Shown: positions 1-64,000 of the stretch, piece by piece
Layout of the letters: every line of letters starts with the position of its first letter
Numbering within the stretch: the first letter of the stretch is position 1
NCBI GenBank assembly: GCA_009784555.1
Contig: WRBO01000005.1
Location: 6,406 to 70,405, forward strand
DNA: 64,000 bases
Direction: 5' to 3'
Origin: Bacillota bacterium
GTDB taxonomy: Bacteria > Bacillota > Clostridia > Christensenellales > UBA1242
The notes under the pieces: model-generated
The model's input: only the letters and a program-made list of their open reading frames with translations
Database searches by the model: none
Told to the model about the DNA's origin: nothing
Translations under genes and position numbers: made by a program

Positions 1-1925
1 CGGCCGTCTTCCATTTCCACAGCTATCTCGCCGTTTTGACGGTTTATGTCTGTAACCGTTCCTATGTCGCCGTTGAACACGCCCGAGCCGTCCTCGGACG
101 GCGGCCCAGGGCGCACCCATTCTTGGTTATAGTTGTTTTGGGTTTGCATTACACGGTCGCCCACACGAAAGGTTACCTGGCCGTATTCGTATTCGGCCCG
201 ACCCAAGACGGATGGGTTTAGTTCGCTTTGCAATGCGGTGTTGAGGCTGTTCATGCCCGCCTCCCCCACTTTCATTGGACATAGAACTTGGATTTTTGAT
301 GAGGTCAAACCCAAGTGGGCGGGAATACGTGTAGTGACAAGACCGACGACTTTTTGTTTAATATCAGCAGGGTTTGATGCGGCGACGTAGAAGAAGTCGT
401 TACTGCGGTTTGTTAGGTCTGGCATTTCGCCGCGGTTGATTTGGTGCGCGCTTATTACTATTTGACTGGCTTCGGATTGGCGGTAAATTTCGGTTAGGCG
501 CACGACGGGGATAACGTTGCTGCTTATAATATCTGATAGGACGTTCCCTGCACCGACACTGGGCAATTGGTCAATGTCACCCACAAATATCACACGGGTT
601 CCAGGCAGAACCTTTTTTAATAGATGGTTGGTTAGGATGATGTCGCACATCGAGACCTCGTCAACTATTATGACGTCGGCCATTAGCCCCTCGGATTCAT
701 CATAGTTGAAGCCAGATGCGGGTTTATCACCATATTGAATATCTAGGGCGCGATGAATTGTACTGGCTTCCTTTCCCGTTGTTTCTTCCATTCGTTTTGC
801 CGCGCGTCCAGTAGGGGCCAATAGTTTTGTCGACAGACCCTGGGCATCGTTTATATATAATATCGCGCGGACAATGGTTGTTTTACCAGTTCCAGGCCCA
901 CCAGTAATGACACATATCCCGCGTGTTACGGCGACACGGATGGCCTCGATTTGTTTTTCGTGCAATTTGATGTTGTTGATTTCCTCGTAGTGCGCCAGTA
1001 GTTTTTCAAAGTCGGCCGTGCTCTCGCCCTCGTATTCCAGGGCCAGTTTATTTAGATTTGTTGCGACACCCCTTTCCGCCACGAAAAATCGCGTTAGCAT
1101 GTAACCGCGTTCGTCATCCGTATTTACGACCGTTAGATATTTGTCCAAACACAGGTCATAGATAACGGAATAGAATACAGGGGTAAGATTTTCTTTTTTA
1201 ATTTCAAGTAGTTTGCATGTATCGATTAGTAATTGTTCGTGTGGTAGGAATGTGTGTCCATCTTGTTCACTCTTTTGCTTTAAGGCATATACAATCCCCG
1301 CACGTACGCGAAAAGCCCCGGAATATGCGTGGCCGATTGCCTTTGCCATTTTATCGGCGGTTATAAACCCAATGCCCTCAATCGTTTCGACCAAGGCATA
1401 CGGGTTCGATTGAACCTTTTCAATTGTTCGTTGTCCATAATATTTGTATATCTTCATGGCCATGTTGAGGCTGATTTCAAATTTTTGCAGGAACATTACC
1501 GCGGCCTGCATTTCTTTTATTTGGCCGTATTTTTCGCCAATGATTTTTGCTTTGCGTAATGATATTCCGCGAACCTTTTCCAATTCATGCGGACGGGTTT
1601 CCAAGACTTTTAGCGTGTCTTTGCCAAATTCAGCTACTATGCGTGCGGCGGTGGCTGGGCCAACGCCCTCGAGCAGGCCACTGCCTATGAATTGTTGGAT
1701 TTTACGCGGGCTGTTTGGTGGGACGATTTCGTAGCTTTGCACGCGGAATTGTTGGCCGTATTTTGCATTTTTGACGTACTCGCCCGTCATTTGGATTTCC
1801 TGGCCCACCGCTAGATATGCAAAAACACCAAACGCGGTTTGGTTGCTTTGCTTTAATCGGATAACGGAATAACCGTTGTCCTCGTTCCGAAATACTATGT
1901 CGGTAATCTCGTCAGTGATTTGCAC
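1..1925 (-). CDS. recD2: RecD2-type SF1 DNA helicase (RecD-like); the 3' end runs off the window
   Basis: Own minus-strand translation gives VQITDEITDIVFRNEDNGYSVIRL..., an HhH region IEGIGFITADKMAKAIG, Walker A ITGGPGTGKTT, Walker B IIVDEVSM, and FVGDIDQLPSVGAGNVL. It is absent from the ORF track because the start is GTG (1923-1925) or TTG (1941-1943) and there is no stop in the window. It follows the giant gene's stop in the same frame. Confidence 0.85.
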   Translation of the reverse strand, partial: MQITDEITDIVFRNEDNGYSVIRLKQSNQTAFGVFAYLAVGQEIQMTGEYVKNAKYGQQFRVQSYEIVPPNSPRKIQQFIGSGLLEGVGPATAARIVAEFGKDTLKVLETRPHELEKVRGISLRKAKIIGEKYGQIKEMQAAVMFLQKFEISLNMAMKIYKYYGQRTIEKVQSNPYALVETIEGIGFITADKMAKAIGHAYSGAFRVRAGIVYALKQKSEQDGHTFLPHEQLLIDTCKLLEIKKENLTPVFYSVIYDLCLDKYLTVVNTDDERGYMLTRFFVAERGVATNLNKLALEYEGESTADFEKLLAHYEEINNIKLHEKQIEAIRVAVTRGICVITGGPGTGKTTIVRAILYINDAQGLSTKLLAPTGRAAKRMEETTGKEASTIHRALDIQYGDKPASGFNYDESEGLMADVIIVDEVSMCDIILTNHLLKKVLPGTRVIFVGDIDQLPSVGAGNVLSDIISSNVIPVVRLTEIYRQSEASQIVISAHQINRGEMPDLTNRSNDFFYVAASNPADIKQKVVGLVTTRIPAHLGLTSSKIQVLCPMKVGEAGMNSLNTALQSELNPSVLGRAEYEYGQVTFRVGDRVMQTQNNYNQEWVRPGPPSEDGSGVFNGDIGTVTDINRQNGEIAVEMEDG

Positions 1926-1943
1926 ATGGCAAGTATACCACAA

Positions 1944-4900
1944 CTAGGCCCTGTTTCTGGCACCGCCAAATTCAAATATGCTGCGATTGTTTATTACTAT
2001 TTCGTTTGTACGTGTCCCGCCCATCACGATTGGGTCCGCGCCTTGGATATATCCAACGATACCGCCAGTGAAGGTTACCATGTCCGAACCGCGTCCGCCG
2101 TCCGCAATTGGGCCAGTTCCGAAGGCAGACATCATTTCAGGGGTGCCGCGGAATGTTTCGTTGATTTGTACGCCGTCGGCCTGGCCGCCCCAGATGCTGT
2201 TGACGCCTTGGGCCCCTGTTACGTTGAAGATTGTGTATGCACCCGTGCCAGTCGTGTGGCGAAGATGGTTGTTAATTAATGCCCCGCCATTACGGTTCAT
2301 CCCAACAACACCACCCAACATGAACCCACCAAGGATTGTACGTTCGACACGGCTGTTTGATATTGTTCCGCCAGCATTCTCGCCAACGATTCCGCCAACG
2401 GACATTTTTTGACTGGTACGTATTGGGTGCGTTCCGCCTGTTCCTTCCGCCGTCATTGGAGAATCCAATGTTGCATTGTTTATTGTTCCGCTATTGAAGC
2501 CAGCGATTCCACCAACGAACATTCCATATGTTCGTGATACAGCAGGTGTGCCGAAGAATATGTATCGCGCCCCAGCGTTAGATTGAATATTCAAGTTCAT
2601 TTGCCCAAACAGTGACACAGTTGCCCCATCCAGTCGGCCGAAGTTAATTCCGACAATTCCGCCAGCATAGAACTTTGCACGTAAATGGTTGTGTGTAACG
2701 GCAAGAGTGTTGTTCATAAGGTATTCGGCACCGCGTACACTTATTTCCGAGCCTATTACGCCTATGAGAGAACCGACGACCTCGCCCTCAGCCACTATGC
2801 CGAAGCCGACGTTACCGTTAGGGTTACGGAAGTTTCCAATCATGCGAACATTCGTGAAATCGGCGCGCATTGGGTGTGCGTTTGTTACCGCATTACCGTC
2901 GATGTCGCGCATGAATAATCCACGGTCGATAATGTTGCCCACATCATGTGTCACCATTCCGACCACCCCGCCAGCAATCCCCAGTCGTGTCAAGTCATGT
3001 TGCATATAACCCAAATCAGTCAGTCCACCAATTGCGGATGCGAAGGTGAGGTCTATATGCTCGGCCTGGTGACGGACGAATGTCATGACGGGAACGTTGC
3101 TGTGGACGTTTTCGATTTTGTATGTGTGTGCCGTTCGCACGATACTGCCCCCTGCCGTTTGGGTGTCATAGTCAAAGTTGACCGATACACCGACAACACC
3201 GCCAACAATGTTAAAACCCAAAATTCGTGTATTGACATGGTTTGTTTGGTTTATCACGTTGACGTCGACAATGTTACTGTTTACCGCGATACCCGCCAGA
3301 CCGCCGACAAAAGGCGCGCTGGCAGCGGCTATGCTGTATTCTGCCCCTGGAGATGGGACGAAACTTAAATTAACGTTTTTGACGGTAGCGTACGTCAGGC
3401 GGCTGAATAATCCAACACTGCGAAGCCCTGTTGCGACTGCCTCTGTTGCAACCAGAGAGATATCTGTAATCCCCAAGCCGTTTCCGTCGAGCTCACCTTG
3501 GAAAGTTACTTTGTACGTATGTAAGACCCCACCAAATTCGGACAAGCCGCCTTGGGTCGCCGTGCCGCCCGTTGCCGCACGAACCGAGATGTTGCTGACC
3601 AATCGCATATAGCCCATGAATACGTTGTCTTCCCAGTCATCGCGAACCTGGGCCGCCGATTGTTCAAAGTCACGGTCACGTCCCTCGGCCCCGCTGGCCA
3701 AGTAGATATGGCGGTTGAATTGGTCACCCGTCCAAATTACAATTGGGTTGTAACGGGTACCGTACGCGTGACTGCGGTGGTAGATTATTTCCGGGTGCCC
3801 AGTAGGAAGCAAAGTATCACCCATGACACGAATTGAGACCGCGATGTGGTCAGCCCCGACCAAGCGTGGGCCGTGCGGTGTCATTCGCCATACATTTGGA
3901 TTGCGGTCTTCGTACATTGCACTGATACTGAAACCCTCGAACTCGTTGATGTCTATTGGGTTTGTGAAACCACGGAAGCGTGCCCCATCAGCAAAGTCAT
4001 TTGTCGCAATGAACCCAGGTTGGTTCATGAAGCGGTTGTTCGTAAGAGTTCCCAAGAAACCGCCCGCCAACGGTGCACGCGCAAAGACGAAGTATGCCCC
4101 CATGTCCCCGCCTGGGTTTGGGTTTTGAACGATGCTGTTACGTATGACACCTTGGGCCGTGTTGTTTTCGACGAATCCGCTTCTGAATGTTCCTTCCGGC
4201 AAGAGGATGTTAACATACCCGTCCTCTACCAATCCTGCATTTTGGAAAACGAACCCAGCAGTTGCAAAGGTTGAACGGATTACCCCGCGCGTGACCTGGC
4301 CATTTGATGCCAGGCCGCTTGTTGCACCCATTACGTAACTGCCTCTGACGATACCCTGTTGACCGTTTTGTGCAACGAACCCCGCAGTCCAGCTGAAGGC
4401 AGCACCGCTGCTTGGCCATGCGCGGTTAATGATGTTTCCGTCGCGGAAGAAGCTACTTACAATAAATCCATCGTTTTGTGCCGCAAAGCCCGCCACACGT
4501 GCCTGGCCCACGTTTGTTTGTGTTTCATCGGCAACGGCACCCTCGCGCCCGACGAACATGTCGATTAATACACGGCTGTTTGATATTACGCCGTAGTTGT
4601 TTCCCGCACGCATGTTTATTCCAACCAATCCGCCGACACGCAAGTCCATTGTGCTGTTTGCCATGAAGACGGCAAGGCGACTGCGGGCACTGCCCTGGAG
4701 CCCTGGGAAGACTAGACTTTGGTCAAAGTTACTGCGGTTGAAATCGGCAACCATATTACCGTCTTCGTTACGGGTGAATTGACCTTCTTGGAAACCCGGT
4801 GCGTTTGGCGTACCGACCGAAGCCCCGCCAGACAACACGGCTATGTTTGTCAAAATCCCTTGGTTAACACCAGCAAACGCCCCGACACGCACAGTCGCAT

Positions 4901-7900
4901 TTTGTGGCAAATGTGTCAGGTCGACACGAAGGTCGCTCCTCCCCGATGCTGGGAAGAACGGCAGAACCAAGTTCACATTTTTGATAAGGGAGCCGTGGTG
5001 AACGGTACTGAACAAACCTATGTTGATTGGGCCTGTGGTTTCTTCTGGGATATTGAAGCTGTTTAATATTATTCGGGTGTTGTTACCGTCCAGGCTGGCG
5101 GCACGCCATTCCAATGGCTCCCACCCATTTAGGGTCAATACACCATCATCAGGCATCAGTATAAAGTGTCCGTCGACAATTGACGCCGCATCGCGCAGTT
5201 CTTGGGCCGTGCGGATGATTACGGGGTTATCTTCGGCACTGCTTGGAACGGATACCACATTAAAGTCAGCGGTTATGTTCATTCCCGTTGCCACACGAAT
5301 TTGGTAAAGGCCGCCAATCAATTCAAACGACATACGTACGGACAGGACATTTGTACGTGACGCACGAACGGACGGCGAAACGAATTTGATTCCAGAGGTA
5401 CGGCTGCTGCCCAGGAAGAAGTTAAGGGCATCGCGGTTGGTGCTGGTTGGGCCTACTTCGTTGTGATAGAACTCGTTTACTTCGTCCCAGTTTACATTCA
5501 GCATCCAGCCACCAGTTGCACTTCTCCCCGTCCATTCAACACGCGGGTCGCGGTTAATTTCGTATTGGACACGGGCAATCTCGTTTGAAATCATCATCGC
5601 CAGTTCGGGCGCGTCATGTCCGCTGTGGTGGCTTGCATTAATTGCCAGTTCGACATTGTATTGACTTGGGGTATTCATATGGATTGTGTTGCCACGACGT
5701 CCCGCCAAATACAGCCCGTCAACACGCATCAACACAACATCAATTTCCAATGTTGTGGTCATTTGTAATATCAAGCCGCTTTGTTCCAGTTCATAGCTGA
5801 ACTCTATGAAAATGGTTGCGCCCACCATATTGACGCTTGGGGCAATTGTTACTTGGTACGATTGAGTGTTTGGGATATGAGTCAGCGTTACATATTGGTA
5901 TGGGTCGATATTTGAACCGCCACGGAAGATTGTCATTTCGGTTTCGGCCCCGCTGCCCCAATCCACATTTATAACGCCCGTTGTATTAACGGTAAAAGTC
6001 GAGGTAGTTCCGACAGCTTGGCTGGCCCGCCTGCCTGGCACATTGTCGAATTCAAAGTTCAAGCCAGGGCGGTCCAATGCGAACAATTCAAATTCACGTG
6101 TTAATGGATTTTCCCAGTCTCCCAGGGTTATGAACTCGGCTTCTATGTGGAAGACCTGGCCTTGGGTTATTTGTGTTGGGTTTGCTTGTTCATTGCGTTC
6201 ACGCAATACGGTGTGGATGTAATACACGCCTTCCCAGCTGAACATCCTACCTCCTGCTGTGTCGCGTACAGTAGAGACTTGGTGGAATGCAAAGGTTTCG
6301 GGCAATATTTCACCCGGCGCACCCGTATCAGGCACAACGGGCATACCATCCGGCCCCAGCACCAACGGCACCCCAGGATAGTTTTCAAAGTATCCCGTAT
6401 ACGGGTTGAACACCATTTGGATGAACATGATGTCCCAGTATTTGTAGACATTTTCACCATCGATTTCGCCGATGATTTGGTTCACGGGGATACTGCGCAA
6501 TGTGAATTGGTCAATCCCAGAATAGAACGGATGTGCATAGACTTTTAATATTCCACCCGTGCCGTCACGTTCGGTGTAGACGTTCATGCTTTGCGGTTGG
6601 TTAGGCGGCAGGATGAATTCGCTGATGCTACCTGGAACCGTTATCGTGTTTGCATAGTGTTGGAAGTTCACCGATTGCAATTGTTGGGCAACGACCTCTA
6701 CATCCGCAGAGTCATAGAGGAGCGGACGCAATTCGTTCTCGGCACGGTCGATACTGCGCTCGGCCATATGAATTGTTCCAGAAATTCCATGCGGTATTGC
6801 AACAGGAGGTCGGTATTGTGACACATCAACCGATGCTAGGAAATTATTGTAAACCTCTTCCCTGATTTCCAAGCGCATGTAGATATCGAAGTTGTATTCG
6901 CGGTAACCAAAGTCACGTGCAACCAATCCGCCTGGTGATTGGACGTAGATTGTAAAGACCTCGATTGGGCGGACATGTAATTCAAATACCAAGTTAAATG
7001 CACGGTCGTTTTCAGTTATCTCTATTACTGTTCGCGTTATTTCTGGGTTCGGTGTCCCCGCAACGGGCAGGCCAAACATCTGATGCGTTGTTCCTTCCGC
7101 GCTGAATGCGAAATTGGTTAATGAAAGCAGTTGTTCTGCCCTTTGCAATTCCGTTAATGAACCAATTGCAACATTGCGGTGTACCGTTGGCAGAATGTCC
7201 GTTACAAAGCGGCCGCTGTAGACCGATGCGGTACTGCCGTCTATTGTTGTTCCGTCTTGGAATAATTCCAAATATATCGCACCAGCATAAACCTCGACCT
7301 CGATTTCGATGACCAAGGAATCCAAGTGATAAATATTTCCACCCCACGATATAAACGGACGGAAGCGGAAGATGATTGGTTCGTCATTCAACGGGGCCTC
7401 GTGGAAATATATTGGCGAACCATTTTGGTATGGACGAGGCGCGCCAGATTCAAATATGTAGCTACCCTCGACTTGCCATGTTTGGTTGTCAACGGCGGCC
7501 AAGAGGCTGAAGGTTGTGCCTTTTTGTACCTCGAAGTTGTGGGTGAAGTTATTTGGGTCATCCGTTAACATTGAACGGCGCGCAATCATCCCCAAGATAT
7601 CGCGTGAGACCGTTTGCGTTGTCACCCCAGGGATAACGTCCACGGCCAAGCGGCCCAAGACAGATTGACCTTCTTCGGTACGGGTGCTGATAGCTACCAC
7701 TTGGAACGACCCTGTGCGTCGCAGGTTCAAGAAATATCGAGGAACACCGCCAACCGTGTTACGGCCCAGTTCGGCTATGCCTGAACCGCCCTCTATGGAT
7801 ATGAACATTCGGCGTGAGGCGATGAGGGGGCTGATTTCTACGCTGAATAAATCATCCAGGTAATATCGGTTAGCCGTAACCGCACTTGGTATTACCGGCC

Positions 7901-10900
7901 CCGCCGTAAACATTAACGCAACCGAGTTGACACGTGTGCCATCAATCACCAGCGATGAGGTATGTGGCAGATTGCTTGGGTTAACAATGGCATAGTTAAA
8001 GCCACCGCGGTTATTACGCGCACCTGTGAAACGCTCTGTTAATTGCTCTTGGGATGCCAATGCAAATGTTATGTGTTGTGGGCGGGCGATGAACAATGGC
8101 ATTTCATAGTCCTCGCTTTGGCGAATCATTGGGAAATCAAAGCCCATGGCCGCCGTAAACGCCGCCTCGGACAGACGTCCAACCTGGCCATTTTGTATTG
8201 GAACATTGATATTTTGGAAATTTACAAAGAAGTCGTCTGCATTAAAAACCTCGTCAGTTGCAGGCATTGACGAAATGTTAGAGCGAGCCGCGACCCAGTT
8301 CGACATGTTACCACCAGTTGCGCCGGTTACCGCCGCACGTCCATAACGCGCGCCGATAAATTCGATGGTTCGGCTGCCGCCCGGCATTGCCCCGCCCGGC
8401 AAGGCCGTCGACGCGTTAAATCCAACTGGTTGGTTTTCCGTTATTATTAATGCGGGTGCGGCAGGTGCCCCAGTTGCGGTTACCCAATCAACCTGGGTCG
8501 GTGCCAAAATTGCATACGTCAATACGAAAGATGCGTATTGGAACCCAACACCCGTGTTGTTGTGGGTCGGGTTGCTGTTGTTTATTCGGTTAATTCCAAC
8601 CTTTGGGGATATAACCATTGCATTAGTCCCGCCAAGAGCAAATGCATCTTGAGGGTGGGTGTTCATCCTGAAGTAGTTGTAACTGTAGGCTGCAACGACA
8701 TCAACGTTGGCTGTTTGGTGCAATTCGCCGATAAGTCCGCCGATGATTGGACTGTTACGTTCACCCCCATTCATATAGTGAATAGACAAGGCACTGAACA
8801 CACCTTCGACACGACTCCTGCGCCCTGGGCCGTTTGCCTGGCCCTCTGTTCTTGGGTTTTCTTGGACACCTATTACCCCACCGACGATTACGTTGTTACT
8901 GCCCCGTGCACCGAAGATAAAGATATCTCCCCGGTATGGTATTCCCATAACGGTATGCGTTGTGTTTGTGAAGACACTACTTGCAAAGCTGTGGAATATA
9001 TCTCCGCTGTTGATACCTACAACACCGCCAATAACAGTACGCGGAACGTGCGCGGCCTGTTCAGTTGTGAAGTTTGCCAAGTTAATATTCGCATCACGAC
9101 CGACAATCAAGCCCGCATAGAATGGGTTGTTCGTCCAATCCAAGTGTTGGTTCAACATTGTGCGCGGAATAAAGGTTGTTAGAATTGCATTCAGTTGCTC
9201 GCGCAAGACTGGGTTGATGAAAAAGTCAAAGTAGCTGTTACGTACAGTTCCCGTGTTACGTCCCACAATTCCGCCCAACACACCACGGGCATAGATTGCA
9301 GAGGTGCTGTATGCACTGTTCACCGTGCCCATGTTCAAACCGACCAATCCGCCAACCAATCCACGTGTAGCATTATATAAAACGTTTTGTGTTGAGATTT
9401 CTTCTACCAACCCCTCGTTACGAGCAACTACCCCGCCAACGTTTTTATCGACATCGTTACGGACGATGTTTTGCGCACTGATTATAAGTAATGCGATTTC
9501 ACTGTTTAATGCAACGTTATCGGACAGGACGCCACCAGCATTACGGCCGCGAATTGTCCCGTTTGACATATTGCGTCCCACAAAACCACCCAAGTTGATG
9601 TTAAACACGGTGCGTGCCCCAGCAACATGGTTTGCCTGTTCAGAGCCGAACGACACGGCCATGGCACCAGTAACATTTAGAAAGTACCTCTCGGTTACAT
9701 ATCCCATGTTAATTCCAGCAATTGCGCCCCAGTTCAAATCGGTGTGCCCAGACAATGTAAATTGACCAAAGTTAACTTCCACCGTAACATCGGTAATTGT
9801 TCCCATGTTCACGCCAGCAACAACACCAAAGTTCAGAGTTCGATAGAATTCTTGATATTGTGTAATTGGACTCCTGTTGTACATTATGTTTACCAACACA
9901 TTTGTAAAGGCAATCCCATCCACCAAACCGCGAGTATGGTCAATTTCACCAAAGCCATTCCAGTCGCCCAATCGCCCAAATAGACCAAAGTTTTCCTCGG
10001 CACTGTGCCCCACACCTACCAAGGACATTGTTTGCCAGTTCGTCGCCGATTCAAATCGCATGTTTTGCAATTCGTAACGCGCACTTAAATCTCCACCCGC
10101 AACCGCATACGTTCGCGTACCGATGAATTGACCAACAAATTGATTAATTGGTTGCAATATAACATCGTGAAAATCAATATTATCAACCAAGCGGAAGTAT
10201 CCATCAATTACTTCGCCGCTGTGACGATAGTGTCTGTAACGCCCCGACGGCAGGTCAACATAACGGTCAAAAGTATATCCAAAGTGTAACAGGAATTCGT
10301 CGCGGTTTGAAATCATAAACTGGCCTTCGCCGCTTCGTTGGTCAAATATAAAGATGCTGAACCGTAAATACGTTGCAGGCAGTAGTAACTCACCCTCGCC
10401 GTTATTTGTTCGACGGATACTGTCAAATGCGAAAATTCGTAATACTACTGGTAAATCAACATTTATTCCAACGTTACTTCTGTGCGCGGTTATTACACCT
10501 GCTTCGGACACCGAGACAATTAAATTCCCCGCCCCGTCACGGACTTCGGTAATTATCATTCCGTTTTCGTCGTATATTGTTGTGCTGCCGTCACTGTTTC
10601 TTTGTTCAAACGCAAAGCCGATACGCGGGTTGTGTGCATTCGCAGGGAACGTGTTCAAGCGAACCGCACGTGTAGCCGGCCCGTCAGTAATAACCATGTT
10701 CAGGGAATTTCCAATATCCAGGGTATTAATCATTTGGACGGTGCTTGCATCAACAACACGCACAAAGAAACGCATCGGTGCATTGAATGTGAATTCCATA
10801 CGGAATGTTCCGCCCGCATACGTGTATGTTTGGTGAATATCAAACGCAACAAAGATGAAATCACTTGTTGCCGTCAGACCATGAATACGGTACTGACGAG

Positions 10901-13496
10901 AGCCCAGGGTATCTACATGAACACTGCTGCCTGGCCAATTTGGGTTTATGTGAACATCTACATCGGATTCTGTTCCGCGGGCAAAGGTTAAGTCTAGACT
11001 GAAATCCACAAAGTTCCCTGGCAACGGTAGCCCCGCAAAATGCGAAACCGTCCCGCGGGAAAATAACGTTTCCCAATTTCGGTCGAATTCCGCACTGATT
11101 AACGGATTAATGACCTCGAGATATATTATTATCATGGTTGACGACAATGCCGACAAAACACGTGGGTTATGTGCATGCAGGTCAACTATCAACTGCATTG
11201 TGCCTTCTGTTCTTGGTGTAAAGGTGAAGTTTTCCGTATCAACATCCAATCCCGCGGTCGCCGTTAATGTTGCCCAAACAGACGCATGGGACGGTAATGC
11301 CGAGAGGTTCAATTGATATACACCATCAATGCGAAGGAAAACACGTTCGATTTGATTTACAATGCCAACCTGTTGCATTCGTGTTTCAAATACCTGGCCG
11401 CCCGTTACATTTTGGATGTTCATGCCCAGGCTGGCCAAACGCTCTTGAACCAATATACGGACATCAACGGACATGCCGCTGATATATTCTATTGTTACAC
11501 CGTGATGCACACCCAAGCTGACCTGGTTTAATAAATGCGCATACATAGGTTGCAGGAATCGCGGGTTAACCTCTAGCAGGAACCTCAACCGTCCATCTGG
11601 TTCAAAACCAGAAGGATGGTGTACAACAAACATTGGAATGCGCTCGACAACTATTTCCCCAACCATGATTGGGATAAAGGCACTCTCCCCCAAACGGTCG
11701 GCGAAATACGTTACATCCGCCGCGTATCCGATATCGGTACGGACAAAGAATTCAAACGCACCATTTACATAACCGCGCACAGGGAACAAAATGTCAATTG
11801 GGTTGCCCGCCGCATCCTCGATAGACATTTCCGAAACGGCATGCATCGCACGCAATGGAATGTCTCTGTAGGCCAAAGGCGTGCCATCTGGCCATGCCGC
11901 AACCGACCGAACACGTAAAATCAAATCATTTGATTCAATCAAATCCAATACATGCATGCTTGGACGCATTGACATCGAAAAGGTTGCATAATACGGAATG
12001 CCTTGGGAAAAGTTCAGCGGAGACATAATGATATCAAATGCGGGGTCATGCACAGGACGCGTAGACCACGTAATATCAAACATAAACCCAATATGCACGT
12101 TTGCATGTGCAGGTGAGTTAATTAATTCAAATGTTAATCGGTTGTTATATTGGTGGTGGTTTGTTGTGTTTATATTAATTTGGTCACGTAAGTTCACGTT
12201 AAAATGAAATCTGTCTGTACGTGTCGGGGAATAGAATGCCAACATTTGGTCTAACTCTGTTCCGTTGCGGTGGAATTCCAAATTCTTTTCACCATCGGGG
12301 GCCAGGTCATGGAATATATTTCTGACCTCTACCCTGATTTGAACAAATTCATGTAAATGTGTGTCCCGCGGACGATTAAACAATATAGGGGTGTCTTGGC
12401 CCACATTAACAACCGGAAACACCATTACGGTTACAAAGGTTTGGCCCAAGCCATTTGCCTCTAGACGGAAGATATCTTGACTTGGGGTATCCAAGTGCGG
12501 AAAAACAACCGTTTCATCAAAACCAACCAAACGGTAATGAAAGTTAACGGTATGTCCAGGGCCAAAGTCACCCGCAAAGTTCGGGCGAATATCCCATCCA
12601 TCAACGGCAATACGATAGTCAATGAAATTTGTGAACTGGTTCGCGAATTCACCCTCGGACGGCGCGTTCAAAACCAAACTGGCGAATGTATTTCCAAGGT
12701 TATCAATCCGTGTCGGTGCATTTTCATTTGTTAGTGTTATGTCGCCAAAAGGTGCAAAGATGTAAACAGGAAAATCCAACGTCGCCCCAGTACGTGTCAA
12801 TGTCGCACGCACAGTTACCGGCCCAGCCAACGATGTCCAAGGAACAACCAAACGTTGTCCATCAATATGTGTTCCGCGGTTTTGTCCGATGATTTGGTAT
12901 GTTACTTCATTTTCGGTCGTATTGAATGTCAGGTCACCAACCGTCTGGGTTGCAAAGAAATTAAAATCGCGGCCCGAAAATGGAACATATACTGGCGGTT
13001 CATCATATGCGCCGCGTACAATTCCAAAGCGTACATCTTCTGCCATATTCATACTACGGGCCGGAACATCTACACGCACATCCAAATACATTGTGCGACC
13101 GCCGCCGCCAGACAAAACACGAATACGTGTGCGACCACCATTAACCGCGGTTATCGTCACACGGTTTTGATTTCCGCTTGAACCCGTGACGGCCGCCGTT
13201 GCGACACTGGGGTCAAGTGAATGGACAAAGACTCTTTCCGCCGCACTGTTCGGCGCACCCTCTACCCTGATGGTTACATGTGATTGGGGAAAGTTCCCTC
13301 CCGTTGGACGAGCGATGCCGTTGTTGTCTTCTATGTTCAATGTGATAACAATATTTTGGGTGGATGCGCGCAGACGCATGTCGCCATATATATCACCACT
13401 GCCACCAGCCAGTATAATTCCCAAGACAGCAGCAAACACCAGAACCAGAAGTCCAGCCAGAATTAATTTGTTACGACGGCTTAGTATCTGTGCCAC
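1944..13496 (-). CDS. Giant (3850 aa) N-terminally membrane-anchored surface protein with many GLUG-type repeats
   Basis: Uninterrupted 11.5 kb ORF with a GTG start preceded by GGGGGA. N-terminal TM segment LILAGLLVLVFAAVLGIILAGG. A Big_2-like segment (VTITAVNGGRTRIRVL). Dozens of repeats of the form (V/A)GG(L/I/F)(V/A)G.N.G.I.N(S/A). No C-terminal anchor. Confidence 0.85.
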   Translation of the reverse strand: MAQILSRRNKLILAGLLVLVFAAVLGIILAGGSGDIYGDMRLRASTQNIVITLNIEDNNGIARPTGGNFPQSHVTIRVEGAPNSAAERVFVHSLDPSVATAAVTGSSGNQNRVTITAVNGGRTRIRVLSGGGGRTMYLDVRVDVPARSMNMAEDVRFGIVRGAYDEPPVYVPFSGRDFNFFATQTVGDLTFNTTENEVTYQIIGQNRGTHIDGQRLVVPWTSLAGPVTVRATLTRTGATLDFPVYIFAPFGDITLTNENAPTRIDNLGNTFASLVLNAPSEGEFANQFTNFIDYRIAVDGWDIRPNFAGDFGPGHTVNFHYRLVGFDETVVFPHLDTPSQDIFRLEANGLGQTFVTVMVFPVVNVGQDTPILFNRPRDTHLHEFVQIRVEVRNIFHDLAPDGEKNLEFHRNGTELDQMLAFYSPTRTDRFHFNVNLRDQININTTNHHQYNNRLTFELINSPAHANVHIGFMFDITWSTRPVHDPAFDIIMSPLNFSQGIPYYATFSMSMRPSMHVLDLIESNDLILRVRSVAAWPDGTPLAYRDIPLRAMHAVSEMSIEDAAGNPIDILFPVRGYVNGAFEFFVRTDIGYAADVTYFADRLGESAFIPIMVGEIVVERIPMFVVHHPSGFEPDGRLRFLLEVNPRFLQPMYAHLLNQVSLGVHHGVTIEYISGMSVDVRILVQERLASLGMNIQNVTGGQVFETRMQQVGIVNQIERVFLRIDGVYQLNLSALPSHASVWATLTATAGLDVDTENFTFTPRTEGTMQLIVDLHAHNPRVLSALSSTMIIIYLEVINPLISAEFDRNWETLFSRGTVSHFAGLPLPGNFVDFSLDLTFARGTESDVDVHINPNWPGSSVHVDTLGSRQYRIHGLTATSDFIFVAFDIHQTYTYAGGTFRMEFTFNAPMRFFVRVVDASTVQMINTLDIGNSLNMVITDGPATRAVRLNTFPANAHNPRIGFAFEQRNSDGSTTIYDENGMIITEVRDGAGNLIVSVSEAGVITAHRSNVGINVDLPVVLRIFAFDSIRRTNNGEGELLLPATYLRFSIFIFDQRSGEGQFMISNRDEFLLHFGYTFDRYVDLPSGRYRHYRHSGEVIDGYFRLVDNIDFHDVILQPINQFVGQFIGTRTYAVAGGDLSARYELQNMRFESATNWQTMSLVGVGHSAEENFGLFGRLGDWNGFGEIDHTRGLVDGIAFTNVLVNIMYNRSPITQYQEFYRTLNFGVVAGVNMGTITDVTVEVNFGQFTLSGHTDLNWGAIAGINMGYVTERYFLNVTGAMAVSFGSEQANHVAGARTVFNINLGGFVGRNMSNGTIRGRNAGGVLSDNVALNSEIALLIISAQNIVRNDVDKNVGGVVARNEGLVEEISTQNVLYNATRGLVGGLVGLNMGTVNSAYSTSAIYARGVLGGIVGRNTGTVRNSYFDFFINPVLREQLNAILTTFIPRTMLNQHLDWTNNPFYAGLIVGRDANINLANFTTEQAAHVPRTVIGGVVGINSGDIFHSFASSVFTNTTHTVMGIPYRGDIFIFGARGSNNVIVGGVIGVQENPRTEGQANGPGRRSRVEGVFSALSIHYMNGGERNSPIIGGLIGELHQTANVDVVAAYSYNYFRMNTHPQDAFALGGTNAMVISPKVGINRINNSNPTHNNTGVGFQYASFVLTYAILAPTQVDWVTATGAPAAPALIITENQPVGFNASTALPGGAMPGGSRTIEFIGARYGRAAVTGATGGNMSNWVAARSNISSMPATDEVFNADDFFVNFQNINVPIQNGQVGRLSEAAFTAAMGFDFPMIRQSEDYEMPLFIARPQHITFALASQEQLTERFTGARNNRGGFNYAIVNPSNLPHTSSLVIDGTRVNSVALMFTAGPVIPSAVTANRYYLDDLFSVEISPLIASRRMFISIEGGSGIAELGRNTVGGVPRYFLNLRRTGSFQVVAISTRTEEGQSVLGRLAVDVIPGVTTQTVSRDILGMIARRSMLTDDPNNFTHNFEVQKGTTFSLLAAVDNQTWQVEGSYIFESGAPRPYQNGSPIYFHEAPLNDEPIIFRFRPFISWGGNIYHLDSLVIEIEVEVYAGAIYLELFQDGTTIDGSTASVYSGRFVTDILPTVHRNVAIGSLTELQRAEQLLSLTNFAFSAEGTTHQMFGLPVAGTPNPEITRTVIEITENDRAFNLVFELHVRPIEVFTIYVQSPGGLVARDFGYREYNFDIYMRLEIREEVYNNFLASVDVSQYRPPVAIPHGISGTIHMAERSIDRAENELRPLLYDSADVEVVAQQLQSVNFQHYANTITVPGSISEFILPPNQPQSMNVYTERDGTGGILKVYAHPFYSGIDQFTLRSIPVNQIIGEIDGENVYKYWDIMFIQMVFNPYTGYFENYPGVPLVLGPDGMPVVPDTGAPGEILPETFAFHQVSTVRDTAGGRMFSWEGVYYIHTVLRERNEQANPTQITQGQVFHIEAEFITLGDWENPLTREFELFALDRPGLNFEFDNVPGRRASQAVGTTSTFTVNTTGVINVDWGSGAETEMTIFRGGSNIDPYQYVTLTHIPNTQSYQVTIAPSVNMVGATIFIEFSYELEQSGLILQMTTTLEIDVVLMRVDGLYLAGRRGNTIHMNTPSQYNVELAINASHHSGHDAPELAMMISNEIARVQYEINRDPRVEWTGRSATGGWMLNVNWDEVNEFYHNEVGPTSTNRDALNFFLGSSRTSGIKFVSPSVRASRTNVLSVRMSFELIGGLYQIRVATGMNITADFNVVSVPSSAEDNPVIIRTAQELRDAASIVDGHFILMPDDGVLTLNGWEPLEWRAASLDGNNTRIILNSFNIPEETTGPINIGLFSTVHHGSLIKNVNLVLPFFPASGRSDLRVDLTHLPQNATVRVGAFAGVNQGILTNIAVLSGGASVGTPNAPGFQEGQFTRNEDGNMVADFNRSNFDQSLVFPGLQGSARSRLAVFMANSTMDLRVGGLVGINMRAGNNYGVISNSRVLIDMFVGREGAVADETQTNVGQARVAGFAAQNDGFIVSSFFRDGNIINRAWPSSGAAFSWTAGFVAQNGQQGIVRGSYVMGATSGLASNGQVTRGVIRSTFATAGFVFQNAGLVEDGYVNILLPEGTFRSGFVENNTAQGVIRNSIVQNPNPGGDMGAYFVFARAPLAGGFLGTLTNNRFMNQPGFIATNDFADGARFRGFTNPIDINEFEGFSISAMYEDRNPNVWRMTPHGPRLVGADHIAVSIRVMGDTLLPTGHPEIIYHRSHAYGTRYNPIVIWTGDQFNRHIYLASGAEGRDRDFEQSAAQVRDDWEDNVFMGYMRLVSNISVRAATGGTATQGGLSEFGGVLHTYKVTFQGELDGNGLGITDISLVATEAVATGLRSVGLFSRLTYATVKNVNLSFVPSPGAEYSIAAASAPFVGGLAGIAVNSNIVDVNVINQTNHVNTRILGFNIVGGVVGVSVNFDYDTQTAGGSIVRTAHTYKIENVHSNVPVMTFVRHQAEHIDLTFASAIGGLTDLGYMQHDLTRLGIAGGVVGMVTHDVGNIIDRGLFMRDIDGNAVTNAHPMRADFTNVRMIGNFRNPNGNVGFGIVAEGEVVGSLIGVIGSEISVRGAEYLMNNTLAVTHNHLRAKFYAGGIVGINFGRLDGATVSLFGQMNLNIQSNAGARYIFFGTPAVSRTYGMFVGGIAGFNSGTINNATLDSPMTAEGTGGTHPIRTSQKMSVGGIVGENAGGTISNSRVERTILGGFMLGGVVGMNRNGGALINNHLRHTTGTGAYTIFNVTGAQGVNSIWGGQADGVQINETFRGTPEMMSAFGTGPIADGGRGSDMVTFTGGIVGYIQGADPIVMGGTRTNEIVINNRSIFEFGGARNRA

Positions 13497-13557
13497 TCAT
13501 CATCCCCCACGTGAAAAACTACCCAATACCGACCAAGTTTACATTGTAGTATGTTTA

Positions 13558-13586
13558 ATTATCCGATTTTTACAAGAATGTGTCAA
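13558..13586 (-). promoter_or_regulatory. Sigma70-like promoter for the giant gene
   Basis: Minus strand reads TTGACA (13586-13581), a 17 nt spacer, then GATAAT (13563-13558). It lies about 60 nt upstream of the GTG start. Confidence 0.45.
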
Positions 13587-13597
13587 ACGAATGTAGC

Positions 13598-15226
13598 CTA
13601 TCTCCTGTCAAACCTGACTGTGTTTGATGTATGAACTTCTATGACACGATTCACATTCCCGCCCATAACACGCCAAGGCCGTCCGCCCGCCGATGTCATA
13701 TTCGGAATCTCTACCCCAATCTGTGTATTGCCCGCAACACCACCCTCGATCCACCCGGTAAAATCACGTGCCCCAGCGGTGGTAAAAACCTCTATATTGA
13801 ATGCTTGGAACGGATATTGCGGCATAACCGCAGCCAGTGCCGAGATACGAATGTTTCCCCCGCTACTGCCTGGAGGGGTGCTGCCGCCGTAGTATATTCT
13901 GTGTCTGCCGACCGCAACCGTACGAAATTCGACGATGATTTGTGCCCGTCCAACGGTACCAACCGAGATATCCACGATACCTATCACATTTGTCGCAAAA
14001 ATATTGCCATCAAAGCCAACAAAATTTAAGGACGGTGTACCCGAAGCATTCCGCGCAAACGTAACATTGGTTGGGCCGTAGCGATTTTCAACGGTTATGT
14101 TTCCACGTGCCCCATTTGGACTTGTAATTGGCCCAGAATTATTTCCAAGAGTCAAATTCGCACGCTCTGTTTCCGCACGCACATCGCCCATTGGGCGCGG
14201 AACGCTCAAACTTCCTTGGATACTCATGTAATCCAATTCTCCGCCGATTTCGGTTACGGTTACTGTGCTGGCATTGGCATGAATATAGGCGTCTTGGGTT
14301 ACCCCCAAAAGATTTATCCGCGCCGTGCCAGTGCGACCATGAAAGTTACCATTAATATGTCCACGTCCCGTTAAAGTACCCATGGCTGAACGATAAAAAA
14401 CATCCCCCCACACAGTACCAAAAGACAATGTGACGTTTCGGCCATCTGGTACCGATATAATCGGCTCTGATGGAATGATACCACGCACACCAACATCGCC
14501 TACTGTGACATTCCCGTAATTTCCATTTATGACCAAGCCTTGGCTAACCCCCGTCGGCGCACTTACCGTAGCCGAACCGTTCACAACCAAGTTTTGCAAA
14601 TCCATATGGAACGGATGTGCATCTGTTCGTGCATTTGGAAAAACAAATCTTCCTGTCGAGTTGCCGCCAATAATAACTGAACTCACCACCATGAAATCTG
14701 CATCTTGGTCGGCGGCAAAAGTCACATTACCCCCCCCAGTATTAAAAACAAAACTATACGGACGCGGCGTCCCCCCTATTGCATGGTCTTCGGCCGTGAT
14801 GTTCAAAACCAACAATGCCCGTCGGTTAATCGTCCCCTCGGGCGCGTGAACAACAATTCGATAATACACCTCGCCATTCGGCCGCAATATTTGGTGCCAT
14901 TCAATGTGTGTACGGTTAATACCATTAAAAGACAATCCACGCGCATCCTCGAATAATGTTATTGTTCCTTCGTCACGCTGTCCTGGTTTTCGCATACGAA
15001 TTTGTATATCTGTATTTTGTGCATTAATCATTATGCGGCGATGGTTTAATACCTCTCGTATTTCTTCACCCGCATATCGTGTATATGAGTTTCGCTGGGT
15101 CACACCCGTTAAACCAAAGATACTTAAATTAATTGGCGACCAAAACATAAATACCAGGACGAATCCGAATATCAGAAAAATGGCCAGAACAGCCATTAAA
15201 AAGAATATCGCTATCCGACGCCCCAT
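13598..15226 (-). CDS. Membrane-anchored beta-strand-repeat protein (DUF4097-like adhesin fold guessed)
   Basis: 542 aa ORF with an N-terminal TM (IAIFFLMAVLAIFLIFGFVLVFMF). The rest is Gly/Asn/Val/Thr-rich short-strand repeats (GNVTV, GNITVEN). It sits directly upstream of the giant gene on the same strand. Confidence 0.55.
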   Translation of the reverse strand: MGRRIAIFFLMAVLAIFLIFGFVLVFMFWSPINLSIFGLTGVTQRNSYTRYAGEEIREVLNHRRIMINAQNTDIQIRMRKPGQRDEGTITLFEDARGLSFNGINRTHIEWHQILRPNGEVYYRIVVHAPEGTINRRALLVLNITAEDHAIGGTPRPYSFVFNTGGGNVTFAADQDADFMVVSSVIIGGNSTGRFVFPNARTDAHPFHMDLQNLVVNGSATVSAPTGVSQGLVINGNYGNVTVGDVGVRGIIPSEPIISVPDGRNVTLSFGTVWGDVFYRSAMGTLTGRGHINGNFHGRTGTARINLLGVTQDAYIHANASTVTVTEIGGELDYMSIQGSLSVPRPMGDVRAETERANLTLGNNSGPITSPNGARGNITVENRYGPTNVTFARNASGTPSLNFVGFDGNIFATNVIGIVDISVGTVGRAQIIVEFRTVAVGRHRIYYGGSTPPGSSGGNIRISALAAVMPQYPFQAFNIEVFTTAGARDFTGWIEGGVAGNTQIGVEIPNMTSAGGRPWRVMGGNVNRVIEVHTSNTVRFDRR

Positions 15227-15244
15227 GCCTTATGGTACCGCAAA

Positions 15245-15685
15245 TTATCGTTTTTCTGCAAAGAATTTTCGCAAGATTTCCGAACATACCTCTTGTTCGG
15301 AAATTTCAACCTCTGTCTTCCAATTCAAATTATTATTTGTAAAGATTTCCAAATCGTTTATCCTGTCACTGCGCGCCCCTATTACAACCTTTTTTATTCG
15401 TGAATTTAATATCGCCCCCGCACACATGACACATGGCTGTAACGTTACATACATGGTGCAATCATCCAATCTCCAACTCTTTAATTTTTTACATGCACGC
15501 TTTATTGCTATAATTTCCGCGTGATTTAACGCATTTTGCGTGCGTTCGCGTTTATTAAATCCGCGTGCAATTATTTTATCACCCCGAACAATTACCGCGC
15601 CGATTGGAACTTCTCCCCGATTGTACGCCTGTTCTGCTTCTTTGAATGCATCCACCATGTAATCTTTTGTCACAACAACCCCCAT
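15245..15685 (-). CDS. tadA: tRNA adenosine(34) deaminase
   Basis: CDA zinc motifs are present: NHAEIIAI and TLQPCVMCAGAI. The size (146 aa) is typical. Confidence 0.9.
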   Translation of the reverse strand: MGVVVTKDYMVDAFKEAEQAYNRGEVPIGAVIVRGDKIIARGFNKRERTQNALNHAEIIAIKRACKKLKSWRLDDCTMYVTLQPCVMCAGAILNSRIKKVVIGARSDRINDLEIFTNNNLNWKTEVEISEQEVCSEILRKFFAEKR

Positions 15686-16635
15686 ACCAATGTCATTCCC
15701 GTTATCACAAGTCCCAGAAATATAATACCCGATAACAATGTCCTCTCGCCAGCATCCAGTTTGATTTTAGAAGGTGCGGGTTTAATGGCCCCAGACAAAT
15801 TAAATTTGTATCGAATTATATGCATAATGCATACGTACAACAATATAACAGACAACACATAAAACATCAATGAACCCGCAACATTTGAAAGAAACCACCC
15901 CAGCTCTGTGTTCCCCGCCCATTCATATCGATGAGCAAAAGAAAAATATGTTCCCAAGCCATTGTTCATGAAATGAATGATTATACCTACCCATATACTT
16001 TTTGTTGCCACAACAGCCAAAGCAATAATTATTCCCAATATCGTCGCATAGAACATTTGGACAATATTCAAGTGCATAAAGCCGAACAACAAGGCCGTCA
16101 ACACCACCGCACGAATTGTTCCCATTTTTGCGGTGGATGATTTTAACAACATTCCTCTGTGTGTTACCTCCTCGCACACCCCTGGCATTACCCCTACCAT
16201 AATCATGGCGATAATGAATCCCTCTATCCCCACAAAGGAATTACTCCCCGTTGCTGGAAACCGAAAGCCAACCAAGGTCAGAATCCCACTGAAAAATCCC
16301 GCCACAAAAATATTAAATAAATAGCACAGCACCCCCAGCACAATCGCCCAGAGAATAATTCGTGCACGCGGTTTATCGAAACCGAATGATTTGAATGTTT
16401 TTTCATTTATTTTATTGCGTTTTTTATAAATGATTATGGAAATGATTGGCACGGCGAACATTATTAAAACTTGACTAATAAATGTAAATCCCCATTCCAC
16501 CCATCGTATATCAATGCGCGAAACCCATTCCATTGACGCAACAATACGCAACAATACAAACAACAACAATATAATCAGATACGTTCCGCAAACCCATTTG
16601 AAACTGTCTTTCCATGTACCATCTTTTTCATTCAC
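15670..16635 (-). CDS. CPBP family intramembrane glutamic endopeptidase
   Basis: Polytopic membrane protein carrying the CPBP motifs CEEVTHRG (EExxxR), FGFMHL (FxxxH) and HFMNN (HxxxN). GTG start and TGA stop. Confidence 0.85.
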   Translation of the reverse strand: MNEKDGTWKDSFKWVCGTYLIILLLFVLLRIVASMEWVSRIDIRWVEWGFTFISQVLIMFAVPIISIIIYKKRNKINEKTFKSFGFDKPRARIILWAIVLGVLCYLFNIFVAGFFSGILTLVGFRFPATGSNSFVGIEGFIIAMIMVGVMPGVCEEVTHRGMLLKSSTAKMGTIRAVVLTALLFGFMHLNIVQMFYATILGIIIALAVVATKSIWVGIIIHFMNNGLGTYFSFAHRYEWAGNTELGWFLSNVAGSLMFYVLSVILLYVCIMHIIRYKFNLSGAIKPAPSKIKLDAGERTLLSGIIFLGLVITGMTLVWGLL

Positions 16636-16665
16636 AACAATGTGTATGTGTTGTATACTCGGGTC

Positions 16666-17460
16666 ATGTTGAAATTACAGTCAATAGCAAGCGGCAGCAA
16701 AGGCAACGTAACATACATAGCATCCGACACAACACAAATCTTTTGTGATGTTGGTTTGTCGTTGCCAACGTTGTTAAAACGTTTGTTAACAACCACCATA
16801 GACCCAAACATGGTTGACGGAATAGTCATCACCCACGAACATTCCGACCATATTAACGGATTGAAAAAATTCATGGCGAAGTTTCCGCGGGCGACCCTGT
16901 TTTTACATGCCGATGCCGTGTCAATTATGGAAAATGTTATTGGCGCAATTGATATCAACCGATTACATACCTTTTCCGAATCGTTCGCCATTGGCGACAT
17001 AGAAATCGATTTCTTTCCATTGCCGCATGACAGCCGCTTTTGTTTTGGTTATACATTCAGAAATGCGGACTGTCGGGTTGGTGTTGCAACTGACTTGGGT
17101 ACCCTGCCCCCCACCGCCATCCAGAAGTTGGCGGGATGCCAAGTAGTTTTATTGGAAAGCAATCATGATATGGTAAAGTTACAGCACAACGTCAAATATC
17201 CGAATTGGTTAAAGCGACGTATCACCGGGCCGACCGGTCACCTGTCCAATACCGCATGCGGGGCGGCCGTTTATCGGTTGTTACGCGAGGGGGTTCAGCA
17301 AGTTATTCTGGCCCACCTGTCACAGGAAAACAATTGTCCCAACATAGCGATGGCCACCGTGCGCGAATTTTTAACATCCAAAGGTGTTTGTTGCCAGAAC
17401 GATATCCAAATTGATGTTGCGCACCAAGACCGTGTTGGGGATGTTTATCACGTTAACTAA
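16666..17460 (+). CDS. MBL-fold metallo-hydrolase
   Basis: Contains the HxHxDH motif (ITHEHSDHINGL). The start is probably MLKLQSIASGSKGN at 16666, although the ORF is open from 16642. Confidence 0.8.
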   Translation: MLKLQSIASGSKGNVTYIASDTTQIFCDVGLSLPTLLKRLLTTTIDPNMVDGIVITHEHSDHINGLKKFMAKFPRATLFLHADAVSIMENVIGAIDINRLHTFSESFAIGDIEIDFFPLPHDSRFCFGYTFRNADCRVGVATDLGTLPPTAIQKLAGCQVVLLESNHDMVKLQHNVKYPNWLKRRITGPTGHLSNTACGAAVYRLLREGVQQVILAHLSQENNCPNIAMATVREFLTSKGVCCQNDIQIDVAHQDRVGDVYHVN

Positions 17461-17484
17461 ATCAACTAAACAAAGGAGGTCATC

Positions 17485-18489
17485 ATGAATCTTCGTGAGT
17501 TGCCGATATTTGAATTGCGTACCATTGCACGTGCAATGAGTCTTCCGATTACCAATGACACCGAACGAGCCGAGCTTATTGCAACGATAAGCGCGCATGG
17601 TGTTTCGCCCGTTCCAATGCGGAAATCCGCATATGACGTGTTTTATGAGTTGCCGCCAGAAGAGCCAAAAGATGAGGCCAGCGCGTGTGTGAAAACGCCA
17701 AGCAGTCGGAGTAGTAGCCAATTACATGGCTATGTTCATATGAAGAGCGACGGAGCGGCAATTTTGCTTGCCCAAAACATGACTACACTTATCATATCTC
17801 CGATAATGGCAAGCACGCACAAGTTGGACAACGGAGATTGGATAGCGGCCACCGTTGCACACGACCCAACCAAGAACCGAAGCACAGTACGCGAAATTCG
17901 GGAGAAACATCCGACAGAGCTTTTCAAAAATCAGGAAGCCGTACGGACGAATCGCACAGTCGGACTAATGGGGACCAAAATCACATTGGGCAAGCGTGTG
18001 TTGGTGCTTTGTAACCGTACGCATGACCGCCCCGCCGATATATCAAAAGCCGCAATCCCGAACACACATAAAGTTGCCTTGGTTTTGGATGAGGGCGAGG
18101 ATATCGCCAAGGCCATCGAATGCATGGACGAGGTATTTGTTGCGCCTCCGTCTACCCTGGCGGTTAGGCAAATTCCGATGTGTTTGTTCGCCCTGTTTTC
18201 AGCCCAGCGTGCCGCGGCCGACGGAGCGGATGTTTTGTTATTTATCGATAACTTGCCGAAAATGGTGCGGCTTTACAACAAATGTATTGCGCCGAACGGC
18301 ACATATGACCCAGGCGCATTCAATGATGGAGCGGTTAACGATGTAAAGCACTTTATCCTGTCTGCGCGGGTTTTGGCCAGCGGCGGTTCGTTTACCCCTG
18401 TGGTGTATTTGAACACACCCGAGACACCGTATGACCAACATGTTTACAACGAATTCGCCGACCTGGCTAACTTTATCATCGAGAAATAG
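17485..18489 (+). CDS. Rho-like protein with Rho_N and cold-shock-like domains and a degenerate ATPase domain lacking Walker A
   Basis: SD AAGGAGG precedes the ATG. The N-terminus LRELPIFELRTIARAMSLP resembles the Rho N-terminal domain. The C-terminal half aligns by eye with the Rho RecA domain (LVLDEG versus LLIDER; LLFIDNLPKMVRLYN versus ILLDSITRLARAYN). The P-loop position reads LCNRTHDRP, and no GK[ST] occurs anywhere in the protein. Confidence 0.6.
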   Translation: MNLRELPIFELRTIARAMSLPITNDTERAELIATISAHGVSPVPMRKSAYDVFYELPPEEPKDEASACVKTPSSRSSSQLHGYVHMKSDGAAILLAQNMTTLIISPIMASTHKLDNGDWIAATVAHDPTKNRSTVREIREKHPTELFKNQEAVRTNRTVGLMGTKITLGKRVLVLCNRTHDRPADISKAAIPNTHKVALVLDEGEDIAKAIECMDEVFVAPPSTLAVRQIPMCLFALFSAQRAAADGADVLLFIDNLPKMVRLYNKCIAPNGTYDPGAFNDGAVNDVKHFILSARVLASGGSFTPVVYLNTPETPYDQHVYNEFADLANFIIEK

Positions 18490-18859
18490 CGTTTTGCCCG
18501 AGGCGAAGCCGTGTGATGCACCCGCAGGGTTAACATTATAGTTCGGGCCGAGGCCGCAGGCCGAGCGTTTGGCCCGAAGCGAAGCTTGGGGGGGGTTTTC
18601 TATTTCTTGTTTTTCGCTGGGGGGGGGTTCTCCAGTTGGAGGCGATATTTAATTTTCAATTTTCATTCATCCAAAAACATGGATGATGGCGAGGCGCGCC
18701 AGGTAAGTCTTTCCGCACATCGAGGACTCCCCCATATCTGGCGGATATAACACATCTGATTTATCCGCAGATGAAGGAAAGAGCTTGCCTAGGCAGCCGA
18801 TGCCTTTGCACCTTATAGTAACATGGGATTTTTGGGCGTCAAGGGGGTTGGTGACATTT
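18490..18859 (+). ncRNA. Structured repeat element, copy A (candidate novel ncRNA or structured repeat)
   Basis: The 5' half is near-identical to 38591-38745. The 3' half is homologous to the reverse complement of 42975-43190. Twin G tracts are G8 at 18588-18595 and G9 at 18619-18627. Conserved hairpins include CATCCA-aaaaca-TGGATG (18668-18685). A long helix pairs 18701-18714 with 18776-18790 and covaries with copy C. Confidence 0.5.
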
Positions 18860-19285
18860 TTAGTCGGATGTTACTTTTTCGAGGATGTCTTTGAAAGTTT
18901 CGATTTCTTGTGCAGTTACCCTGTTGACCCAAAACGGTGCCGCTTGCCTGTATTTCGATATTTTATCGTCAAAGTATGCCTGGCCCTTTGGTGTTAGAAT
19001 GATTTTGAAGTTCTTGCCGATGTTATCCGATTTGTCCCGTTGTACTATGCCGTTCCTTTCAAGGTCGGCTATGGTTCGTGAAACCAATCCTTTGTCCGTT
19101 GAGGTCATTTCGGCAAGTTCAGCCATCGAATAGCCTTTTCCGTCTTTGATTATTGGGACGATTACCCGTAACTGCCCCCTGGTGACTTCTTCACTTTCGA
19201 GAAGTTTATATGTACCCTCTATCCGTTTTATAAGTTTTTTAAGCCGTACAACAATATCCTCGGCCATTTCATACTTTGCTTTCAT
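18860..19285 (-). CDS. MarR family transcriptional regulator
   Basis: 141 aa winged-HTH pattern (YSMAELAEMTSTDKGLVSRTIADLERNGIVQRDKSD). It is the last gene of the ABC operon. Confidence 0.8.
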   Translation of the reverse strand: MKAKYEMAEDIVVRLKKLIKRIEGTYKLLESEEVTRGQLRVIVPIIKDGKGYSMAELAEMTSTDKGLVSRTIADLERNGIVQRDKSDNIGKNFKIILTPKGQAYFDDKISKYRQAAPFWVNRVTAQEIETFKDILEKVTSD

Positions 19286-19301
19286 TGCACCTCCCAGATT
19301 C

Positions 19302-20087
19302 CTATAGCGGCAAGTCCTTTTTCAAGAATTTTGTAATTCCGATGACATAGAGTACCGCACCGATGGCGAACATTGCAATGAATTGACCGATGAATCCCCC
19401 GATATCGCCGCCAGTAATTGCGGTTGTATCAAACAAGGTGTTAAGTGAGAAGTATTTCAGGAATTCGGCATCATTCAGGGTAATAAGCGGTGACATAGAA
19501 GCAAACAAGAAGAATGCAACCGGAAGTCCCGCGCCGACCATCAATGATTGGCTGCTCTTGTTGAACCAGCAGCTGGCGAAGAAACAAATCCCGCTGATTG
19601 CGAAACCGAACAATAATGCGCCCAGTATTATTAGCCATAGATTTCCTATGTTTATATTGGCACCGACAGCCGAGCTGACCGTGATGCCCACAAGACCCAT
19701 AGTCAAAATCATAACGATCATCGAACCGATGTAAAACAATGCTTTTGTGAAGATGATTTGTTTGCGGGTTGTTGGTGTGTTTAGGATGAAGCTCATTGTT
19801 CCGCGGTCGACTTCACTGGCGACAAGTTTATTTCCAGTTGTAATCAGGTAAACAAGCATCAATAGGATACCCATGCCACTGGCCCCAAAGAATGCCGCCG
19901 CATACAGGTCGGTCATGTTAGGCGGGGATTGCCCCAATTCGGCCAGTCGGTCAAGGTTTGCAGGTGAGTTCATAACAACAGTTATCATTGTGATAAACAG
20001 GGAAAGTACGACCGTTAAAATAGTCCACATTTTCCAACTGTTCCTGACATTTTGTTTCATTACATGTTTAGACAGCAACTTGTTCAT
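19302..20087 (-). CDS. ABC-2 type transporter permease
   Basis: Six predicted TM segments. The start MNKLLSKH at 20087 is preceded by AAGGAGG, and the ORF is open to 20117. It overlaps the ATPase gene's 3' end by 20 nt. Confidence 0.75.
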   Translation of the reverse strand: MNKLLSKHVMKQNVRNSWKMWTILTVVLSLFITMITVVMNSPANLDRLAELGQSPPNMTDLYAAAFFGASGMGILLMLVYLITTGNKLVASEVDRGTMSFILNTPTTRKQIIFTKALFYIGSMIVMILTMGLVGITVSSAVGANINIGNLWLIILGALLFGFAISGICFFASCWFNKSSQSLMVGAGLPVAFFLFASMSPLITLNDAEFLKYFSLNTLFDTTAITGGDIGGFIGQFIAMFAIGAVLYVIGITKFLKKDLPL

Positions 20088-20853
20088 TTGGTGCCTCCTT
20101 TTGTTCACAATCGGCAAGTTCGTCCTTGTAGTAGTGCATGAAGAATTTTTCGATGCTGAATTTCGCGGGAACCATGTACTTTGCGTCTTTCTTTTTATTC
20201 ATTTCTTCCAAGTCGACCTGGGCCACCAATTTGCCCTGTTTAATAATTGCAACACGGTCACAAGTTTTTTCGATTTCTTCGAAGATATGGCTGCTCATTA
20301 AAATTGTTTTGCCTTTTTCTTTTTCGCGGCGGATTAGTTCACAAAATCGGGCTTGCATAAGCGGGTCAAGGCCGCTGGTAGGTTCGTCAAGAATGATTAT
20401 GTCGGCATCGTGCATAAATGCAATGACCAAGGCGATTTTTTGTTTCATGCCTTTGCTCATACGTTTTAGTTCGCCAGCCGCCTTTAGTTGGAAGTATTGA
20501 CAAAGCTCTTCTGCCCTTTTCAAATCGACCCCGCGAATTGCGGCAATTTGTTTTATAAAGTTCCATCCGCTGGTATTGTCTGGGAAAGCGATTTCACCCG
20601 CGACATAGCCAATGTGTTTTTGTACCTTTTGCGGTTCCATCCAACAATCAAGTCCCATAATTTCCGTTTTGCCGCCATGTGGTTTTGTAAATCCCAACAG
20701 GTGTCTGATGGTCGTTGATTTCCCCGCGCCGTTCGGCCCAAGAAAGCCAAAGACCTCGCCGCGCTTGACCTCGAACGAAACATCAAATACACCCCGTCCA
20801 GAGCCGAAGTCTTTTGTTAGATTAGTGACCCTGATAACAGTTTCTTCCGTCAT
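20068..20853 (-). CDS. ABC transporter ATP-binding protein
   Basis: Walker A GPNGAGKST, signature-like MSKGMKQK, Walker B IIILDEPTSGLD. SD AAGGAG precedes the ATG. Confidence 0.9.
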   Translation of the reverse strand: MTEETVIRVTNLTKDFGSGRGVFDVSFEVKRGEVFGFLGPNGAGKSTTIRHLLGFTKPHGGKTEIMGLDCWMEPQKVQKHIGYVAGEIAFPDNTSGWNFIKQIAAIRGVDLKRAEELCQYFQLKAAGELKRMSKGMKQKIALVIAFMHDADIIILDEPTSGLDPLMQARFCELIRREKEKGKTILMSSHIFEEIEKTCDRVAIIKQGKLVAQVDLEEMNKKKDAKYMVPAKFSIEKFFMHYYKDELADCEQKEAPNEQVAV

Positions 20854-20870
20854 TTTACTCCTTTTAATGC

Positions 20871-20926
20871 AATAGTTGACATGTCAACTATTGGACAGTA
20901 TATGCCCACAAAGTTGATATGTCAAC
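20871..20926 (-). promoter_or_regulatory. Promoter plus palindromic operators of the ABC-marR operon
   Basis: Minus strand reads TTGACA (20925-20920), 17 nt, then TATACT (20902-20897). A perfect 22-bp palindrome AATAGTTGACATGTCAACTATT (20871-20892) lies between the -10 and the SD. A second, imperfect palindrome GTTGATATGTCAAC (20913-20926) overlaps the -35. Confidence 0.6.
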
Positions 20927-20948
20927 CATTTCAAAGGAGGTTTTTTAG

Positions 20949-23900
20949 TTATTTGACCCTCATGCGGTGACGCATTGTGAAGAATAGACCGACACCCACA
21001 ATTAAGAAGCCGACGACACCCACAATGACCATGATTGCAACCATGTTCAGACCCTCGCGGATGACGAATGATTCGGCGAAGATTGTAGCACCGCTGGCTA
21101 CCTCTAGCCTTATTTGATATGAGCCGACCTCGATAAATGGAAATCCCGCCAGGATGTTCGGTGAGCCCGCGTGCATGACGATTCGGTGAAATTCCTCTCC
21201 GTCACGTGTTAGTATCAGTTCCGAGTCGCCGAAGAGTTGGAAAATCAAATACGGGTTGTATCGGATTATGAATACGTCTGTGGTTGTGCTGCCGAATGGG
21301 TGGTTGCTCTGGATTACTGGTTGTTGCATTGGCATTATCATAATTGTAAACGACCGATAGATTGGTGGGCGGATATTGCCCTGGGCCACGCGCATTGTTA
21401 CGATGTATTGGCCACTGCGCCCTACGCCCGCGCGCAGGGATATTTGTGTCAGGTGTCCCTCGGGGAACAGGTGGCGTGCATCCGAACCGTTCAATGCCAC
21501 ACCCACGATTTCGATGTTTGGGGCGCCAGGGACGAAGAAACTCTCCATATGTTCGGTTGGGTTTACCAGTTGAACCATGAAGTCAATTCGCAGGCGGCCA
21601 GCAGGAGTCAAGTTATAAACGTATTCAACGGTAAAGCGATATAGCCCCGGGTCGGTGAAGTTCCAGAAGCGGCGTTCATGTTGACTGGTTGCCCGGAAGT
21701 CCTCTATTACCATGCCGTTACGTGTAACATGCATTTGCGAGATATACATGTGCAGGCCAGGCAAGCTGTTTGATGTGAATGGGATTTCCATCACGTTTAT
21801 ATTTATTTCGTTGTTGAACACCATTCCATCAATGACCGATTCCCCGTTTACCAAGATTGGTGGGCGGGTCAAGTTAATCAAGGTAAAGTGTTCGACCGTA
21901 TCCGTGTCTGTTGTGCCAGGGATGACATAGGTGAATATCCTGTGGTTTCCCGCCCAGTCCATAATTCGGAATGTAATCAATCCGTAATCGTGCGCGGACA
22001 GGCGCAATTCGTCCCCGACGAACAGACGTCCCACAGGGCGGCCGTTGAATGAATAATCGGCAAAATACAGGTTGCCAGGGTGTTGGTTGTGGCGGGCGCC
22101 CCCAGGTGTTTGCAGGGTTACAATCAGCCCAGCCGCGCCCAATTGGTTAAACAGAAGGTAATGCGGCACAGGCAGGCCCGCACCCTCGGCCGGGAAGGCG
22201 TTTGGACTCTCGACATTTATGGATACGTTTGATAACTCGCTGCTCCATATTGGTGTTACGGCCAGGTACATGCGACTGCCCGTTAGGTCGGATTCCAGGA
22301 TGTATATGTATGTAAAGACACTGTTCCCTATTATATCTTGGCCAGACAATTCGACCTGGGGGTCGTCCATGTTTATTACACGGCGCGGATAGTTCAATGA
22401 CGGCACGATTTCCAAGCGGTCTTGCCATTCTTCTTGGTTGTTTTCGACGACGATGAAATAGCTTGGGATACGGCGTTGTTGGAATGTGTTGCCGACGGCT
22501 ATGTTTAGAATGAATGGCTCGGGACTGGCAATTAATTGGGTACGGTCATAGCGCGGGTTTGATTCGCTCTCGGGTTCCCAATCCGCAAAGTCAGGGTTTT
22601 CGGTGTTAAAGAAGACCTGGTACGTTGTGTTGTCGACGTCCGTGATTGTGAATTCGTATGTTGAAACAGCCCATGCATCGTTCATTACGGTTATCACGTA
22701 TCGGCCCGCGTTCGTCAGGTTGAATCGTGTTTGACCGCGGCGCACGGTACGAGTAGTTGTCAGCAGGCGGCGGTTAGTTTCCGATTCGTCCAGTGTAGGG
22801 TCAAAGTTTGGGTTTGGGAATGTACGCGCGTATGTAATTGTAACGTTGAACAGGGTGCTTGGGTTGATGAAGCTGACGGATACTATGCCGTCGACCGAGC
22901 CCATTGCGATGTCCTCGGACACGTCCCCCCCGTTCAGGTTCGAGAATATCATTTCAGGCAGGTTGATATAAAACACCCATTCTTGGTCAAAGATTACGTG
23001 GCCCGTGCCACGGCTGACCAAGACTACCCGCCAATGTGATTGGGCGAAGGCGGAAGGCAGGCCAAAATGTACCGTCATCATATTTTCGTATGGGGTGAAT
23101 GTCATGTTTTCGGCACTGTTGATAAATTGGCCGTTGCGGTAAACACGTAGCTCGTGAACGTTCGAGGTAAAGGATATTTCCACGCCGCGTTCGTCACCCG
23201 TATGGTGCAGTAATCGGTTCTGTACAACGACCGGTTGTGTTCCACCCAGGAACGCAAAGCCAAATTCATTGCCCCAAATTCCGTTGTGTTCGGCGACGAC
23301 TTGGCGGCGGAATGGGTCGGTGACGGTTATGCGCAGTTCACGTGATGCCCCGTTTGGAATGATGACCTCGCCCGTGTGGGGGATGAATTCCTGGCTGACA
23401 TGTGTGCCGTCGAACATATCAAACAGGCCCAGGGTCATGAAGTTGAAACTGCGGAACATTGGGTGTAGTAGATGCCAGTTCACGATGGATACCGTGAGAG
23501 AACCGTTATCCCCCTCGGCCATTGCAATCATAGGCATCAGAGTATTGTTAGTAATTTGGAATACATCCACGTTCCATACATGAAAGCGGTTGTTTATTGT
23601 TAGGGTCATGACACCCTCGCCCAATGCGCCTATCCAACCGTTCAGAACATCGACCAAGTCGGCAGGGCGCGCGTTATTGAATACCATCGGCGTTTCGATA
23701 AAGTGATGGCCGCCCAAGGTTATTCCCGTTTGCGCGGTTTGATTAAATCGGCGGAAGACACGGTTTTCGTATCGAATTTCAAAGTAAGGGTTTTGGTTCC
23801 AGAACTCGGTCACATCATTTACGCGCAAGCCTTGGCCGAAGACACGAACCTGGTCCGCTATTAGGTTGTCGCCGTCAACCACGCCCGCCGTACCGATACG

Positions 23901-26900
23901 GTCGATGTATCCCAGTCCGCGTAGTTGGATAAAGTACTCGCGAGTGTTGCCGGCCTCGTCCCTTTCGGTTATTCGGAAGAAACGCGATTGACCCGGTTGC
24001 AATCCAACACGTTGGGCGAACGGTGCCCCACCGTATTCAAAGTGGATTTCACCCGTCATAGGGGTTAGGGCGGGTGTGACCTCTACATATGATATCGAGA
24101 AAGCCTCTAAATCTGGGTTCAGGATAGGGCGACTAAATATAAAATTATTTGGTACCGCATAGATAAACCTATCTTCGTTCAGGTCATTTGTGGTGAACCC
24201 CGCACGTTCGTTCCAGAGTCTGTCCAAGGCTTGGATATTTCGGAAGTTGTGTTGCGGCGGCGTATTGTCGATGACAATCGAGTGTGATATCGGCGGAACC
24301 ATCGGGTCATCGGTATAGAGGATGACGCCGAATACATCGTTCTCGGCCCATCCCATGTTGGTCAGCATGTATTCAACGCGCACCACCCCGCCGTCGACCG
24401 TTTGGGTCAACGATGGAACGTTTGTAATTGTTGGGTGGTTTGGGGTGTTTAATTGTCCGCGGGTGATGCGGCTGTTTGTTACGTCGGCGAAGAACCTGTT
24501 TGGGTCGGATTGGGTGTACACAAAGCGCAATGTTTCGCCCGTTTGTAATTGTGTCGAGCCCAATGAAACACGGTTAGTTCCGCGATAGAATGCACCTGGG
24601 CTGCCTCCTCTTTCGATTTCAAAGAGGATTTCACTCCTGTTTGGTTCGTTGATACGTTCGCCAAAGCCATAGAGTTGCCATCGCATACCGCCACTGCCGT
24701 CTGTGAATGATAGCCTGTACATTCCTGTGTCTGTGAACGGGATGGATGCGTTGTTTGCGTTACGGTCGCGCAGGGTTGTAAAATCACCGCCCGCGATATC
24801 CCGTTGTTGTACCACCAAATTCAAACGCAAGGATTGAAAATTAAAGGATGTTTGCGGAATACGCGCCCCGAATTCATTTGTGGTATAGAAGTGCAGTTGC
24901 ATGATGCTGGACCCGAAGGCGACCTCCTCTCCGTCCACAATCGCCGTGTGTCCGAACTTTGTTCCGAATGTTGGCATTCGCACGGATGCGGTCGAGTTTG
25001 TTTGCAACACGACATCGTGGCCAGGAACCATGCGGGTGTTATTTATTCTTTGAAAGTTTGTAATGTCAGCAGTTTTCAGGCCAAAGTCGATTTCAATCGC
25101 ACTGTCGAAAACCCCTGGGTTCGCGATAATTGGTGTATTATCAACGATAAAGAAATAGTTTCGTTCGATTTCGTCCAATCGGTCGGCGGGCACCGTGACC
25201 GGGTTAAATCGGCGGGTGATTACATAGACACCAGGCAAGGTTCCCTCGTTACGGTCGGCACGGTTGATTTCGCGATAAACCCAATGTTCGGCCAAGTTCG
25301 TGTTGGCGGGGCGTTGATACAAACGCTCGGTCGATGTGACATCGCGCGCGAACGGATAGTTCGGGTTGACGTGGCGGGTGCGGATGACCTCGTCATCCAC
25401 CGTTTCCTCTGTATAATAAAATCTTTGCCAATTTAATTCGTGGAATGCCATGTCGACCGTATCAACAACAAATTGGTTGTTCATTCCGCCGACGATAAAT
25501 TCACTCTGTAAAAATGCAAATGTCGCAAATTCGCGGTTGGAAATTCCGCCCGGGCGAACGACCGAGGCCGTTTCGCTCCATTCGTCGCTGGCCGCATCGA
25601 CCACCAGTTCGGGCACATCGTCCTCTAGGATTGTTCCACGGCTCATATCGAAATTCACGAAAACGTAATAGAACGATATGTTGCCCAGCGCGTCCTCGGT
25701 ACGGAAGATATAGAAATTTTCGCGGTTCAGATGAACATAGTGGCGGTTGACGTTCGCGGGAACCTCTATGTCCCAATCGGTGCCCTCCAATGCCAAATGT
25801 TCCCCCAATGGGCGGTTGCGGTCAAATACCGTTTGGAAACTGGTTTCCGCCATTTCTAAACTTATCCCTACGTTATCGATTGGAATTGCGAAACCATAGC
25901 GTGTTTCCCATTCCTCGCGCGGGAAGAGCGTTCCGATTGAATTTACACGCGGTACGATGGCCGTGCCGAACATGCCCGCGTTCGCCAATATTTCATAAAG
26001 GGTTTCGGTCGTGTACAATGTTGTGCCAAGGCCGCGGACATGGAAATCCAAGGCGGCGGACATCGCAACGTCCGAGCCGATGATTTTATTTTGTCCGAAC
26101 CCGACCCACGTTGCCTCGGTCGTCATGTTCATGTGGTTCAAATCGTCAACCATCGGGTTTTGGGCAAAGCCCTGGGTTGAGTTATCAATTACCAATGTGA
26201 AAATAGACGTATTTCCCGCCATGTCCATGATGTGGAATATGTACAATCCCGCCGCACGGAAAGTAATCGGTAAACGATATCCGATATGGGTGTTGTTAAC
26301 GTCGCGTATCATAACGGGGCGCAGTTGCAATGGCTCGGCCCCCGTGCCCATCATCGTATATGGCGTGGCCAAGTTCGCCGCGGTATGGTCATCCGTTTGC
26401 AGGAAACTGGTAAACCTGTTTTCAAATGCGTGAAAGAAAACCTGGGCACGGTGAAAACTGACACCGCTTGGTTTTAATCCCCAACGCAATCCGATTTCAA
26501 AGTTGATGTCACCCGCACCCCCCCATATGGCAAAGTCAGGGTGTGTGTTTGGAACGACGAATTCGCGCCCGCCAACGTTTTCCAATTGGAATGAATTGAC
26601 CTTGGAGTTATCGACGATGACACTGAATTGCGCGCTGGCCTGGCCCAATGCCCCGTAAAAAACACGGAAGGTATATATTCCGTCGAAATAACGGCCCTCG
26701 GCATCCAATTGAGTTGCCAGTTGCGTTGCGAAATTTTCCAAATCAAAAGACGGGATTGTGCGAATATGTTGTCCGTCAAAGGTCGTGATGACCAATTCGA
26801 TACGCGGGCGCATCATAAATGGTGACAATTCGGAATACGCCGTTGCCCCGTCCATGAATACGAGGAATGAGCCACTTAACGTAACGCGGCGGTCAACAAA

Positions 26901-28637
26901 AGCGTTCAGCGTATAAACGTCCAAAATATTTCCGCCCGCGTCGGTACGTGCAACGCGCACATCCATAACGTTCAAAATGCGGAAGTTGAATATTTGGCGG
27001 AAGACAACGCGTTCATGGCCGCTGGCCACCGGGAACACGTAATACAGGACAACGATGTATTCGCCCGAGGCGTCAAAGGGACGTCCCTCTACAAATGGTT
27101 GTTGTACCCAACCGCGCCCATCGTTAAATGACACGGTGTTCAAAAATTCAATACGTGGACGGCCGTCCGGCCATGGGGTTGCGTTGACCTCGGTTTCAAA
27201 TGTTGCGGTTCCAAAGATTTGCACAGGTGGGCTGTTTGTTACGACTGGACGGAACCCGCCACGCGCACCGGAGGCCCATTGTTCCATTTGTGTTTGGAAT
27301 GTGCGTGCACCCGCAACCGTTGTTGCGACCGTGTTGGCGGCGGTTGGTAATAGGTCAAGTCCCGATATATCCGCGTTGACCTCGGCATTGCCGAACCATG
27401 CGGGGCGGCTTTGGTTTGGGGTGTCCCAGTCGGGCTGGTTATCGAAAAATTCCTCGAAATGGGCCTGGAACCCGAAAATTTCCAAGGTATATGTGTATCC
27501 GGTAAAATGCAAAACAGGAATTTCGACCCCGTCGAAGACCAAAATCATACGCGAGCGCAGGATGTATTGCCCCAATCGCTCGAACGTTATGCGGTATATG
27601 TCGGTTTCGTCTTCGCGCATTTGTTGCGGCGGGTCGACGGGAATTTGTTGAAAGTTTCGTGTGTCGACGTTGACCTCGAACCTGCGTGGGTCGAAACGTA
27701 CAAATGGGTTTGGCCCCGCAAAGTTGAAAAAGAACTGGTCGGTGCCCTCGCGTTGGACAATTGGGGCCTCGGGCGTGGCAACCCCTGTTTCCGAAATCGT
27801 GTTCAAAATAGGCAATAATTCATAGTGACGCGTGTGGACGATGAAAAATGCGAACTCTACGACGATGTTTGTGCGCACCCATCCCCAAACGTCGCTGGCG
27901 ATTGTTATGTTGAAACGGAAACGGTAAAAGCCCTCGTCAAAAAAGGTCGCGGCGAAACTGTATTGGTTGTTGATGGCGATGCGCCCCGCGTTTGCGGGTT
28001 GGGCCGTCCATGCGCGCATGACATCGTTCGATTGGTTGTCAAAGTTTTGGAACATCCATGGTGTTGTGCTGTAATCAAATCGTGTTGTATCGTATATGAA
28101 ATTTCCGTTTGCATCCGTTGCGTAACCCGTGCCTGTGCTTCTGCGCCCTGTGAATTCAAACCATGTTGCGGTTGGGGCCATGTTACGCCCCGTTAGGTTA
28201 GTTAATTCCACCACCACACGGTTGGCATCGCCCGCGCTGCTGTCCAACATTATCATGCCAAAGTCATGGACAAACACGCCCTCGTCATTTATGGCTGGGC
28301 GGCCGCCGCTGGCCCAATTCAGTGTCGGATCTTCGGATACTATCCGACGCATGTCAACGTCACTAAAAATCGGACGTGCGTCCCCCGTTGTGCCGAAAAA
28401 TTCACTGGTCAGGACCAGGTCTTGGTCCATGCCCCTGTCTCGACCCATTGTCAGGCGGCCGGCATTGTCCCCAACAACAGGGGGGACATAATCAAACCGA
28501 CCATCGGGAACCAATACGTTGTGACCGTCGGGAGATATTGCATTAACGGTTCGCGCAGTGAGAGGCAGCAAAAATCCCCCACCCACCATAAAGGCAAGCA
28601 GGGCGACAATCGCAAAGGACAGAAACCATTTCCTCAT
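20949..28637 (-). CDS. Giant (2562 aa) type-I membrane or surface protein
   Basis: Uninterrupted 7.7 kb ORF. N-terminal signal-like segment (WFLSFAIVALLAFMVGGGFLL) and C-terminal TM plus basic tail (VAIMVIVGVVGFLIVGVGLFFTMRHRMRVK). I recognise no catalytic motif. Confidence 0.8.
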   Translation of the reverse strand: MRKWFLSFAIVALLAFMVGGGFLLPLTARTVNAISPDGHNVLVPDGRFDYVPPVVGDNAGRLTMGRDRGMDQDLVLTSEFFGTTGDARPIFSDVDMRRIVSEDPTLNWASGGRPAINDEGVFVHDFGMIMLDSSAGDANRVVVELTNLTGRNMAPTATWFEFTGRRSTGTGYATDANGNFIYDTTRFDYSTTPWMFQNFDNQSNDVMRAWTAQPANAGRIAINNQYSFAATFFDEGFYRFRFNITIASDVWGWVRTNIVVEFAFFIVHTRHYELLPILNTISETGVATPEAPIVQREGTDQFFFNFAGPNPFVRFDPRRFEVNVDTRNFQQIPVDPPQQMREDETDIYRITFERLGQYILRSRMILVFDGVEIPVLHFTGYTYTLEIFGFQAHFEEFFDNQPDWDTPNQSRPAWFGNAEVNADISGLDLLPTAANTVATTVAGARTFQTQMEQWASGARGGFRPVVTNSPPVQIFGTATFETEVNATPWPDGRPRIEFLNTVSFNDGRGWVQQPFVEGRPFDASGEYIVVLYYVFPVASGHERVVFRQIFNFRILNVMDVRVARTDAGGNILDVYTLNAFVDRRVTLSGSFLVFMDGATAYSELSPFMMRPRIELVITTFDGQHIRTIPSFDLENFATQLATQLDAEGRYFDGIYTFRVFYGALGQASAQFSVIVDNSKVNSFQLENVGGREFVVPNTHPDFAIWGGAGDINFEIGLRWGLKPSGVSFHRAQVFFHAFENRFTSFLQTDDHTAANLATPYTMMGTGAEPLQLRPVMIRDVNNTHIGYRLPITFRAAGLYIFHIMDMAGNTSIFTLVIDNSTQGFAQNPMVDDLNHMNMTTEATWVGFGQNKIIGSDVAMSAALDFHVRGLGTTLYTTETLYEILANAGMFGTAIVPRVNSIGTLFPREEWETRYGFAIPIDNVGISLEMAETSFQTVFDRNRPLGEHLALEGTDWDIEVPANVNRHYVHLNRENFYIFRTEDALGNISFYYVFVNFDMSRGTILEDDVPELVVDAASDEWSETASVVRPGGISNREFATFAFLQSEFIVGGMNNQFVVDTVDMAFHELNWQRFYYTEETVDDEVIRTRHVNPNYPFARDVTSTERLYQRPANTNLAEHWVYREINRADRNEGTLPGVYVITRRFNPVTVPADRLDEIERNYFFIVDNTPIIANPGVFDSAIEIDFGLKTADITNFQRINNTRMVPGHDVVLQTNSTASVRMPTFGTKFGHTAIVDGEEVAFGSSIMQLHFYTTNEFGARIPQTSFNFQSLRLNLVVQQRDIAGGDFTTLRDRNANNASIPFTDTGMYRLSFTDGSGGMRWQLYGFGERINEPNRSEILFEIERGGSPGAFYRGTNRVSLGSTQLQTGETLRFVYTQSDPNRFFADVTNSRITRGQLNTPNHPTITNVPSLTQTVDGGVVRVEYMLTNMGWAENDVFGVILYTDDPMVPPISHSIVIDNTPPQHNFRNIQALDRLWNERAGFTTNDLNEDRFIYAVPNNFIFSRPILNPDLEAFSISYVEVTPALTPMTGEIHFEYGGAPFAQRVGLQPGQSRFFRITERDEAGNTREYFIQLRGLGYIDRIGTAGVVDGDNLIADQVRVFGQGLRVNDVTEFWNQNPYFEIRYENRVFRRFNQTAQTGITLGGHHFIETPMVFNNARPADLVDVLNGWIGALGEGVMTLTINNRFHVWNVDVFQITNNTLMPMIAMAEGDNGSLTVSIVNWHLLHPMFRSFNFMTLGLFDMFDGTHVSQEFIPHTGEVIIPNGASRELRITVTDPFRRQVVAEHNGIWGNEFGFAFLGGTQPVVVQNRLLHHTGDERGVEISFTSNVHELRVYRNGQFINSAENMTFTPYENMMTVHFGLPSAFAQSHWRVVLVSRGTGHVIFDQEWVFYINLPEMIFSNLNGGDVSEDIAMGSVDGIVSVSFINPSTLFNVTITYARTFPNPNFDPTLDESETNRRLLTTTRTVRRGQTRFNLTNAGRYVITVMNDAWAVSTYEFTITDVDNTTYQVFFNTENPDFADWEPESESNPRYDRTQLIASPEPFILNIAVGNTFQQRRIPSYFIVVENNQEEWQDRLEIVPSLNYPRRVINMDDPQVELSGQDIIGNSVFTYIYILESDLTGSRMYLAVTPIWSSELSNVSINVESPNAFPAEGAGLPVPHYLLFNQLGAAGLIVTLQTPGGARHNQHPGNLYFADYSFNGRPVGRLFVGDELRLSAHDYGLITFRIMDWAGNHRIFTYVIPGTTDTDTVEHFTLINLTRPPILVNGESVIDGMVFNNEININVMEIPFTSNSLPGLHMYISQMHVTRNGMVIEDFRATSQHERRFWNFTDPGLYRFTVEYVYNLTPAGRLRIDFMVQLVNPTEHMESFFVPGAPNIEIVGVALNGSDARHLFPEGHLTQISLRAGVGRSGQYIVTMRVAQGNIRPPIYRSFTIMIMPMQQPVIQSNHPFGSTTTDVFIIRYNPYLIFQLFGDSELILTRDGEEFHRIVMHAGSPNILAGFPFIEVGSYQIRLEVASGATIFAESFVIREGLNMVAIMVIVGVVGFLIVGVGLFFTMRHRMRVK

Positions 28638-28730
28638 TTGTTTCGCCTCTCCCCCAACCCTATTGTTTGCTATACAATATTAATTTATCATGTTGATGGG
28701 TTTGAACCAAACGATTAAATGGTGTATTGA

Positions 28731-29606
28731 TTAACGCAGGGCCTCGGCTCCTGCGACGATTTCGGTGATTTCGGTTGTAATCTTGGCTTGGCGGGCGCGG
28801 TTAAAGGCCAACTTGTATTCCTCGGCCTTTTCCCCTGCCTTTTTGGCCGCACCGTCCGCCGCCACCGCGCGCGAGGCATTTTCGCCCACGGCGGATTCCA
28901 ACATCGCGCCATAGATGGACGAATTAACATATTGCGGAACCGCATAGTTCGCAACGGTGTCCAGGTCGGGTTCAAATTGATGAAAGCTGTTATACCCGTC
29001 CGTGGCAGTGGTGGTTTCGTTGCCCGCAAAATCGCCCGCAACAACAGGCAACAATCGTCGCACCCGCGGCATACCCACCGATGATTGTTGGGTGTTGTAT
29101 GCGATGCTGACCTCGTCTACCTGGCCCGTTGTGAACATTTCGACCGCCGTACCGCCAATCATTGTGGCGTCCGCATACATGTCGGTGGTTTTCCCCGGGT
29201 ACATTGCAACGACATTTGTTGCTTGGTTTTTTTCAAAAAAATCGCTGGCTTTGCGTCCTACCGTAATAACATCGTGCGGGGCGGCCTCGGGGTCGGCCGT
29301 TTTTTCCTCGGCCGCCTTGATAACGCCTTTGTTAAATCCGCCGCAAATTCCTTTGTCACTGCTGATTACTATTATCAAACTCTTTTTAACATCACGTTCT
29401 TGCAAGAAGTGGTTGTTTGAACCATCGCCGTCGCGCACGATATTTCCGATGACGTTACTCATACCCTGGGCATATGGGCCAAAGGCCCGTAAATTGCTGT
29501 TTGCCTTTTCCTTGCCAGTTATTGCCATTGTTTTAGTGGTGTTCATCAGGCTGTTTGCACTTTCAAATTTTGTTTGCTTTGATTTCAGTTCCTTTAATGT
29601 TGCCAT
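28731..29606 (-). CDS. atpG: F-type ATP synthase gamma subunit homologue, encoded alone
   Basis: Gamma hallmarks are present: LIIVISSDKGICGGFNKGVIK (compare ItSDrGLCGgfN) and the C-terminal AFNRARQAKITTEITEIVAGAEALR (compare YNraRQaaITqEl.EIvsGA.AL). No other atp gene lies in the window. Confidence 0.8.
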   Translation of the reverse strand: MATLKELKSKQTKFESANSLMNTTKTMAITGKEKANSNLRAFGPYAQGMSNVIGNIVRDGDGSNNHFLQERDVKKSLIIVISSDKGICGGFNKGVIKAAEEKTADPEAAPHDVITVGRKASDFFEKNQATNVVAMYPGKTTDMYADATMIGGTAVEMFTTGQVDEVSIAYNTQQSSVGMPRVRRLLPVVAGDFAGNETTTATDGYNSFHQFEPDLDTVANYAVPQYVNSSIYGAMLESAVGENASRAVAADGAAKKAGEKAEEYKLAFNRARQAKITTEITEIVAGAEALR

Positions 29607-29638
29607 ACGGCACCTCCCCGCCCGATTTTGGGCGAGGC

Positions 29639-29667
29639 ATTATACACGGATTTCCACCAATTTGCAA
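29639..29667 (-). promoter_or_regulatory. Near-consensus sigma70 promoter dedicated to atpG
   Basis: Minus strand reads TTGCAA (29667-29662), 17 nt, then TATAAT (29644-29639). It is followed by a 5'-UTR hairpin CCUCGCCC-aaaauc-GGGCGGGG that overlaps the GGGGAGG SD. Confidence 0.6.
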
Positions 29668-29678
29668 TAGTTAATTTT

Positions 29679-31703
29679 TTACCAGTCAAATACATCATTG
29701 CGTTTTGCGTTTTTGATAACGATGTCGTTTCGGCGGCGGATGTCGTAATAGATATTTTCTTCGTCAAAGTATTTACTTGCCTGCCATTCTTCTGGGGCTT
29801 TGTACAATGTTACCAAGCCATTTTTAACACATTGGTACCATGGTGTAACGGTTGTACGTAACGGGTTAAATCCGAAACAGTAAACATACAACGAACCCAT
29901 TTTCAAATCCAACAATTCGTTAGGCGGCAGGAGGGGCCGCGAGACCTTGTTTTTGTTTATCGATTTCGACCCCGCCTCGCTGTCGTTTTCGGCGGCCTTA
30001 CCCGTTGTTTTGGAAATACTCTCGGTTTCGGTTTCGATTGCCATTTCACCCATCAGGTCACTGAACATCTTTCGCGTGTCCATATCGTTAACCCCGATGA
30101 ATATTTGGGTGTTACAGTTATTCCGAATTGTAACCGCAGATTCGGGGCCGTACACGGCCTCGAGTTGTTTATAGTCTTGTAATATCAATGTAAAGAACAA
30201 TCCACGGGAACGCGCAACGGTGATAATTGTACTGAAATCATTGATTTTTGGCATGTTACCAAATTCGTCCAAAATAAAGTACGTCGGCCATTTTAATGTT
30301 CCGCCCATGTTGTTCGCGGATTCAACCAGGGCCTTGTACAATTGGGCGACCATCAACGTCGCCAACGGGTGACGAATTTTAATTTGGTCGGGGATGATGA
30401 GGAACAATACGGTCGGCTTGTCAACGAACCCCTCGAACATGATTTCGGTTCCCGATGTTATGTAACAAATACCCTTGTCGGCAAACATAGACAGTTTGTT
30501 CGTAACAACACCAAAGAAGTTACGCATTGTGTTTTCACTGTTGGCGACAACCGTTTGGGCCAGCATGGATGCGGGCGAGAGTTTACTCCTCCCCTCGAAA
30601 TAGTTACGGATTGAACCGAAGCTGTTATTCGGGTCGTTATCGCGCAGGGTCAGGATTTTGAAAACGTTATAGAAATTGAAACGTTCCTTGGTCATGCCCA
30701 GTTCCGGGCGCAGACTGTCTTCCAGCATTGCCAAGGCCGTCCCTTGTATCATGTCGCGGGCCCCTTGTTCCCAACTGGGGTCTTTTTCGTTTTCGATTGG
30801 ACAAATAACCGCACAAATGTCCTTGATGTCGGCCTCGGATTCGGACAGTAATCTTTGTTTCAATGTCTTGCGTTCCATATCCGCCATATCAAATGATGGA
30901 AAAGCGACCTTGTTAAATTCATACCATTCGTTCGGGTAATTTTGCGCGATTATACGCAAACCCATGTCGTTTGGGTTGACACCCGAATGTTTAATAAGCT
31001 CTTTGTCCAAACCGTGCGCGCGTTGGAACATGTTCCATGCACGTTCAAACGGGTTCCATGTGGATGATTTTGTTGGTTCGGACAGATTAAAGACCTGGAC
31101 ATCGTAACCGTTACGGCGCAATGTTTCGGCCATCATGTTGTACAATTCGCCCTTTGGGTCGGTGACGACCATGTTTGGCTTTGCACCGCTGTGCCCCAGG
31201 GTATATATAAACGGGTTGACGAATGTTTGACCCTTACCCGAACCGGTGGTTCCCAAAACGATTGTGTGGTAATCCTTTGGTACCATGTTGATGTGGATGT
31301 CGCGGCCGCTGGCCTCGAACCGTACTAATGTCCCCGTTTTTTTCTGGCGCCCTATTCCTGACAATGTCGAATAGATATATTCGCGATTGGCCTCGGATTT
31401 GGTCATCCAACGGTTGGAATAAAATTGTTCGACCGTTTTTGATTTTTCATCGACCAACAAAAATCCACTGACAACTATTGCGACCGCCGCAATCGGTGCA
31501 ACCAACACAATGGTAATAAATGTTGGATTGGTAAAGGCCGCCAACGACAATGCCGGGTCACCGCCCATGACATTGACCCCAACCATAGCCAGGATAATAA
31601 TCACCAACATTATCGCCGCGCCGAACCCCGCATAGATAGGCCATTTTTCTTTTATATTATCAAGACTTATCAAATCATCCCCCTGTGAAAACCCTTTCAC
31701 CAT
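29679..31703 (-). CDS. Type IV secretion coupling protein (VirD4/TraG/TraD family ATPase)
   Basis: N-terminal TM segments, Walker A VLGTTGSGKGQTF, Walker B YFILDEFGNMPKI, and TLILQDYKQL. The start is uncertain: ATG at 31703, with a TTG-initiated ORF open to 31733. Confidence 0.8.
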   Translation of the reverse strand: MVKGFSQGDDLISLDNIKEKWPIYAGFGAAIMLVIIILAMVGVNVMGGDPALSLAAFTNPTFITIVLVAPIAAVAIVVSGFLLVDEKSKTVEQFYSNRWMTKSEANREYIYSTLSGIGRQKKTGTLVRFEASGRDIHINMVPKDYHTIVLGTTGSGKGQTFVNPFIYTLGHSGAKPNMVVTDPKGELYNMMAETLRRNGYDVQVFNLSEPTKSSTWNPFERAWNMFQRAHGLDKELIKHSGVNPNDMGLRIIAQNYPNEWYEFNKVAFPSFDMADMERKTLKQRLLSESEADIKDICAVICPIENEKDPSWEQGARDMIQGTALAMLEDSLRPELGMTKERFNFYNVFKILTLRDNDPNNSFGSIRNYFEGRSKLSPASMLAQTVVANSENTMRNFFGVVTNKLSMFADKGICYITSGTEIMFEGFVDKPTVLFLIIPDQIKIRHPLATLMVAQLYKALVESANNMGGTLKWPTYFILDEFGNMPKINDFSTIITVARSRGLFFTLILQDYKQLEAVYGPESAVTIRNNCNTQIFIGVNDMDTRKMFSDLMGEMAIETETESISKTTGKAAENDSEAGSKSINKNKVSRPLLPPNELLDLKMGSLYVYCFGFNPLRTTVTPWYQCVKNGLVTLYKAPEEWQASKYFDEENIYYDIRRRNDIVIKNAKRNDVFDW

Positions 31704-31761
31704 TATTATAAGGAAAACCCCGCACAATACCAAATAAAAAATTTACACCAACGAAACAAAA

Positions 31762-31778
31762 ACCACCCGCATGGGGTG
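31762..31778 (-). terminator. Intrinsic terminator after the VirB2-like gene
   Basis: Hairpin CCACCC-catgc-GGGTGG followed by UUUUUGUUU on the minus strand. An A-run on the other side makes it potentially bidirectional. Confidence 0.6.
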
Positions 31779-31800
31779 GTTTTGATTATGGCTTTGCGTT

Positions 31801-32148
31801 TTAGAAAGTTTCCCAGTCGGTGATTTCGCTACCTTCGTTTGATATTGCGCCAATAAGGATGTTGAAGATAACTATCAAGAGCACGACAGCGATAACCGCA
31901 ATAATTGTCCAGAGCAATTGTTTTTTCGCTTCTTTACGTTTACCCTCGTCCTCGGCCGATGCCAATTTGAATCCAATGTAAATCGCGAACACAAGCGCAG
32001 CCATACCAAGGAGACCAAGCAAGACGTTAAACACAGTCTGAACAACTGTAACAACGTTGCCCACAACCTCCGAAGCGCTACCGCCAGCACCTTCTACTGG
32101 TTGGATGTCTGCCACGCGCATGGCCATTTTCGCCATCAAGTTCCCCAT
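31801..32148 (-). CDS. Small two-TM membrane protein, VirB2/TrbC pilin-like
   Basis: 115 aa with two long hydrophobic helices (VFNVLLGLLGMAALVFAIYIGF and LLWTIIAVIAVVLLIVIFNILIGAI) separated by the charged loop KLASAEDEGKRKEAKKQ. It lies directly upstream of the coupling protein. Confidence 0.5.
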   Translation of the reverse strand: MGNLMAKMAMRVADIQPVEGAGGSASEVVGNVVTVVQTVFNVLLGLLGMAALVFAIYIGFKLASAEDEGKRKEAKKQLLWTIIAVIAVVLLIVIFNILIGAISNEGSEITDWETF

Positions 32149-32303
32149 ACTTGAAATTCCCCCTTTGTTTCATATGCTCTGCATTAACCCGAACATTTAT
32201 GCAAATGCGATGTTAATTGAAAATTACTATATTAATGCATGGTGTGTCAAACGATTTTTATATAGTTTTTAGAGTTTAGCTATTTAACGCTAATCTCTAC
32301 TAA

Positions 32304-32798
32304 CTACCTACTCATAATTTTGAACATGATTTGGTCGTATTCCAATCCATCGCCGTCCGCGACCACGATTTCGACGACGTCACCCTCTATGTCTGATGTG
32401 ATTTCGTTGTGGAATTCCCCCGTGTCAATCACACACAAAACGTCCCCTTTGTTCACGCGGCGGCCGATTGTAACATACGGTGCCCCGTCATCCAATCCCG
32501 CGATGAAACGGCCTATCAAGGGACTGCGCACCTCGAATATTTTGCCTTTGGCGGGTGACCCGAACGGCAGGACTTCCTCGACCGCCTCTTTGTTCGCCCG
32601 CGCCAATTTGTCCGGTTCCACCGTTGTGCTGCGGGCCTCTTCCTGGCCTAACTTTGGCATTTCATCCCGTTCCGCGGACTCGGTCGATTTTTCGCCACCG
32701 CCCAATTTTACCGACCATGAATCGGTTACCAATTCCAACGACCGAAATCCCTCGACCTTCATGAACTCGGCCAACTTTCGCATTAATTTTACATCCAT
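32304..32798 (-). CDS. Biotin carboxyl carrier protein-like protein lacking the biotinyl-lysine motif
   Basis: The start MDVKLMRKLAEFMKVEGFRSLEL resembles a BCCP N-terminus. The C-terminal biotinyl/lipoyl-type domain reads SPLIGRFI...VNKGDVLCVIDTGEFHNEITSD, where canonical BCCP has LC.[10 protein letters not shown]. The track ORF extends to 33047 only through an antisense overlap with metK. Confidence 0.65.
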   Translation of the reverse strand: MDVKLMRKLAEFMKVEGFRSLELVTDSWSVKLGGGEKSTESAERDEMPKLGQEEARSTTVEPDKLARANKEAVEEVLPFGSPAKGKIFEVRSPLIGRFIAGLDDGAPYVTIGRRVNKGDVLCVIDTGEFHNEITSDIEGDVVEIVVADGDGLEYDQIMFKIMSR

Positions 32799-32865
32799 GC
32801 AACCATTATATGATAAAACCCACGGTTGACAAATCTTTTTGCGGTTGGTACTTTTATGGGTACAT

Positions 32866-33960
32866 ATGAAAAAGATTTTAACAAGCGAATCGGTGAACAT
32901 TGGACACCCCGACAAAACATGTGACACGATTGCGGATGCGTTTTTGGATGCGGCATTGGCGGCCGACCCGCACGCCCAAATGGCGGTTGAATGTGCGATA
33001 AAGGACGACCTGGTGATGATATATGGCGAGGCCACGACAACCGCCAAAATAGATTACGAAAAAATCGCGGCCGCGGTATTGGCCGACATCGGATACAAAA
33101 ATACTTTTCGCTTTGTGACAACGGTATCACAACAGAGTCCCGAGATAAACCGCGCAACCGTCGGCGGCGAAATCGCGGCGAACGACCAAGGCATTGTTTA
33201 TGGTTACGCAACGAACGAGAGTACCGAATACATGCCTCTGCCGATTATCATCGCCCACAAGTTGATGAAACAATACGAAACATTCCGCCGCACGCGCGAT
33301 GACTTTTTCGCCGACGCAAAGTCCCAGGTCAGCATCGAATACACAAACAACAAACCCACCGCGGTTAAAACTATCCTCGTATCCGTATCCCACGGCGAGG
33401 GTTTAACCAACACCGAAATACAATCAATAATCATGGATGCGGTTGTTATGCCTGTGTTGGCGGAATACCCCGACCTGACCCAACATGCAATGGAAATAAT
33501 TATTAATCCAAGTGGTGCGTTCACAATATGGGGGTCATTTTCCGACAGCGGTTGCGTCGGCCGTAAAATCGTCGTTGACACATACGGCGGCATCGGCCGC
33601 GTTGGCGGCGGATGCTTTTCATCGAAAAATGCAACAAAAGTTGACCGTTCCGGTGCGTATTACGCACGTTTTGTTGCAAAAAACATTGTTGCAAATAAAT
33701 TGGCCGACCGCGCCGAGGTCTCCGTCGCATATGCAATCGGTGTTTCCCGCCCATTGAAAATCAACATTGAAACATTTAATTCAAATCACGTACCCCACGA
33801 ACAAATCGAAAAATTCGTCCACGACAATTTCGATTTCCGCCCGTCAAACATAATTCGCGAATTGGATTTATTAAAACCGCAATACAAACAAACCGCATGT
33901 TACGGACATTTTGGCCGTGACGAATTTCCATGGGAAAAAATCAAAGCCATAAAATCATAA
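32866..33960 (+). CDS. metK: S-adenosylmethionine synthetase
   Basis: Begins MKKILTSESVNIGHPDKTCDTIADAFLD, and GGGCFSSKNATKVDRSGAYYAR is present. Length is about 364 aa. Confidence 0.95.
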   Translation: MKKILTSESVNIGHPDKTCDTIADAFLDAALAADPHAQMAVECAIKDDLVMIYGEATTTAKIDYEKIAAAVLADIGYKNTFRFVTTVSQQSPEINRATVGGEIAANDQGIVYGYATNESTEYMPLPIIIAHKLMKQYETFRRTRDDFFADAKSQVSIEYTNNKPTAVKTILVSVSHGEGLTNTEIQSIIMDAVVMPVLAEYPDLTQHAMEIIINPSGAFTIWGSFSDSGCVGRKIVVDTYGGIGRVGGGCFSSKNATKVDRSGAYYARFVAKNIVANKLADRAEVSVAYAIGVSRPLKINIETFNSNHVPHEQIEKFVHDNFDFRPSNIIRELDLLKPQYKQTACYGHFGRDEFPWEKIKAIKS

Positions 33961-34196
33961 TGCTTTATCTCCGCATACCCTGACACATGCGGGGACGAAA
34001 AATAATATCAAATCGGGCAAGCATAACCGCCACAGTTTGCAATAAACAAGTAAAGGTCAACAGTAACATCGTTACCGCACATGTTTTGTGCCACGGGTGT
34101 GATTGTTGCCCCTGCCCTTGTTGTGTATGCCGTGACTGGTTACGGATTTTATGCCGTTTGATATCTTCCCCTTGTTAAATTATAAGGAGAAATAAA

Positions 34197-34634
34197 ATGA
34201 CACAAGAAAACCAAGCCTTTTTGGACATAGAACTTTGTGACGAAGCCGTCATCGTCGAGAGCGAGGTTTCCGAAACCGAAATCCTTGACCTGACGATTAC
34301 AAAGGAATCCGACTGTCCCTATGCCGTTATTGGTGGAACCATTTGCTATACGGTGACAATCACCAATAACACCGACCATACGTTCGATGGTCGCGATGAT
34401 ACGGCCTTTTCCCCGTTGGTATTCCGTGACCCGTTGGCCGAAAATTTGGAATATATCGTTGACACATTTACCTTTTCCATCAATGGCGCAATACCGCCTA
34501 CCCATGGAACCCCAACCATAGACACCGACAACATCATGACTTTTGACGATTGGACAATCCCGCCACAATCAACCGTGGTTGTTGAGTTCTGTGTCCGCGT
34601 AAAACGACCAACACCGCCAACTGTTGAACAGTAA
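34197..34634 (+). CDS. DUF11 (conserved repeat domain) protein with no signal peptide
   Basis: SD AAGGAG. Contains the pattern LDLTITKESDCPYAVIGGTICYTVTITNNTD...VVEFCVRV, typical of the TIGR01451/DUF11 beta-sandwich. The N-terminus is acidic rather than hydrophobic. Confidence 0.65.
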   Translation: MTQENQAFLDIELCDEAVIVESEVSETEILDLTITKESDCPYAVIGGTICYTVTITNNTDHTFDGRDDTAFSPLVFRDPLAENLEYIVDTFTFSINGAIPPTHGTPTIDTDNIMTFDDWTIPPQSTVVVEFCVRVKRPTPPTVEQ

Positions 34635-34648
34635 AAGGGAGGCCCATC

Positions 34649-36013
34649 ATGCCAATCGTTTCGGGCACACTCTATTACGACGGCAACCGAACCGCGTCCG
34701 TTTCAACCGCAACGGGGGTCATTCCAAATGTTCCGATTGTTTTGATGGATATATCGGGAAATATATTGAATACCGTGGTAACGGACACAAACGGAGCCTT
34801 TCAATTTACAAATGTCGCGGCGGGAAATTATGCAATTGCCCAGGCATATAACAACATCCCTGGCACCTGCCCCCCGCCATCCTATGTTCGATTGTATTCC
34901 CCTGGTACCGTGCCTGGGAACGCGTTGGATTGTACCGTGCGGAATACCTGGTTGGAAACGGTTGCCGCCGCACCAATCACGAACATCAACATGATGAACG
35001 GCCCCGTCCAACACACACCAATGGTGATGGACACCAACATCATTGTCGACCCGCAAAACTTGGTCACGGATGCGGACAACGGCACATTCGGAACGTTTTC
35101 CGTGGGAACGGTTGCGAATACGGGGGTGACGTTGACCCCTGGGCAAACCGACCCGTATCACGAAATCATGTCACAATTTACCTATGTTATGGCGGCCACG
35201 GGCACCGCAAACCCCGTACCAAACGACGGACAATATACCGTCCAAAATATAATGAACAACAGCCACAGTAACGCCGCAAACACATGGTGGCGGGTGGCCG
35301 ACCACACGACGGGAAATGAAACCGGCCGCATGATGGTCATCAACGGATACACGGCGGGAACCGTAATTGGCCAAACCACGGTTCCCGTCACCCCAAACAC
35401 AAATTACCTAACGTCCTATTGGATATTGAATTTATGTAAATTGGGCAGTGGTTATATAAACCCGGAATTCAGCGTCCAAATAACCGACCAAAATAACGTG
35501 CCCATTTACACACACGATTTCACCAATGAAATTGGAATAAACACCCAATGCCCCGAGTGGCAGCAAATCGGCACAATATTCAAAACCGCCACCGACACAA
35601 CCGCCGTAACAATTAAATTCATCAGCCAAGGCGGCCCGCAAACGGGTAACGATTACGTCCTGGACGATGTCGCATTGAACCGCATCGACATATTGGAACT
35701 AAACATCACAAAAGACGTCAGTTGCCAATACGCCACCGCGGGCGGAACATTGTATTACGAAATCACAATATCCAACCCCACCGATTACGTTGCAACACAA
35801 ATCACTCTGGTTGATGATATTGACCTGTATGATGTGAAATTCACGCTAGATGGGGAAACTTGGCTGCCTTGGACGGGGACCCTAGACATCGATGACATGC
35901 CCCCGAATGGTTCGGGCAACATCATTATCCGCGGGCGGGTACGTTCCAATGCCGTCGGCACAATTACAAACGCCGCAACGGTCACCGCAACATTTTGCAA
36001 GGAGGATACATGA
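34649..36013 (+). CDS. Multi-domain protein: Cna-B/SdrD-like N-terminal fold, central domain, C-terminal DUF11
   Basis: SD GGGAGG. VVTDTNGAFQFTNVAAGNYAI resembles a carboxypeptidase-regulatory/SdrD B-type strand pattern. The C-terminus LNITKDVSCQYATAGGTLYYEITISNPTD...ATFCKED is DUF11. No signal peptide. The TGA stop overlaps the next ATG (ATGA). Confidence 0.6.
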   Translation: MPIVSGTLYYDGNRTASVSTATGVIPNVPIVLMDISGNILNTVVTDTNGAFQFTNVAAGNYAIAQAYNNIPGTCPPPSYVRLYSPGTVPGNALDCTVRNTWLETVAAAPITNINMMNGPVQHTPMVMDTNIIVDPQNLVTDADNGTFGTFSVGTVANTGVTLTPGQTDPYHEIMSQFTYVMAATGTANPVPNDGQYTVQNIMNNSHSNAANTWWRVADHTTGNETGRMMVINGYTAGTVIGQTTVPVTPNTNYLTSYWILNLCKLGSGYINPEFSVQITDQNNVPIYTHDFTNEIGINTQCPEWQQIGTIFKTATDTTAVTIKFISQGGPQTGNDYVLDDVALNRIDILELNITKDVSCQYATAGGTLYYEITISNPTDYVATQITLVDDIDLYDVKFTLDGETWLPWTGTLDIDDMPPNGSGNIIIRGRVRSNAVGTITNAATVTATFCKEDT

Positions 36014-36522
36014 AAATTCAAAACATCGCCCGCCTGGGCGGAAACATGACGGGCTGCGATTGCGAGGATATTCTCCAACGCCTGACGGCCCTAGAGGAAG
36101 TTGAACCATGCGATTGCGAAGCCATAGACACAGAGCTAAAGCGACTGGACCAAGCAACGGCAATTTCAGGGGTCAGGGTCAGGACATCTCCAACGCCCCA
36201 GATGGCTGGACTAGGGGCTTCGGTCATCAGCATCGGGCCAACATTCAACTATTGGGGTTCAGGTGTAAAAGTCGGTAACAGCGGTAATCTAGTACAGCAA
36301 AATTATTATTTGGTAACTCCTGCTGAATTTCCTGAACTTGCCTGGTACCAGGGTTCTACAACAATTTCCACCGTTTGGATAAGCACCGAGAGCAACCCGA
36401 TGCCCCTTTATATAAACCAAACAGGCATTTGGTTTCATCCAACGAACACCATGACCATACCAAACAACGCCACTTTTAATTTCACCCAAACATTGATTTT
36501 AACACCGCCAACCACACCATAG
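36010..36522 (+). CDS. Hypothetical protein with a CDC-motif helical N-terminus and a beta-rich C-terminal domain
   Basis: SD AAGGAGG lies 5 nt before the ATG at 36010. The protein begins MKIQNIARLGGNMTGCDCEDILQRLTALEEVEPCDCEAIDTELKRLD and continues with an aromatic/Thr/Asn-rich domain. It is translationally coupled to the upstream gene. Confidence 0.55.
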   Translation: MKIQNIARLGGNMTGCDCEDILQRLTALEEVEPCDCEAIDTELKRLDQATAISGVRVRTSPTPQMAGLGASVISIGPTFNYWGSGVKVGNSGNLVQQNYYLVTPAEFPELAWYQGSTTISTVWISTESNPMPLYINQTGIWFHPTNTMTIPNNATFNFTQTLILTPPTTP

Positions 36523-36534
36523 GAGGAGCTGCAA

Positions 36535-36867
36535 ATGGCAACATGTTACGGTCCGTTCAATTTTACCAGCAACATCACTGAAACCGAAATCCTGGATATC
36601 AAAATATCCAAGGATACCTGTCGATACACGATTGCTGGCCGAAATATTTGTTACACGATAACGGCCATTAACAATGGCGATGTTACCCTGTACGAACTCT
36701 TGTTTTCCGACGCATTACCCGAAAACACCCAATATGTAATTGGGTCATTCACGGTTGACGGCACGCCGCACATTCCAATGATGGCCAACAATACAATCCA
36801 GTATCCAATTACCCTGGAACCCAACATCCCCGTGATAATAAAATTTTGTGTGGCGGTTATTATCTAA
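36535..36867 (+). CDS. Small DUF11 protein with no signal peptide
   Basis: SD AGGAGG. ILDIKISKDTCRYTIAGRNICYTITAINNGD...IKFCVAVII places its Cys residues at the same positions as the 34197 gene product. Confidence 0.65.
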   Translation: MATCYGPFNFTSNITETEILDIKISKDTCRYTIAGRNICYTITAINNGDVTLYELLFSDALPENTQYVIGSFTVDGTPHIPMMANNTIQYPITLEPNIPVIIKFCVAVII

Positions 36868-38521
36868 ATGAACTCTTGTCGACGAATTCTTCGTCCAATA
36901 TGGCCAATAACCATGTGTTGCCCAATGAATCAACCAATACGGGCACGGTCATTGTCATTGGGTTTTCAATAACGTTTCCATCTTCGTCATGTGTGAAATC
37001 CATTACTTCGGTTATCGAACGCATGTAAAAGAACGCGTTGCCGATGCGTTCGCCCGCACGGCCAACCGTTTGCAATGCACCAACGCGCAGACCCATTTCG
37101 CGGTCTTGTGGTGTTCCGCCGCCGCCCAAAAAGTTACCCATGAAATCAACTACCGTGACCGCACCGCTGTCGCTCATGTAATAGATACGGTTCGCGCCGA
37201 CTTTGATAATTTCGGAAACGTCGGTTGCAACAATTCCGCCGAACGGCCCGTTCATGTCGAACACAAAACGATTTTGGTCGTTTACATTGGTGTTGCGAAC
37301 ATAACGCAGGATGTTATTCGCCGATTGCGAAAAGAACATTGGTTGTACCCCGCCGCCCGTTTCGGTGGCGGCAAAGAAATTTTCCGAGTCTTGGAAAATG
37401 TCCAAGGCTTGGAAGTGATTGCGAACAACGGCATTGCGGTCAACCGCATTTGGGTGCGTGTTGATAAACATGTTACGGTCATCGCGGTCGGCGGCAAACA
37501 GAATGCTTCCCTCGTCCTCGTGCGTGCGTTCAAACATGAACAATCCGCCGGAAACCGAGTGCGCGACATAATGTGCGCCAATCATGTCACCGATTACCTC
37601 TGGGCGTGCGCTGTACAATGGTGCGCGGCGCAAGATGTTTCCTTGGATGCCGCGGTCTTGTTCGTCTTCGTCACGGGCTTCTGTCCAATAAACGTAACTC
37701 ATCACCCCGCCGAAACCTTTGTGGTTTGTGATGTTTGAACTCTCAAAGTATGATGTTACACGTGGCATTGCAACCGATTGAACCTCTGACGCCAATTCGG
37801 TGACGCGACCCGGGTTACGGGAAACGCCAACGTGAACCAAACGTCCACCGTCATTAACGATGAGGAAACTCTGGCCATTTGCCCATCCAACCGTCCAGTG
37901 GTCTTGGGTCAAGTTTGCGGTGGATGTTGTGAACAGGCGACGGTGACCCGAACCATCCAACCGAACGCGAAAGAAATCTGTCAATGCGCTGTTCAACTGG
38001 CCTTGGCGGTTCATCAGGTTGTTTGGTGATGTGTAAATAAGATAGTCGCCAAAGACCCAAATAGCGGCCTCTTCAAAGCCCGCAATCTTTGGAACGACGA
38101 CATGCATGTCGCGTGCACGGGTGTTCCATGCCGCGCCGTAATGCTCGGCGTTTAATATGTCGTCATTGTGGCGCAATTCGCCGTCTTCCGCCAACCAACT
38201 GTTGTCGTAATCTGGGCGGCCGAATTCGTTCAATCGAACGCGGTATATCGCGCCATAGTTTGCGCGGTCATTGTGTGATAAACGGTTGTGTTCGTTTTGA
38301 CGGTATTGAATTTCGGAACGCGCGATAAAGTTCCCAACAAAGAACAGGTATCCGCCGACCGACACGGCAGGGCCGCCGTTACCGCTGACACTTAATGTGG
38401 TTTCTGGGCCACCCGACAATGGTGTGAACCGTCGTTGTGCGGCATTAATCAGGATGGTTGAAAGACCGCCCACAAACACGATGACGACGATTGCGATGAT
38501 AGTAATAATCCGTCTAGACAT
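36860..38521 (-). CDS. Membrane-anchored hypothetical protein (beta-propeller-like repeats guessed)
   Basis: 553 aa with an N-terminal TM IITIIAIVVIVFVGGLSTILI. Repeated patterns such as GDYLIYTS and NRIYYMSDSG. Convergent with the DUF11 operon and overlaps it by 8 nt. Confidence 0.55.
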   Translation of the reverse strand: MSRRIITIIAIVVIVFVGGLSTILINAAQRRFTPLSGGPETTLSVSGNGGPAVSVGGYLFFVGNFIARSEIQYRQNEHNRLSHNDRANYGAIYRVRLNEFGRPDYDNSWLAEDGELRHNDDILNAEHYGAAWNTRARDMHVVVPKIAGFEEAAIWVFGDYLIYTSPNNLMNRQGQLNSALTDFFRVRLDGSGHRRLFTTSTANLTQDHWTVGWANGQSFLIVNDGGRLVHVGVSRNPGRVTELASEVQSVAMPRVTSYFESSNITNHKGFGGVMSYVYWTEARDEDEQDRGIQGNILRRAPLYSARPEVIGDMIGAHYVAHSVSGGLFMFERTHEDEGSILFAADRDDRNMFINTHPNAVDRNAVVRNHFQALDIFQDSENFFAATETGGGVQPMFFSQSANNILRYVRNTNVNDQNRFVFDMNGPFGGIVATDVSEIIKVGANRIYYMSDSGAVTVVDFMGNFLGGGGTPQDREMGLRVGALQTVGRAGERIGNAFFYMRSITEVMDFTHDEDGNVIENPMTMTVPVLVDSLGNTWLLAILDEEFVDKSSFR

Positions 38522-38590
38522 ATCAAAGATTATACCCCATTACCCCGCACATAGTCAACGTTAAAAGTTTCCATATATAGTATTACAAAT

Positions 38591-38997
38591 CATTTGGCCC
38601 GAGGGCGTTAGCCGTGTGATGCGCACGCAGTGCAAACCGAATAGTTCGGGCCGAGGCCGCAGGCCGAGCGTTTGGCCCGAAGGCAAAGCCCTGGGGGGGG
38701 GGTTTTACTTTTGCGTTTTCCGTTGGGGGGGTTTTCTAGGGGGCCTCCTTGCAGGGAAAACTAACTTTTCGGGCCGAAGCCGAGCGGAGCGAGGAGCGTT
38801 GTACAGTCACGATTGGTTGTGATGCATTGTGCACACTTGCCAGGAGAAATGACCGCCATGTTTATTTAGTTTTATAAAAGCACACAGGGCAGGCCAATTT
38901 CTCTGGTCCTCGGGTGCGAAAAGTTGTTGTTCCCTCGTCGGCCCTGTACCTTACAGTAACATGGATTGATTTTTATTCAAGGGTGTTACTGACAATT
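38591..38997 (+). ncRNA. Structured repeat element, copy B
   Basis: 38591-38745 matches 18494-18640, including an identical 42-nt block ATAGTTCGGGCCGAGGCCGCAGGCCGAGCGTTTGGCCCGAAG. Twin G tracts are G10 (38693-38702) and G7 (38725-38731). The middle is unique, closed by a long-range helix ACAGGGC...GCCCTGT (38884-38890 with 38941-38947). The shared 3' tail is CCTTACAGTAACATGG...AAGGGTGTTACTGACAATTTTA. Confidence 0.5.
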
Positions 38998-39213
38998 TTA
39001 ATCATTTAGATTCCCCAAGATATCTTCATATGAACAATCCAAAGATTTACACAGTTTCTTTAATACTTCCAAACTGGGTAGTCCTCTGCCCGCCGCATAA
39101 TCACCAATCACCGTCGGTGTGACACCAACCTCCTCGGCGATTTTCCTGTTGGTTTTTCCCGAGTATTTTATGTGGCGTTTTATATTATCCGCAATCGCCT
39201 CTCTGAACGTCAT
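38998..39213 (-). CDS. XRE family HTH transcriptional regulator (71 aa)
   Basis: HTH_3 pattern: GKTNRKIAEEVGVTPTVIGDYAAGRGLPSLEVLKKLCKSLDCSYEDIL. Confidence 0.85.
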   Translation of the reverse strand: MTFREAIADNIKRHIKYSGKTNRKIAEEVGVTPTVIGDYAAGRGLPSLEVLKKLCKSLDCSYEDILGNLND

Positions 39214-39222
39214 GCTCTATGA

Positions 39223-39275
39223 TGAGATTTTATCTCACAAAAATACTTGACATGAGATATCATCTCACTTATTGT
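39223..39275 (+). promoter_or_regulatory. Divergent promoter and operator region of XRE module 1
   Basis: Two 15-bp palindromes TGAGAT-N3-ATCTCA lie at 39223-39237 and 39253-39267. They flank and overlap TTGACA (39247-39252), 17 nt, then TATTGT (39270-39275), which drives the small + strand ORF. Confidence 0.6.
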
Positions 39276-39306
39276 TGTTCTAGTAAAACTACAAAGGGGG
39301 CACACG

Positions 39307-39435
39307 ATGGATGAAGTCATTAGGGAGTTGTTGGAGATACTGCGCGGCTATATGGAGGATATGGCGACATTGCGAACACGGATGAACGAAACAATTAGGC
39401 GTATCGCCGAGTTAGTTGCCGACGAGGGCAAATAA
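39307..39435 (+). CDS. 42-aa helical microprotein, paralogue 1
   Basis: Encodes MDEVIRELLEILRGYMEDMATLRTRMNETIRRIAELVADEGK, with SD AAAGGGGG. It differs from 43539-43667 at 7 of 129 nt: 6 synonymous changes and one Asp/Glu change. It is too short for the supplied ORF track. Confidence 0.7.
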   Translation: MDEVIRELLEILRGYMEDMATLRTRMNETIRRIAELVADEGK

Positions 39436-39454
39436 CTTTTCGCATCCGAGGACA

Positions 39455-39492
39455 AGAAAAAATGGCCTGCCCCGCAAGCCATCTTTTTTTAT
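39455..39492. terminator. Bidirectional intrinsic terminator
   Basis: AAAAAATGGC-ctgccccgcaa-GCCATCTTTTTTT lies between the convergent microprotein and permease genes. The stem is short. Confidence 0.45.
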
Positions 39493-39565
39493 TAGTTCCT
39501 TGGCGGTCTTTTTTCCTCCGCAGGAAAGAAAAGCCTATTTGCCCGAAGGAGGCAACGGGTAAACC

Positions 39566-40990
39566 TTACTCCGCCGCTTCTTCCACAACCATTTCCTCCG
39601 CCGCGACCGCATCCTCTGCCCTATCCTTTTTCAACAGAAACAACGCACCAATCCCCATAATGACACCAAAGGCCAAAAGATACCATACAACGTTAAGACG
39701 GTGAATATCCACCGCGGCATATATCATAAAGATACATCCCGCAATCGCGGCACCAGGTGCGATAAATCGGTTAAAGAAATTCAAATCGCGTTGTTTAATC
39801 ATCATCCCAATCAAAATAGGAACAAGGAAAGCCCAGAAAGTTATAGGCGCAAACCCAGGCAAGTCCACAGGCATCGGCCCATCACCCGGCGCCCATCCAT
39901 ACCATCCCGCAAAGTTCCCGCCAAACAACATCAACGCAATCACGGCAACCAGTAATGACATAAGCGCGCTGTTGTGCGGAACGTTTGTCTTTTTGTCGAC
40001 CTGGATAAACAATTCCTGGCCCGGGCCTTTTTTACGTATTGCCAAGGCATAGAACGCACGTTGCCCCGCCATGGTCACACCATTCAATGTTCCAAGGCAA
40101 GATATAACAATAAACACAAACAACACCGTCCCCGCCGCCGAACCGAATATCCCCGTGAATGCACCCATTACCCCGCCCGCACGGGCCAAGTCAGCAATAT
40201 TGCCCGAGGAATAAATTCCTATGAAATAAATCGCATAAACCGCAATGATTATAATCCCGCCGACAATCATGGCCATTGGCATGTTGCGACGGCTGTTTTT
40301 AATCTCGCTGTTCATGCTGGTTATAACCCACCATCCGTCATATGCAAAGGCGGTCGCCACCAAAGCCAAAAAGAACGGGTTTGCAACATATCCCATGTCG
40401 GGCAATGTTGCGCCATAGTTAGAACCAATCGTTCCGCGGGCCAATCCAACAATCAAACCAACAACACCCATCAACAACAACGGTATCAATTTAATCACCG
40501 TCGTCGACACGTGGAAGCGCGCCGCCAATTTCGGCCCCAACGCGTTCATTACATAGATGGCAATCAGGTACACCCCAGCCAGCATCATTGTTTGCCCCGA
40601 AAAGACGGGTGACGCGTTCCAACCGAACAATTCAACGGTAAAGCGGGCACTGACCCATGCCATGACCGCCGTAATCGCGGGGATATAGAATAACGCCATA
40701 AACCATGACAAGAAATACCCATACCGTTTCCCCACCATTGCATCGGCGTAATCGGTCATGCCGCTCATCTTTTCGTGACGGGTCGCCAGAACCGCAAAGG
40801 TATACGCAAAGGCAAGCATTATCAGACCCCCGACAATCCACGCGCCCAAACCCATGAACAGGTTCCCCTGGACCGCGCGGATAACGTCTTCGTTACGAAA
40901 GAAAATACCACTGCCTATGACCACGCCAACAATCATACAGACCGCCATGACGAACCCGTACTTTCGTTTTAATTTATTTTCCGTTTCCAT
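39566..40990 (-). CDS. APC superfamily amino acid permease
   Basis: About 12 TM segments. The N-terminus METENKLKRKYGFVMAVCMIVGVVIGSGIFFR is typical of APC transporters. The ATG at 40990 is preceded by AAGGAG, and the ORF is open to 41083. Confidence 0.85.
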   Translation of the reverse strand: METENKLKRKYGFVMAVCMIVGVVIGSGIFFRNEDVIRAVQGNLFMGLGAWIVGGLIMLAFAYTFAVLATRHEKMSGMTDYADAMVGKRYGYFLSWFMALFYIPAITAVMAWVSARFTVELFGWNASPVFSGQTMMLAGVYLIAIYVMNALGPKLAARFHVSTTVIKLIPLLLMGVVGLIVGLARGTIGSNYGATLPDMGYVANPFFLALVATAFAYDGWWVITSMNSEIKNSRRNMPMAMIVGGIIIIAVYAIYFIGIYSSGNIADLARAGGVMGAFTGIFGSAAGTVLFVFIVISCLGTLNGVTMAGQRAFYALAIRKKGPGQELFIQVDKKTNVPHNSALMSLLVAVIALMLFGGNFAGWYGWAPGDGPMPVDLPGFAPITFWAFLVPILIGMMIKQRDLNFFNRFIAPGAAIAGCIFMIYAAVDIHRLNVVWYLLAFGVIMGIGALFLLKKDRAEDAVAAEEMVVEEAAE

Positions 40991-41209
40991 TTTTTTCTCC
41001 TTATCTTGTAGCACGTCATTGGCTGTGACTTTGCAATTAAAAAACTCGGCTTCACCCATATGGGGGAACCGAGTCAAATGCAATCAACGCCAATAGGCCA
41101 TGTTAATACACCGTCCGGTACCCCGAATCAATGTGCCAACGCCAGAAAAGTCCCTTCACAGCCAATTTCATGTTAATACATTATTATGCAAAAATATTGA
41201 TGTTGTCAA
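40991..41209 (-). promoter_or_regulatory. Promoter plus a roughly 190-nt structured leader with an intrinsic terminator (candidate riboswitch or attenuator)
   Basis: Minus strand reads TTGACA (41209-41204), 17 nt, then TAATAA (41186-41181). The terminator is ACUCGG...CCGAGU plus U7 (41074-41037). An 11-bp long-range complement joins 41156-41166 and 41018-41028. The direct repeat TGTATTAACATG occurs twice. Confidence 0.5.
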
Positions 41210-41848
41210 CTAGGTATTTTTCTCTCTCCATTGTGCAACCGCAGCCGCGTGTATTTCTTTTGTTTCGTTTGAAACGACACGCCCGCCGAATACGGGTTTC
41301 AGGGTCAGAATCCAAACCCACACCGCAGCCGCGCCAAGCAAACCGCCAGGAATCCATAACGCCAATCCAACCAATCCCATTGGTTCATCCAGACTGGAAT
41401 GCCGTGGGTCGTTTGGCCGAAACCACACGGTGAATGTCCCGTATATCAAAACATTTCCGTCGTCGTCCAAAACCTCGGCCCCGCCCAAGTTATTCAAAAA
41501 CCAATTGTGATTGCGGTTAAACAATGTCGACATTTCATGTACAAATGTTTCGCCGTCAACATCGTATTCGATACGTATGTCCAAACGGAATTCGTTCCAT
41601 TGCGGACGGTCTTCACGCACTATGGACACGACACGGCCCTCGGTTCTTTCGCTGTATCTTGTCATAAAATGACTTAAAATAAATCCGCCGGCAATCAATC
41701 CCGCCGCAAAGATGGTTAAAACCATTACCATGATGAAGCTGGTTCGCATTTCGCGTTTTGTCCACACGTCTGCGGGGCGGCCGTTTTTTCGCATTGGTAT
41801 TTGATATCGGTCGATATCCCATTGTGTTACGTTGTTATCCATGGCCAC
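41210..41848 (-). CDS. Membrane protein (DUF3592-like guess)
   Basis: 212 aa with a TM near the N-terminus (FIMVMVLTIFAAGLIAGGFIL), a beta-rich middle and a C-terminal TM (LVGLALWIPGGLLGAAAVWVWIL). Confidence 0.5.
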   Translation of the reverse strand: MAMDNNVTQWDIDRYQIPMRKNGRPADVWTKREMRTSFIMVMVLTIFAAGLIAGGFILSHFMTRYSERTEGRVVSIVREDRPQWNEFRLDIRIEYDVDGETFVHEMSTLFNRNHNWFLNNLGGAEVLDDDGNVLIYGTFTVWFRPNDPRHSSLDEPMGLVGLALWIPGGLLGAAAVWVWILTLKPVFGGRVVSNETKEIHAAAVAQWREKNT

Positions 41849-41854
41849 ATTTTA

Positions 41855-42364
41855 TCACATCATCCATCGCACGACAAGCGCACCCAGGACGGCCGCCAAG
41901 AACGTACATAACAATGCAATTGGAATGGCCGCGCCCAGGTTTTTGATTTTCGTTTTGGAGAAGTAAACGGCACTTATATAAAAGATTGTTTCGCTGCTGC
42001 CTGCTACTATTCCTGCTACTCGTGTTATGTAACTGTCTGGGCCGTGTTCGATTACGATTTGTTCAAACAGGGCGACACTGCCCCCACCGCTGAATGGCTT
42101 TATCATTATGAATGGCGTTAATTCGTGCGGAATGCCCACCAGGTCGAATATAGGGCGCGCAAGCAGCGACAGCAGGTCAAGCAAACCAGACGCCGCGAAC
42201 AATTGCACCGCGACAAGGATTGCCGCCAAGAACGGCAGGATTCCAACAATTAGTTTGATTGCCGAACGCGCGCCCTCTACAAACGAATCGTATGTATTCA
42301 CGCCATGCCATATTGCATAGACAAAGATGCCCAGGATAAATACAGGGATTATATAGACGCTCAT
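41855..42364 (-). CDS. spmB: Nucleoside-recognition (Gate) domain membrane protein, SpmB-like
   Basis: The start MSVYIIPVFILGIFVYAIWHG overlaps the upstream TGA (ATGA). Polytopic membrane protein with IMIKPFSGGGS. Confidence 0.65.
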   Translation of the reverse strand: MSVYIIPVFILGIFVYAIWHGVNTYDSFVEGARSAIKLIVGILPFLAAILVAVQLFAASGLLDLLSLLARPIFDLVGIPHELTPFIMIKPFSGGGSVALFEQIVIEHGPDSYITRVAGIVAGSSETIFYISAVYFSKTKIKNLGAAIPIALLCTFLAAVLGALVVRWMM

Positions 42365-42927
42365 GCACGCTTCCTCCCCAGATATTTCACGATTAACACA
42401 CCAAGGAGGGTTGTAACGGTTGATACCAAAAATGTGGGCCATATTATCCAACCGCTGTTGGTACTGTTATGTTTGTCCAGGATTCCGATGACGGTTGTAG
42501 GCAGGAGTTGCATTGACGTAGCCGACAGGACAAAGAGCATTACCATCGCGTTGCTGGCACGACGCTGTTCGGGTTCGGCCATTTTTTCGATTGCATCGAT
42601 TGCGGCGGGGGTTGCGGCACCGCCCGCACCAATCATGTTTGCGCTTATGTTCGTGGCGAGAAGGTCATTTACATCCTCCCGTTGTTCGCCAAAGAGCCAT
42701 CGTATTACGGGGCGCATCAAGCGGGCCAATCGTTGCACCAGGCCCGAATCCACCGCGATTTGAACGATACCCATCCAAAAGATATAAATTGCGGAAAGAG
42801 TAATTGCCAATTGTACGCCCGAGGCGGCGGCATCCAATGATATGCCCAACACAGATGATGGGGCGGAAAATATCAGCATCGTTATGGATGCGACCATCAT
42901 TGCGGCAAAGATTATGGACATTCCCAT
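42361..42927 (-). CDS. spmA: Nucleoside-recognition (Gate) domain membrane protein, SpmA-like
   Basis: Polytopic membrane protein containing NISANMIGAGGAATPAAIDAIEKM, characteristic of SpmA-type proteins. No obvious SD precedes the ATG. Confidence 0.65.
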   Translation of the reverse strand: MGMSIIFAAMMVASITMLIFSAPSSVLGISLDAAASGVQLAITLSAIYIFWMGIVQIAVDSGLVQRLARLMRPVIRWLFGEQREDVNDLLATNISANMIGAGGAATPAAIDAIEKMAEPEQRRASNAMVMLFVLSATSMQLLPTTVIGILDKHNSTNSGWIIWPTFLVSTVTTLLGVLIVKYLGRKRA

Positions 42928-42950
42928 GTATATGCGATTTTCATGGCAAT

Positions 42951-43252
42951 AAAATGTCAGTAACCCCCTTTACATATATGAGTTCCATGTTACGTTAGGG
43001 TGCAAAGGCGTCGGCTGCCTACGAGATGCTGTTTTTAGTCTTCTGCGGATACACTGTGGATGTTGCTAACTGTAGGTGTACCAGTCCTCGAAGACGAAAA
43101 ACACATCTCGGGCGCGCCTCGCCACATCCATGTTTTTGGATGAATGAAAATTGAAAACTGAATATCCTGCACACCCTGCGGCCCCTTGGAAAACCCCCCC
43201 CAGTTAAAAACGCAAATTCAATAACCCCCCCCAAGGGAATTTACTGACATTT
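42951..43252 (-). ncRNA. Structured repeat element, copy C (inverted relative to A and B)
   Basis: The reverse complement aligns with 18583-18859. Shared blocks are the twin G8 tracts (C8 on + at 43194-43201 and 43225-43232), TTTTCAATTTTCATTCATCCAAAAACATGGATG, GGCGAGGCGCGCC, TCGAGGACT, TATCCGCAGA, TAGGCAGCCGA(T/C)GCCTTTGCACC and GTAACATGG. It is bracketed by inverted repeats at 42951-42970 and 43233-43253. Confidence 0.5.
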
Positions 43253-43459
43253 TTAGATATCGGTGCGGCCAAAAAGGTAATCGGTTGAAACGCCAAAGAA
43301 ATTGGCGAGTTTGTCGACAGTTTCAAATTTTGGTTGCGTTTCATTTTGTTCGTATCTGGCGATTGCGGCGTGGCTGACACCCACTATCTTCCCTACCTCG
43401 CGTAAGGATAACTTTCTTTCGGTACGTAATTCTCGTAATCGTTCGCCAAATATTTTCAT
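43253..43459 (-). CDS. XRE family HTH transcriptional regulator (68 aa)
   Basis: MKIFGERLRELRTERKLSLREVGKIVGVSHAAIARYEQNETQPKFETVDKLANFFGVSTDYLFG is a classic HTH_3 sequence. The track ORF extends to 43489. Confidence 0.9.
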   Translation of the reverse strand: MKIFGERLRELRTERKLSLREVGKIVGVSHAAIARYEQNETQPKFETVDKLANFFGVSTDYLFGRTDI

Positions 43460-43469
43460 TGTAATATAA

Positions 43470-43524
43470 TTGACAATTACCAGTGTCACGCTTATAGTGA
43501 CAATATGTCATAGAAACTGTGACA
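43470..43524 (+). promoter_or_regulatory. Promoter and operator region of XRE module 2
   Basis: TTGACA (43470-43475), 17 nt, then TATAGT (43493-43498). Inverted repeats built from TGTCA/TGACA half-sites are TGTCAC-N7-GTGACA (43484-43502) and TGTCA-N8-GTGACA (43506-43524). Confidence 0.55.
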
Positions 43525-43538
43525 ACGGAGGGGAGAAA

Positions 43539-43667
43539 ATGGAAGAAGTCATTAGGGAGTTGTTGGAGATTTTGCGTGGCTATATGGAGGATATGGCGAC
43601 CTTGCGAACACGGATGAACGAAACAATCAGGCGTATTGCCGAGTTAGTTGCCGACGAGGGCAAATAA
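43539..43667 (+). CDS. 42-aa helical microprotein, paralogue 2
   Basis: Encodes MEEVIRELLEILRGYMEDMATLRTRMNETIRRIAELVADEGK, with SD GGAGGGGAG. See 39307-39435. Confidence 0.7.
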   Translation: MEEVIRELLEILRGYMEDMATLRTRMNETIRRIAELVADEGK

Positions 43668-43844
43668 CTTTTCGCATACGCGGTACCCGTAATATAGGGC
43701 CGACGAGCTGGAAAAGGGTCCGCGCCGCCGAGGACCAGCGGAAACGGCCTACCCTTTATTGTAACTTTTTGCAGTTGACCACATGGTGGTCTTTCCGCCT
43801 CCACAGGCAAGCGGACCCTTTTCCCGCGAAGGAGGCCCCCCTCT

Positions 43845-44669
43845 CTATTGACGCTCCCCCCTGGCACAGCCGCCTTTGCATTTGACGTCGCACATTTTGT
43901 AACAACCGACTTTGAATTCGCCGCCATTATTGAACTTTACGTTGACCGTTTCCTTTATAACATTGTGGTCTTGGGCGATGCCGCGGCCGTCGGGAGTTTG
44001 AACCTCGGACCCGTAACGCGGCATTTTCTCGGACGTTTCCGCGTAATGATTGTTTTCATAGGCCAAACAACAAAGCAAGCGTCCGCACATCCCGTTGATT
44101 TTTTGCGGGTTCAGAGAGAGCCCCTGGGTCTTTGCCATTTTGATTGTGATGTTTTGACCGCATGTTCCGAAACGAACACAGCAACAAATTTCACCACATG
44201 GGCCCAGGGCCCCGGTCACCTTGACCTCGTCCCGTGCTCCGATTTGTTTTAATTCTATGCGGGCCTTTAGGGTGAATGCAAGGTCGCGCACCAATTCGCG
44301 GAAATCAACACGCTTTTCGGCGGCGAATTGAATGATTATCTTGCCGCCGTCCATTGTGTAATACGCGGACAGGGGTTTCATTTCCAGTTTATGCTTTTCG
44401 ACCTTTTCGTTGGCAATACGCAAGGCACGTTTTGCACCGGCCTTTAGCTCTTTTATAGAATTAAGGTCACGTTCATCCGCCACACGAATAATAAGGTTGT
44501 TTTCACCGTGACGGGATTTGGATTCGATTGGTTCGGAACAAACCTCTCCCCATTCCGCGCCGTTTGGTGACTCCACGATAACAATATCGCCGTTTTTGAC
44601 GGGGATGTCCGTATCATATCGCGCAGGGGCGACGATGCCCGCAATTTTAACATTTACCGTTTTTCGCAT
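43845..44669 (-). CDS. PSP1 domain protein (YaaT/RicT-like)
   Basis: The start MRKTVNVKIAGIV overlaps the holB stop (TAATG). The PSP1 C-terminal pattern is present, with Cys clusters GPCGEICCCVRF and MCGRLLCCLAYE. The ORF is open to 44867. Confidence 0.85.
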   Translation of the reverse strand: MRKTVNVKIAGIVAPARYDTDIPVKNGDIVIVESPNGAEWGEVCSEPIESKSRHGENNLIIRVADERDLNSIKELKAGAKRALRIANEKVEKHKLEMKPLSAYYTMDGGKIIIQFAAEKRVDFRELVRDLAFTLKARIELKQIGARDEVKVTGALGPCGEICCCVRFGTCGQNITIKMAKTQGLSLNPQKINGMCGRLLCCLAYENNHYAETSEKMPRYGSEVQTPDGRGIAQDHNVIKETVNVKFNNGGEFKVGCYKMCDVKCKGGCARGERQ

Positions 44670-45292
44670 TATTTGAATAACTCCATTAACAAGAGGTCGG
44701 CCGCGTTGGAAGCGTTGCAGTTTGCCGCAACGTTTCGGTGGATTTCCGCCATTACCCTTATGATAGCATGTGTGCGAGGACAACGCAACGGTAACAGAGA
44801 TGCCGCGGCATCCACAGCCACGAGGTTTACGGGCAGGAATTTCAACGCCGCGTCCAAGGTTTTGCATTCAAGAAGTTTTTTCGCGCGTTCCAGTTCGTCG
44901 GGATTTATTTCGGAGGTGTTGGTTGATTGGATGTAGAGTTTGACACAACGGCTCTTGATAGTTGGGAGGATTTTGTACTCGTCGGTGGCGAGGAGCAGGA
45001 ATATCGTGTCGTGGCGAGGTTCCTCTATTGTCTTTAACATTTTGTTTTGCGCCACGGCCGTCATTGTCGAGGTGTCAGAAATTATCAACAGCTTTTTGCC
45101 GCCCACCGCACCCAATTGAACTTTGTCCAGAAATGTTGCGATGTCCGCGACCATGATAGATTTTTCACCCTCGCGCGGTTTTAGCCAAAATACGTCCGCG
45201 GGGTTAAATTGGCGGGCGTGGGTTTGGGCCGTTGCTTCTAGCGTTGCGAGGTTTGGGCAAAAGAGCAGGTAGGACTGGCTTGTTAAATTCAC
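44669..45292 (-). CDS. holB: DNA polymerase III delta-prime subunit-like
   Basis: Contains AQNKMLKTIEEPRHDTIFLLLA and ILPTIKSRC, which are clamp-loader delta-prime motifs. The form is short and has no Walker A. Confidence 0.75.
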   Translation of the reverse strand: MNLTSQSYLLFCPNLATLEATAQTHARQFNPADVFWLKPREGEKSIMVADIATFLDKVQLGAVGGKKLLIISDTSTMTAVAQNKMLKTIEEPRHDTIFLLLATDEYKILPTIKSRCVKLYIQSTNTSEINPDELERAKKLLECKTLDAALKFLPVNLVAVDAAASLLPLRCPRTHAIIRVMAEIHRNVAANCNASNAADLLLMELFK

Positions 45293-45314
45293 GTATTAAT
45301 GATACCATGAATAT

Positions 45315-45869
45315 GTGAAACAAATCAAAAAGAACACGGGCAAGAAACAAGCCGTCATTATAATGAATGGCCGTGCGGGTGTTGGCAAGGACACGTTGAT
45401 GGATTTTGCCAAGAATTATTATTCCGTGCGAAATTTGAGCAGTGTGTTACGAATTAAAGAGGCGGCGATTGTTGCGGGTTGGGATGGCGAGTATGACAAT
45501 CGTGGGCGGCAGTTATTGGCCGATTTGAAGCAAGCCATGATTAAATATGATTCGTTGTCCATTACCAATTTTATTGTCGAGGAATATAACAAGTTTCGGT
45601 CGGTCGAGCAGGACGTTATGTTTATTCACATTCGTGAAGCCATAGAGATTGAAAAGTTAAAGCGCGCAATTCCAAGTGCGCGCAGTGTCTTTATCAAACG
45701 AGATACAGGTTTCGAGGGAAGTGTTGATACCAGCGAGGATACGGCATTAGAACACAAGTATGATTTTGTCTTTGATAATTCCGCACCGATTGAAAAGAGC
45801 GGTAAGGCATTTGTTAAGTTGATTGAGGAAATTAGGAACGCGGGGGTTGAGTTACCTCTTCTGAAATAA
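45315..45869 (+). CDS. P-loop NTPase / small kinase-like protein
   Basis: Walker A NGRAGVGKDT near the N-terminus. The 184 aa length is dNMP-kinase-like. The specific function is not supported. Confidence 0.5.
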   Translation: MKQIKKNTGKKQAVIIMNGRAGVGKDTLMDFAKNYYSVRNLSSVLRIKEAAIVAGWDGEYDNRGRQLLADLKQAMIKYDSLSITNFIVEEYNKFRSVEQDVMFIHIREAIEIEKLKRAIPSARSVFIKRDTGFEGSVDTSEDTALEHKYDFVFDNSAPIEKSGKAFVKLIEEIRNAGVELPLLK

Positions 45870-46332
45870 AATAGAAGCTATCCCTGTATGGGCATTGGGT
45901 GCAGGCGTTAAGTCCGTCGGTGTCGTAGTTACAGAGTTTGCGCAGGAGTTGGTCGACCTCTCGCGCGGCCGCCGTTTGAATCATTGGCGGGGGTGTTGGT
46001 TCGGGTGTTTTTTGTTCGCCAGTTTTTAGTTCGCCGTTCGAGTTGATTATTCCGCTGCAGAGAAGTTCGATATCCGAGTCTCGCCTGCGCATGATTGACG
46101 CGAAGACTTCGCCTTCCAGGTCAATATTATCATCGAACCAAAATTCCGATTTATTATCCAAGTCGAAGAGTTTATTTATTCCGCCGTAATCAAATGAGAG
46201 CAGCAGGCCGCCGCCATCAAAGTTATGGCCGATGGTCATGGCTATGCGTTCGTGTTCAGTTCGCAGGCGCACGTAACCCATGACCGCACCACCGCGGTCG
46301 TACATAATCAAGTTTTTTATTGTTAAATCCAC
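45832..46332 (-). CDS. Hypothetical protein
   Basis: 166 aa ORF with no motif recognised. Its 3' end overlaps the convergent 45315 gene by 38 nt. Confidence 0.4.
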   Translation of the reverse strand: MDLTIKNLIMYDRGGAVMGYVRLRTEHERIAMTIGHNFDGGGLLLSFDYGGINKLFDLDNKSEFWFDDNIDLEGEVFASIMRRRDSDIELLCSGIINSNGELKTGEQKTPEPTPPPMIQTAAAREVDQLLRKLCNYDTDGLNACTQCPYRDSFYFISEEVTQPPRS

Positions 46333-46356
46333 ATTTTCAAATTAAATGAATTTGAA

Positions 46357-47172
46357 TTACAAAAGACCGCGTATTTGGTCGAATAAATCAATGTATTGAC
46401 GAACGGTTATATTCTCGGGGCGAAGGGTCGCGTCTATGCCGCATTTATGCAGGAGTTCGGCCGTAACCTCTTTTGATAATTTCAAGCCCGATACGGCGTT
46501 CAGCATTGTTTTGCGGCGGGACATAAATATGCCTTTTAACATTTTGCCGAAGCCGTCCCAATCCAGTTCCCTGTCCGTGTGGCGGGTGATTTGGACGAAG
46601 GCAGAGTCCACGTTTGGTTGCGGGATGAAGATACTGCGCGGAACACGGCGAGTTATTTTGCAGTCGCCCCAGGCCTGCATCCCTATTGATAGTGCGCCGT
46701 AGTCGTTGCTGCCTGGCCCTGCGATTATTCTTTTGGCGACCTCTTCTTGGACCAGGACATTTATTTGGCGGCAGTTTGGGTCGTGGGCGAATTTGAACAG
46801 GAGGGGTGTTGTGATGTAGTATGGGACGTTTGCGGTGACTTTGTACTCGCCCGTGATGTGTTCGGATATGTCGGCGCGCAGGCCGTCTTGGAATACCACC
46901 TTTACGTTATCAAGTTCGCGGAATTGTTCGTCGAGGATTTCCTCTAGCCGTGTATCAATTTCATAGACCAAGACATTTCCCGCGACACGAGATAGTGCGC
47001 GGGTAAAGGTGCCCGCCCCCGCCCCGACCTCTACTACATTGTCAGAGGTTGAAAGGCCAAGGTCGCGCACGACCCCGTCGAGATATGTTTCGTCCAATAT
47101 AAAGTTTTGGCCGAGGCCCTTTTTGAATTCAAAGCCCAGTTGGCGCAGACGGTCGAGGAGTTTCATAATCAA
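46357..47172 (-). CDS. rsmA: 16S rRNA (adenine1518/1519-N6)-dimethyltransferase
   Basis: Contains KKGLGQNFILDE and the SAM motif VVEVGAGAGTFT. Size is 271 aa. Confidence 0.9.
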   Translation of the reverse strand: MIMKLLDRLRQLGFEFKKGLGQNFILDETYLDGVVRDLGLSTSDNVVEVGAGAGTFTRALSRVAGNVLVYEIDTRLEEILDEQFRELDNVKVVFQDGLRADISEHITGEYKVTANVPYYITTPLLFKFAHDPNCRQINVLVQEEVAKRIIAGPGSNDYGALSIGMQAWGDCKITRRVPRSIFIPQPNVDSAFVQITRHTDRELDWDGFGKMLKGIFMSRRKTMLNAVSGLKLSKEVTAELLHKCGIDATLRPENITVRQYIDLFDQIRGLL

Positions 47173-47313
47173 TTATACCATGCCCCATAAAAATTCAAAA
47201 GGTTCCCGTAGGAACCTCTTATCTTCTGTGTTTCCGCACCTGTTTTTCATTTGTACGGTCTTTAGCATTCGCAATGCGAAGCTACTTTATACTATTCAAT
47301 TCGACAACTTTTG

Positions 47314-47715
47314 TCAAGGTTTTTTCGGAGATTTCTTTTGGGGTGTTACCAGGTCGTAGCTTATTTTAATCATTTTTTTGACTTCCTCGTTTGGGACGTC
47401 TTTGTTTAGGATGATTGTGTTCCAGTGGCTCTTGTTGCTGTAGTATCCTGGGACGACCGCCGTATACTCATCGCGGAGGACATATATCAATTCGGGTGGG
47501 CATTTTAGGGTGATATTGGTATCTCCCAAGGCAACGGGTGCGCCCGCGTCGGCGTTTAGTTTGATAAAGTTTTTATCAGCCGTTGATAGAATTCCGATGA
47601 GGGCGAAACTCTTGCCCAGTTTATTTTTGGCAACATCGACGTCGGGGCCGTATGGGTTGTCGATAAAGCTGTCGGGCATTGTTAGGCATTCGGCGATTAG
47701 TTGTTCTTTTGTCAT
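47314..47715 (-). CDS. MmcQ/YjbR family DNA-binding protein
   Basis: 133 aa with LTMPDSFIDNPYGPDVDVAKNKLGKSFALIG...HWNTIIL, a typical YjbR pattern. Confidence 0.65.
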   Translation of the reverse strand: MTKEQLIAECLTMPDSFIDNPYGPDVDVAKNKLGKSFALIGILSTADKNFIKLNADAGAPVALGDTNITLKCPPELIYVLRDEYTAVVPGYYSNKSHWNTIILNKDVPNEEVKKMIKISYDLVTPQKKSPKKP

Positions 47716-47724
47716 TTTGTCCCC

Positions 47725-48108
47725 CTAGACCATTAAACACCATCGCAGGCCGAATTTGTCAACCAAATCACATGTGTGGTCGGTGTGTTCAGCCCGTCCG
47801 AGGGGATACAGGATTTGTGCCCCCACGCGCAGGATGTTATAGGCCTTTTCAAGTTTTGCGATGTCGCCCTCTTTATACAACAGACATATTTGCATGGTGT
47901 TACCCGAGTTGGTTTCACCCTCTATGGCCCATTTACCCTCTCGCGCACCCAATGCGAACCGCACGCCGTTATTCAAGATAAGTTCATAAAAGCCATATGT
48001 TCCGTCAGCATTTTTCCATTTGTCGTCCAAGTGTGCCTCGAACGCCGATTTGTAGAATTCCAGTGCCTGGTCAAAGCCTTCTACATATGTACATACAAGT
48101 AAATTCAT
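47725..48108 (-). CDS. VOC (glyoxalase/PhnB-like) family protein
   Basis: The start MNLLVCTYVEGFDQALEFYKSAF is preceded by GGGAGG. The C-terminus reads DKFGLRWCLMV. The ORF is open to 48180. Confidence 0.6.
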   Translation of the reverse strand: MNLLVCTYVEGFDQALEFYKSAFEAHLDDKWKNADGTYGFYELILNNGVRFALGAREGKWAIEGETNSGNTMQICLLYKEGDIAKLEKAYNILRVGAQILYPLGRAEHTDHTCDLVDKFGLRWCLMV

Positions 48109-48176
48109 ATTTTGTCCTCCCTTTTTCATATTAGCCATCATAGCCAAAATCCAAGGTAGCACATTGTAAAAATTCG

Positions 48177-48944
48177 TCATTTATATAGTTTTATCAATTC
48201 GTTTGGTGTAATTCCGATGTGTTTTTTGAAGTCTTTTATAAAATGTGCCTGGTCGTAATAGTTGCTTTTTTCCATTGCATTACCTGGATTTTCCAAACAT
48301 TTTTGAAAGCGCAGGATGTTTAGAACTACCTGGGGTGTTAGGCCAAAGTTCCTGTCGAAATGTCTTTGGCATTGTTTTGGACTGTAACCCATTCGGGTAT
48401 ATAGTTCGCAGGCGGTATCGGGCAGGTCATCATATAGTTCATCGAACAACCGTGTATATTGATTGGGGGTTTTGTTTTGGCAAAGTCGTTCGATTAATTC
48501 AGTAAACAGTTGTTTGGTCTTTGTTTGGTTAGATTCAAAAAATTCCTTTTTATTGAAATTTTTATCTGCCCGTGACAATGGAAGAAATTTATCCATCGCC
48601 ATACTTGCATCCAAGCCCGTGATAGCGTGAAAAGCACCCGGCTTTAGCCGCGCGCCCATATAGCGTGATGGAGTTTTAATTTTGTCATCGAACAAAGTTT
48701 TACCGAACCCCGCGAACCCAATTTCCCCATATTTGAAATCAGCCACCAAGTCGATGCAGCCGTCAGTTACGATTACATTTGTTACCGTGTTTCGTTCGTC
48801 CATTTTTGGTATCATTTCCCAGATGCAAATCACAAAGTCGGAGAGAGATGGCAAAGTTTCCTCGGTATAATTGATTAGCCGAGAGAATTCTTTGTTCAGT
48901 TTATATGGAATTTGAGTTGGATAGTACATAGGTGATTTTAACAT
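48177..48944 (-). CDS. AraC/XylS family transcriptional regulator
   Basis: C-terminal double HTH (YTRMGYSPKQCQRHFDRNFGLTPQVVLNILRFQ...YYDQAHFIKDFKKHIGITPNE). The start MLKSPMYY overlaps the tatD stop (TAATG). Confidence 0.8.
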   Translation of the reverse strand: MLKSPMYYPTQIPYKLNKEFSRLINYTEETLPSLSDFVICIWEMIPKMDERNTVTNVIVTDGCIDLVADFKYGEIGFAGFGKTLFDDKIKTPSRYMGARLKPGAFHAITGLDASMAMDKFLPLSRADKNFNKKEFFESNQTKTKQLFTELIERLCQNKTPNQYTRLFDELYDDLPDTACELYTRMGYSPKQCQRHFDRNFGLTPQVVLNILRFQKCLENPGNAMEKSNYYDQAHFIKDFKKHIGITPNELIKLYK

Positions 48945-49780
48945 TAAATTATATGGAAGAATCGCTTTGTATTGGATAGGGTTAATACCGCAATTTCGAG
49001 TTCGGTTTTGTCGAGCAGTTTGGCGACGTGTTGGGCGACCAGACGGACGTTGCGCGGTTGGTTGATTTGTCCACGGCATGGTACGGGTGAAAGGTACGGG
49101 CAATCGGTTTCAAGTAGTATTCGGTCGTGCGGAACAATTTTCAATGCATCGACCAGACATTGTGTTTTTTTGCCAAAGGTCAATGCCCCGCCGAATGCGA
49201 AGTAGGCATCAAATTCCGCGGTTAGTTTTTCGGCCTCGAGTGCGCCATAGCCGAAGCAGTGAAAAAGCACGCCGTTTTGCAAAAGACTTTTATTTTCGAG
49301 CAGGATGTTGAATGTGTCGTCGAAGGCCTCGCGGCTATGTACCACCAGAGGCAGTTTCAGTTCGTGAGCCAGTCGTATTTGCCGTGCGAAGACATCGCGT
49401 TGTACGTCGCGGGGGCTGTGATCATAATGGTAGTCCAAGCCACATTCCCCAACCGCCACGATTTTTTTGTGGCCCGCGATGTGGCGTGCCCATTCCTCGA
49501 AACCCATTTCAATATCGTCTTCCATGGTTGAGAGGCCGTAGCCAGTTACACGGGTTTCGTAATCCCGTGCCTCGTGCGGGTGGACACCGATTGTACAATA
49601 TACGTTGTCATATTTAGCGGCCAGTTGAAGCGCCCGCTTTGAGTCGATGAAACATGTTCCCGCCTCTACCACGAAGGCGATGCCCTCGGCATCAAAACCA
49701 CGTACGGTTTCATCAATACATTCCAACAAACGTGCATCCAGTAGATGCACGTGACTGTCGGCTAACAATACTTTGCTCAT
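48944..49780 (-). CDS. tatD: TatD family metal-dependent hydrolase
   Basis: Contains LADSHVHL, VAVGECGLDYHY, LPLVVHSREA and LETDCPYL. Confidence 0.9.
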   Translation of the reverse strand: MSKVLLADSHVHLLDARLLECIDETVRGFDAEGIAFVVEAGTCFIDSKRALQLAAKYDNVYCTIGVHPHEARDYETRVTGYGLSTMEDDIEMGFEEWARHIAGHKKIVAVGECGLDYHYDHSPRDVQRDVFARQIRLAHELKLPLVVHSREAFDDTFNILLENKSLLQNGVLFHCFGYGALEAEKLTAEFDAYFAFGGALTFGKKTQCLVDALKIVPHDRILLETDCPYLSPVPCRGQINQPRNVRLVAQHVAKLLDKTELEIAVLTLSNTKRFFHII

Positions 49781-49791
49781 ATTTTAGTAGT

Positions 49792-50265
49792 CTAGTCTAC
49801 TCTGCTGATTTTGACAATTTTATATTTCAGTTTTCCAGTTGGAACTTTGATTTCGACTACATCGCCCACTTTTTTGCCCAGCAGTGCGCTGCCGATTGGG
49901 CTCTTGTTACTTACCCAGCCTTTTTCGATACATGTTTCAAGTATGCCGGTGATGACAAACTCGGCCTTGATAGAGGTGCCCACGCCCTCGACGTTGACAC
50001 GTGTTCCAACATTGACCGACCCAATGTCGGCTTTTTGAAATGAAAAGACTTTGATATTTGGCATCATTGTCTCGATAGATGCGATTTCGGTTTCGAGGAG
50101 ATTCTGGGCCTCTCGCGCGGCGTCGTATTCGGCGTTTTCCTTTAGGTCGCCAAATTCCCGCGCAACCTTGATTTGGTCGGCAATTCCCGCACGTTTCCCG
50201 ATAAGTTCGACGTGGCGTTCTTCCAATGCCTTTTTGCCCTGTGCCGTTGCGTACACTATTTCCAT
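49792..50265 (-). CDS. greA: Transcription elongation factor GreA
   Basis: 157 aa with an N-terminal coiled coil (REFGDLKENAEYDAAREAQ) and a C-terminal FKBP-like domain (SNKSPIGSALLGKKVGDVVEIKVP). Confidence 0.9.
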   Translation of the reverse strand: MEIVYATAQGKKALEERHVELIGKRAGIADQIKVAREFGDLKENAEYDAAREAQNLLETEIASIETMMPNIKVFSFQKADIGSVNVGTRVNVEGVGTSIKAEFVITGILETCIEKGWVSNKSPIGSALLGKKVGDVVEIKVPTGKLKYKIVKISRVD

Positions 50266-50394
50266 AAATCCACCTCCCTGGGTCTTGTTCCCCTGTTACC
50301 AGTTTGACTGGTTCCAGTCTACTGTCTTCTCGCTATTCTGTCAATACATAGGTTCTAGGACATATATGCATATATCGCGATAAGACGTTCGGTT

Positions 50395-50422
50395 ATTATA
50401 CACCCATAATATTCTTTGTCAA
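50395..50422 (-). promoter_or_regulatory. Sigma70-like greA promoter
   Basis: Minus strand reads TTGACA (50422-50417), 16 nt, then TATAAT (50400-50395). A second candidate, TTGACA-17-TAGACT, lies about 60 nt downstream. Confidence 0.55.
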
Positions 50423-50452
50423 CACAAAAAGTGATAGGAAGTTTTGATGCAA

Positions 50453-50477
50453 GAAAAAACACCCCAGGGTGTTTTTT
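50453..50477 (-). terminator. Intrinsic terminator after the DUF378 gene
   Basis: The hairpin ACACCC-ca-GGGTGT is flanked by A6 and T6 runs, so it is bidirectional in form. Confidence 0.6.
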
Positions 50478-50482
50478 GGATG

Positions 50483-50719
50483 TTAGGCAGCACTTGGTTC
50501 TTGTTTGAAGGCCCGAACCAAGATAATTGTTAGGAGTGTTACCGCGGCCGCGCCGACGAGACTGTAGATAACCCTGCTGGCTACGCTGTCTGCGCCGCCG
50601 AAGATTCCCCCGACCAGGTCGAAGTCAAACAGTCCCATAAAAAGCATGTTTAATCCGCCAAGCAAAAGTAATCCAAACGAAATGAATTTTACCCATTTAA
50701 TGACCGCGGCACGTTCCAT
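50483..50719 (-). CDS. DUF378 family small membrane protein
   Basis: 78 aa with two TM segments and the pattern LLLLGGLNMLFMGLFDFDLVGGIFGG. Confidence 0.7.
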   Translation of the reverse strand: MERAAVIKWVKFISFGLLLLGGLNMLFMGLFDFDLVGGIFGGADSVASRVIYSLVGAAAVTLLTIILVRAFKQEPSAA

Positions 50720-50784
50720 AATTTCCTCCGTAATAATTGATGTGATTACTTTGTGTAAATTGGAAAGTATTATACATTAGTAGC

Positions 50785-51732
50785 ATGAGCAAAAAAATAT
50801 GTATCTTGGGGTCGGGCGGTGATGCGCCAGGAATGAATGCGTGCGTGGAATCCGTTTATCGTGAGGGGAAAAAACGCGGGTGGACAGTAGTTGGATGTAT
50901 GTCCGGTTATGATGGATTGGTATTGGAGCGATTTGTACAATTAAACGATGCGGCCGTCACAAACATTGGGTCAAAGACGGGTTGTGTATTAAAGGCGGGA
51001 CGCAGTGAGGTATTTATGACCGATGAGGGATTAAAGCGTGCCATTGATAATGTAAAGAAGCATGGATTTGCGGCGGTGATTGTTTTAGGGGGTAACGGCA
51101 GTTTGAAAGGTGCGTGGGACCGATTACATGTAAACGGTGTTCCCGTTGTGGGGGTGCCATGTACCATTGATAACGATGTGTTCTTTACCAATAACAGTTT
51201 AGGATTTTCATCAGCGGCCGAAGAGTCGGTGCGGTTGGTGGATAACCTGAATGGAACTATGATGACCAATGACCGCGACCATGTGGTTCAGTTAATGGGG
51301 CGTAATTGTGAGAAGTTGGCAGATTTAGTTGGTGTTGCGACCTTTGCCGATATAATTGATGTCGAGCATGACAGGCACACGGCCGTACAAGTTGCAACAA
51401 TATTCGACCAAAACCGTAAACGTGGCCAAACATCCAATATAATGATAATGCAAGAAAAGAAATCCACCGACGTTATTACCGAGGCCATGGACACCGTCAA
51501 ATTCCAAGCAGAGTTGTCAAACGCGTTGGGAAGTTCACGCATCAGGATGACGACATTAGGTCATTTGCAACGGGGGGCCGCCCCGTCCGCACGTGACCGA
51601 TGGTTAGGTGCGATGTACGGCAAAAAAGTAGTTGAACAGATTGAAGCGAACCAGTTAGGTGTGGCAGTTGGATTGGTTGGTGAATATTTTATTGCACACC
51701 CAATTGAAAAAGTCGGCAAAAACAAACGTTAA
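50785..51732 (+). CDS. pfkA: ATP-dependent 6-phosphofructokinase
   Basis: Contains ILGSGGDAPGMNA, IVLGGNGSLKGA, VPCTIDNDV and LGHLQRGG. Confidence 0.9.
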   Translation: MSKKICILGSGGDAPGMNACVESVYREGKKRGWTVVGCMSGYDGLVLERFVQLNDAAVTNIGSKTGCVLKAGRSEVFMTDEGLKRAIDNVKKHGFAAVIVLGGNGSLKGAWDRLHVNGVPVVGVPCTIDNDVFFTNNSLGFSSAAEESVRLVDNLNGTMMTNDRDHVVQLMGRNCEKLADLVGVATFADIIDVEHDRHTAVQVATIFDQNRKRGQTSNIMIMQEKKSTDVITEAMDTVKFQAELSNALGSSRIRMTTLGHLQRGAAPSARDRWLGAMYGKKVVEQIEANQLGVAVGLVGEYFIAHPIEKVGKNKR

Positions 51733-51841
51733 GCATCAATATAATTTCTTCAATATGGTCAAAAGGCTTGCCCTTTTGTGCATTTTGCACTATCCTTTGT
51801 ACTAACCCAAAAATAAAAAGGGAAAGGAGGAAACAAAAAAG

Positions 51842-52477
51842 ATGAAGAAATTTGGAAAACTTCGTAGTGCTGCCCTGGTTGTGATGGTCCTGACATTAGG
51901 TATCATTATGACAGGTTGCGGCGTAAGCCGAAGTGGGAACTGGAGCACGTTGCAACTGCGGGGTGAGAGTGTGAGTCAAGATAACGTCAGCACAACAGTT
52001 ACACACAACTTCCATTTCGCACACCGTGGAAACACATGGGGACAAAACCGTGAGACAAACATGATTGCATTGCGCCGTGATGTTCGCACAACCCTGAACG
52101 ACGAGACAACAACATTTACACTGACCCAACTTGTACTGAACTTTGACCACATTGTCCAAATGAACCTTTTGCCACACCGCGCCGATGACTTTACTGGAAC
52201 AATCCGTTTCCGTAATGGGACTGGTGAAAATGACACATGGAACTCACTAGGAGCTTCGGGAACAGGGTCAATCGTTGTTCAAACGAACAACGCAAGCCAA
52301 CGCACACACAGTCGCATGTCTATAACCCAAGGCCAAGCCCTTCGCACAGTGAACGCAGACCAGCCACTGACCATTGACTTCTACTACCGTTTGTCGACCG
52401 ACCCATTGGCAACAGCCGAGGGTTTCACACCACGTCACTTCTCGTTCACATTTGAATTGCCACGTGGAAACTTCTAA
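51842..52477 (+). CDS. Lipoprotein, function unknown
   Basis: SD GGAAAGGAGG. Signal peptide with lipobox LGIIMTGC. Confidence 0.65.
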   Translation: MKKFGKLRSAALVVMVLTLGIIMTGCGVSRSGNWSTLQLRGESVSQDNVSTTVTHNFHFAHRGNTWGQNRETNMIALRRDVRTTLNDETTTFTLTQLVLNFDHIVQMNLLPHRADDFTGTIRFRNGTGENDTWNSLGASGTGSIVVQTNNASQRTHSRMSITQGQALRTVNADQPLTIDFYYRLSTDPLATAEGFTPRHFSFTFELPRGNF

Positions 52478-52508
52478 ATTGGATTTATAAAAGGAGATAA
52501 AAATTAAA

Positions 52509-53012
52509 ATGGAAAAAGTTGACAAAAAAGTAGTTCTAGCGGCGGTGTTTGGTATAGTGTTGTTTTATGGACTTCACTCTTTAGTAACCGAAATCATCAG
52601 CATCTTCCACAACTGGGGCAACCGGTTTACGGCCGTTAATGCATTGCAGGGCGAAGGGTTCCTGACAATGACACGGATTTTCACCGTAATCATCCTGTTG
52701 TCGTTTATAGCAATCTTGGTTATGAGCCTGATGAGCGTGTTTTGCCAAAAATTCGAGAGCAAGCGTAAATTGTTTGCGTTCATCTCGTTGGGACTTATTG
52801 GCCTGATGGTTGTTCTCTTGATTATTACACGCATTGCAATCCCAACCGCAACATTGGCGCAAGGCACCACTCCTCACTGGGGTGCTGGACTTTACACCTC
52901 TATGCGTACGTTGGTACTGGTCACCCTTGGTATTCCAGCCGTTTTGATGACGGTTATTGCCGCAGGCCCTGTGCTTTGCTGCAAGAAGTCGGAAGATGTA
53001 CCACAAGCGTAA
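52509..53012 (+). CDS. Integral membrane protein, function unknown
   Basis: 167 aa with four hydrophobic segments. SD AAGGAG. Confidence 0.6.
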   Translation: MEKVDKKVVLAAVFGIVLFYGLHSLVTEIISIFHNWGNRFTAVNALQGEGFLTMTRIFTVIILLSFIAILVMSLMSVFCQKFESKRKLFAFISLGLIGLMVVLLIITRIAIPTATLAQGTTPHWGAGLYTSMRTLVLVTLGIPAVLMTVIAAGPVLCCKKSEDVPQA

Positions 53013-53039
53013 TTGTAGGTACAATTAATTAAATAGAAA

Positions 53040-53064
53040 CCCCGTATCCACAGCGGGGTTTTTT
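53040..53064 (+). terminator. Intrinsic terminator
   Basis: CCCCG-tatccaca-GCGGGG followed by T6. The same 19-nt hairpin recurs inverted at 63651-63669. Confidence 0.7.
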
Positions 53065-53110
53065 CATTAGTTCGTGCGCCCTGCGCACATTTATGACACG
53101 TGGTCCGATG
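53059..53110 (+). repeat. About 50-nt direct repeat R1 (3' flank of uvrC)
   Basis: TTTTCATTAGTTCGTGCGCCCTGCGCACATTTATGACACGTGGTCCG aligns with 54793-54842. Its hairpin is GTGCGC-cct-GCGCAC (53074-53088). Confidence 0.7.
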
Positions 53111-53140
53111 TAGGTTTTTGTATACAGCAATAATATCCCC

Positions 53141-54799
53141 CTACTTCAGCCCGGGGATTGTTCGTTTGGCGCGGAGGTTTCGGTGGAAGGTGTTGGCGAA
53201 GCGGTGGGCCTCGTCCCGAACCCGTTGGAGGAGGCGGAGGGAGTAGCTGCGTTTGGAGAGTACGAGCGGAGTACTCTCCCCCGGTTTGAAGATTTCTTCG
53301 TTTTCCTTTGCCAGGGCGATGAAGTTGATTTCAGAGTTTCCCGCGACATCCATAACCGAGGATAGTTGGCCCTTGCCCCCGTCGATGACAATTAGGTCGG
53401 GGGCGATGCCGAATGAGATGTCGGGGGTTCCGATGCGGGCGAGGCGGCGGGTGATGACCTCTTGCATAGAGAGGAAGTCGTTGTTACCCATGCCGTGTTT
53501 GATTTTGAAGCGGCGGTAGAGTTTTTTCTCGGCCACGCCGTTTATGAAGACGACCATTGATGCGACCATATCCGTGCCGTCCGTGTGCGAGATGTCGTAA
53601 CATTCGATTTTTTTCGGCGGGTGGGTAAGGCCGAGTACAGTGCCCAGTTCGTCCACCGCGCCCACCGTGAATTGTTCGCGGAATTTGATTTTTTCAATGG
53701 ATGTGTCGATGTATTCATCCGCGTTGGTTTTCGCCATGTCGAGGAGTTGACGTTTAAGCGCGACCTTTGGGTTGAAGATGGTACAGCCGAGGGCGACAGC
53801 AACTTCCGTCATCGGAAATTCCGCGACGATTTGTTCGGGCACCACGTTTTGTTGATAATATTGCATTACGAAGCCAGAGAGCATGTCTTCCTCTGACTGT
53901 ACCCCCGCATGTTGTTCCGAGAAGTTTTGTATCCCGATTAATTTGCCCGCACGTACGGAGAGTACCGACACAACGAACACGTCCCCGCGGATTGCGTATG
54001 AGAAGACATCCGCGTTCAGGTCGCGCGCGACGTGGGTTATCGTGCGGTCACGCAATTTATCGAGGAAGTTCATACCGTTACGATAGCGGATTGCAATTTC
54101 AAATTGTTCAAGGGCGGCCGCGTTTTCCATTTTTGATTGGAGTTTTTCGCGTGCGCCGAATTCCCGTTCCCCGCGCAAAAAAGATTTAACATCGTCGATT
54201 ATTTTTAAGCATTCTTCGCGCGTTACCCGTTTGGCACAAGGGGCCAAGCACCGCCCGATTTGATGGTTTATGCAGGGTGTTTTTTTCGCAAATTCGACTT
54301 TGGAACATGTGCGTAATGGAAAGATGTCGAGAAGAGTGTCGAGTAGTTCGGATGCCCAGATGCCGTTGAAGTATGGCCCGAAGTATTTGCCGCCTTTTGT
54401 TAGTTTGCGGGTGACCTCTAGATACGGCCAGTCGCCGTCAGTTACCTTTATATATGGAAAGGTTTTGCTGTCTTTTAATAATATATTGTAGTGGGGTTGG
54501 TGTTTTTTGACCAAGTTGGCCTCTAGCCCCAGGGCGTCGTTTTCCGTTTTGGTGATGAAGTAGTCGAAGTCGCGCACCCGTTCCAGCATTGCGGTTACTT
54601 TTGCATCGTGACTGCCGCTCTTGAAGTAACTGCCCAATCTTGCGCGCAGGGCCTTGGCCTTGCCAATGTAGATGATGTGCCCCGCCCCATCGCGCATGAG
54701 GTAGACCCCAGGTTTTGCGGGGACGAGGGCGAGTTTTTCGTGGATTGGCCCTTGGGGGGGGTTATTGATTTTTGATTTTTCACTGGGGGGGGTTTCCAT
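53141..54799 (-). CDS. uvrC: Excinuclease ABC subunit C
   Basis: GIY-YIG domain (PGVYLMRDGAGHIIYIGKAKALRARLGSYF), a UVR domain and a C-terminal (HhH)2. The only plausible starts are the ATG at 54799 (METPPSEKSKINNPPQG...) or upstream to 54871. Either way both C8 tracts fall inside the coding sequence. Confidence 0.9.
   Translation of the reverse strand: METPPSEKSKINNPPQGPIHEKLALVPAKPGVYLMRDGAGHIIYIGKAKALRARLGSYFKSGSHDAKVTAMLERVRDFDYFITKTENDALGLEANLVKKHQPHYNILLKDSKTFPYIKVTDGDWPYLEVTRKLTKGGKYFGPYFNGIWASELLDTLLDIFPLRTCSKVEFAKKTPCINHQIGRCLAPCAKRVTREECLKIIDDVKSFLRGEREFGAREKLQSKMENAAALEQFEIAIRYRNGMNFLDKLRDRTITHVARDLNADVFSYAIRGDVFVVSVLSVRAGKLIGIQNFSEQHAGVQSEEDMLSGFVMQYYQQNVVPEQIVAEFPMTEVAVALGCTIFNPKVALKRQLLDMAKTNADEYIDTSIEKIKFREQFTVGAVDELGTVLGLTHPPKKIECYDISHTDGTDMVASMVVFINGVAEKKLYRRFKIKHGMGNNDFLSMQEVITRRLARIGTPDISFGIAPDLIVIDGGKGQLSSVMDVAGNSEINFIALAKENEEIFKPGESTPLVLSKRSYSLRLLQRVRDEAHRFANTFHRNLRAKRTIPGLK
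54749..54795 (+). repeat. Twin-G8 core motif, copy D (antisense to the uvrC 5' coding region)
   Basis: CCCTTGGGGGGGGTTATTGATTTTTGATTTTTCACTGGGGGGGGTTT, with G8 at 54754-54761 and 54785-54792. It is nearly identical to the reverse complement of 43191-43237. Confidence 0.75.
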
Positions 54800-54842
54800 T
54801 AATCCGTGGGCTGTGCCCACATTTATAACACGTGGTCCGTGG
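54793..54842 (+). repeat. About 50-nt direct repeat R2 (5' end of uvrC)
   Basis: TTTCCATTAATCCGTGGGCTGTGCCCACATTTATAACACGTGGTCCG. Its hairpin GTGGGC-tgt-GCCCAC (54806-54820) carries compensatory changes relative to R1. Confidence 0.7.
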
Positions 54843-54998
54843 TTTGTTGAGTCTTGCACCTTTTTCATCACTTTACCATATCATGGTTTTTTTCATAGTC
54901 AAGAGAGTTCCTGACACTTTTTGAAGAATTGAAACATGTTGTAAATCCCGCCTTGAATTGATATACTATGAGGTAATTGTTGAAGGAGATTTTTTTAC

Positions 54999-57236
54999 AT
55001 GCAAAACAAGCAACAAGCACCAAAGAAAAGCCCGTGGAGTACGATTTTGATTTTGGCCGGGGTTATTGTATTAGTCCTCTTGTTGGCCAATAGCAATATC
55101 ACCGGTGCGAACACACCGCCCCGCAGGGACTTTTCGCATTTTTCCACGCAAATCGGTTTGCAGACAGATGCGAGCGGGAACATGACATTTGTTGACAACC
55201 AGATACACAGTGTGTTCCAGCGCGGAAATACATTTTACGTGTTGAACAATTCCGCCGAGGGGTTGTCGCCAGCGCAGGTTACACGTTTTAACGAGAATCC
55301 AGGGCGTCATGCGGATTTTACGTTCTTTTTCCAGAATACGGATTTCATTGTTGAGATTGTATTGGCCCAGCGTAACCAAGCCCCAGCAAACCAGCAAATC
55401 CAGTTTGATGCACGTAGTGTCGGCACGAACCCGTGGGATTATGTTTTCATGTTCTTGCCGCTTTTATTATTGATTGGGTTTTTTGTTTTCATTATGAGAG
55501 CGATGAGCGGGCGCGGCAGTGGTATCAGCGGCATGGGCCGTCACCGTGCGCAGATGACACGCGACAGCAACGTTCGTTTTGGTGATGTTGCGGGTATCGA
55601 GGAAGAGAAGGAAGAAGTTCGCGAGATTGTACAATTTTTGCGTAATCCAAAGAAGTTTTTGGATTTAGGTGCGCGTATTCCAAAAGGGTTTTTATTGATT
55701 GGTTCGCCAGGTACGGGTAAGACATTGTTGGCGAAGGCGATTGCCGGCGAAGCCAATGTTCCTTTCTTTTCGATTAGTGGCTCGGATTTTAGCGAGATGT
55801 TAGTTGGTGTTGGGCCGAGTCGTATGCGTGATTTGTTCGAGCAGGCAAAGGCAAATGCGCCGTGTATTATTTTCATAGATGAGATTGACAGTATTGCCCG
55901 TATGCGCGGTGTTGGGATAAGCGGTGCCGCCGAGGAAAACGAGCAGACGTTGAACCAGTTGTTGGTTCAGATGGATGGGTTTACAAAGTCCGAGGGTGTT
56001 ATTGTGTTGGCCGCGACAAACCGTCCAGATGTGTTAGACCAAGCGTTGTTGCGCCCGGGTCGATTTGACCGTCAGATTGTTGTACAGATGCCAGACGTTG
56101 CGGGCCGTGAGAAAATATTAAAGGTGCATGCAAAGTCCAAGCCGTTGGCGGCCGATGTTGACCTGAAACGTGTTGCGCAGATTATCAGCGGGTTTACGGG
56201 TGCGGATATTGAGAACCTGATGAACGAGGCCGCGATTATCGCCGCAAAGCGTGACCGTCGTAAGATAACTATGGTTGACATTACCGAGGGGATTAACAAG
56301 GTATTGTTGGGGCCGCAAAAGAAAAGTCGCATTATTACCGAAGAAGACAAGAAAATCACGGCATTCCACGAGGCGGGTCATGCGGTTGTAAGTTACATGT
56401 TGCAACCAAAGCAGGTTGTGCAGGAAGTGTCTATTGTTCCGCGTGGAATGGCCGCGGGATATACCCTGACGAATGACCAAGATGATGTGACGGCGCATAA
56501 GTCCAAGAGTTTCCTTAAAACCCAGTTGGCCGTTTATATGGGTGGACGTGCCGCAGAAGCCGTGTTCATTGGTGATTATTGCACCGGGGCGACCCAAGAT
56601 ATTAAGATGGCGACGGGATTGGCCGAGCGTATGGTTACGCAGTTTGGGATGAGCGAGAAGTTAGGGCCGTTGTATTTCGGTCGTCATGACGAGGCCATGA
56701 TGCGTGCGTACGAGGACAAGCGCATTAGTGACAAGATGCAGGAATTGATTGATAGTGAAGTCCGTGCCTTTGTAGAGGAAGGTAAAGAAACCGCGACAAA
56801 GATAATGAATGACAAGAGGAAAGAAATCAAGTTGATGGTTGACGTGTTATTAGAGCGTGAGACGATTTACAAAGAGGACGTCGAGTTGATTATGAGCGGT
56901 GCGAAGAAGGATGATGTGTTGGCGCAGATTGAGGCACGTTTGACCGCCGCAAAAGAAGCCGAGGCCGCCGAGAAAATCGAGTCGCTGTTGGAGTCGTTGA
57001 ACCGTGATTTGGACAAAATACGCGAGATGGCGAAGTTGTTTATCGCGCAAGGAATACGTCCCGCCGAGTTGTTGGAGCAGTTGGAAGTTAATTTCGAGAT
57101 GGCTCGCGGTGTTGTTCGTGGTGGGGGGCGTTTGGAAGTCCTTCCTACCCTTGACAATGTGGACAATTATGCTAACCTAGTTAAAGTAGAGAAAACAGAG
57201 GAAGTAAAGGAAGAAGTTACAGATGAAACTAAATAA
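54999..57236 (+). CDS. ftsH: ATP-dependent zinc metalloprotease FtsH
   Basis: Two TM segments, AAA Walker [14 protein letters not shown], Walker B IIFIDEID, the SRH region, the zinc motif HEAGHAV, and an acidic C-terminal tail. Confidence 0.95.
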
Positions 57237-57879
57237 AGGCTTTTGGATTACGTGGGCGGTTTCGTCCCTGGCGGTGGTGATGTTCGTTGTTGCGTCCATT
57301 TCGATTGCGTTCAGTACACAGCGCGTGCAGTATGGATTGGATTTCGACATGAACTATATCAACACCGTTGAAGTTTGGTCTAATCCAGACCGCGGGTTTG
57401 TTGCGTATGTTGACCTTTTGCCCGAGCGTATAATGCAAAATCAGGCCGTTCACCAAGTTATGACCGAATTGAACCGCGCGCACAGTACAAACCGTTTGGC
57501 GCAAATCTTTCAGGCATCGGGTGAGAATGTGAGTGTTGGTTGGAATACGGGCGGCAACAACAGTACCGACCAAATTATCCGCAACAACAACGGGTTGTTT
57601 ATTAAAATTAACTTTCGCGTGCCGCAGTTTGGTATTGCGGGTACGGGTGCATCGGGTAACCCGCACCGTATAGTGCCAGCGGCGCAGGCCGAAAGTGCAA
57701 CTATGCGCATTCACCAAATATTCATTCCATTGGGGAACCAAACAAATTCATGGCAGGCCCAAGATTGGTTCGTTAACATTAACGAGAGTCCAAACGACCG
57801 AATTGATTTCCGTATTCAGACATTTGGGAATTACTGGGCCTTGGCGAACTTGGTTCGTGACCTTCACGTGTTCCGATAA
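57223..57879 (+). CDS. Membrane-anchored hypothetical protein
   Basis: 218 aa with an N-terminal TM (WITWAVSSLAVVMFVVASISIAF). Its start overlaps the ftsH 3' end. Confidence 0.55.
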   Translation: MKLNKGFWITWAVSSLAVVMFVVASISIAFSTQRVQYGLDFDMNYINTVEVWSNPDRGFVAYVDLLPERIMQNQAVHQVMTELNRAHSTNRLAQIFQASGENVSVGWNTGGNNSTDQIIRNNNGLFIKINFRVPQFGIAGTGASGNPHRIVPAAQAESATMRIHQIFIPLGNQTNSWQAQDWFVNINESPNDRIDFRIQTFGNYWALANLVRDLHVFR

Positions 57880-57895
57880 TTATGTGAAAATGAGT

Positions 57896-57924
57896 TAAAA
57901 ACCGGCGATTGTCGGTTTTTTTTG
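57896..57924 (+). terminator. Intrinsic terminator
   Basis: AAAAACCGGCGATTGTCGGTTTTTTTT: stem AACCG/CGGTT followed by T8. Confidence 0.7.
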
Positions 57925-58000
57925 TGCCTCTGCTCCGCCCTGTCCAGAATTTTTTGACAGGTGGATTTTTGGTGTGGTAGATTTAGATAAAGGGGTGCAA

Positions 58001-58444
58001 GTGAAAAAGAAGATTTTGATTGGTATAATGATGATTGCTGTGTCGCTGATGTTTGTTTGATGTGGGGGGCGTTCACCTCATCCACCACAAACGCAAGGTG
58101 ACTTCGTGCTGACGATATCTGTTAGCTCAACGTCTTTTCGTCAGGATGAAAGTATCCTTGTCGAAGGTAGACTTGAGAACAGGAGTGGACAATCACATTA
58201 CATAACTCATTGGGGTCTGTTTCGGCCTCATATTCCTGGTGTGGATTTTGGTGACGTCATCGCAGTAGAAACCGTTGTTTATTTTGCAAAAGATGAAGTA
58301 ATTCACCTGTCTTGGGATTTTCTTCACGGCCTAGAACAAGGCAGACATTATGTTGCGTTTAGTTCAGGATTTTTATTGAACCACGCAGAATCTGATGAGC
58401 CAATCGAGTTATGGTCAAACACAATCAATTTGAGAGTTAGATAA
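58001..58444 (+). pseudogene. Lipoprotein paralogue interrupted by an in-frame TGA at the lipobox glycine
   Basis: GTG start after AAAGGGG. The product reads VKKKILIGIMMIAVSLMFV-TGA-CGGRSPHPPQTQGDFVLTISV. The paralogue at 58461 reads SLMFVGCGG with GGA at the same codon (58058-58060). The remainder (58106-58444) stays open. Confidence 0.6.
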
Positions 58445-58460
58445 TAAGAGGAGGTTCAAT

Positions 58461-58931
58461 ATGAAAGTTTTTAGGAATTGGATAGTTGTTGTGATGTTGA
58501 TTACTGTGTCGCTGATGTTTGTTGGATGCGGAGGGAGACCTAAACATCCACAGACACTGGATGGAGATTTTTTGCTGACGATTTTCGCCGAACAGACGAC
58601 AGTTCGACGTGGTGAGAATTTCAGAATAAATGTGTCTTTGAAAAATCAAAGTGATGGGGATATAGAAATAGTTTATTTTGTTGAATGGGTAAGGGCGCAC
58701 ATACCAAATTGGAACGATACAGTTCAGTCATTTGATTTTCCAGAATATCCTCAACGATTAGTTGTTAACAGCGGGGATAGCATTAATACGACATGGCTGA
58801 TTGGTTACAATTTGCCTCGTGGTCGTCACAATCTCATTGCCGAGACACGTTTTCAGATATTTCAAGACGGAGTATATTCAGAGCGTATGGAAATTTGGTC
58901 AAACACAATCAGTTTGAGAGTCCGAAGATAA
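58461..58931 (+). CDS. Lipoprotein, function unknown (paralogue of 58001-58444)
   Basis: SD AGGAGG. Lipobox LMFVGC. It shares the C-terminal WSNTI(N/S)LRVR with the upstream paralogue. Confidence 0.7.
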   Translation: MKVFRNWIVVVMLITVSLMFVGCGGRPKHPQTLDGDFLLTIFAEQTTVRRGENFRINVSLKNQSDGDIEIVYFVEWVRAHIPNWNDTVQSFDFPEYPQRLVVNSGDSINTTWLIGYNLPRGRHNLIAETRFQIFQDGVYSERMEIWSNTISLRVRR

Positions 58932-58941
58932 AGGGGTGTAT

Positions 58942-59103
58942 ATGAAAAAATTTTTAATTGGATTGGCGATTGTGTTAGTGTTAGGTTTTCTGTCATTACT
59001 GTTTTGGCGATATGTCATTTTTGTTCCTCCTGAAGTTGATAGAAATGATTTACTGCCAATAGACCCAACCAATACACAAAATGTAGTTGATGTGATAAAG
59101 TAA
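58942..59103 (+). CDS. 53-aa single-TM protein duplicating the N-terminus of the S8 peptidase
   Basis: Encodes MKKFLIGLAIVLVLGFLSLLFWRYVIF..., preceded by AAAGGGG. Its first 16 residues match the peptidase N-terminus MKKFLIGLAIGLVLAF. It is too short for the ORF track. Confidence 0.4.
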   Translation: MKKFLIGLAIVLVLGFLSLLFWRYVIFVPPEVDRNDLLPIDPTNTQNVVDVIK

Positions 59104-59118
59104 AACAAAGGAGCGCAA

Positions 59119-61496
59119 ATGAAAAAATTTTTAATTGGATTAGCGATTGGATTGGTGTTGGCGTTTGTTGGGTGGGTGATATATGTGGCTTGTATAAGAT
59201 ATCAAGAAGACGGCGGAGCGGAAGGCTTCCCAGAACATGTTACCAGAGGACTTAATGCAGATATGGCAGTTGCCTATTTAAGCGAAGAATATCATATTAG
59301 CACACCATCAGAGGTGAGCTCAATTGTTGTTGTGTTGAATGGCGATGTATGCATTTTCCGAACTTTTACAGTACGTGATTTTATTGGATATGGAGTAGTG
59401 TATGTAGAGGAAATTACACCGAGCCTTGAACTTGCACGAAGACAAATATGGACACGTTCATACAATCCGTCATGGAAAGTTGATTTGAACTACTTTAGGC
59501 GAATATTGTTGTTAGTTGTCTCTGAACTACATCAAGAAAGTGCATTTACGGAAACAAGAATGTCCATGGAAAATAATCTTGTAGGCAACAGATATATTTT
59601 TAGTGCCGAATTGGATAGTTCAATGCATTGCGATTTTTCTGAATCAGTTATTGTGAACGACCCGTACTTTTCACGGCAATGGAATGCTAACCATATTGGA
59701 TTGCCACAAGCATGGTCGCTTACAATGGGTTCGCCAAATATCACCGTTGGGATTATAGATAGTGGCATTCAAACTACACATAAGGATTTTGGTGCAAGAT
59801 TCAATACACGGGCTAGTGCAGGTTTCTATGAAGCTAGGTTATTTGGCAACTATACCGGAATACATACTACTATTGAACCTTTTAATGACGATACTGGACA
59901 CGGTACAGCTACTGCTGGCGTTATAGGAGCCTCTGTAAATAATGGAATGGGATAGCGGGAGTGGCTCCACACGTGCAGATGGCATCGTTGCGAGTTGGTA
60001 GAGCTGGTGGATGGCCGAGGTCAGCTGTTATTCGCGCTTTAGCTCATGCCACTAATAATGGCTTGAGGATAGTAAATATGAGTGGAGGATATAACACGAA
60101 TTACGCTAACATTGAGCAAGCTGTAAGAAATTTTCCTGGGTTATTGATTGCAACTGCGGGTAATAATGCACAAAACAACGGTAGGTTCCCAGGTGCGCTC
60201 AATCTTCCAAATGTGATTGGTGTTGGAGCACTTGATAGCAGTGGTCAACGGTCAATATGGCGAAATAGTGCGGGAGTATACGCAGGAAGTTCAGGCTTTG
60301 GAACGAATATTGATATCTTTGCTCCAGGTACAGATATTTATACTACAGACAGATGTGTTGTGGGTGTGAGGCGCGTTAATGGCACATCAGTTGCCGCCCC
60401 ACACGTTGCAGGTGTTGCGGCGTTGATGTTGTCGGCAAACCCAAATTTGACAGGGCCACAATTACGTAACCACATTTTGAATTCCGCCGACAGGATATAC
60501 ATAGGCACACCCATTGGTACTATGAATGTGAGGAGTCTAAACGCCGAGAACGCGGTAAGATTAGCACATGGCTTGCCCCTTGCCGTTCGCACGTTTGGGC
60601 AACTTCACAATATTCGTCACAACACATCTGGCAGTTTTCAACTGATGAACAATATTGACCTTTCCAGTAATTTTCAAGTCCTTAACCGCGGTATCAATCC
60701 AAATATGCCATGGACACCAATCCCTAATTTCACGGGGGTGTTGGATGGGCGCGGGTATGCGATTGAAAATATGAACATTACGTCCGCGGGAAATGGTGCC
60801 AATGTGGGATTGTTTGGTATTAACAGCGGGACGATTACGAATTTGCGAATACATAATTCCAACATCAATTTACCGTACGACGGGGTCAGTAATAATATCG
60901 GATTTATCGCGGGTATAAATCATGGAACAATACGCAATGTTGGTGTATTTTCCAGTTATATAGAGGCAATTCGATGGAACGCAAACATAGGCGGTATCGT
61001 TGGGATAAATCACGGGGAAATAAACACCGCGCGATTTGAATTTGGTCATGTGATTGGTGCGGGAAATTTGGGTGGAATTGCAGGCGCGAATATGGGAACA
61101 ACCACATCGCATCCGTGGGTAAGACATACCGAAATTCGTCACGCCACAATAGGACATCATTTGGTACATGTTAACCGCGCAGTGGGTGGTATTGTTGGTC
61201 ATAACGAGCGGGCGTTTCTTTGGGATAGTAGTGTGCACAATACAGTTGTTACAAATATAAGCGTTTGGAACGCGTGGCAGTTTTCGCCGCCTATGGGGTT
61301 GATTGTTGGGACTTTGCATTATTCCAATTTAGAGCGTGTTGGGCGAACGAATTCTTATTTAAGGAGGGGCGCGTTGGCCGATAGTCAATTGGCTTTCTTT
61401 GGTAGATTTTGGGACCCGTCATGGCCGTGGGCGGGAAATGTAACGGGGATTACGCATATACTTTCTTTACCTTTGCCAGAAGAATTTGCCGCGTAA
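59119..61496 (+). pseudogene. Subtilisin-like S8 serine peptidase with C-terminal GLUG-type repeats, split by a 1-nt frameshift
   Basis: Catalytic Asp (VGIIDSGI) and His (DDTGHGTATAGVIGA) lie in frame 1, which stops at 59953-59955. The expected continuation IAGVAPHVQMASLRV and the Ser motif NGTSVAAPHVAGVAALM lie in the -1 frame from 59952. C-terminal repeats include VGLFGINSGTITN, IGGIVGINHGEIN and LGGIAGANMG. Confidence 0.75.
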
Positions 61497-61552
61497 TTCA
61501 ATGATTAATTCAAACATTTGCAATGTTTACGCATAAATGCTATATTTTCATC

Positions 61553-62191
61553 ATGCAGAAGAAACGAGTTATTGTTCATAAAATTGCCTGTGGCGTTACC
61601 ATTGCCGTGTCCATTATTTTGTCCATTACCATGTTGGTTACGGCCGATACGAACCTGACGACCGGTGAGCCGATTAATATCCGCACCGATGCCTTTTCCG
61701 TTATTGGGTTTGCCAACCGCGAGATGTTTTTTATTTGGGGTGTTGCCACCGGCTTGGCCGTGTTTTTGAATTTGAGGTTGTTGGCCGTGCGGTTGGGGTT
61801 GGTTCACCGATGGTTTACCGCCCTTTTGGCTTTTGGGTGTTCGATGACGTTGGTTACCGTTAGTGTTATGGGGTACGATTCCATTGCCCGTCCAATCCAC
61901 GTTGGGTCGGCGGCTTTGTTTGGGTTTTGTACGGCAATTTCCTTGATAATTATTTTGGTTAAGAAGTTGAAGAAGAACAAGCGGATTACGTCTATGTACC
62001 TGACCATTTTTGCTATGACCGCCGTTATATTTGTTTTTACGACGATTTATGTAGGGTGGCTGACGGCCCTGACCCAGATATTGTTGACCAATATCAGTTT
62101 GGTTATAATGTTTGCGTCTAACTTTATGGAGAAATGGCCAGCCGAGATTAGCGAGGAACAACAATGCGTAACATGCGAACCAGTACAATAG
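61553..62191 (+). CDS. Integral membrane protein, function unknown
   Basis: About 6 TM segments. The start is probably MQKKRVIVHK at 61553, although the ORF is open from 61523. Confidence 0.6.
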   Translation: MQKKRVIVHKIACGVTIAVSIILSITMLVTADTNLTTGEPINIRTDAFSVIGFANREMFFIWGVATGLAVFLNLRLLAVRLGLVHRWFTALLAFGCSMTLVTVSVMGYDSIARPIHVGSAALFGFCTAISLIIILVKKLKKNKRITSMYLTIFAMTAVIFVFTTIYVGWLTALTQILLTNISLVIMFASNFMEKWPAEISEEQQCVTCEPVQ

Positions 62192-63477
62192 CCGGGATTT
62201 CGACGCCCATCGGTAATGCGGGTGTTGGGATAATCCGTATTAGCGGCCCGCAGGCCGTGAGTATAGTATCAAGGTGTTTTGACGAGCCATTGGTTCCGCG
62301 TGTTGCGACGTTGGGAATTATTAGCACCCACGAGTTTAGTGATACGGTGTTAGTCATACACTTTCCCGCCCCGCGCAGTTTCACGGGTGAAGATGTAGTT
62401 GAAATTCAGGCGCATGGCGGAAGTTTTTTATTGCAAAAGATTTTAGACCATGTGTTAGTGTTGGGGGCCGAGTTAGCCACGCCCGGGGAATTTTCCAAGC
62501 GCGCGTTTTTGAACGGCAAGTTGTCGTTGGACATGGCCGAGGCAATTATCGAAACGATTACGGCCGAGTCGGAGGCGCATTTGCGGTCGACGTCCGCCGT
62601 GCATGGGGGAAGGTTGCGTGAGATGTTGGCGTCTTTTGAGCGCGCGTTGGTAGCCGTGGCCGCACAGATAGAGGCGACATTGGATTATCCCGAGCATGAC
62701 ATTGAACATGCCACACGAGCGGCCATACGGCCCCATGTCGAGTCTACGGTTGCCCAGATTACCGATTTGATTGGCACGGCGCATCAAGGCAGGTTGTTTG
62801 CAAACGGTGTACAGGTTGCGGTTTTGGGGCGGCCGAATGTTGGTAAGAGTAGTCTTTTTAATGCGATATTGGGGCGCGACAGGAGTATTGTTACGAATAT
62901 TGAAGGCACAACGACCGACACGATTTCAGAGTCCATTCCATACAGGGGTTTACGGTTGGTGTTTAATGATACGGCAGGTATTCGCACCGCGACGGGTGAG
63001 ATAGAGAAGATTGGGATTACGCGAACCAAGAAAACCATATCGGAGTCTGATGTCGTTTTGGTGATTTTTGACGGGCCGAGTGATGATGAAATATTGGCCA
63101 TGGCGAACGGCAAACCGACGATAATTGCATTAAATAAATGTGATATTATTTCGCATGAAAATCGTAATGGGATTATTGTTTCCGCAAAAACAGGTGAAAA
63201 CATCGAAAAATTAAAGGAATCCATTTATCAAATGGCAATAGGCGGCCAGACATTGACCGCGGAGATGGCCATTACCAACACGCGGCATTTGGCCGAGTTG
63301 TCGCATGCGCATGCGTGTTTGGCGTCCGCCCTGATTGCGCTTGATGATGAATTATCATTGGATTTGGTTGCGGGTGACATTACCGATGCGTTGGCCCATA
63401 TTGGAAACATCACGGGGACACATACGTCCGACGCGGTTATTGATGAGATTTTTTCACGATTTTGTTTGGGGAAGTGA
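62164..63477 (+). CDS. mnmE: tRNA modification GTPase MnmE
   Basis: Contains IAGISTPIGNAGVGIIRISG, the G-domain GRPNVGKSS and DTAGIR, and the C-terminal FCLGK. Confidence 0.95.
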   Translation: MRNMRTSTIAGISTPIGNAGVGIIRISGPQAVSIVSRCFDEPLVPRVATLGIISTHEFSDTVLVIHFPAPRSFTGEDVVEIQAHGGSFLLQKILDHVLVLGAELATPGEFSKRAFLNGKLSLDMAEAIIETITAESEAHLRSTSAVHGGRLREMLASFERALVAVAAQIEATLDYPEHDIEHATRAAIRPHVESTVAQITDLIGTAHQGRLFANGVQVAVLGRPNVGKSSLFNAILGRDRSIVTNIEGTTTDTISESIPYRGLRLVFNDTAGIRTATGEIEKIGITRTKKTISESDVVLVIFDGPSDDEILAMANGKPTIIALNKCDIISHENRNGIIVSAKTGENIEKLKESIYQMAIGGQTLTAEMAITNTRHLAELSHAHACLASALIALDDELSLDLVAGDITDALAHIGNITGTHTSDAVIDEIFSRFCLGK

Positions 63478-63650
63478 GTTAACTATATCTGCTATATTGG
63501 CAATTATTTTTTTGTGTCAATGACTTCTCCCCTGTGTGGGAAAACAAAATCGTATCCCAGTTTTTCAAGAGGTTTGTATAATTCATTTTCGTAATCAAAG
63601 TTGCTGCTGTGGGAAACGAAGATTTTCATATTCCATATATCACAAAAAAC

Positions 63651-63669
63651 CCCGCTGTGGATACGGGGC
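63651..63669. terminator. Bidirectional intrinsic terminator (downstream of rplL)
   Basis: CCCCGCTGTGGATACGGGG is flanked by A6 and T5. It is the exact reverse complement of the 53040-53058 hairpin. Confidence 0.7.
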
Positions 63670-63758
63670 TTTTTGTTGTTTGATGGATTGCCGTCGGACT
63701 ATATCGCCCGCGGGGGCTCCCCCGCTTATCGCGAAGCACAAGGTTCCCGCAGGGGTTC

Positions 63759-64000
63759 TTATTTGAGTTCGACGGTTGCGCCGGCTTCTTTGAGGGCGGC
63801 TTCGATTTTCTTTGCTTCTTCGGCAGGAACTTTTTCCTTGATAACTTTTGGAGCACCGTCAACGAGGGCTTTTGCCTCGCCCAGTCCCAGGCCGGTGATT
63901 TCTTTTACAACTTTGATAACGTTGATTTTGTTTGCACCAGCGTCTTTCAGGTTGATGTCGAAGTCGGTTTTAGCAGGACCAGCGTCAGCAGCAGGAGCAG
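63759..64000 (-). CDS. rplL: 50S ribosomal protein L7/L12, C-terminal part; the 5' end lies off the window
   Basis: Own minus-strand translation gives ...[79 protein letters not shown], with stop TAA at 63759-63761. Confidence 0.9.

What the first reader, a model, noticed from the sequence alone, without database searches (positions are those of the whole stretch)
18490..18859. Recurrent structured element whose helices covary between copies: candidate undescribed ncRNA family (copy A)
Three intergenic loci share a mosaic of conserved blocks separated by divergent stretches: 18490-18859 (+), 38591-38997 (+) and 42951-43252 (-). In several places the divergent stretches keep base-pairing while changing sequence. 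(1) Immediately after the conserved GGCGAGGCGCGCC, copy A has AGGTAAG-TCTTTCC (18701-18714), which pairs with GGAAAGA-g-CTTGCCT (18776-18790). At the homologous position copy C has unrelated sequence: CGAGATG-TGTTTTT-c-GTCTTC (rc of 43090-43110) pairs with GAAGAC-t-AAAAACA-g-CATCTCG (rc of 43022-43043). (2) The hairpin ACCC-GCA-GGGT in A (18520-18530) corresponds to GCAC-GCA-GTGC in B (38623-38633). (3) Invariant hairpins are CATCCA-aaaaca-TGGATG (18668-18685) and AGGCA-gccga-TGCCT. The T:G pair in helix (1) of copy A is a G-U wobble only on the strand quoted. This argues for an RNA and fixes its orientation. I recognise none of the standard RNAs (tmRNA, RNase P, SRP, 6S, T-box) and no adjacent RT, transposase or Cas gene. 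Every copy ends next to the stop codon of a small HTH regulator: MarR, XRE, XRE.
Basis: seen in the sequence. Interest (0 to 1): 0.8.

Follow-up and report, generated by a model that had tools for sequence, protein, structure and literature searches.

The report
Modular intergenic repeat carrying a promoter
The "new RNA" is one copy of a patchwork DNA repeat scattered through the genome of an uncultured gut Firmicute: its hairpins are really conserved, but it behaves like known bacterial interspersed repeats that carry promoters, not like a single new RNA gene.

Summary
The repeated blocks are real: A-B BLAST E=7e-28, A-C E=9e-27. The long helix does covary: 111 of 111 cells are paired, 8 pairs changed on both sides, and 0 of 500 shuffles reach this. 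No Rfam family matches.

The three loci are not three copies of one RNA. Copy B lacks the structured core, and a covariance model of that core finds only A, C and two metagenome copies. B's centre is instead a copy of the 3' region of a neighbouring 42-aa gene.

The elements are mosaics of portable modules:
- an SD-like run, often followed by ATG;
- one of at least three unrelated hairpin cores;
- an "H" hairpin found in either orientation;
- two G8/C8 runs 31-32 nt apart;
- a GC-rich hairpin.

A fourth copy supplies the promoter, leader and start codon of uvrC. Ten more copies lie in metagenome contigs of the same lineage. Assemblies break or recombine inside the element.

The G-U argument for strand does not hold.

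Best reading: a lineage-specific interspersed mosaic repeat, analogous to Neisseria REP2, pneumococcal BOX and Correia elements. An sRNA role for the A/C core is not excluded.

The parts
18490..18537 (.). Copy A, end module shared only with B (38593-38640). It includes the small hairpin ACCC-GCA-GGGT at 18520-18530.
18538..18585 (.). Copy A, GC-rich hairpin module TTCGGGCC..GGCC-GCA-GGCC..GGCCCGAA. It is 100% identical in A, L091 and L094, and 42/42 identical in B.
18585..18630 (.). Copy A, G8-N23-G9 module (C-runs on the promoter strand). It is also present at 38691-38736, 43191-43237 and 54751-54796.
18668..18685 (.). Copy A, small hairpin CATCCA-aaaaca-TGGATG.
   Evidence: helix 1, invariant stem
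18688..18804 (.). Copy A, A/C-type core: a 117-nt imperfect rod hairpin. GGCGAGGCGCGCC pairs with GGCAGCCGATGCC at the base.
18815..18842 (-). Copy A, sigma-70-like promoter TTGACG-16-TACTAT with TG extended -10. It fires leftwards into the element. The predicted start is about 18806-18810 on the - strand.
18843..18859 (-). Copy A, terminal block AAAATGTCACCAACCCCC. It directly follows the MarR stop codon (18860-18862) and marks the repeat boundary.
38591..38997 (-). Copy B: promoter block (-10 at 38953-38958, -35 at 38975-38980), then a B-type core, C-runs, GC hairpin and end module. The core is homologous to the 3' end and 3'UTR of the 42-aa gene (38887-38942 is an inverted copy of 39418-39472).
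42951..43253 (+). Copy C: promoter block (-35 at 42969-42974, -10 at 42991-42996, + strand), A/C-type rod 43007-43123, small hairpin 43125-43142, C-runs 43191-43237. An inverted copy of the 13-nt terminus (AAAATGTCAGTAA) lies at 43240-43253, next to the XRE stop codon.
54749..54920 (-). Copy D: promoter block (-35 at 54897-54902, -10 at 54875-54880), H module 54793-54846, C-runs 54751-54796. The uvrC reading frame starts inside it.
53049..53116 (.). Lone H module directly after an intrinsic terminator, between convergent genes.
   Evidence: (D6)
39418..39472 (+). 3' end of the 42-aa gene plus the start of its 3'UTR. This is the source-like sequence of the B-type core.

Best explanation
Copy A is one member of a lineage-specific family of interspersed, modular intergenic repeats. 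It is not a free-standing RNA gene of one conserved design.

Shown:
- Each copy is a patchwork of short modules.
- One end is always the block AAAATGTCAG(Y)AACCCCCTT(G/T)AC-N12-CCATGnTAC..T.
- After it comes a purine-rich SD-like run, with ATG in about half the copies.
- Then comes one of at least three unrelated hairpin-forming cores.
- An optional H hairpin follows.
- Two C8 runs lie 31-32 nt apart.
- An optional GC-rich hairpin closes the element.
- Hairpin stems in the A/C core and in H are kept by compensatory changes.
- Copies sit at gene ends, between convergent genes, or in front of genes.
- One copy contains the uvrC start codon.
- Independent assemblies break or change partner inside the element.

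Inferred:
- The terminal block is a sigma-A-type promoter with extended -10 that fires into the element. Copy A would then give an RNA of roughly 300 nt on the - strand, non-coding and ending against the convergent gene.
- The family arose by duplication and recombination of a promoter-plus-UTR cassette, such as the one belonging to the neighbouring XRE/42-aa gene pair, and not by a dedicated transposase.
- The hairpins are kept because they act on whatever transcript crosses them, from either side, as stabiliser, insulator or terminator-like structures.
- In some places the module has been co-opted as a ready-made promoter, leader and start codon.
For: - Modularity and shuffling. The module census and the copy listing show this. 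H is reversed relative to the promoter block in L094 and stands alone at 53049. L092 and L093 share a flank and promoter block but carry different cores after the -10.
- B core. It matches the 3'UTR of the 42-aa gene (E=5e-11; z=23). It does not match the A/C core.
- Promoter. TTGACG-16-TACTAT with TG. All 4 window copies keep -35, TG, T1A2 and T6 at fixed spacing while the spacers differ.
- Covariation. A/C rod: 8 double changes, 0 of 500 shuffles. H hairpin: AU, CG and GC at one pair, 97% of cells paired.
- Both strands fold about equally well, as expected for a palindromic DNA unit.
- Repeat behaviour. The ENA and Logan contigs end inside C. JGI contig L102 is 100% identical for 1399 nt, then continues into another promoter block and another locus. 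L096 starts at a promoter block.
- uvrC. ORF residue 43 aligns to residue 5 of solved UvrC. The only in-frame start upstream lies in the element.
- No Rfam, phage or plasmid match.
- No transposase, recombinase or RT among 50 ORFs scanned against Pfam, 44 of them from the window.
- Such promoter+RBS+ATG repeats without TIRs are known (REP2, Borrelia IR; PMC3184786).
Against: - There is no transcript data, so promoter activity and RNA ends are predictions.
- The nine scan-derived metagenome copies were found with a pattern built on the promoter block. Its conservation there is therefore partly imposed.
- All copies come from one sparsely sampled lineage. No empty sites or orthologous comparisons are available, and the copy number per genome is unknown.
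- The very clean covariation of the A/C rod, together with conserved unpaired islands (GAGGACT, TATCCGCAG), is also what a functional RNA would show.
- The adjacency to small HTH regulators (A, B, C, L092/L093, L098) is unexplained by a purely 'selfish repeat' view.
Confidence: 0.55

Rival explanations
1. The A/C-type units (A, C, L098, L102) are genuine small-RNA genes. Each would have its own promoter, a 117-nt rod-shaped RNA with conserved internal-loop residues, and an unstructured tail with two C8 runs that could pair with G-rich ribosome-binding sites or load Rho. The shared modules would be just a common promoter and terminator kit.
For: - Conserved promoter.
- Significant covariation, with sequence islands conserved in loops.
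- In A, L096, L098 and L099 the promoter points at no gene.
- No Rfam match.
- The C-rich, G-poor tail reaches C/G of 5.2 in L098, and 9-11 in the SD-ATG type (L091, L096, L099). The background 95th percentile is 4.3.
Against: - Only 3 distinct sequences exist.
- No intrinsic terminator is predicted.
- The strand is not resolved.
- C/G enrichment is unexceptional in A, B, C and D (2.6-3.8).
- The same modules occur without the core and in reversed order.
- The 5' third of A shows no excess structure.
Confidence: 0.2
2. The element is a true MITE: a non-autonomous derivative of an IS element, moved by a transposase encoded elsewhere. Its ends would be AAAATGTCAGTAA...TTACTGACATTTT.
For: - Copy C has a perfect 13-nt terminal inverted repeat, with 5'-TG...CA-3' inside it.
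- One boundary is sharp in all copies.
- Ends are conserved while the interior varies.
- The size is 200-400 bp.
- Copies are 100% identical over 77-120 nt at different loci.
Against: - Only C has the second repeat; L098 keeps 5 nt of it.
- No target-site duplication is visible at C.
- No transposase is present among the ORFs scanned against Pfam.
- Module order and orientation vary, which transposition does not explain.
Confidence: 0.1
3. Copy C is an invertible promoter switch. The 13-nt inverted repeats at 42951-42963 and 43241-43253 would let the segment flip. The promoter would then read either antisense into the XRE gene (the state seen here) or towards spmA-spmB.
For: - Perfect inverted repeats flank a 277-bp segment with a promoter near one end.
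- Relative to the homologous XRE genes, C is inverted compared with B and L098.
Against: - No recombinase was found among the window ORFs scanned.
- The other copies lack the second repeat.
- Contigs from other assemblies break at 43011-43121, inside the core and not at the repeats. All show the same orientation.
Confidence: 0.05
4. The element is a type I toxin-antitoxin-like locus. A small hydrophobic peptide would be encoded on the promoter strand, its mRNA locked in the long hairpin, with an antisense RNA from the other strand.
For: - In L102, an AGGAGG-N5-ATG start is in frame with the 42-codon ORF of C. This gives MFVFSAAYEMLFLVFCGYTV...RRRK (51 aa).
- Promoter-like hexamers overlap on both strands.
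- The locus is multi-copy.
Against: - A and L098 have TAG and TAA stops in that frame, and a 2-nt indel relative to C.
- The peptides of other copies are unrelated and not hydrophobic.
- Searches with the pseudo-ORFs found nothing.
Confidence: 0.05
5. The element is a cis-regulatory leader (riboswitch-like) on the reader's strand, controlling the downstream gene.
Against: In A, B, L096, L098 and L099 there is no downstream gene on that strand. No Rfam riboswitch or T-box signal was found.
Confidence: 0.03

Closest known systems
Neisseria REP2 repeats and Borrelia IR-A/IR-B (Morelle et al. 2003; reviewed in PMC3184786)
   Same: - Intergenic repeats of about 120-180 bp with no terminal inverted repeats.
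- Internal stem-loops.
[quoted passage not shown]
- They are thought to derive from a duplicated upstream region plus 5'UTR.
- Here: promoter block, SD-like run, ATG in about half the copies, and the uvrC start inside copy D.
   Different: - No sequence relationship, and a different phylum.
- These elements are longer (200-400 bp) and far more modular.
- Most copies here do not precede a gene.
- The G8/C8 pair and the 117-nt rod have no counterpart.
Pneumococcal BOX elements, with RUP and SPRITE (Croucher et al. 2011, PMC3049150)
   Same: - Modular build from sub-units in variable number.
- Extensive secondary structure.
- Restricted to one species group.
- Spurious ORFs on both strands.
- Thought to be parasitic repeats that affect co-transcribed genes.
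- SPRITE resembles a terminator, much as the G-run/H junction here resembles the real terminator at 53037-53064 (D6).
   Different: - No sequence similarity.
- The BOX order A-B(n)-C is fixed, whereas here order and orientation vary.
- BOX elements are not defined by an internal promoter.
Correia elements (CREE) of Neisseria
   Same: Small repeats with terminal inverted repeats that carry functional promoters and generate small transcripts (PMC3184786). Copy C has a 13-nt terminal inverted repeat.
   Different: Correia elements have 26-bp TIRs in all copies and a TA duplication (stated from general knowledge). Here only one copy has both ends, and no duplication is seen.
REP/BIME of enterobacteria and pseudomonads
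   Same: - GC-rich imperfect palindromes at gene ends and between convergent genes.
- Assembled into mosaics with other motifs.
- Stems kept by compensatory change.
- The GC-rich hairpin module at 18538-18585 is REP-like in size and place.
   Different: - No GTAG or CGTC head tetranucleotide (PMC3733652 describes these tags).
- No alternating REP pairs.
- No RAYT gene was seen.
Bacillus cereus group bcr repeats (for example bcr5, 310 bp, group B)
   Same: Firmicute interspersed repeats of a few hundred bp, some with conserved predicted RNA structure (table in PMC3184786).
   Different: No sequence similarity was tested or expected. bcr1 has TIRs and a TTTAT duplication (stated from general knowledge).

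Membership tests
Any Rfam 15 RNA family | Covariance-model score at or above the family's gathering threshold | tested here: not met
   No hit in the whole window. None at E<=10 in 18400-18950. None at E<=1 in 38500-43400 apart from a chance snoRNA match inside the XRE gene. Only tRNAs in 8 related loci.
   CM R1 of the A/C core scores 207, 200, 172 and 135 bits on A, L098, C and L102. It finds nothing in B at E<=10. Local alignment of A or C against B gives z<2.3.
   111 of 111 cells paired, 8 pairs with double changes, 0 of 500 shuffles, slid controls at most 1. Caveat: only 3 sequences, and the alignment was fitted to the model.
   There are 2 G-U cells, both in copy A. Energies favour different strands in different copies. 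The promoter is on the opposite strand. No terminator is predicted on either strand.
MITE | Terminal inverted repeats at both ends of every copy | tested here: not met
   Only copy C has both (42951-42963 and 43241-43253). A, B and D have one end only.
MITE | Target-site duplication | tested here: not met
   The flanks of C (…GATATCT / ATTGCC…) show no direct repeat.
MITE | Parent IS element or transposase with the same ends | not testable with these tools
   None was found among the ORFs scanned against Pfam. The rest of the genome is not available.
MITE | Small, non-coding, multi-copy | tested here: met
   The elements are 170-410 bp. There are 4 copies plus 1 fragment in 64 kb, and ten more in metagenome contigs: nine from the pattern scan plus L102. 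The ORFs are not conserved.
REP/BIME | 20-40 bp GC-rich palindrome with a GTAG or CGTC head; pairs in alternating orientation | tested here: not met
   The GC-rich module TTCGGGCCGAGGCCGCAGGCCGAGCGTTTGGCCCGAA has no such head and occurs once per element.
REP2-type repeat (promoter + RBS + ATG, no TIR) | Promoter, ribosome-binding site and ATG inside the repeat | tested here: met
   The promoter consensus is present in all 13 pattern-matching copies. A canonical SD plus ATG is present in L091, L092, L095, L096, L097, L099 and L102. These are sequence predictions only.
REP2-type repeat (promoter + RBS + ATG, no TIR) | [quoted passage not shown] | tested here: inconclusive
   This holds for D (uvrC) and loosely for L092. 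It does not hold for A, B, L096, L098 or L099.
REP2-type repeat (promoter + RBS + ATG, no TIR) | Sequence homology to Neisseria REP2 | not tested
   No REP2 sequence was at hand. Homology across phyla is not expected, so only an analogy is claimed.
Invertible promoter (inverton) | Both orientations present in a population; a nearby or dedicated invertase | tested here: not met
   Three other assemblies show the same orientation. No recombinase was found among the window ORFs scanned.
Type I toxin-antitoxin | Conserved small hydrophobic ORF with a start signal | tested here: not met
   The ORF is intact only in C and L102. A and L098 have stops and a frameshift.

The most novel reading that the evidence does not exclude
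The A/C-type units, and perhaps the whole family, may be autonomous mini transcription units wired to the neighbouring small XRE regulators.

The promoter's -35 sits in a TGTCA-N10-TGAC palindrome. This resembles the TGTCA-N9-TGACA sites crowded in the XRE-C control region.

Each unit would release a rod-shaped RNA with two C8 seeds. That RNA would act in trans, for example on G-rich ribosome-binding sites, or as an RNA partner of the XRE/42-aa gene pairs. This would be an undescribed regulatory RNA class that spreads as a repeat.
Probability: 0.12. Interest if true: 0.6.

Novelty: new member of a known kind. Interest (0 to 1): 0.3.

Why it matters
If the reading is right, the element is a fresh example, in a barely sampled gut Firmicute lineage, of how bacteria recycle promoter-plus-UTR cassettes as portable repeats. 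These repeats can donate promoters, leaders and even start codons to housekeeping genes such as uvrC. They also fragment metagenome assemblies.

The case is a useful caution as well. Clean helix covariation between intragenomic repeat copies does not by itself identify an RNA gene or its strand. The element does not open a new question unless the A/C core proves to be an expressed trans-acting RNA.

Tried and rejected
- **G8...G8 pattern scans.** Scans of viral contigs (inspected) and of 185,579 species genomes (checked by BLAST) returned only homopolymer noise and contig ends.
- **blastn of copy A against phage and plasmid collections.** No match.
- **Promoter-block pattern in viral contigs.** None found.
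- **Protein-database tricks.** The neighbouring 334-aa protein has only itself and one 41% relative. A translated pseudo-ORF across four modules has no hit. The 42-aa protein hits only itself, its paralogue and a repeat protein. No orthologous or empty sites could therefore be compared.
- **Strand assignment by fold energy or G-U counts.** Contradictory between copies.
- **Rho-loading (C>G) signature.** Exceptional only in the SD-ATG subtype and L098, and ordinary in A-D.
- **Homology of the A/C rod to the 42-aa gene's 3'UTR.** Weak: z is at most 4.2 in one pairing and about 0 in the others. It is not claimed.
- **Small-protein readings.** The G-run as a Gly/Phe-rich peptide, the C-run as prolines, the MLYQIH... 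ORF and the L102 51-aa ORF were all considered. Frames differ between copies and stops occur.
- **Extra 'GTTACTGACATTTT'-like sites at 20040 and 33899.** These lie in coding sequence and are chance matches.
- **Terminal 5'-TG..CA-3' with Tn7/Mu-type or IS200/IS605-type ends.** No subterminal hairpins or repeated binding sites consistent with these families were found.

Full report
**1. What is at the coordinates**

Window 18490-18859 is the whole spacer between two convergent genes. On the left is a 334-aa gene of unknown function that ends at 18489. On the right is a MarR-family gene on the minus strand, with its stop codon at 18860-18862.

- 18492-18631 matches 38593-38737 (80.7%, E=7e-28).
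- 18585-18860 matches 43235-42951 (70.3% over 293 nt, E=9e-27).
- 18807-18865 matches 38945-39003.

- A fourth, shorter copy (D) lies at 54749-54920 in front of uvrC.
- A lone fragment lies at 53049-53116.

**2. Known RNA families**

Rfam 15 finds nothing at curated thresholds in the window. It finds nothing at E<=10 around A. Nothing relevant appears at E<=1 across B and C, and only tRNAs appear in eight related loci. Phage and plasmid collections have no similar DNA.

**3. The structured part**

The right half of A (18640-18815) folds into a small hairpin (CATCCA/TGGATG) plus a 117-nt imperfect rod. The base of the rod is GGCGAGGCGCGCC paired with GGCAGCCGATGCC.

C folds the same way with a different helix sequence.

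I built a covariance model from A, L098 and C and re-aligned the copies to it.
- All 111 cells pair.
- Eight pairs changed on both sides.
- No shuffle out of 500 reaches this.
- Sliding the partners by 1-3 columns gives at most one such pair.

The covariation claim therefore stands. The caveats are that there are only three sequences and that the alignment was fitted to the model.

The left third of A (18486-18640) has no excess structure (z=+0.3 and +0.7).

**4. B is not a copy of that RNA**

The model finds A, L098, C and L102 (207-135 bits). It finds nothing in B at E<=10. Local alignment of the A or C core to B gives z<2.3.

B's centre is instead homologous to the 3' end and 3'UTR of the 42-aa gene next door:
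- 38887-38942 is an inverted copy of 39418-39472 (87.5%, E=5e-11).
- Comparing the whole regions gives z=23.

The 42-aa gene is real. Its two copies, beginning at 39307 and at 43539, differ by six synonymous changes and one non-synonymous change.

**5. A conserved promoter on the other strand**

The scan tool reports it for A as TTGACG-16-TACTAT with TG.

In the four window copies the key positions and the spacing are kept while the spacer sequence differs. This is the pattern expected of a working promoter. It remains a prediction.

The block is also the sharp boundary of the repeat. In A, B, C's inverted terminus and L094, the flanking gene's TAA runs straight into AAATGTCAG.

**6. More copies, and modularity**

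A pattern built on the promoter block found nine contigs in one scan of JGI metagenomes. All come from three samples of one accession series. A neighbouring sample of that series (Ga0123356) is labelled Emb289P3, a label used in a study of higher-termite guts. The termite-gut origin is an inference.

One contig, L096, overlaps the window's left edge and begins at a promoter block.

The copies are mosaics. They combine the following parts:
- the promoter block;
- a purine-rich SD-like run 10-14 nt after the -10, with a canonical SD plus ATG in L091, L092, L095, L096, L097, L099 and L102;
- one of at least three unrelated centres: A/C type, B type, or a C-rich SD-ATG type;
- an optional H module, CCACGGACCACGTGTTATAAATGTG(R)GC...GC(Y)CACGGATTAATGGAAA;
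- two C8 runs 31-32 nt apart;
- an optional GC-rich hairpin, which is 100% identical in A, L091 and L094.

The H hairpin itself covaries, showing AU, CG and GC at one pair with 97% of cells paired. H is reversed relative to the promoter block in L094 and stands alone at 53049.

L092 and L093 share the same flank and promoter block but carry different centres directly after the -10.

ORFs that start at the element's ATG are unrelated between copies or run on by chance.

**7. Repeat behaviour in assemblies**

Other assemblies of the same locus end inside copy C. The ENA contig ends at window 43121 and the Logan contig at 43025.

JGI contig L102 is 100% identical to window 44409-43011. It then continues into a different promoter block and a different gene. 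This is either recombination between copies or a repeat-induced mis-join. Either way, a near-identical C-type core exists elsewhere in the population.

**8. Context**

The window is ordinary chromosome. It carries atpG, metK, spmA/B, a PSP1-domain gene, holB-like, ksgA, tatD, greA, pfk, uvrC, ftsH and mnmE. It also carries a VirD4/TraG-like gene, a T4SS pilin gene and two giant ORFs. I scanned 50 ORFs against Pfam, 44 of them from the window. None is a transposase, recombinase, reverse transcriptase or Cas protein.

The promoter points at a convergent gene in A, L096, L098 and L099. It points at a co-directional gene that has its own promoter in B and L092. It points into uvrC in D.

In D, ORF residue 43 aligns with residue 5 of solved UvrC N-terminal domains. 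The only in-frame start codon upstream is the element's ATGGAAACCCCCCCC. The element therefore supplies the start and about 14 extra residues.

Small HTH regulators abut A (MarR), B, C, L098 (XRE) and L092/L093 (XRE). Relative to the XRE gene, C is inverted compared with B and L098. C alone has the 13-nt terminus at both ends.

**9. Strand**

- The two G-U cells are both in copy A.
- They favour the other strand in C (-59.1 against -63.0) and in L098 (-54.5 against -64.1).

A palindromic unit folds on both strands, so the strand is unresolved by structure.

**10. Interpretation**

The evidence fits a lineage-specific interspersed mosaic repeat. The closest analogues are:
- Neisseria REP2 and Borrelia IR repeats, which have promoter, RBS, ATG and stem-loops, lack TIRs, and are thought to descend from a duplicated upstream region plus UTR (PMC3184786);
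- pneumococcal BOX, which is modular, structured and produces spurious ORFs (PMC3049150);
- Correia elements, which carry promoters.

The element fails the MITE tests because TIRs occur in one copy only and there is no target duplication. It also fails the REP tests because it has no GTAG or CGTC head.

The rival that the A/C units are true sRNA genes keeps about 0.2 probability. The covariation is clean, loop islands are conserved, and the promoter often faces no gene.

Readings as a type I toxin, an inverton or a riboswitch are weakly supported or contradicted.

**11. Limits**

All copies come from one sparsely sampled lineage. The NCBI record is 'MAG: Firmicutes bacterium', locus tag FWE38_02080. 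The neighbour protein's closest relative is 41% identical. There are no orthologous sites, no transcript data and no whole genome. The nine scan-derived metagenome copies were ascertained through the promoter block.

Noticed in passing
53141-54871 (- strand), especially 54746-54871: The uvrC reading frame has no ATG, GTG or TTG between the element-borne ATG (METPPSEKSKINNPPQGP...) and the conserved N-terminus. ORF residue 43 aligns to residue 5 of solved UvrC. The repeat therefore appears to donate the start codon and about 14 extra residues, encoded by the two C8 runs.
   Followed up: partly
38998-39451 and 43253-43683: There is a duplicated two-gene module: a 68-71 aa XRE regulator divergent from a 42-aa helical protein. 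The 42-aa genes are 93.8% identical in DNA, with 6 synonymous changes and 1 non-synonymous change. The protein has no relatives in two very large protein libraries, except a repeat unit in one 2377-aa protein (P0005). L098 and L092 carry analogous XRE plus small-ORF pairs.
   Followed up: partly
43461-43540: This is the densest cluster of TGTCA/TGACA in the window: 5 in 80 nt, including two TGTCA-N9-TGACA. It lies between XRE-C and its 42-aa partner and is a likely operator set. The repeat's promoter block has TGTCA-N10-TGAC over its -35. The XRE-B region instead has two TGAGAT-N3-ATCTCA palindromes (39222-39275).
   Followed up: partly
L102 1399-1475 (JGI Ga0136643_10095457) versus window 43011: This contig is identical to the window for 1399 nt. 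It then switches inside copy C to another promoter block and another gene, which creates an AGGAGG-ATG start in frame with a 42-codon ORF of the C core. It is either a structural variant or a repeat-induced chimera.
   Followed up: partly
53024-53064 and 63644-63684: The same bidirectional terminator hairpin (CCCCG..CGGGG with A and T runs) occurs at two loci in opposite orientation. At 53049 its 3' arm aligns with the second G-run of copy D. This hints that the G-runs descend from terminator arms.
   Followed up: no
1944-13496 (-) and 20949-28637 (-): Two giant ORFs of 3850 aa and 2562 aa have no Pfam family on record.
   Followed up: no
29679-32148 (-): A VirD4/TraG-type coupling protein gene and a T4SS pilin gene sit next to atpG and metK. 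This may be a remnant of a conjugative element inside otherwise housekeeping DNA.
   Followed up: no
58020-59166: A run of tandem paralogous small genes with signal-peptide-like starts (MKKFLIGLAIV...) is marked by direct repeats of 65-100 nt at 72-85% identity. It lies upstream of a split subtilase gene (59119-61496).
   Followed up: no
20870-20893: A perfect 24-nt palindrome lies between the ABC-transporter ATPase gene and the giant ORF.
   Followed up: no
L091 2188-2673, L095 2384-2662, L099 1424-3769: Three copies of the SD-ATG subtype sit divergently upstream of paralogous large secreted or lipoprotein-like genes. These genes share part of their own upstream region, so in these cases the repeat may have spread together with a gene family.
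   Followed up: no

Follow-up and report, generated by a model that had tools for sequence, protein, structure and literature searches.

The element that recurs four times in the 64-kb stretch of DNA analysed here (the window) is very probably the core module of a family of non-coding interspersed repeats that is lineage-specific and multi-copy, carried by one uncultured termite-gut Firmicute. We refer to it as the twin-G element, since each copy pairs two long G runs. Taken as a whole, our best explanation joins this repeat-family identity to an inferred part in transcript punctuation, a combination that we favour with reasonable rather than high confidence.

An earlier note on this DNA had reported four such sites, and all four were recovered, each with two runs of G7–G10 and a T-rich spacer between them:

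18583–18630, + strand: twin-G copy 1, CTT-G8-TTTTCTATTTCTTGTTTTTCGCT-G9-TTC; tracts G8 at 18588–18595 and G9 at 18619–18627; nhmmer E = 3.7e-11
38688–38735, + strand: twin-G copy 2, CCT-G10-TTTTACTTTTGCGTTTTCCGTT-G7-TTTT; tracts G10 at 38693–38702 and G7 at 38725–38731
43191–43237, − strand: twin-G copy 3, G8/G8; C8 at 43194–43201 and C8 at 43225–43232 on the + strand
43253–43456: small XRE-family HTH gene, its stop codon 16 nt before copy 3
54749–54795, + strand: twin-G copy 4, G8/G8; tracts G8 at 54754–54761 and G8 at 54785–54792; C8...C8 in the uvrC frame on the − strand

The spacers of these copies are 22–23 nt long with a T content of 57–70%, and the tracts lie 31, 32, 31 and 31 nt apart from start to start (copies 1–4), which bears out the pairing and near-constant spacing that had been described. 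The claim that the arrangement is rare by chance also held: a pattern written from the four copies, GGGGGGGTTWTN{8,12}TTTTYNNYTGGGGGGG, matched exactly those four sites, and the four-copy pattern appeared in 0 of 100 dinucleotide shuffles. Seven runs of eight or more G or C were seen in the 64 kb (GC content 47.9%), against approximately 1.05 expected from base composition, and six of the seven belong to the four elements; at a threshold of seven or more, the count for the window was nine, with two more C7 runs left uncounted. All eight tracts of copies 1–4 are at least 7 nt long. The sole run of eight or more outside the elements is a C8 at 14730–14737, which we rejected as a fifth copy, for it encodes a glycine run (...NTGGGNVTF...) in an ordinary ORF and scored E = 3.3. 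A profile HMM trained on seven copies found no extra full, half or decayed copies in the window.

Rfam gave no match when the whole window was searched at gathering thresholds, nor around copy 1 at E ≤ 5, and no tRNAs were found in the window. An uptake sequence of the Neisseriaceae/Pasteurellaceae kind was considered and rejected: there was no DUS and one chance USS match, and the organism is a Firmicute. A polarity signal like Chi or KOPS was also rejected, since the orientations of the elements along the contig are mixed (−, −, +, +, −, + and probably −) and there is thus no strand bias.

The genes of the window are housekeeping genes (uvrC, ftsH, ksgA, greA, pfk, metK, a tadA-like deaminase, spmA/B and PSP1). 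Their best named homologues come from 'Firmicutes bacterium' and Christensenellaceae MAGs; for UvrC, identity to the nearest one is only 68%. Identical contigs were found in IMG sample 3300010369, which was taken from the P1 gut segment of a higher termite, Labiotermes labralis (PMC7800795). Beyond the window, at least six further copies were found in the same species (contigs are identified here by L numbers), including a decayed G9/GGGGAGGG and a G6/G6 copy. The total is at least ten copies in approximately 110 kb of this species, and the density in DNA unselected for the element is 7 copies per approximately 101 kb. Among the metagenome matches listed, at least three are true copies, namely L117 (G8/G8), L139 (G9/G8) and L151 (G8/G9). 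Most metagenome matches to loose twin-G patterns were G/T-only junk at contig ends. Contig L223, which shares an ENA assembly with the window organism, bears a G8/G9 copy, and the GyrA of L139 is 100% identical to that of L223 (next best, 76%), hence the contigs with copies are from one species. Elements with specific flanks recur in assemblies from JGI, ENA and Logan. Of the sequenced relatives, the two nearest that were checked (L218 and L219; UvrC approximately 68% identical, GC content 40%) showed no G/C run of six or more in approximately 21 kb each, and the uvrC–ftsH spacer of both is without the twin-G element.

We noted that the twin-G unit is never found alone. Every copy is intergenic or at a gene edge, and every copy sits inside a mosaic of small repeats with fixed order and orientation. 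Read in the G orientation, the modules run D4, twin-G, D5, hairpin X and I3/I6, an order that is kept in all ten copies; L117 has the full set of five, the other copies have subsets, and modules come and go individually among copies. The modules around the window copies are as follows:

18507–18579, + strand: module D4 (hairpin-rich and GC-rich), directly 5′ of copy 1; 89% identical to the second copy
38610–38682, + strand: module D4, directly 5′ of copy 2
18630–18641, + strand: hairpin X, CTCC-AGTT-GGAG, directly after tract 2 of copy 1
18644–18860, + strand: module I3/I6 (approximately 230 nt), 3′ of copy 1
18815–18842, − strand: promoter-like TTGACG-16-TGtTACTAT on the reverse strand of I3/I6; equivalent in L151
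42950–43166, − strand: second copy of module I3/I6, 3′ of copy 3
54793–54848, + strand: module D5, directly after tract 2 of copy 4, with the hairpin GTGGGC-TGT-GCCCAC
53049–53116, + strand: second copy of module D5, standing alone and immediately following a canonical terminator hairpin, CCCCG...CGGGG-T6, at 53040–53064

In L117, too, the element is preceded on its 5′ side by D4, and in L223 by a related form. The stem of hairpin X is maintained despite changes in L151 (CTCCCGTGGGAG) and L222 (CTCCCGCGGGAG), and the D5 module at 53049 has a hairpin with compensatory changes (GTGCGC/GCGCAC). D5 is approximately 70–85 nt long; at the twin-G junction it is inserted in L117 and also in L139, and is absent from copy 1 and L151. 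On its reverse strand, I3/I6 has a promoter-like site together with a predicted structured RNA that reads toward the twin tract. The contig that extends the window to the left (L222) holds a tandem twin-G pair 20 nt past a canonical terminator, arranged as G9/GGGGAGGG with its second tract interrupted, then hairpin X, then a G6-N25-G6 unit, with four G runs in total. The rightward extension (L220) stops within another I3/I6, exactly at the expected position of the twin tract. Viral contigs gave no match to the twin-G element, D4, D5 or I3/I6, and no record was found for the 42-aa D1 peptide, which was looked up to gain further loci.

Copy 4 provides the clearest view of the element at a new site. 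It lies at the start of uvrC, where three features were recognised:

53141–54868, − strand: uvrC (GIY-YIG and UvrC_RNaseH domains), apparently leaderless, ATG at 54868
54875–54902, − strand: promoter-like TTGACT-16-TGaTATGGT, ending 6 nt before the uvrC ATG
54746–54865, − strand: in-frame insertion of 120 nt (40 codons, VQDSTNHGPRVINVGTAHGLMETPPSEKSKINNPPQGP) between uvrC codons 3 and 4

Homologous UvrC proteins start M-x-K-I-(H/Q/R)-EKL; here the start is MKK, then 40 aa, then IHEKLALVP. The insertion is free of stop codons, is made up of the D5 module and the twin tract read as C8...C8, and is absent from all compared homologues, the L218 ortholog among them. We take this clean 120-nt insertion as direct evidence that the composite of D5 and twin tract enters new sites. 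Because the two C8 runs lie in the uvrC frame, a change of ±1 in either would frameshift the gene. A leaderless layout like that of uvrC was seen in at least 8 of 51 genes of this organism.

Two hallmarks of REP/BIME/MITE-type repeats are seen here, namely dispersed copies in fixed order together with a presence/absence or insertion signature. The approximately 100 kb examined showed no transposase, RAYT or recombinase, and neither terminal inverted repeats nor target-site duplications were recognised at the elements. Short-read contigs end or join differently at the repeat clusters: L139 and L223 have 6 kb in common at 99.97% identity and then diverge completely, and L224 departs from the window within I3/I6, in the invariant core of that module. 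Such alternative joins are either real recombination or chimeric short-read contigs. On the reading that we favour, the family would have spread, and would have been reshuffled, by insertion and by recombination among its modules.

The unit consensus is (C)CYT, G8–9, TTWT, approximately 15 variable T-rich positions, TTTTYNNYT, G8–9 and TTTYC. Over ten copies the tracts are 6–10 G long (7 or more in 17 of 20), the spacers 22–25 nt, the tract phasing 31–33 nt and the total length 37–42 nt. Tracts are interrupted at 1 of 162 positions in these copies, and spacers of equal length share 66% pairwise identity, that is, 34% divergence. At the divergence of the spacer, the probability of one interruption or none in 162 positions is approximately 2e-12, an estimate of constraint made on copies of a single species and, for the most part, of a single population. 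Several T blocks of the spacer and both flanks are also invariant among copies. Collectively, these comparisons show that the G runs are under constraint, a signal that could partly reflect recent spread from few source subfamilies. We found no inverted repeat within the twin-G element and no intrinsic Watson–Crick structure, with fold z-scores of −1.3 to +1.4 against shuffles in both orientations. In minimum-energy folds, the core of the C strand is predicted to be unpaired between flanking hairpins.

The most plausible cellular role of the element, if it has one, is strand-asymmetric punctuation of transcripts, which we put forward tentatively. In the C orientation, a transcript of the form C8-(A-rich)-C8 would present an unpaired patch between hairpins, of the kind on which Rho loads. 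This patch is 37–42 nt long, with 38–52% C and 0–10% G. The rut sites described for one Firmicute Rho are G-poor, richer in C than in G, unstructured and as short as approximately 50 nt (PMC12350095); the predicted RNA of the twin-G element has this composition, in a segment of just approximately 40 nt. The C orientation is downstream of a transcription source in all eight copies with known surroundings. The source is the I3/I6 reverse-strand promoter for copy 1, copy 3, L117 and L151, a small gene for copy 2, L139 and L223, and the uvrC promoter for copy 4. In the same eight copies, the C orientation then meets the promoter or start of the next gene, or a convergent gene; the next promoters lie 90–130 nt downstream in copy 2, L117 and L223.

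In the G orientation, CCCTT and tract 1 would make a weak hairpin only, with G·U pairs, followed by a U-rich run. This weak stem (7–8 pairs, 3 of them G–C) was flagged in five copies. It does not amount to an intrinsic terminator, that is, a stable GC-rich hairpin with a U run, and the fold z-scores are close to zero. A simple terminator scan returned as many matches in the window as in shuffles, hence the scan was unusable for testing whether the elements fill terminator-less gaps. Orientation relative to the neighbouring genes is not uniform, and approximately two-thirds of all intergenic gaps hold a 3′ end anyway, so the argument from context is statistically weak. Against punctuation, the core is on the whole rich in A and not in pyrimidines, and it is shorter than typical rut sites. 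A separate idea, in which the C tracts serve as anti-Shine-Dalgarno sRNA seeds, was set aside because the Shine-Dalgarno sequence of this organism is the canonical AAGGAGG, with which C8 pairs poorly.

Among the alternatives, a G-quadruplex fares best, and we still consider it unlikely. Each G8 would supply two G3 columns joined by a 1–2-nt G loop, the T-rich spacer would form the central loop, and an i-motif might form on the C strand. That such a fold, in DNA or RNA, blocks transcription or an exonuclease or triggers recombination, we regard as equally unlikely. A G4Hunter check, which the earlier note had proposed, gave 1.46–1.77 for the core, where the usual cut-off is above about 1.2–1.5, and 1.16–1.38 when 4-nt flanks were included. 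The sequence is accordingly compatible with a quadruplex, compatibility not being evidence of folding. Conservation of both tracts around a variable spacer is what would be expected if G columns and a loose loop mattered, and quadruplexes with one long central loop are reportedly stable when the other loops are very short. Nevertheless, the element departs from the canonical motif (four runs of three or more G, loops of 1–7 nt): four G3 runs are obtainable only if each G8 is split in two, and the central loop of 22–25 nt exceeds the canonical limit of 7 nt or less. A quadruplex would also leave the conserved T blocks of the spacer and the CCCTT and TTTYC flanks unexplained, and the G6/G6 copy would permit just two-tetrad or strained three-tetrad folds. 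Clusters with the element do coincide with alternative junctions between samples, but the observed junctions fall in neighbouring modules and not in the G tracts.

The earlier note had further read the differences in tract length between copies as the signature of slipped-strand mispairing, and had suggested that the element could be a switch. The first of these ideas survives in part: lengths of 6–10 among ten copies fit slippage over evolutionary time, but the differences lie between paralogous copies rather than between alleles of one locus. A phase-variation (contingency) switch, in which frequent slippage alters tract length and toggles adjacent genes, is in our view slightly less likely than a quadruplex. 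G6–G10 homopolymers are intrinsically prone to slippage (PMC6321876; PMC3532100), the tracts reach the length of the hypermutable tracts of phase-variation loci (homopolymers of approximately 7–8 or more), and their lengths vary among copies. Placement in an ORF or core promoter, by contrast, was found solely for copy 4, where a frameshift of uvrC could follow; the other nine of the ten copies lie outside ORFs and outside −35/−10 spacers, so that it is not obvious which gene a change in length would switch. At a given locus, tract lengths were identical across assemblies, for copy 4 in L001, L213 and L220, for copy 2 in L214 (ENA) and for copy 3 in L224 (sample 3300010369), in a comparison of consensus sequences from closely related populations in which minority variants are invisible. 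The unchanged lengths in L224 (copy 3) and L213 (copy 4), both from other samples, argue against a switch, as do the total length of 37–42 nt and the modal tract of 8–9, which look constrained rather than free-running. L139 (G9/G8) and L223 (G8/G9) may represent one locus and would then count in favour, but the comparison is confounded by wholesale sequence change or an assembly chimera. Their elements belong to one spacer subfamily, yet they differ by other spacer changes and in their neighbouring modules, and with so many other changes the difference is not simple slippage. On the repeat-family reading, tract-length differences would be a by-product of slippage on G6–G10 runs and not the mode of action of the element.

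We give a similarly low standing to a broader proposal, in which the twin tract is a genome-wide cis signal. It would act as a poly-C patch for Rho loading or RNA binding in one orientation and as a G4-prone G/U block in the other, so that slippage could switch both punctuation and uvrC. If true, the repeats would be portable contingency elements, forming a dispersed family in a gut symbiont.

Less likely again are tandem protein-binding sites of an iteron-like kind, in which boxes of the form Y-T-G8-TT-W/T-Y, approximately 31–33 bp apart, would be bound by a lineage-specific protein. The binder could be a nearby small XRE-family regulator contacting one face of the DNA over three helical turns, a possibility to which we assign the same low weight. 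The direct-repeat architecture with its near-constant phasing of 31–33 nt, the conserved box flanks at both tracts, and small XRE HTH genes within 450 nt of 5 of the 10 copies are all consistent with such sites. However, these XRE genes vary in distance and orientation and are homologous to one another at the family level only, and relatives possess such genes without the element. In addition, XRE regulators normally bind palindromes, and no candidate binding protein was found. A sequencing or assembly artefact, whether poly-G from two-colour chemistry or collapsed repeats, is extremely improbable even though nearly all other loose database matches are G/T-only junk at contig ends, since the window copies are mid-contig with specific, complex flanks and spacers, were reproduced by three assemblers in different samples, and form a coherent family of which one copy is an in-frame coding insertion.

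The interspersed repeat family thus remains the preferred reading. In it, one portable unit couples the potential for hypermutability, the potential for G4 and i-motif formation, and extreme strand asymmetry. If functional, the element would offer a compact, testable model of repeats that punctuate transcription. Even if it is selfish DNA, a repeat has entered an essential repair gene in frame and has left two slippage-prone runs there. The repeat clusters also explain the breaks, and possibly the false joins, at these places in assemblies of this organism.

Among known systems, the STAR elements of Staphylococcus aureus are intergenic GC-rich direct repeats with AT-rich spacers, whose function and mechanism of spread are unknown (PMC3532100). 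STAR and twin-G elements have in common short GC-rich direct repeats, recurring AT-rich spacers, an intergenic setting at many loci, species-specific locations, and a variable number of repeats per locus (four G runs in L222). The STAR box is a complex 14-nt motif (TNTGTTGNGGCCCN) with spacers of at least 40 bp (PMC3532100). By contrast, the twin-G box is a pure G6–G10 homopolymer with spacers of 22–25 nt, normally occurs as two boxes, and is set in a larger mosaic of fixed order.

Poly-G/C contingency loci of Campylobacter, Neisseria and Haemophilus likewise contain slippage-prone G/C runs of eight or more, and copy 4, being in a reading frame, resembles a classical intragenic phase-variable tract (PMC6321876). 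Classical contingency loci have one tract, in the ORF or the promoter spacer of a surface or restriction-modification gene, whereas twin-G tracts are paired around a conserved spacer, dispersed and mostly outside genes and promoters, with no allelic length variation seen. Rho rut sites resemble the predicted C-orientation RNA of the twin-G element in that C far exceeds G and the RNA is G-poor and unstructured (PMC12350095). The twin-G element in C orientation is flanked by hairpins, with the next promoter within approximately 100 nt in several copies. Rut sites, however, are not repeated families and have no fixed motif, and the twin-G core is approximately 40 nt long with an A-rich spacer.

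The G4 of Neisseria pilE and the G-run terminator of mitochondrial CSB II have short loops and proven folding, and CSB II, whose length is polymorphic, consists of two G runs with T residues after them. Like the twin-G element, both are based on G runs and lie between genes; unlike them, the twin-G element has a central loop of 22–25 nt and a folding predicted by score alone.

Literature searches for a described twin-homopolymer repeat found nothing specific, and we know of no described family in which two long homopolymers form the conserved core. A few well-studied bacteria are known to carry dispersed modular intergenic repeats, most of them without a settled function. Those of enterobacteria (REP/BIME), Neisseria (NIME/dRS3/Correia) and pneumococcus (BOX) are modular intergenic mosaics, often lie at gene ends and cause assembly breaks, and roles in termination or mRNA stability have been proposed for them. 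REP/BIME, NIME and BOX repeats resemble the twin-G element in being multi-copy, intergenic and lineage-specific, with short modules combined in a given order and orientation. Their defining features are imperfect palindromes or terminal inverted repeats, of which the twin-G element has neither, and no RAYT-type or other transposase was seen near it. We class the twin-G element beside them, as an interspersed, modular repeat of intergenic DNA whose twin-homopolymer core is unusual.

The ~230-nt module (I3/I6), one of the small repeats flanking the twin tract (paired G6-G10 runs with a T-rich spacer), is present in five copies, in the window and on same-species contigs from other assemblies:

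18644-18860 (+), window
42950-43166 (-), window
2948-3159, contig L117
170-400, contig L151
19770-19955, contig L220

A sigma70-like promoter (TTGACR-16-TGnTACTAT) lies on its reverse strand, and a structured RNA of ~130-150 nt is predicted downstream of this promoter. Two subtypes of this RNA differ by compensatory base-pair changes (n = 5-6), and a search of Rfam returned no match. The reverse strand of the module is a candidate for a new small RNA gene family, directed toward the twin tract.

A second flanking module, D5 (~70-85 nt), lies at 54793-54848 and 53049-53116, with further copies in L117 and L139. Its hairpin stem covaries (GTGGGC/GCCCAC, GTGCGC/GCGCAC, GTGAAC/GTTCAC). In every copy, D5 directly follows a G-run and a T-run, supplied by either the second G run of a twin element or a canonical terminator, which suggests that D5 is a small insertion element with terminator-like sequence as its target. 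At one locus, repeat DNA comprising a twin element and D5 has inserted into uvrC:

53141-54868 (-), uvrC, nucleotide-excision-repair gene
54746-54865, insertion of 40 codons, in frame, between codons 3 and 4

As a result of the insertion, the uvrC reading frame now holds two C8 runs.

Other short sequences also recur in the window, and small genes lie beside one of them:

53024-53064 and 63644-63684, canonical bidirectional terminator hairpin (AAACCCCG...CGGGGTTTTTT), inverted orientation, 83% identical
38738-38765 (+) and 43836-43861 (-), short motif GGGGGCCTCCTT(C)GC(A/G)GGGAAAA
39298-39451 and 43530-43683, 154-nt repeat, 92% identical
38998-39213 and 43253-43456, small XRE-family HTH genes beside the 154-nt repeats

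Since the hairpin is present twice, even the terminators of this genome are members of repeat families. The short motif follows copy 2 of the twin element at one site and lies at the 3' end of the PSP1 gene at the other, where G6-N14-G6 precedes it; it may represent one more small module, or else a degenerate sequence related to the twin element. Each 154-nt repeat contains a 42-aa ORF (M[D/E]EVIRELLEILRGYMEDMATLRTRMNETIRRIAELVADEGK) and adjoins its XRE gene in a divergent arrangement. Small XRE genes are found within 450 nt of five of the ten twin elements.

Where contigs from different samples overlap, they match at 99.97-100% identity as far as a repeat module, beyond which each runs into different DNA; some other contigs end inside repeats. 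The contigs part at:

L139 6035 / L223 14418
L224 1399 / window 43011

These diverging joins reflect either population-level rearrangement at repeat clusters or chimeric assembly.

Gene starts were surveyed in L220, L222 and L223 and at window position 54868. Of the 51 called genes, at least 8 lack a Shine-Dalgarno sequence and have a -10-like box (TATACT, TATAAT, TATGGT) that ends 6-8 nt upstream of the start codon. This layout suggests that leaderless mRNAs are frequent in this organism; the rest of the genes have a canonical AAGGAGG.

The remaining genes of interest are:

1944-13496 (-), giant ORF, 3850 aa
13598-15226 (-), 542-aa ORF directly upstream of it
20949-28637 (-), giant ORF, 2562 aa
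28731-29606, ATP-synthase gamma-like gene
29679-31733, VirD4/TraG-type coupling protein
31801-32148, type IV secretion pilin
58020-58582 and 58925-59166, small tandem paralogues (repeat families D2 and D6, 72-80% identical)

No Pfam domain was detected in the 542-aa ORF at E ≤ 1e-3, and the contig annotations record no Pfam family for either giant ORF. The tandem paralogues have lipoprotein-like signal peptides. The coupling-protein gene adjoins the ATP-synthase gamma-like gene and shares its neighbourhood with the pilin gene; this odd arrangement (28731-32148) is possibly the remnant of a conjugative element.

Follow-up and report, generated by a model that had tools for sequence, protein, structure and literature searches.

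Divergent cassettes with different XRE genes and a shared, constrained 42-codon ORF in a Clostridia-like Bacillota genome

The stretch of 64,000 nucleotides analysed here (the window) has two divergent cassettes, each composed of an XRE gene and a 42-codon ORF. Comparison of the ORF copies shows that it is a genuine protein gene under constraint. Its likeliest role, which we hold to be probable, is that of a multi-copy, XRE-gated gene for a helix-binding effector, with each cassette acting as an independent switch for the common product. The preliminary description of this DNA had reported two loci of the same layout, at 38998-39435 and 43253-43667, and every feature that it named is present there. 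The features of the two cassettes, referred to as A and B, and of their flanks are as follows.

38740-38947, minus strand: X'_A, the XRE-side paralogue of hairpin X, oriented with the sense strand of XRE-A, with a ~62-nt insertion in its 3' half
38948-38997, minus strand: P module beside XRE-A (TTGAAT 38980-38975, 16-nt spacer, TACTGT 38958-38953)
38998-39213, minus strand: XRE-A (NCBI MCL2846472.1), 71 aa, HTH-only, Cro/CI-type; HTH_3 E 3.5e-10, 40.2 bits
39223-39237 and 39253-39267: putative operators A, TGAGAT-N3-ATCTCA twice, 30 bp apart, the second inside the spacer of the microprotein promoter
39247-39275, plus strand: putative microprotein promoter A, TTGACA-17-TATTGT, 10/12 consensus positions
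39307-39435, plus strand: microprotein gene copy A, 42 aa, MDEVIRELLEILRGYMEDMATLRTRMNETIRRIAELVADEGK; Shine-Dalgarno GGGGG at 39296-39300
39419-39556, plus strand: X_A, a long imperfect hairpin supported by covariation, whose 5' arm takes in the final five codons of the ORF and its stop
42950-43250, plus strand: mosaic structured element beside cassette B, containing P (42955-43000), hairpin modules e/d and the C8...C8 module b
43253-43459, minus strand: XRE-B (NCBI MCL2846477.1), 68 aa from ATG, HTH-only; HTH_3 E 3.5e-17, 62.6 bits
43470-43498, plus strand: putative microprotein promoter B, TTGACA-17-TATAGT
43484-43502: putative operator B, TGTCAC-N7-GTGACA once, spanning the -10 hexamer of promoter B
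43539-43667, plus strand: microprotein gene copy B, 42 aa, Glu2 for Asp2; Shine-Dalgarno GGAGGGGAG
43697-43845, plus strand: X_B, a complete X hairpin after a 50-nt insertion, from alignment and folding with other X copies

The NCBI record annotates none of the microprotein gene copies and numbers the genes on either side with consecutive accessions. Copies A and B differ at seven of 129 nucleotides, and our recount reproduced the six synonymous changes and the one Asp/Glu change (Asp2Glu) given earlier. A third copy adjoins spo0A in the same species (locus L003) and has its own third XRE gene and third palindrome, and an ENA contig carries a gene identical to copy A (L084). The carriers thus far comprise one species with near-identical assemblies, and the gene has at least three copies. 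Over the three copies, nine of the ten variable sites are synonymous in frame +0 and zero to five of ten in the other five frames (binomial P ~3e-5, synonymous expectation 0.22-0.28). The pairwise dS is 0.17-0.39, whereas dN is at most 0.01. This synonymous-only pattern, together with the dS and dN values, indicates a protein-coding gene under strong constraint, in agreement with the purifying selection that had been proposed. A Shine-Dalgarno sequence and an ATG are found in all three copies. The non-coding DNA flanking copies A and B has diverged past ungapped alignment, but the ORF has not. The distinct flanks of the three copies argue against an assembly artefact of a single locus. For three copies as young as these, gene conversion may add to the similarity, but it would not yield the synonymous-only pattern. 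When the neighbouring PSP1/YaaT gene was used for locus comparison, its best identity among 185,579 species representatives was 48%, so no close relative is at hand for a comparison of orthologous loci.

We then inspected the sequences upstream of the microprotein gene. They are mutually unrelated among the copies, yet each has a promoter, an operator, a Shine-Dalgarno sequence, and an ATG. All three candidate promoters fit TTGACA-17/18-TAnnGT and are overlapped by a palindrome, which lies 9-25 nt from the XRE start codon. For the two loci of the window, the reported palindromic operators over TTGACA-17-TATNGT promoters were found again, and so was the reported difference between them (TGAGAT-N3-ATCTCA twice versus TGTCAC-N7-GTGACA). 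Neither operator has another match in 64 kb, the shuffle expectation being 0.00. In the third copy, the -10 hexamer is covered by a perfect palindrome of 20 bp (AGAGTGCATA/TATGCACTCT). The divergent layout and the cassette-specific palindromes are thus plain at the level of sequence. Judged from this geometry, each XRE protein would repress the microprotein promoter through the palindrome of its own cassette.

XRE-A and XRE-B belong to the XRE/Cro-CI HTH_3 family, both scoring above the Pfam cut-off of 23, and XRE-C, encoded beside the third copy in L003, is 57% identical to XRE-B. No domain besides the HTH was found in the XRE proteins by Pfam. Their best library matches are phage repressor families (RstR subfamily, phrog_8), which stay under the NCBIfam cut-off, and PADLOC gives weak matches to CapH, RmrA, and control proteins. 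XRE-A and XRE-B share ~27% identity over 45 aa, which bears out the earlier statement that they are unrelated in sequence. XRE-B and XRE-C have a dS of 1.72, XRE-A is barely alignable, and the identity among the three ranges from 19 to 57%. The alignments therefore show an age discordance between the ORF copies, which are young, and the XRE genes, which are old. It implies that the ORF and its hairpin have recently spread or been homogenised among much older XRE genes, instead of being co-inherited with each repressor. The view that the microprotein, not the repressor, is the conserved cargo and that each copy is joined to a different XRE extends to the third copy as well.

These features suggest the following working. 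In each cassette, the microprotein gene would have its own sigma-70-type promoter and Shine-Dalgarno sequence, with a small HTH-only XRE gene diverging from it. The XRE protein would sit on the palindrome over the spacer or the -10 hexamer and thereby turn the microprotein promoter off. Both transcription units would run into paralogous copies of the strand-specific hairpin X. Since three unrelated or strongly diverged repressor/operator pairs would gate the same effector, each cassette would be an independently addressable switch. The product would act via helix-helix binding to a cellular partner, not on the operators. We infer transcription, repression by XRE, the role of X, and the mode of action of the microprotein from these arrangements. 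If the proposal is true, several non-cross-reacting repressors gate one microprotein, giving independent inputs and a single output, and standard annotation has missed an orphan constrained protein of 42 residues. To date, the system is restricted to a single uncultured Bacillota (Clostridia-like) lineage, and its general importance is unproven.

Hairpin X is ~140 nt long with 36 pairs. Across its copies, 95.1% of cells are paired and 15 pairs have compensatory changes; none of 500 shuffles is as good, and slid controls reach 41-63%. The covariation of X is hence evident from the alignment. One G-U pair is retained in seven of eight copies, which suggests that X functions in single-stranded form, as the sense strand. 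Intrinsic (Rho-independent) terminators combine a GC-rich, short-looped stem with an unpaired U-tract at the transcript end; in X, the apical helix (GGCCTGCC / GGCGGTC) is followed by T6, but its loop is ~31 nt and the T-tract pairs with an A-tract. Outside them is a further covarying stem of 16 bp, which requires read-through. A simple terminator scan returns only the small hairpin at the ORF end, at both microprotein loci. Over its full length, transcript A does not surpass shuffled sequence in folding (z -1.1), the structure being confined to its X part. Rfam 15 has no match at the gathering score in the whole window, and at a permissive threshold the modules give only noise (E > 0.1).

Ten nucleotides past the end of X_A, the convergent permease gene has its stop codon (39566). 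In copy B, the old 5' arm of X remains only as the 3' end of the ORF (43651-43676), and the closing stem of X_B has a different yet self-complementary sequence (GGAAAAGGGTCCGC / GCGGACCCTTTTCC). The preliminary description had identity between the two loci end 12 nt after the stop codon. Ungapped identity does stop ~10-12 nt past the stop, but homology resumes after the 50-nt insertion of copy B and continues through the shared hairpin. X is also located 3' of ORF-less promoters and of XRE genes, and inverted paralogues flank XRE genes. Specifically, positions 38887-38942 of X'_A are 87.5% identical, in inverted orientation, to 39418-39472 downstream of the ORF. A stop-overlapping hairpin that also occurs at repressor genes, combined with the mismatch between young ORF and old XRE genes, suggests a way to move small genes between regulatory contexts. 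X could act at the level of DNA, as ssDNA, instead of RNA. The inverted repeat was also considered as the two ends of a transposon or invertible segment, a reading that was rejected: the arms are paralogues, 82-87% identical, of a hairpin that is also found singly elsewhere, and no recombinase is nearby. Nor was X accepted as an integron attC site, as its arms (GGGCAAATAACTTTTC / GAAAAGCCTATTTGCCC), compared by eye, misfit the RYYYAAC / GTTRRRY cores. An integron cassette was likewise dismissed, for the ORF has its own promoter and no array or integrase is found in the window or the loci.

The strong covariation and the strand specificity of X would also agree with a conserved unit that is mainly RNA, a small RNA or cis-element with X as the functional part and the ORF as a leader, a translation sensor, or an incidental feature. 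With the stop codon in the 5' arm, translation would open the base of X and in this way govern the fate of the RNA. The inclusion of the last five codons and the stop in that arm agrees with this explanation, as does the presence of X behind ORF-less promoters and XRE genes. However, substitutions of the protein type extend over the whole ORF, including ~110 nt outside X, and the ORF-proximal arm of copy B, which has no pairing partner, is still conserved codon by codon. The downstream genes are convergent, leaving nothing to attenuate. We therefore regard a mainly RNA-based unit as unlikely; the gene may have a dual role, as protein and as RNA.

The AlphaFold2 model of the microprotein is one continuous helix covering residues 2-41 with a pLDDT of 95.9 and a heptad pattern, as the amphipathic helix foreseen from the first reading. 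Read from the sequence, the a positions are I5, L12, M19, M26, and I33, and the d positions are L8, Y15, L22, T29, and L36. The peptide is acidic and soluble-looking, appears not to be membrane-active, and has no signal-like segment. Except for a sub-threshold DUF2087 hit, Pfam gives nothing down to E = 1, and there is no significant match in NCBIfam, PHROGs, or PADLOC. A word-seeded search of 5.8 billion proteins and a full HMMER search of 1.84 billion representatives found no homologue beyond the gene's own copies and a spurious eukaryotic ankyrin-repeat protein. Searches of the PDB by sequence and by Foldseek gave either no match or only designed coiled coils with E > 0.08, and the peptide has no match in GTDB genomes, JGI metagenomes, IMG/VR, or GenBank phages. 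The statement that it belongs to no recognisable family thus holds across profile, sequence, and structure databases. A known antitoxin or antirepressor family would have spoken against novelty, and none was matched in Pfam, NCBIfam, or PADLOC. We describe the microprotein as an orphan, predicted to form a single helix of coiled-coil type.

XRE HTH proteins are common as antitoxins and as regulators of defence systems, and the XREs here have the weak PADLOC matches mentioned above. These points, together with the multi-copy, mosaic setting, would suit a toxin-antitoxin or abortive-infection-like system derived from a mobile element, in which the microprotein inhibits growth and XRE serves as a transcriptional 'antitoxin' or infection sensor. 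Against it, the genes are divergent and not co-transcribed, the peptide has no counterpart among toxin families or defence models (Pfam, NCBIfam, PHROGs, PADLOC), its acidic, soluble-looking sequence does not suggest activity on membranes, and no defence genes adjoin the copies. The pairing of the same peptide with unrelated XREs also argues against neutralisation between proteins. We find such a system rather improbable. Nor do the loci resemble type II toxin-antitoxin systems with an XRE antitoxin (HigA, MqsA, HipB, Xre-RES), given the divergent genes and the lack of a match to toxin models.

In Bacillus, the XRE HTH protein SinR has a small helical antagonist, SinI. As in the SinR/SinI and SlrR/SlrA pairs of Bacillus, an XRE-type HTH regulator here stands beside a very small helical protein, and the single amphipathic helix of the model would suit capture between helices. 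By this precedent, the microprotein could bind the neighbouring or another XRE and lift repression in a feedback switch. Unlike sinI and sinR, which form an operon, the genes here are divergent; the peptide fails the Pfam SinI model, and the XREs are HTH-only (68-71 aa) without the C-terminal interaction domain of SinR. Moreover, an identical peptide adjoins unrelated XREs that are mutually only 19-57% identical. A SinI-like anti-repressor accordingly seems quite improbable to us. Although the ORF is part of a mosaic repeat family that extends through the genome, its copies are young, and it is unannotated in the NCBI record, a chance ORF in recently duplicated, non-functional repeat DNA with an accidental synonymous bias is hardly credible, because the bias (P ~3e-5) occurs in one of six frames only, every copy keeps a promoter, operator, Shine-Dalgarno sequence, and ATG despite unrelated upstream sequence, and the flanks of A and B have diverged past ungapped alignment while the ORF has not.

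The favoured arrangement of several repressors gating one effector can be compared with known systems. Similar to a phage immunity switch, a small Cro/CI-type HTH gene diverges from a promoter overlapped by palindromic operators, and similar to heteroimmune cassettes of phages, different repressor/operator pairs occur between near-identical flanks. The divergent promoters with shared palindromic operators of the lambda-type CI/Cro switch are thus recognisable, the XRE-side promoter and the binding being putative. Different from lambda-type Cro, the product of the first gene is not a Cro-like operator binder: it is invariant between cassettes whose operators are entirely unlike, and it is predicted to be a single helix lacking an HTH. 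The cassettes reside between housekeeping genes with no prophage, integrase, or phage genes nearby, and phage and viral collections gave no homologues. The XREs lack a TPR-like domain and the acidic, helical peptide has no signal-like segment, both in contrast to RRNPP or Rgg-SHP systems.

In the skin element of B. subtilis, the Xre-like sknR gates the small ORFs yqaF-yqaN, including YqaH, which according to the title of that work acts on the replication initiator DnaA (bioRxiv 10.1101/2020.11.18.388090). Taken by its description there, the likeness is that an Xre-type repressor silences genes of small proteins, and action on a host master protein would be, by analogy, the mode proposed here. 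YqaH differs in belonging to a multi-gene prophage operon instead of being a solo multi-copy gene, and the available text on the skin element describes no long hairpin and no multiple repressors. Streptomyces coelicolor has 14 XRE-DUF397 pairs (PMC10364602), which likewise are many paralogous pairs of an XRE and a small protein in one genome. As far as that source describes them, the small Streptomyces gene lies downstream of XRE and belongs to the DUF397 family, whereas the small gene here diverges from XRE and encodes an orphan helix that has no match in Pfam and is near-identical between pairs.

Four or more sister cassettes built like A and B occur in the genome of the window (L085, L086, L091, and L092), in which the cargo is fam-2, a different small helical protein of 65-77 aa (P0004-P0007), followed in at least one case by a DUF6291 gene. 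Assignment to one genome rests on the locus tags of the NCBI MAG, FWE38_02195 being a protein of the window and FWE38_03000, FWE38_03080, FWE38_03750, and FWE38_04280 the fam-2 proteins. Sequence comparison thereby establishes a lineage-restricted family of at least seven putatively XRE-gated cassettes in this genome, subject to mosaic recombination. The fam-2 paralogues are old and have stayed under constraint (omega 0.08-0.25). With the fam-2 model, Foldseek finds only generic helical hairpins at E > 2. The idea that the DUF6291 and fam-2 genes came from phages was rejected, as neither has a match in viral contigs and phage genomes, and the literature searched does not mention DUF6291.

The microprotein and fam-2 hold the same position in their cassettes. 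By hhalign, residues 11-35 of the microprotein align with residues 3-26 of fam-2 (29% identity, E 0.011, probability 3.9%), and 58 of 20,000 composition-preserving shuffles score higher than the microprotein against the fam-2 HMM. There is a further, speculative reading, to which we give an outside chance: fam-2 and the microprotein would be cargos of an undescribed kind of cassette, with X as an ssDNA recombination or mobility site, and the microprotein, derived from helix 1 of fam-2, would mimic or antagonise fam-2 or its target. A promoterless unit of ORF and hairpin could then be relocated or copied so as to come under promoters controlled by different repressors.

The preliminary description had also placed a copy of one structured element directly beside both modules. 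The adjacency was confirmed, but the element is not one unit: pieces of promoters, hairpins, and pseudogenes are joined in it as a mosaic, and by its alignments it is largely recombined cassette debris. At cassette B, the element (42950-43250) converges on the 3' end of XRE-B and is 71% identical to 18585-18860 of the window and 90% identical to 5278-5505 of L092. Module a is 84-91% identical, and module b 78%, to the coding sequence of an intact DUF6291 gene, and some modules are pseudogene pieces of cassette genes (DUF6291 and the fam-2 3' end). Mosaic intergenic repeats such as pneumococcal BOX, the Correia elements of Neisseria, and REP/BIME are known, and likewise consist of hairpin modules shuffled between intergenic sites, some with promoter-like sequences and at gene ends. 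Distinct from these, some modules here are pieces of cassette pseudogenes and one is a protein gene under selection. At cassette A, the P module abuts the stop codon of XRE-A and points away from the cassette. Homologues are located at 18805-18862 and 42955-43000 of the window and in L085, L086, and L091. Homology of the microprotein promoters to P was rejected, the alignment showing none beyond the Shine-Dalgarno region. The P module probably functions as a promoter, and in L086 it lies immediately 5' of an intact DUF6291 gene.

The 42-aa microprotein is encoded by three ORF copies, A and B in the window and C at the outside locus L003. Each has a promoter, Shine-Dalgarno sequence and palindrome of its own, and lies divergent to an HTH-only XRE regulator gene (XRE-A, XRE-B and XRE-C, respectively).

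38998–39213, minus strand: XRE-A, HTH_3 protein
39223–39237 and 39253–39267: palindromes A, TGAGAT-N3-ATCTCA
39247–39275, plus strand: microprotein promoter A, TTGACA-17-TATTGT
39307–39435, plus strand: microprotein ORF copy A, 42 codons
43253–43459, minus strand: XRE-B, HTH_3 protein, 68 aa from ATG
43470–43498, plus strand: microprotein promoter B, TTGACA-17-TATAGT
43484–43502: palindrome B, TGTCAC-N7-GTGACA
43539–43667, plus strand: microprotein ORF copy B, 42 codons
L003 10055–10183: microprotein ORF copy C, between the serine dehydratase gene and spo0A

The two window loci share the layout and positions given in the preliminary description, a minus-strand XRE opposite a plus-strand 42-codon ORF. 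ORFs A and B differ at 7 of 129 nt, by six synonymous changes and Asp2Glu as first counted, within an ungapped repeat of 154 nt at 92% identity. The limit of identity placed just past the ORF holds for this ungapped match, but similarity resumes beyond a 50-nt insertion in copy B. The same species was found by exact-protein look-up in an ENA assembly and a JGI metagenome, and copies A and B are identical in these. Among the three copies, 9 of 10 variable sites are synonymous and one is Asp/Glu, while in the other five reading frames 0–5 of the 10 sites are synonymous. The excess corresponds to a binomial P of ~3e-5 (expected synonymous fraction 0.22–0.28). The Nei-Gojobori dS is 0.17–0.39 and dN ≤0.01, and the Shine-Dalgarno sequence and ATG are present in all three copies despite unrelated upstream sequences. 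Hence the ORF is protein-coding and under strong purifying selection, as proposed, and we regard it as very likely a real protein gene. Annotation of ORFs A and B is missing from the NCBI MAG record of this genome: the four accessions between XRE-A (MCL2846472.1) and XRE-B (MCL2846477.1) are taken up by the four other genes there, the PSP1 protein is MCL2846478.1, and no number is left for the ORFs. JGI and ENA gene calls include the ORFs, the third-locus call running upstream to 60 aa.

XRE-A and XRE-B have no domain beyond HTH_3. Palindromes A and B are confined to these sites within the 64 kb, where none is expected by chance, and the reported presence of a different palindrome at each copy, twofold in A and single in B, is borne out. 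XRE-C is 57% identical to XRE-B; the copy C promoter is TTGACA-18-TAGAGT, with a perfect 20-bp palindrome across its −10 hexamer as candidate operator. Each XRE dimer would bind the palindrome(s) of its own cassette, which lie across the spacer or −10 hexamer, and repression of the microprotein promoter by the XRE is likely. The second operator of cassette A, 30 bp off and beside the XRE start codon, is probably autoregulatory. Loss of binding by one XRE would release the identical helix from that cassette.

The microprotein copies (dS 0.17–0.39) contrast with their adjoining XREs, which have a dS of 1.7 between B and C and are barely alignable for XRE-A. It is thus the microprotein that is conserved and not the repressor, in line with the first reading. 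Sharp shared boundaries, from ~0–13 nt upstream of the ATG through the end of X, a long hairpin at the ORF 3' end, imply that 'ORF + X' was copied, or gene-converted, among already diverged XRE/operator cassettes. This pattern is the opposite of simple co-duplication, and a recent spread of the ORF within the cassette family is probable. A mosaic of this type is also seen in heteroimmune phage immunity regions.

The far side of the XRE carries an inverted match to the ORF-downstream region (38887–38942 versus 39418–39472 in the window, 87.5%; 118 nt at L003, 82%). We aligned eight copies of X: the three that follow the microprotein ORF, two from the XRE side and three at further loci. X is an imperfect hairpin of ~140 nt with 36 pairs; pairing holds in 95.1% of cells, and compensatory double changes occur in 15 of the pairs. 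These values were reached in 0 of 500 column shuffles, and sliding one partner by 1–3 columns lowered pairing to 41–63%. One G-U pair is retained in 7 of 8 copies and several others are sporadic; X is therefore sense-strand specific and forms in RNA or single-stranded DNA. No matching family was found in Rfam. The evidence for both the microprotein gene and X is strong. A6 and T6 border the apical helix (GGCCTGCC / GGCGGTC), as in a bidirectional terminator, but a covarying 16-bp lower stem lies outside the T-tract. The full structure thus requires read-through, and X is not classed here as a plain terminator. The microprotein gene contributes its last five codons and stop (GCC GAC GAG GGC AAA TAA) as the lower stem's 5' arm in copies A and C. 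In copy B this arm has no pairing partner, because a complete second X with a different but self-complementary closing stem lies downstream. Codon-by-codon conservation nevertheless persists in the partnerless arm, which points to coding as its cause. X may stabilise, terminate or process transcripts, or serve as a recombination site for the spread of 'ORF + X'.

The amphipathic helix foreseen for the microprotein was reproduced by AlphaFold2 as a single unbroken helix of residues 2–41 (pLDDT 95.9). Its heptad positions read from the sequence are I5, L12, M19, M26 and I33 at a, and L8, Y15, L22, T29 and L36 at d, with more hydrophobic residues at e/g, a pattern consistent with a coiled coil or a partner in a helical bundle. 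The peptide carries a net charge of ~−3, and no signal-like or membrane segment was found. The helix is not expected to act on DNA, because the microprotein is invariant while the operators differ; it may instead bind a cellular or cassette-encoded partner as a coiled coil, any specific mode of action being tentative. That no family was recognised for it at first agrees with the lack of matches in Pfam, NCBIfam, PHROGs and PADLOC. No family match was obtained among PDB sequences, by Foldseek, among 5.8 billion clustered proteins, or in GTDB genomes, JGI metagenomes, IMG/VR and GenBank phages, and full HMMER over 1.84 billion representatives added only a repetitive eukaryotic ankyrin protein. 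The host lineage is Clostridia-like and branches deeply; none of 185,579 species representatives exceeds 48% identity to its PSP1/YaaT protein.

With the conserved X core as query, a scan of metagenome contigs gave two true matches, L085 and L086, and further look-ups gave L091 and L092. These loci encode another orphan family of small proteins, fam-2.

L085 5642–5860: fam-2 gene
L086 985–752, minus strand: fam-2 gene
L091 5001–5216: fam-2 gene
L092 5001–5198: fam-2 gene

The four loci belong to the same genome, because the window protein at 45315–45869 (FWE38_02195, NCBI 'Firmicutes bacterium' MAG) and the fam-2 proteins (FWE38_03000, _03080, _03750 and _04280) share MAG tags. Three of the four have the microprotein-cassette layout, an HTH-only XRE (45–49% identity to XRE-B/C) divergent from the small ORF, private palindromes over a TTGnnn-17-TAnnnT promoter, and P, X or other repeat modules downstream. 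At L091 the ORF has no adjoining XRE; RNase J precedes it, and modules P, X, c and b come after it. Fam-2 proteins have 65–77 aa, with an invariant N-terminus (MNELEQYTEDLH) followed by ...GYIDC..., and are predicted to form a helical hairpin (helices 3–28 and 40–58, pLDDT 88). They matched no Pfam, NCBIfam or PHROG family and are restricted to this MAG among 5.8 billion proteins. With dS of 0.8–3.5 and omega of 0.08–0.25, the four paralogues are, by these substitution estimates, old and constrained. In hhalign, microprotein residues 11–35 align with fam-2 residues 3–26 in the invariant N-terminal helix (29% identity, E 0.011, probability 3.9%), sharing Y-x-E-D-hydrophobic and I-x-R-hydrophobic-x-E motifs; 58 of 20,000 composition-preserving shuffles reached this HMM score. 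This weak match and the equivalent cassette position are suggestive of kinship. Microprotein and fam-2 cassettes are shown to form a lineage-specific mosaic family of at least seven cassettes.

SinR/SinI, type II toxin-antitoxin modules, RRNPP systems and integron cassettes were each rejected, as each has a defining feature that is absent here. By its regulatory layout, a cassette functions like an immunity switch of a phage or mobile element, but the cassettes lie outside that class because they have no Cro-like second gene, phage context or phage homologues. Streptomyces XRE-DUF397 pairs similarly combine XRE and small-protein genes in multiple copies (PMC10364602). The closest functional precedent found is the B. 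subtilis skin element, where, according to a preprint, Xre-like SknR gates small ORFs including YqaH, which according to its title counteracts DnaA (bioRxiv 10.1101/2020.11.18.388090). The preliminary description captured a real finding and interpreted it essentially correctly: the orphan microprotein is new, and the regulatory design is known, here in variant form. The wiring of one effector to several repressors is unusual, in a system known from one uncultured species.

The 'structured element' noted beside both modules is a repeat, but a mosaic of shuffled modules and not one structured RNA.

18490–18860, 38590–38997, 42950–43250, 53049–53116 and 54749–54900: mosaic repeat element

Module P is promoter-like (TTGAC-16/17-TACTnT, TG upstream), a is a hairpin (TTCGGGCC...GGCCCGAA), b consists of C8...C8 tracts, and c, d, e and X' (the XRE-side paralogue of X) are hairpins. 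Modules a and b are 84–91% and 78% identical to the C-terminal low-complexity coding sequence of DUF6291 (...ADAFGPNARPYGLGPNYNEKNPPVKNEQNENPP...), respectively, matching an intact gene at L086 (1–515, minus strand; Pfam PF19808, 34.9 bits versus a cut-off of 27.2); the MAG has two paralogues of ~247 aa. At L086 a P module lies between the fam-2 gene and DUF6291, immediately upstream of the latter. Since stops interrupt their frames, a and b in the window are pseudogene debris. Module e contains the fam-2 gene 3' end (L003 9869–9687 translates to ...GIDCLIANNLPPNGNSGPPREQ). The element is therefore mostly recombined cassette remains.

At three unrelated regulators, MarR (18860–19285, Pfam MarR_2), XRE-A and XRE-B, the stop codon is directly adjoined by P or by a remnant of its −35 side, with a common junction CTGACA-ttt-TTA on the plus strand (18850–18862, 38990–39000 and 43243–43255), suggestive of a fixed boundary of the element or of a target for insertion. 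Module c (53055–53107, 54784–54849; L003 9476–9534; L085 6074–6125; L091 5451–5516) has a short hairpin or palindrome with compensatory arm variants GTGGGC/GCCCAC, GTGCGC/GCGCAC and GTGAAC/GTTCAC, which may represent either an RNA hairpin or variant operators. The 5' region (54740–54900) of uvrC (53141–54745, minus strand) consists of modules P, c and b. Near the conserved UvrC N-terminus (IHEKLALVPAKPGVYLMRD) there is no in-frame ATG/GTG/TTG; a GTG at 54783 would be in frame if the C8 tract were C9, and translation from the annotated long start (GTG 54871) would run through repeat sequence. An error in the homopolymer, phase variation or an unusual start codon may explain this. In JGI metagenome 3300010369 (L002 2462 versus window 43011), genes of 705 aa and 93 aa, with a different P copy, replace spmA/spmB left of the XRE-B element, by either strain-level rearrangement at the repeat or assembly chimera. 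ENA contigs also break exactly at this repeat (L001 start, L084 end, L092 end). Close to two giant ORFs (3850 aa and 2562 aa) are genes for a VirD4/TraG-type coupling protein and a T4SS-pilin-like product, named by Pfam labels from the ENA context (region coordinates 1944–13496, 20949–28637 and 29679–32148, all minus strand); the ORFs may be part of a conjugative or adhesion island.
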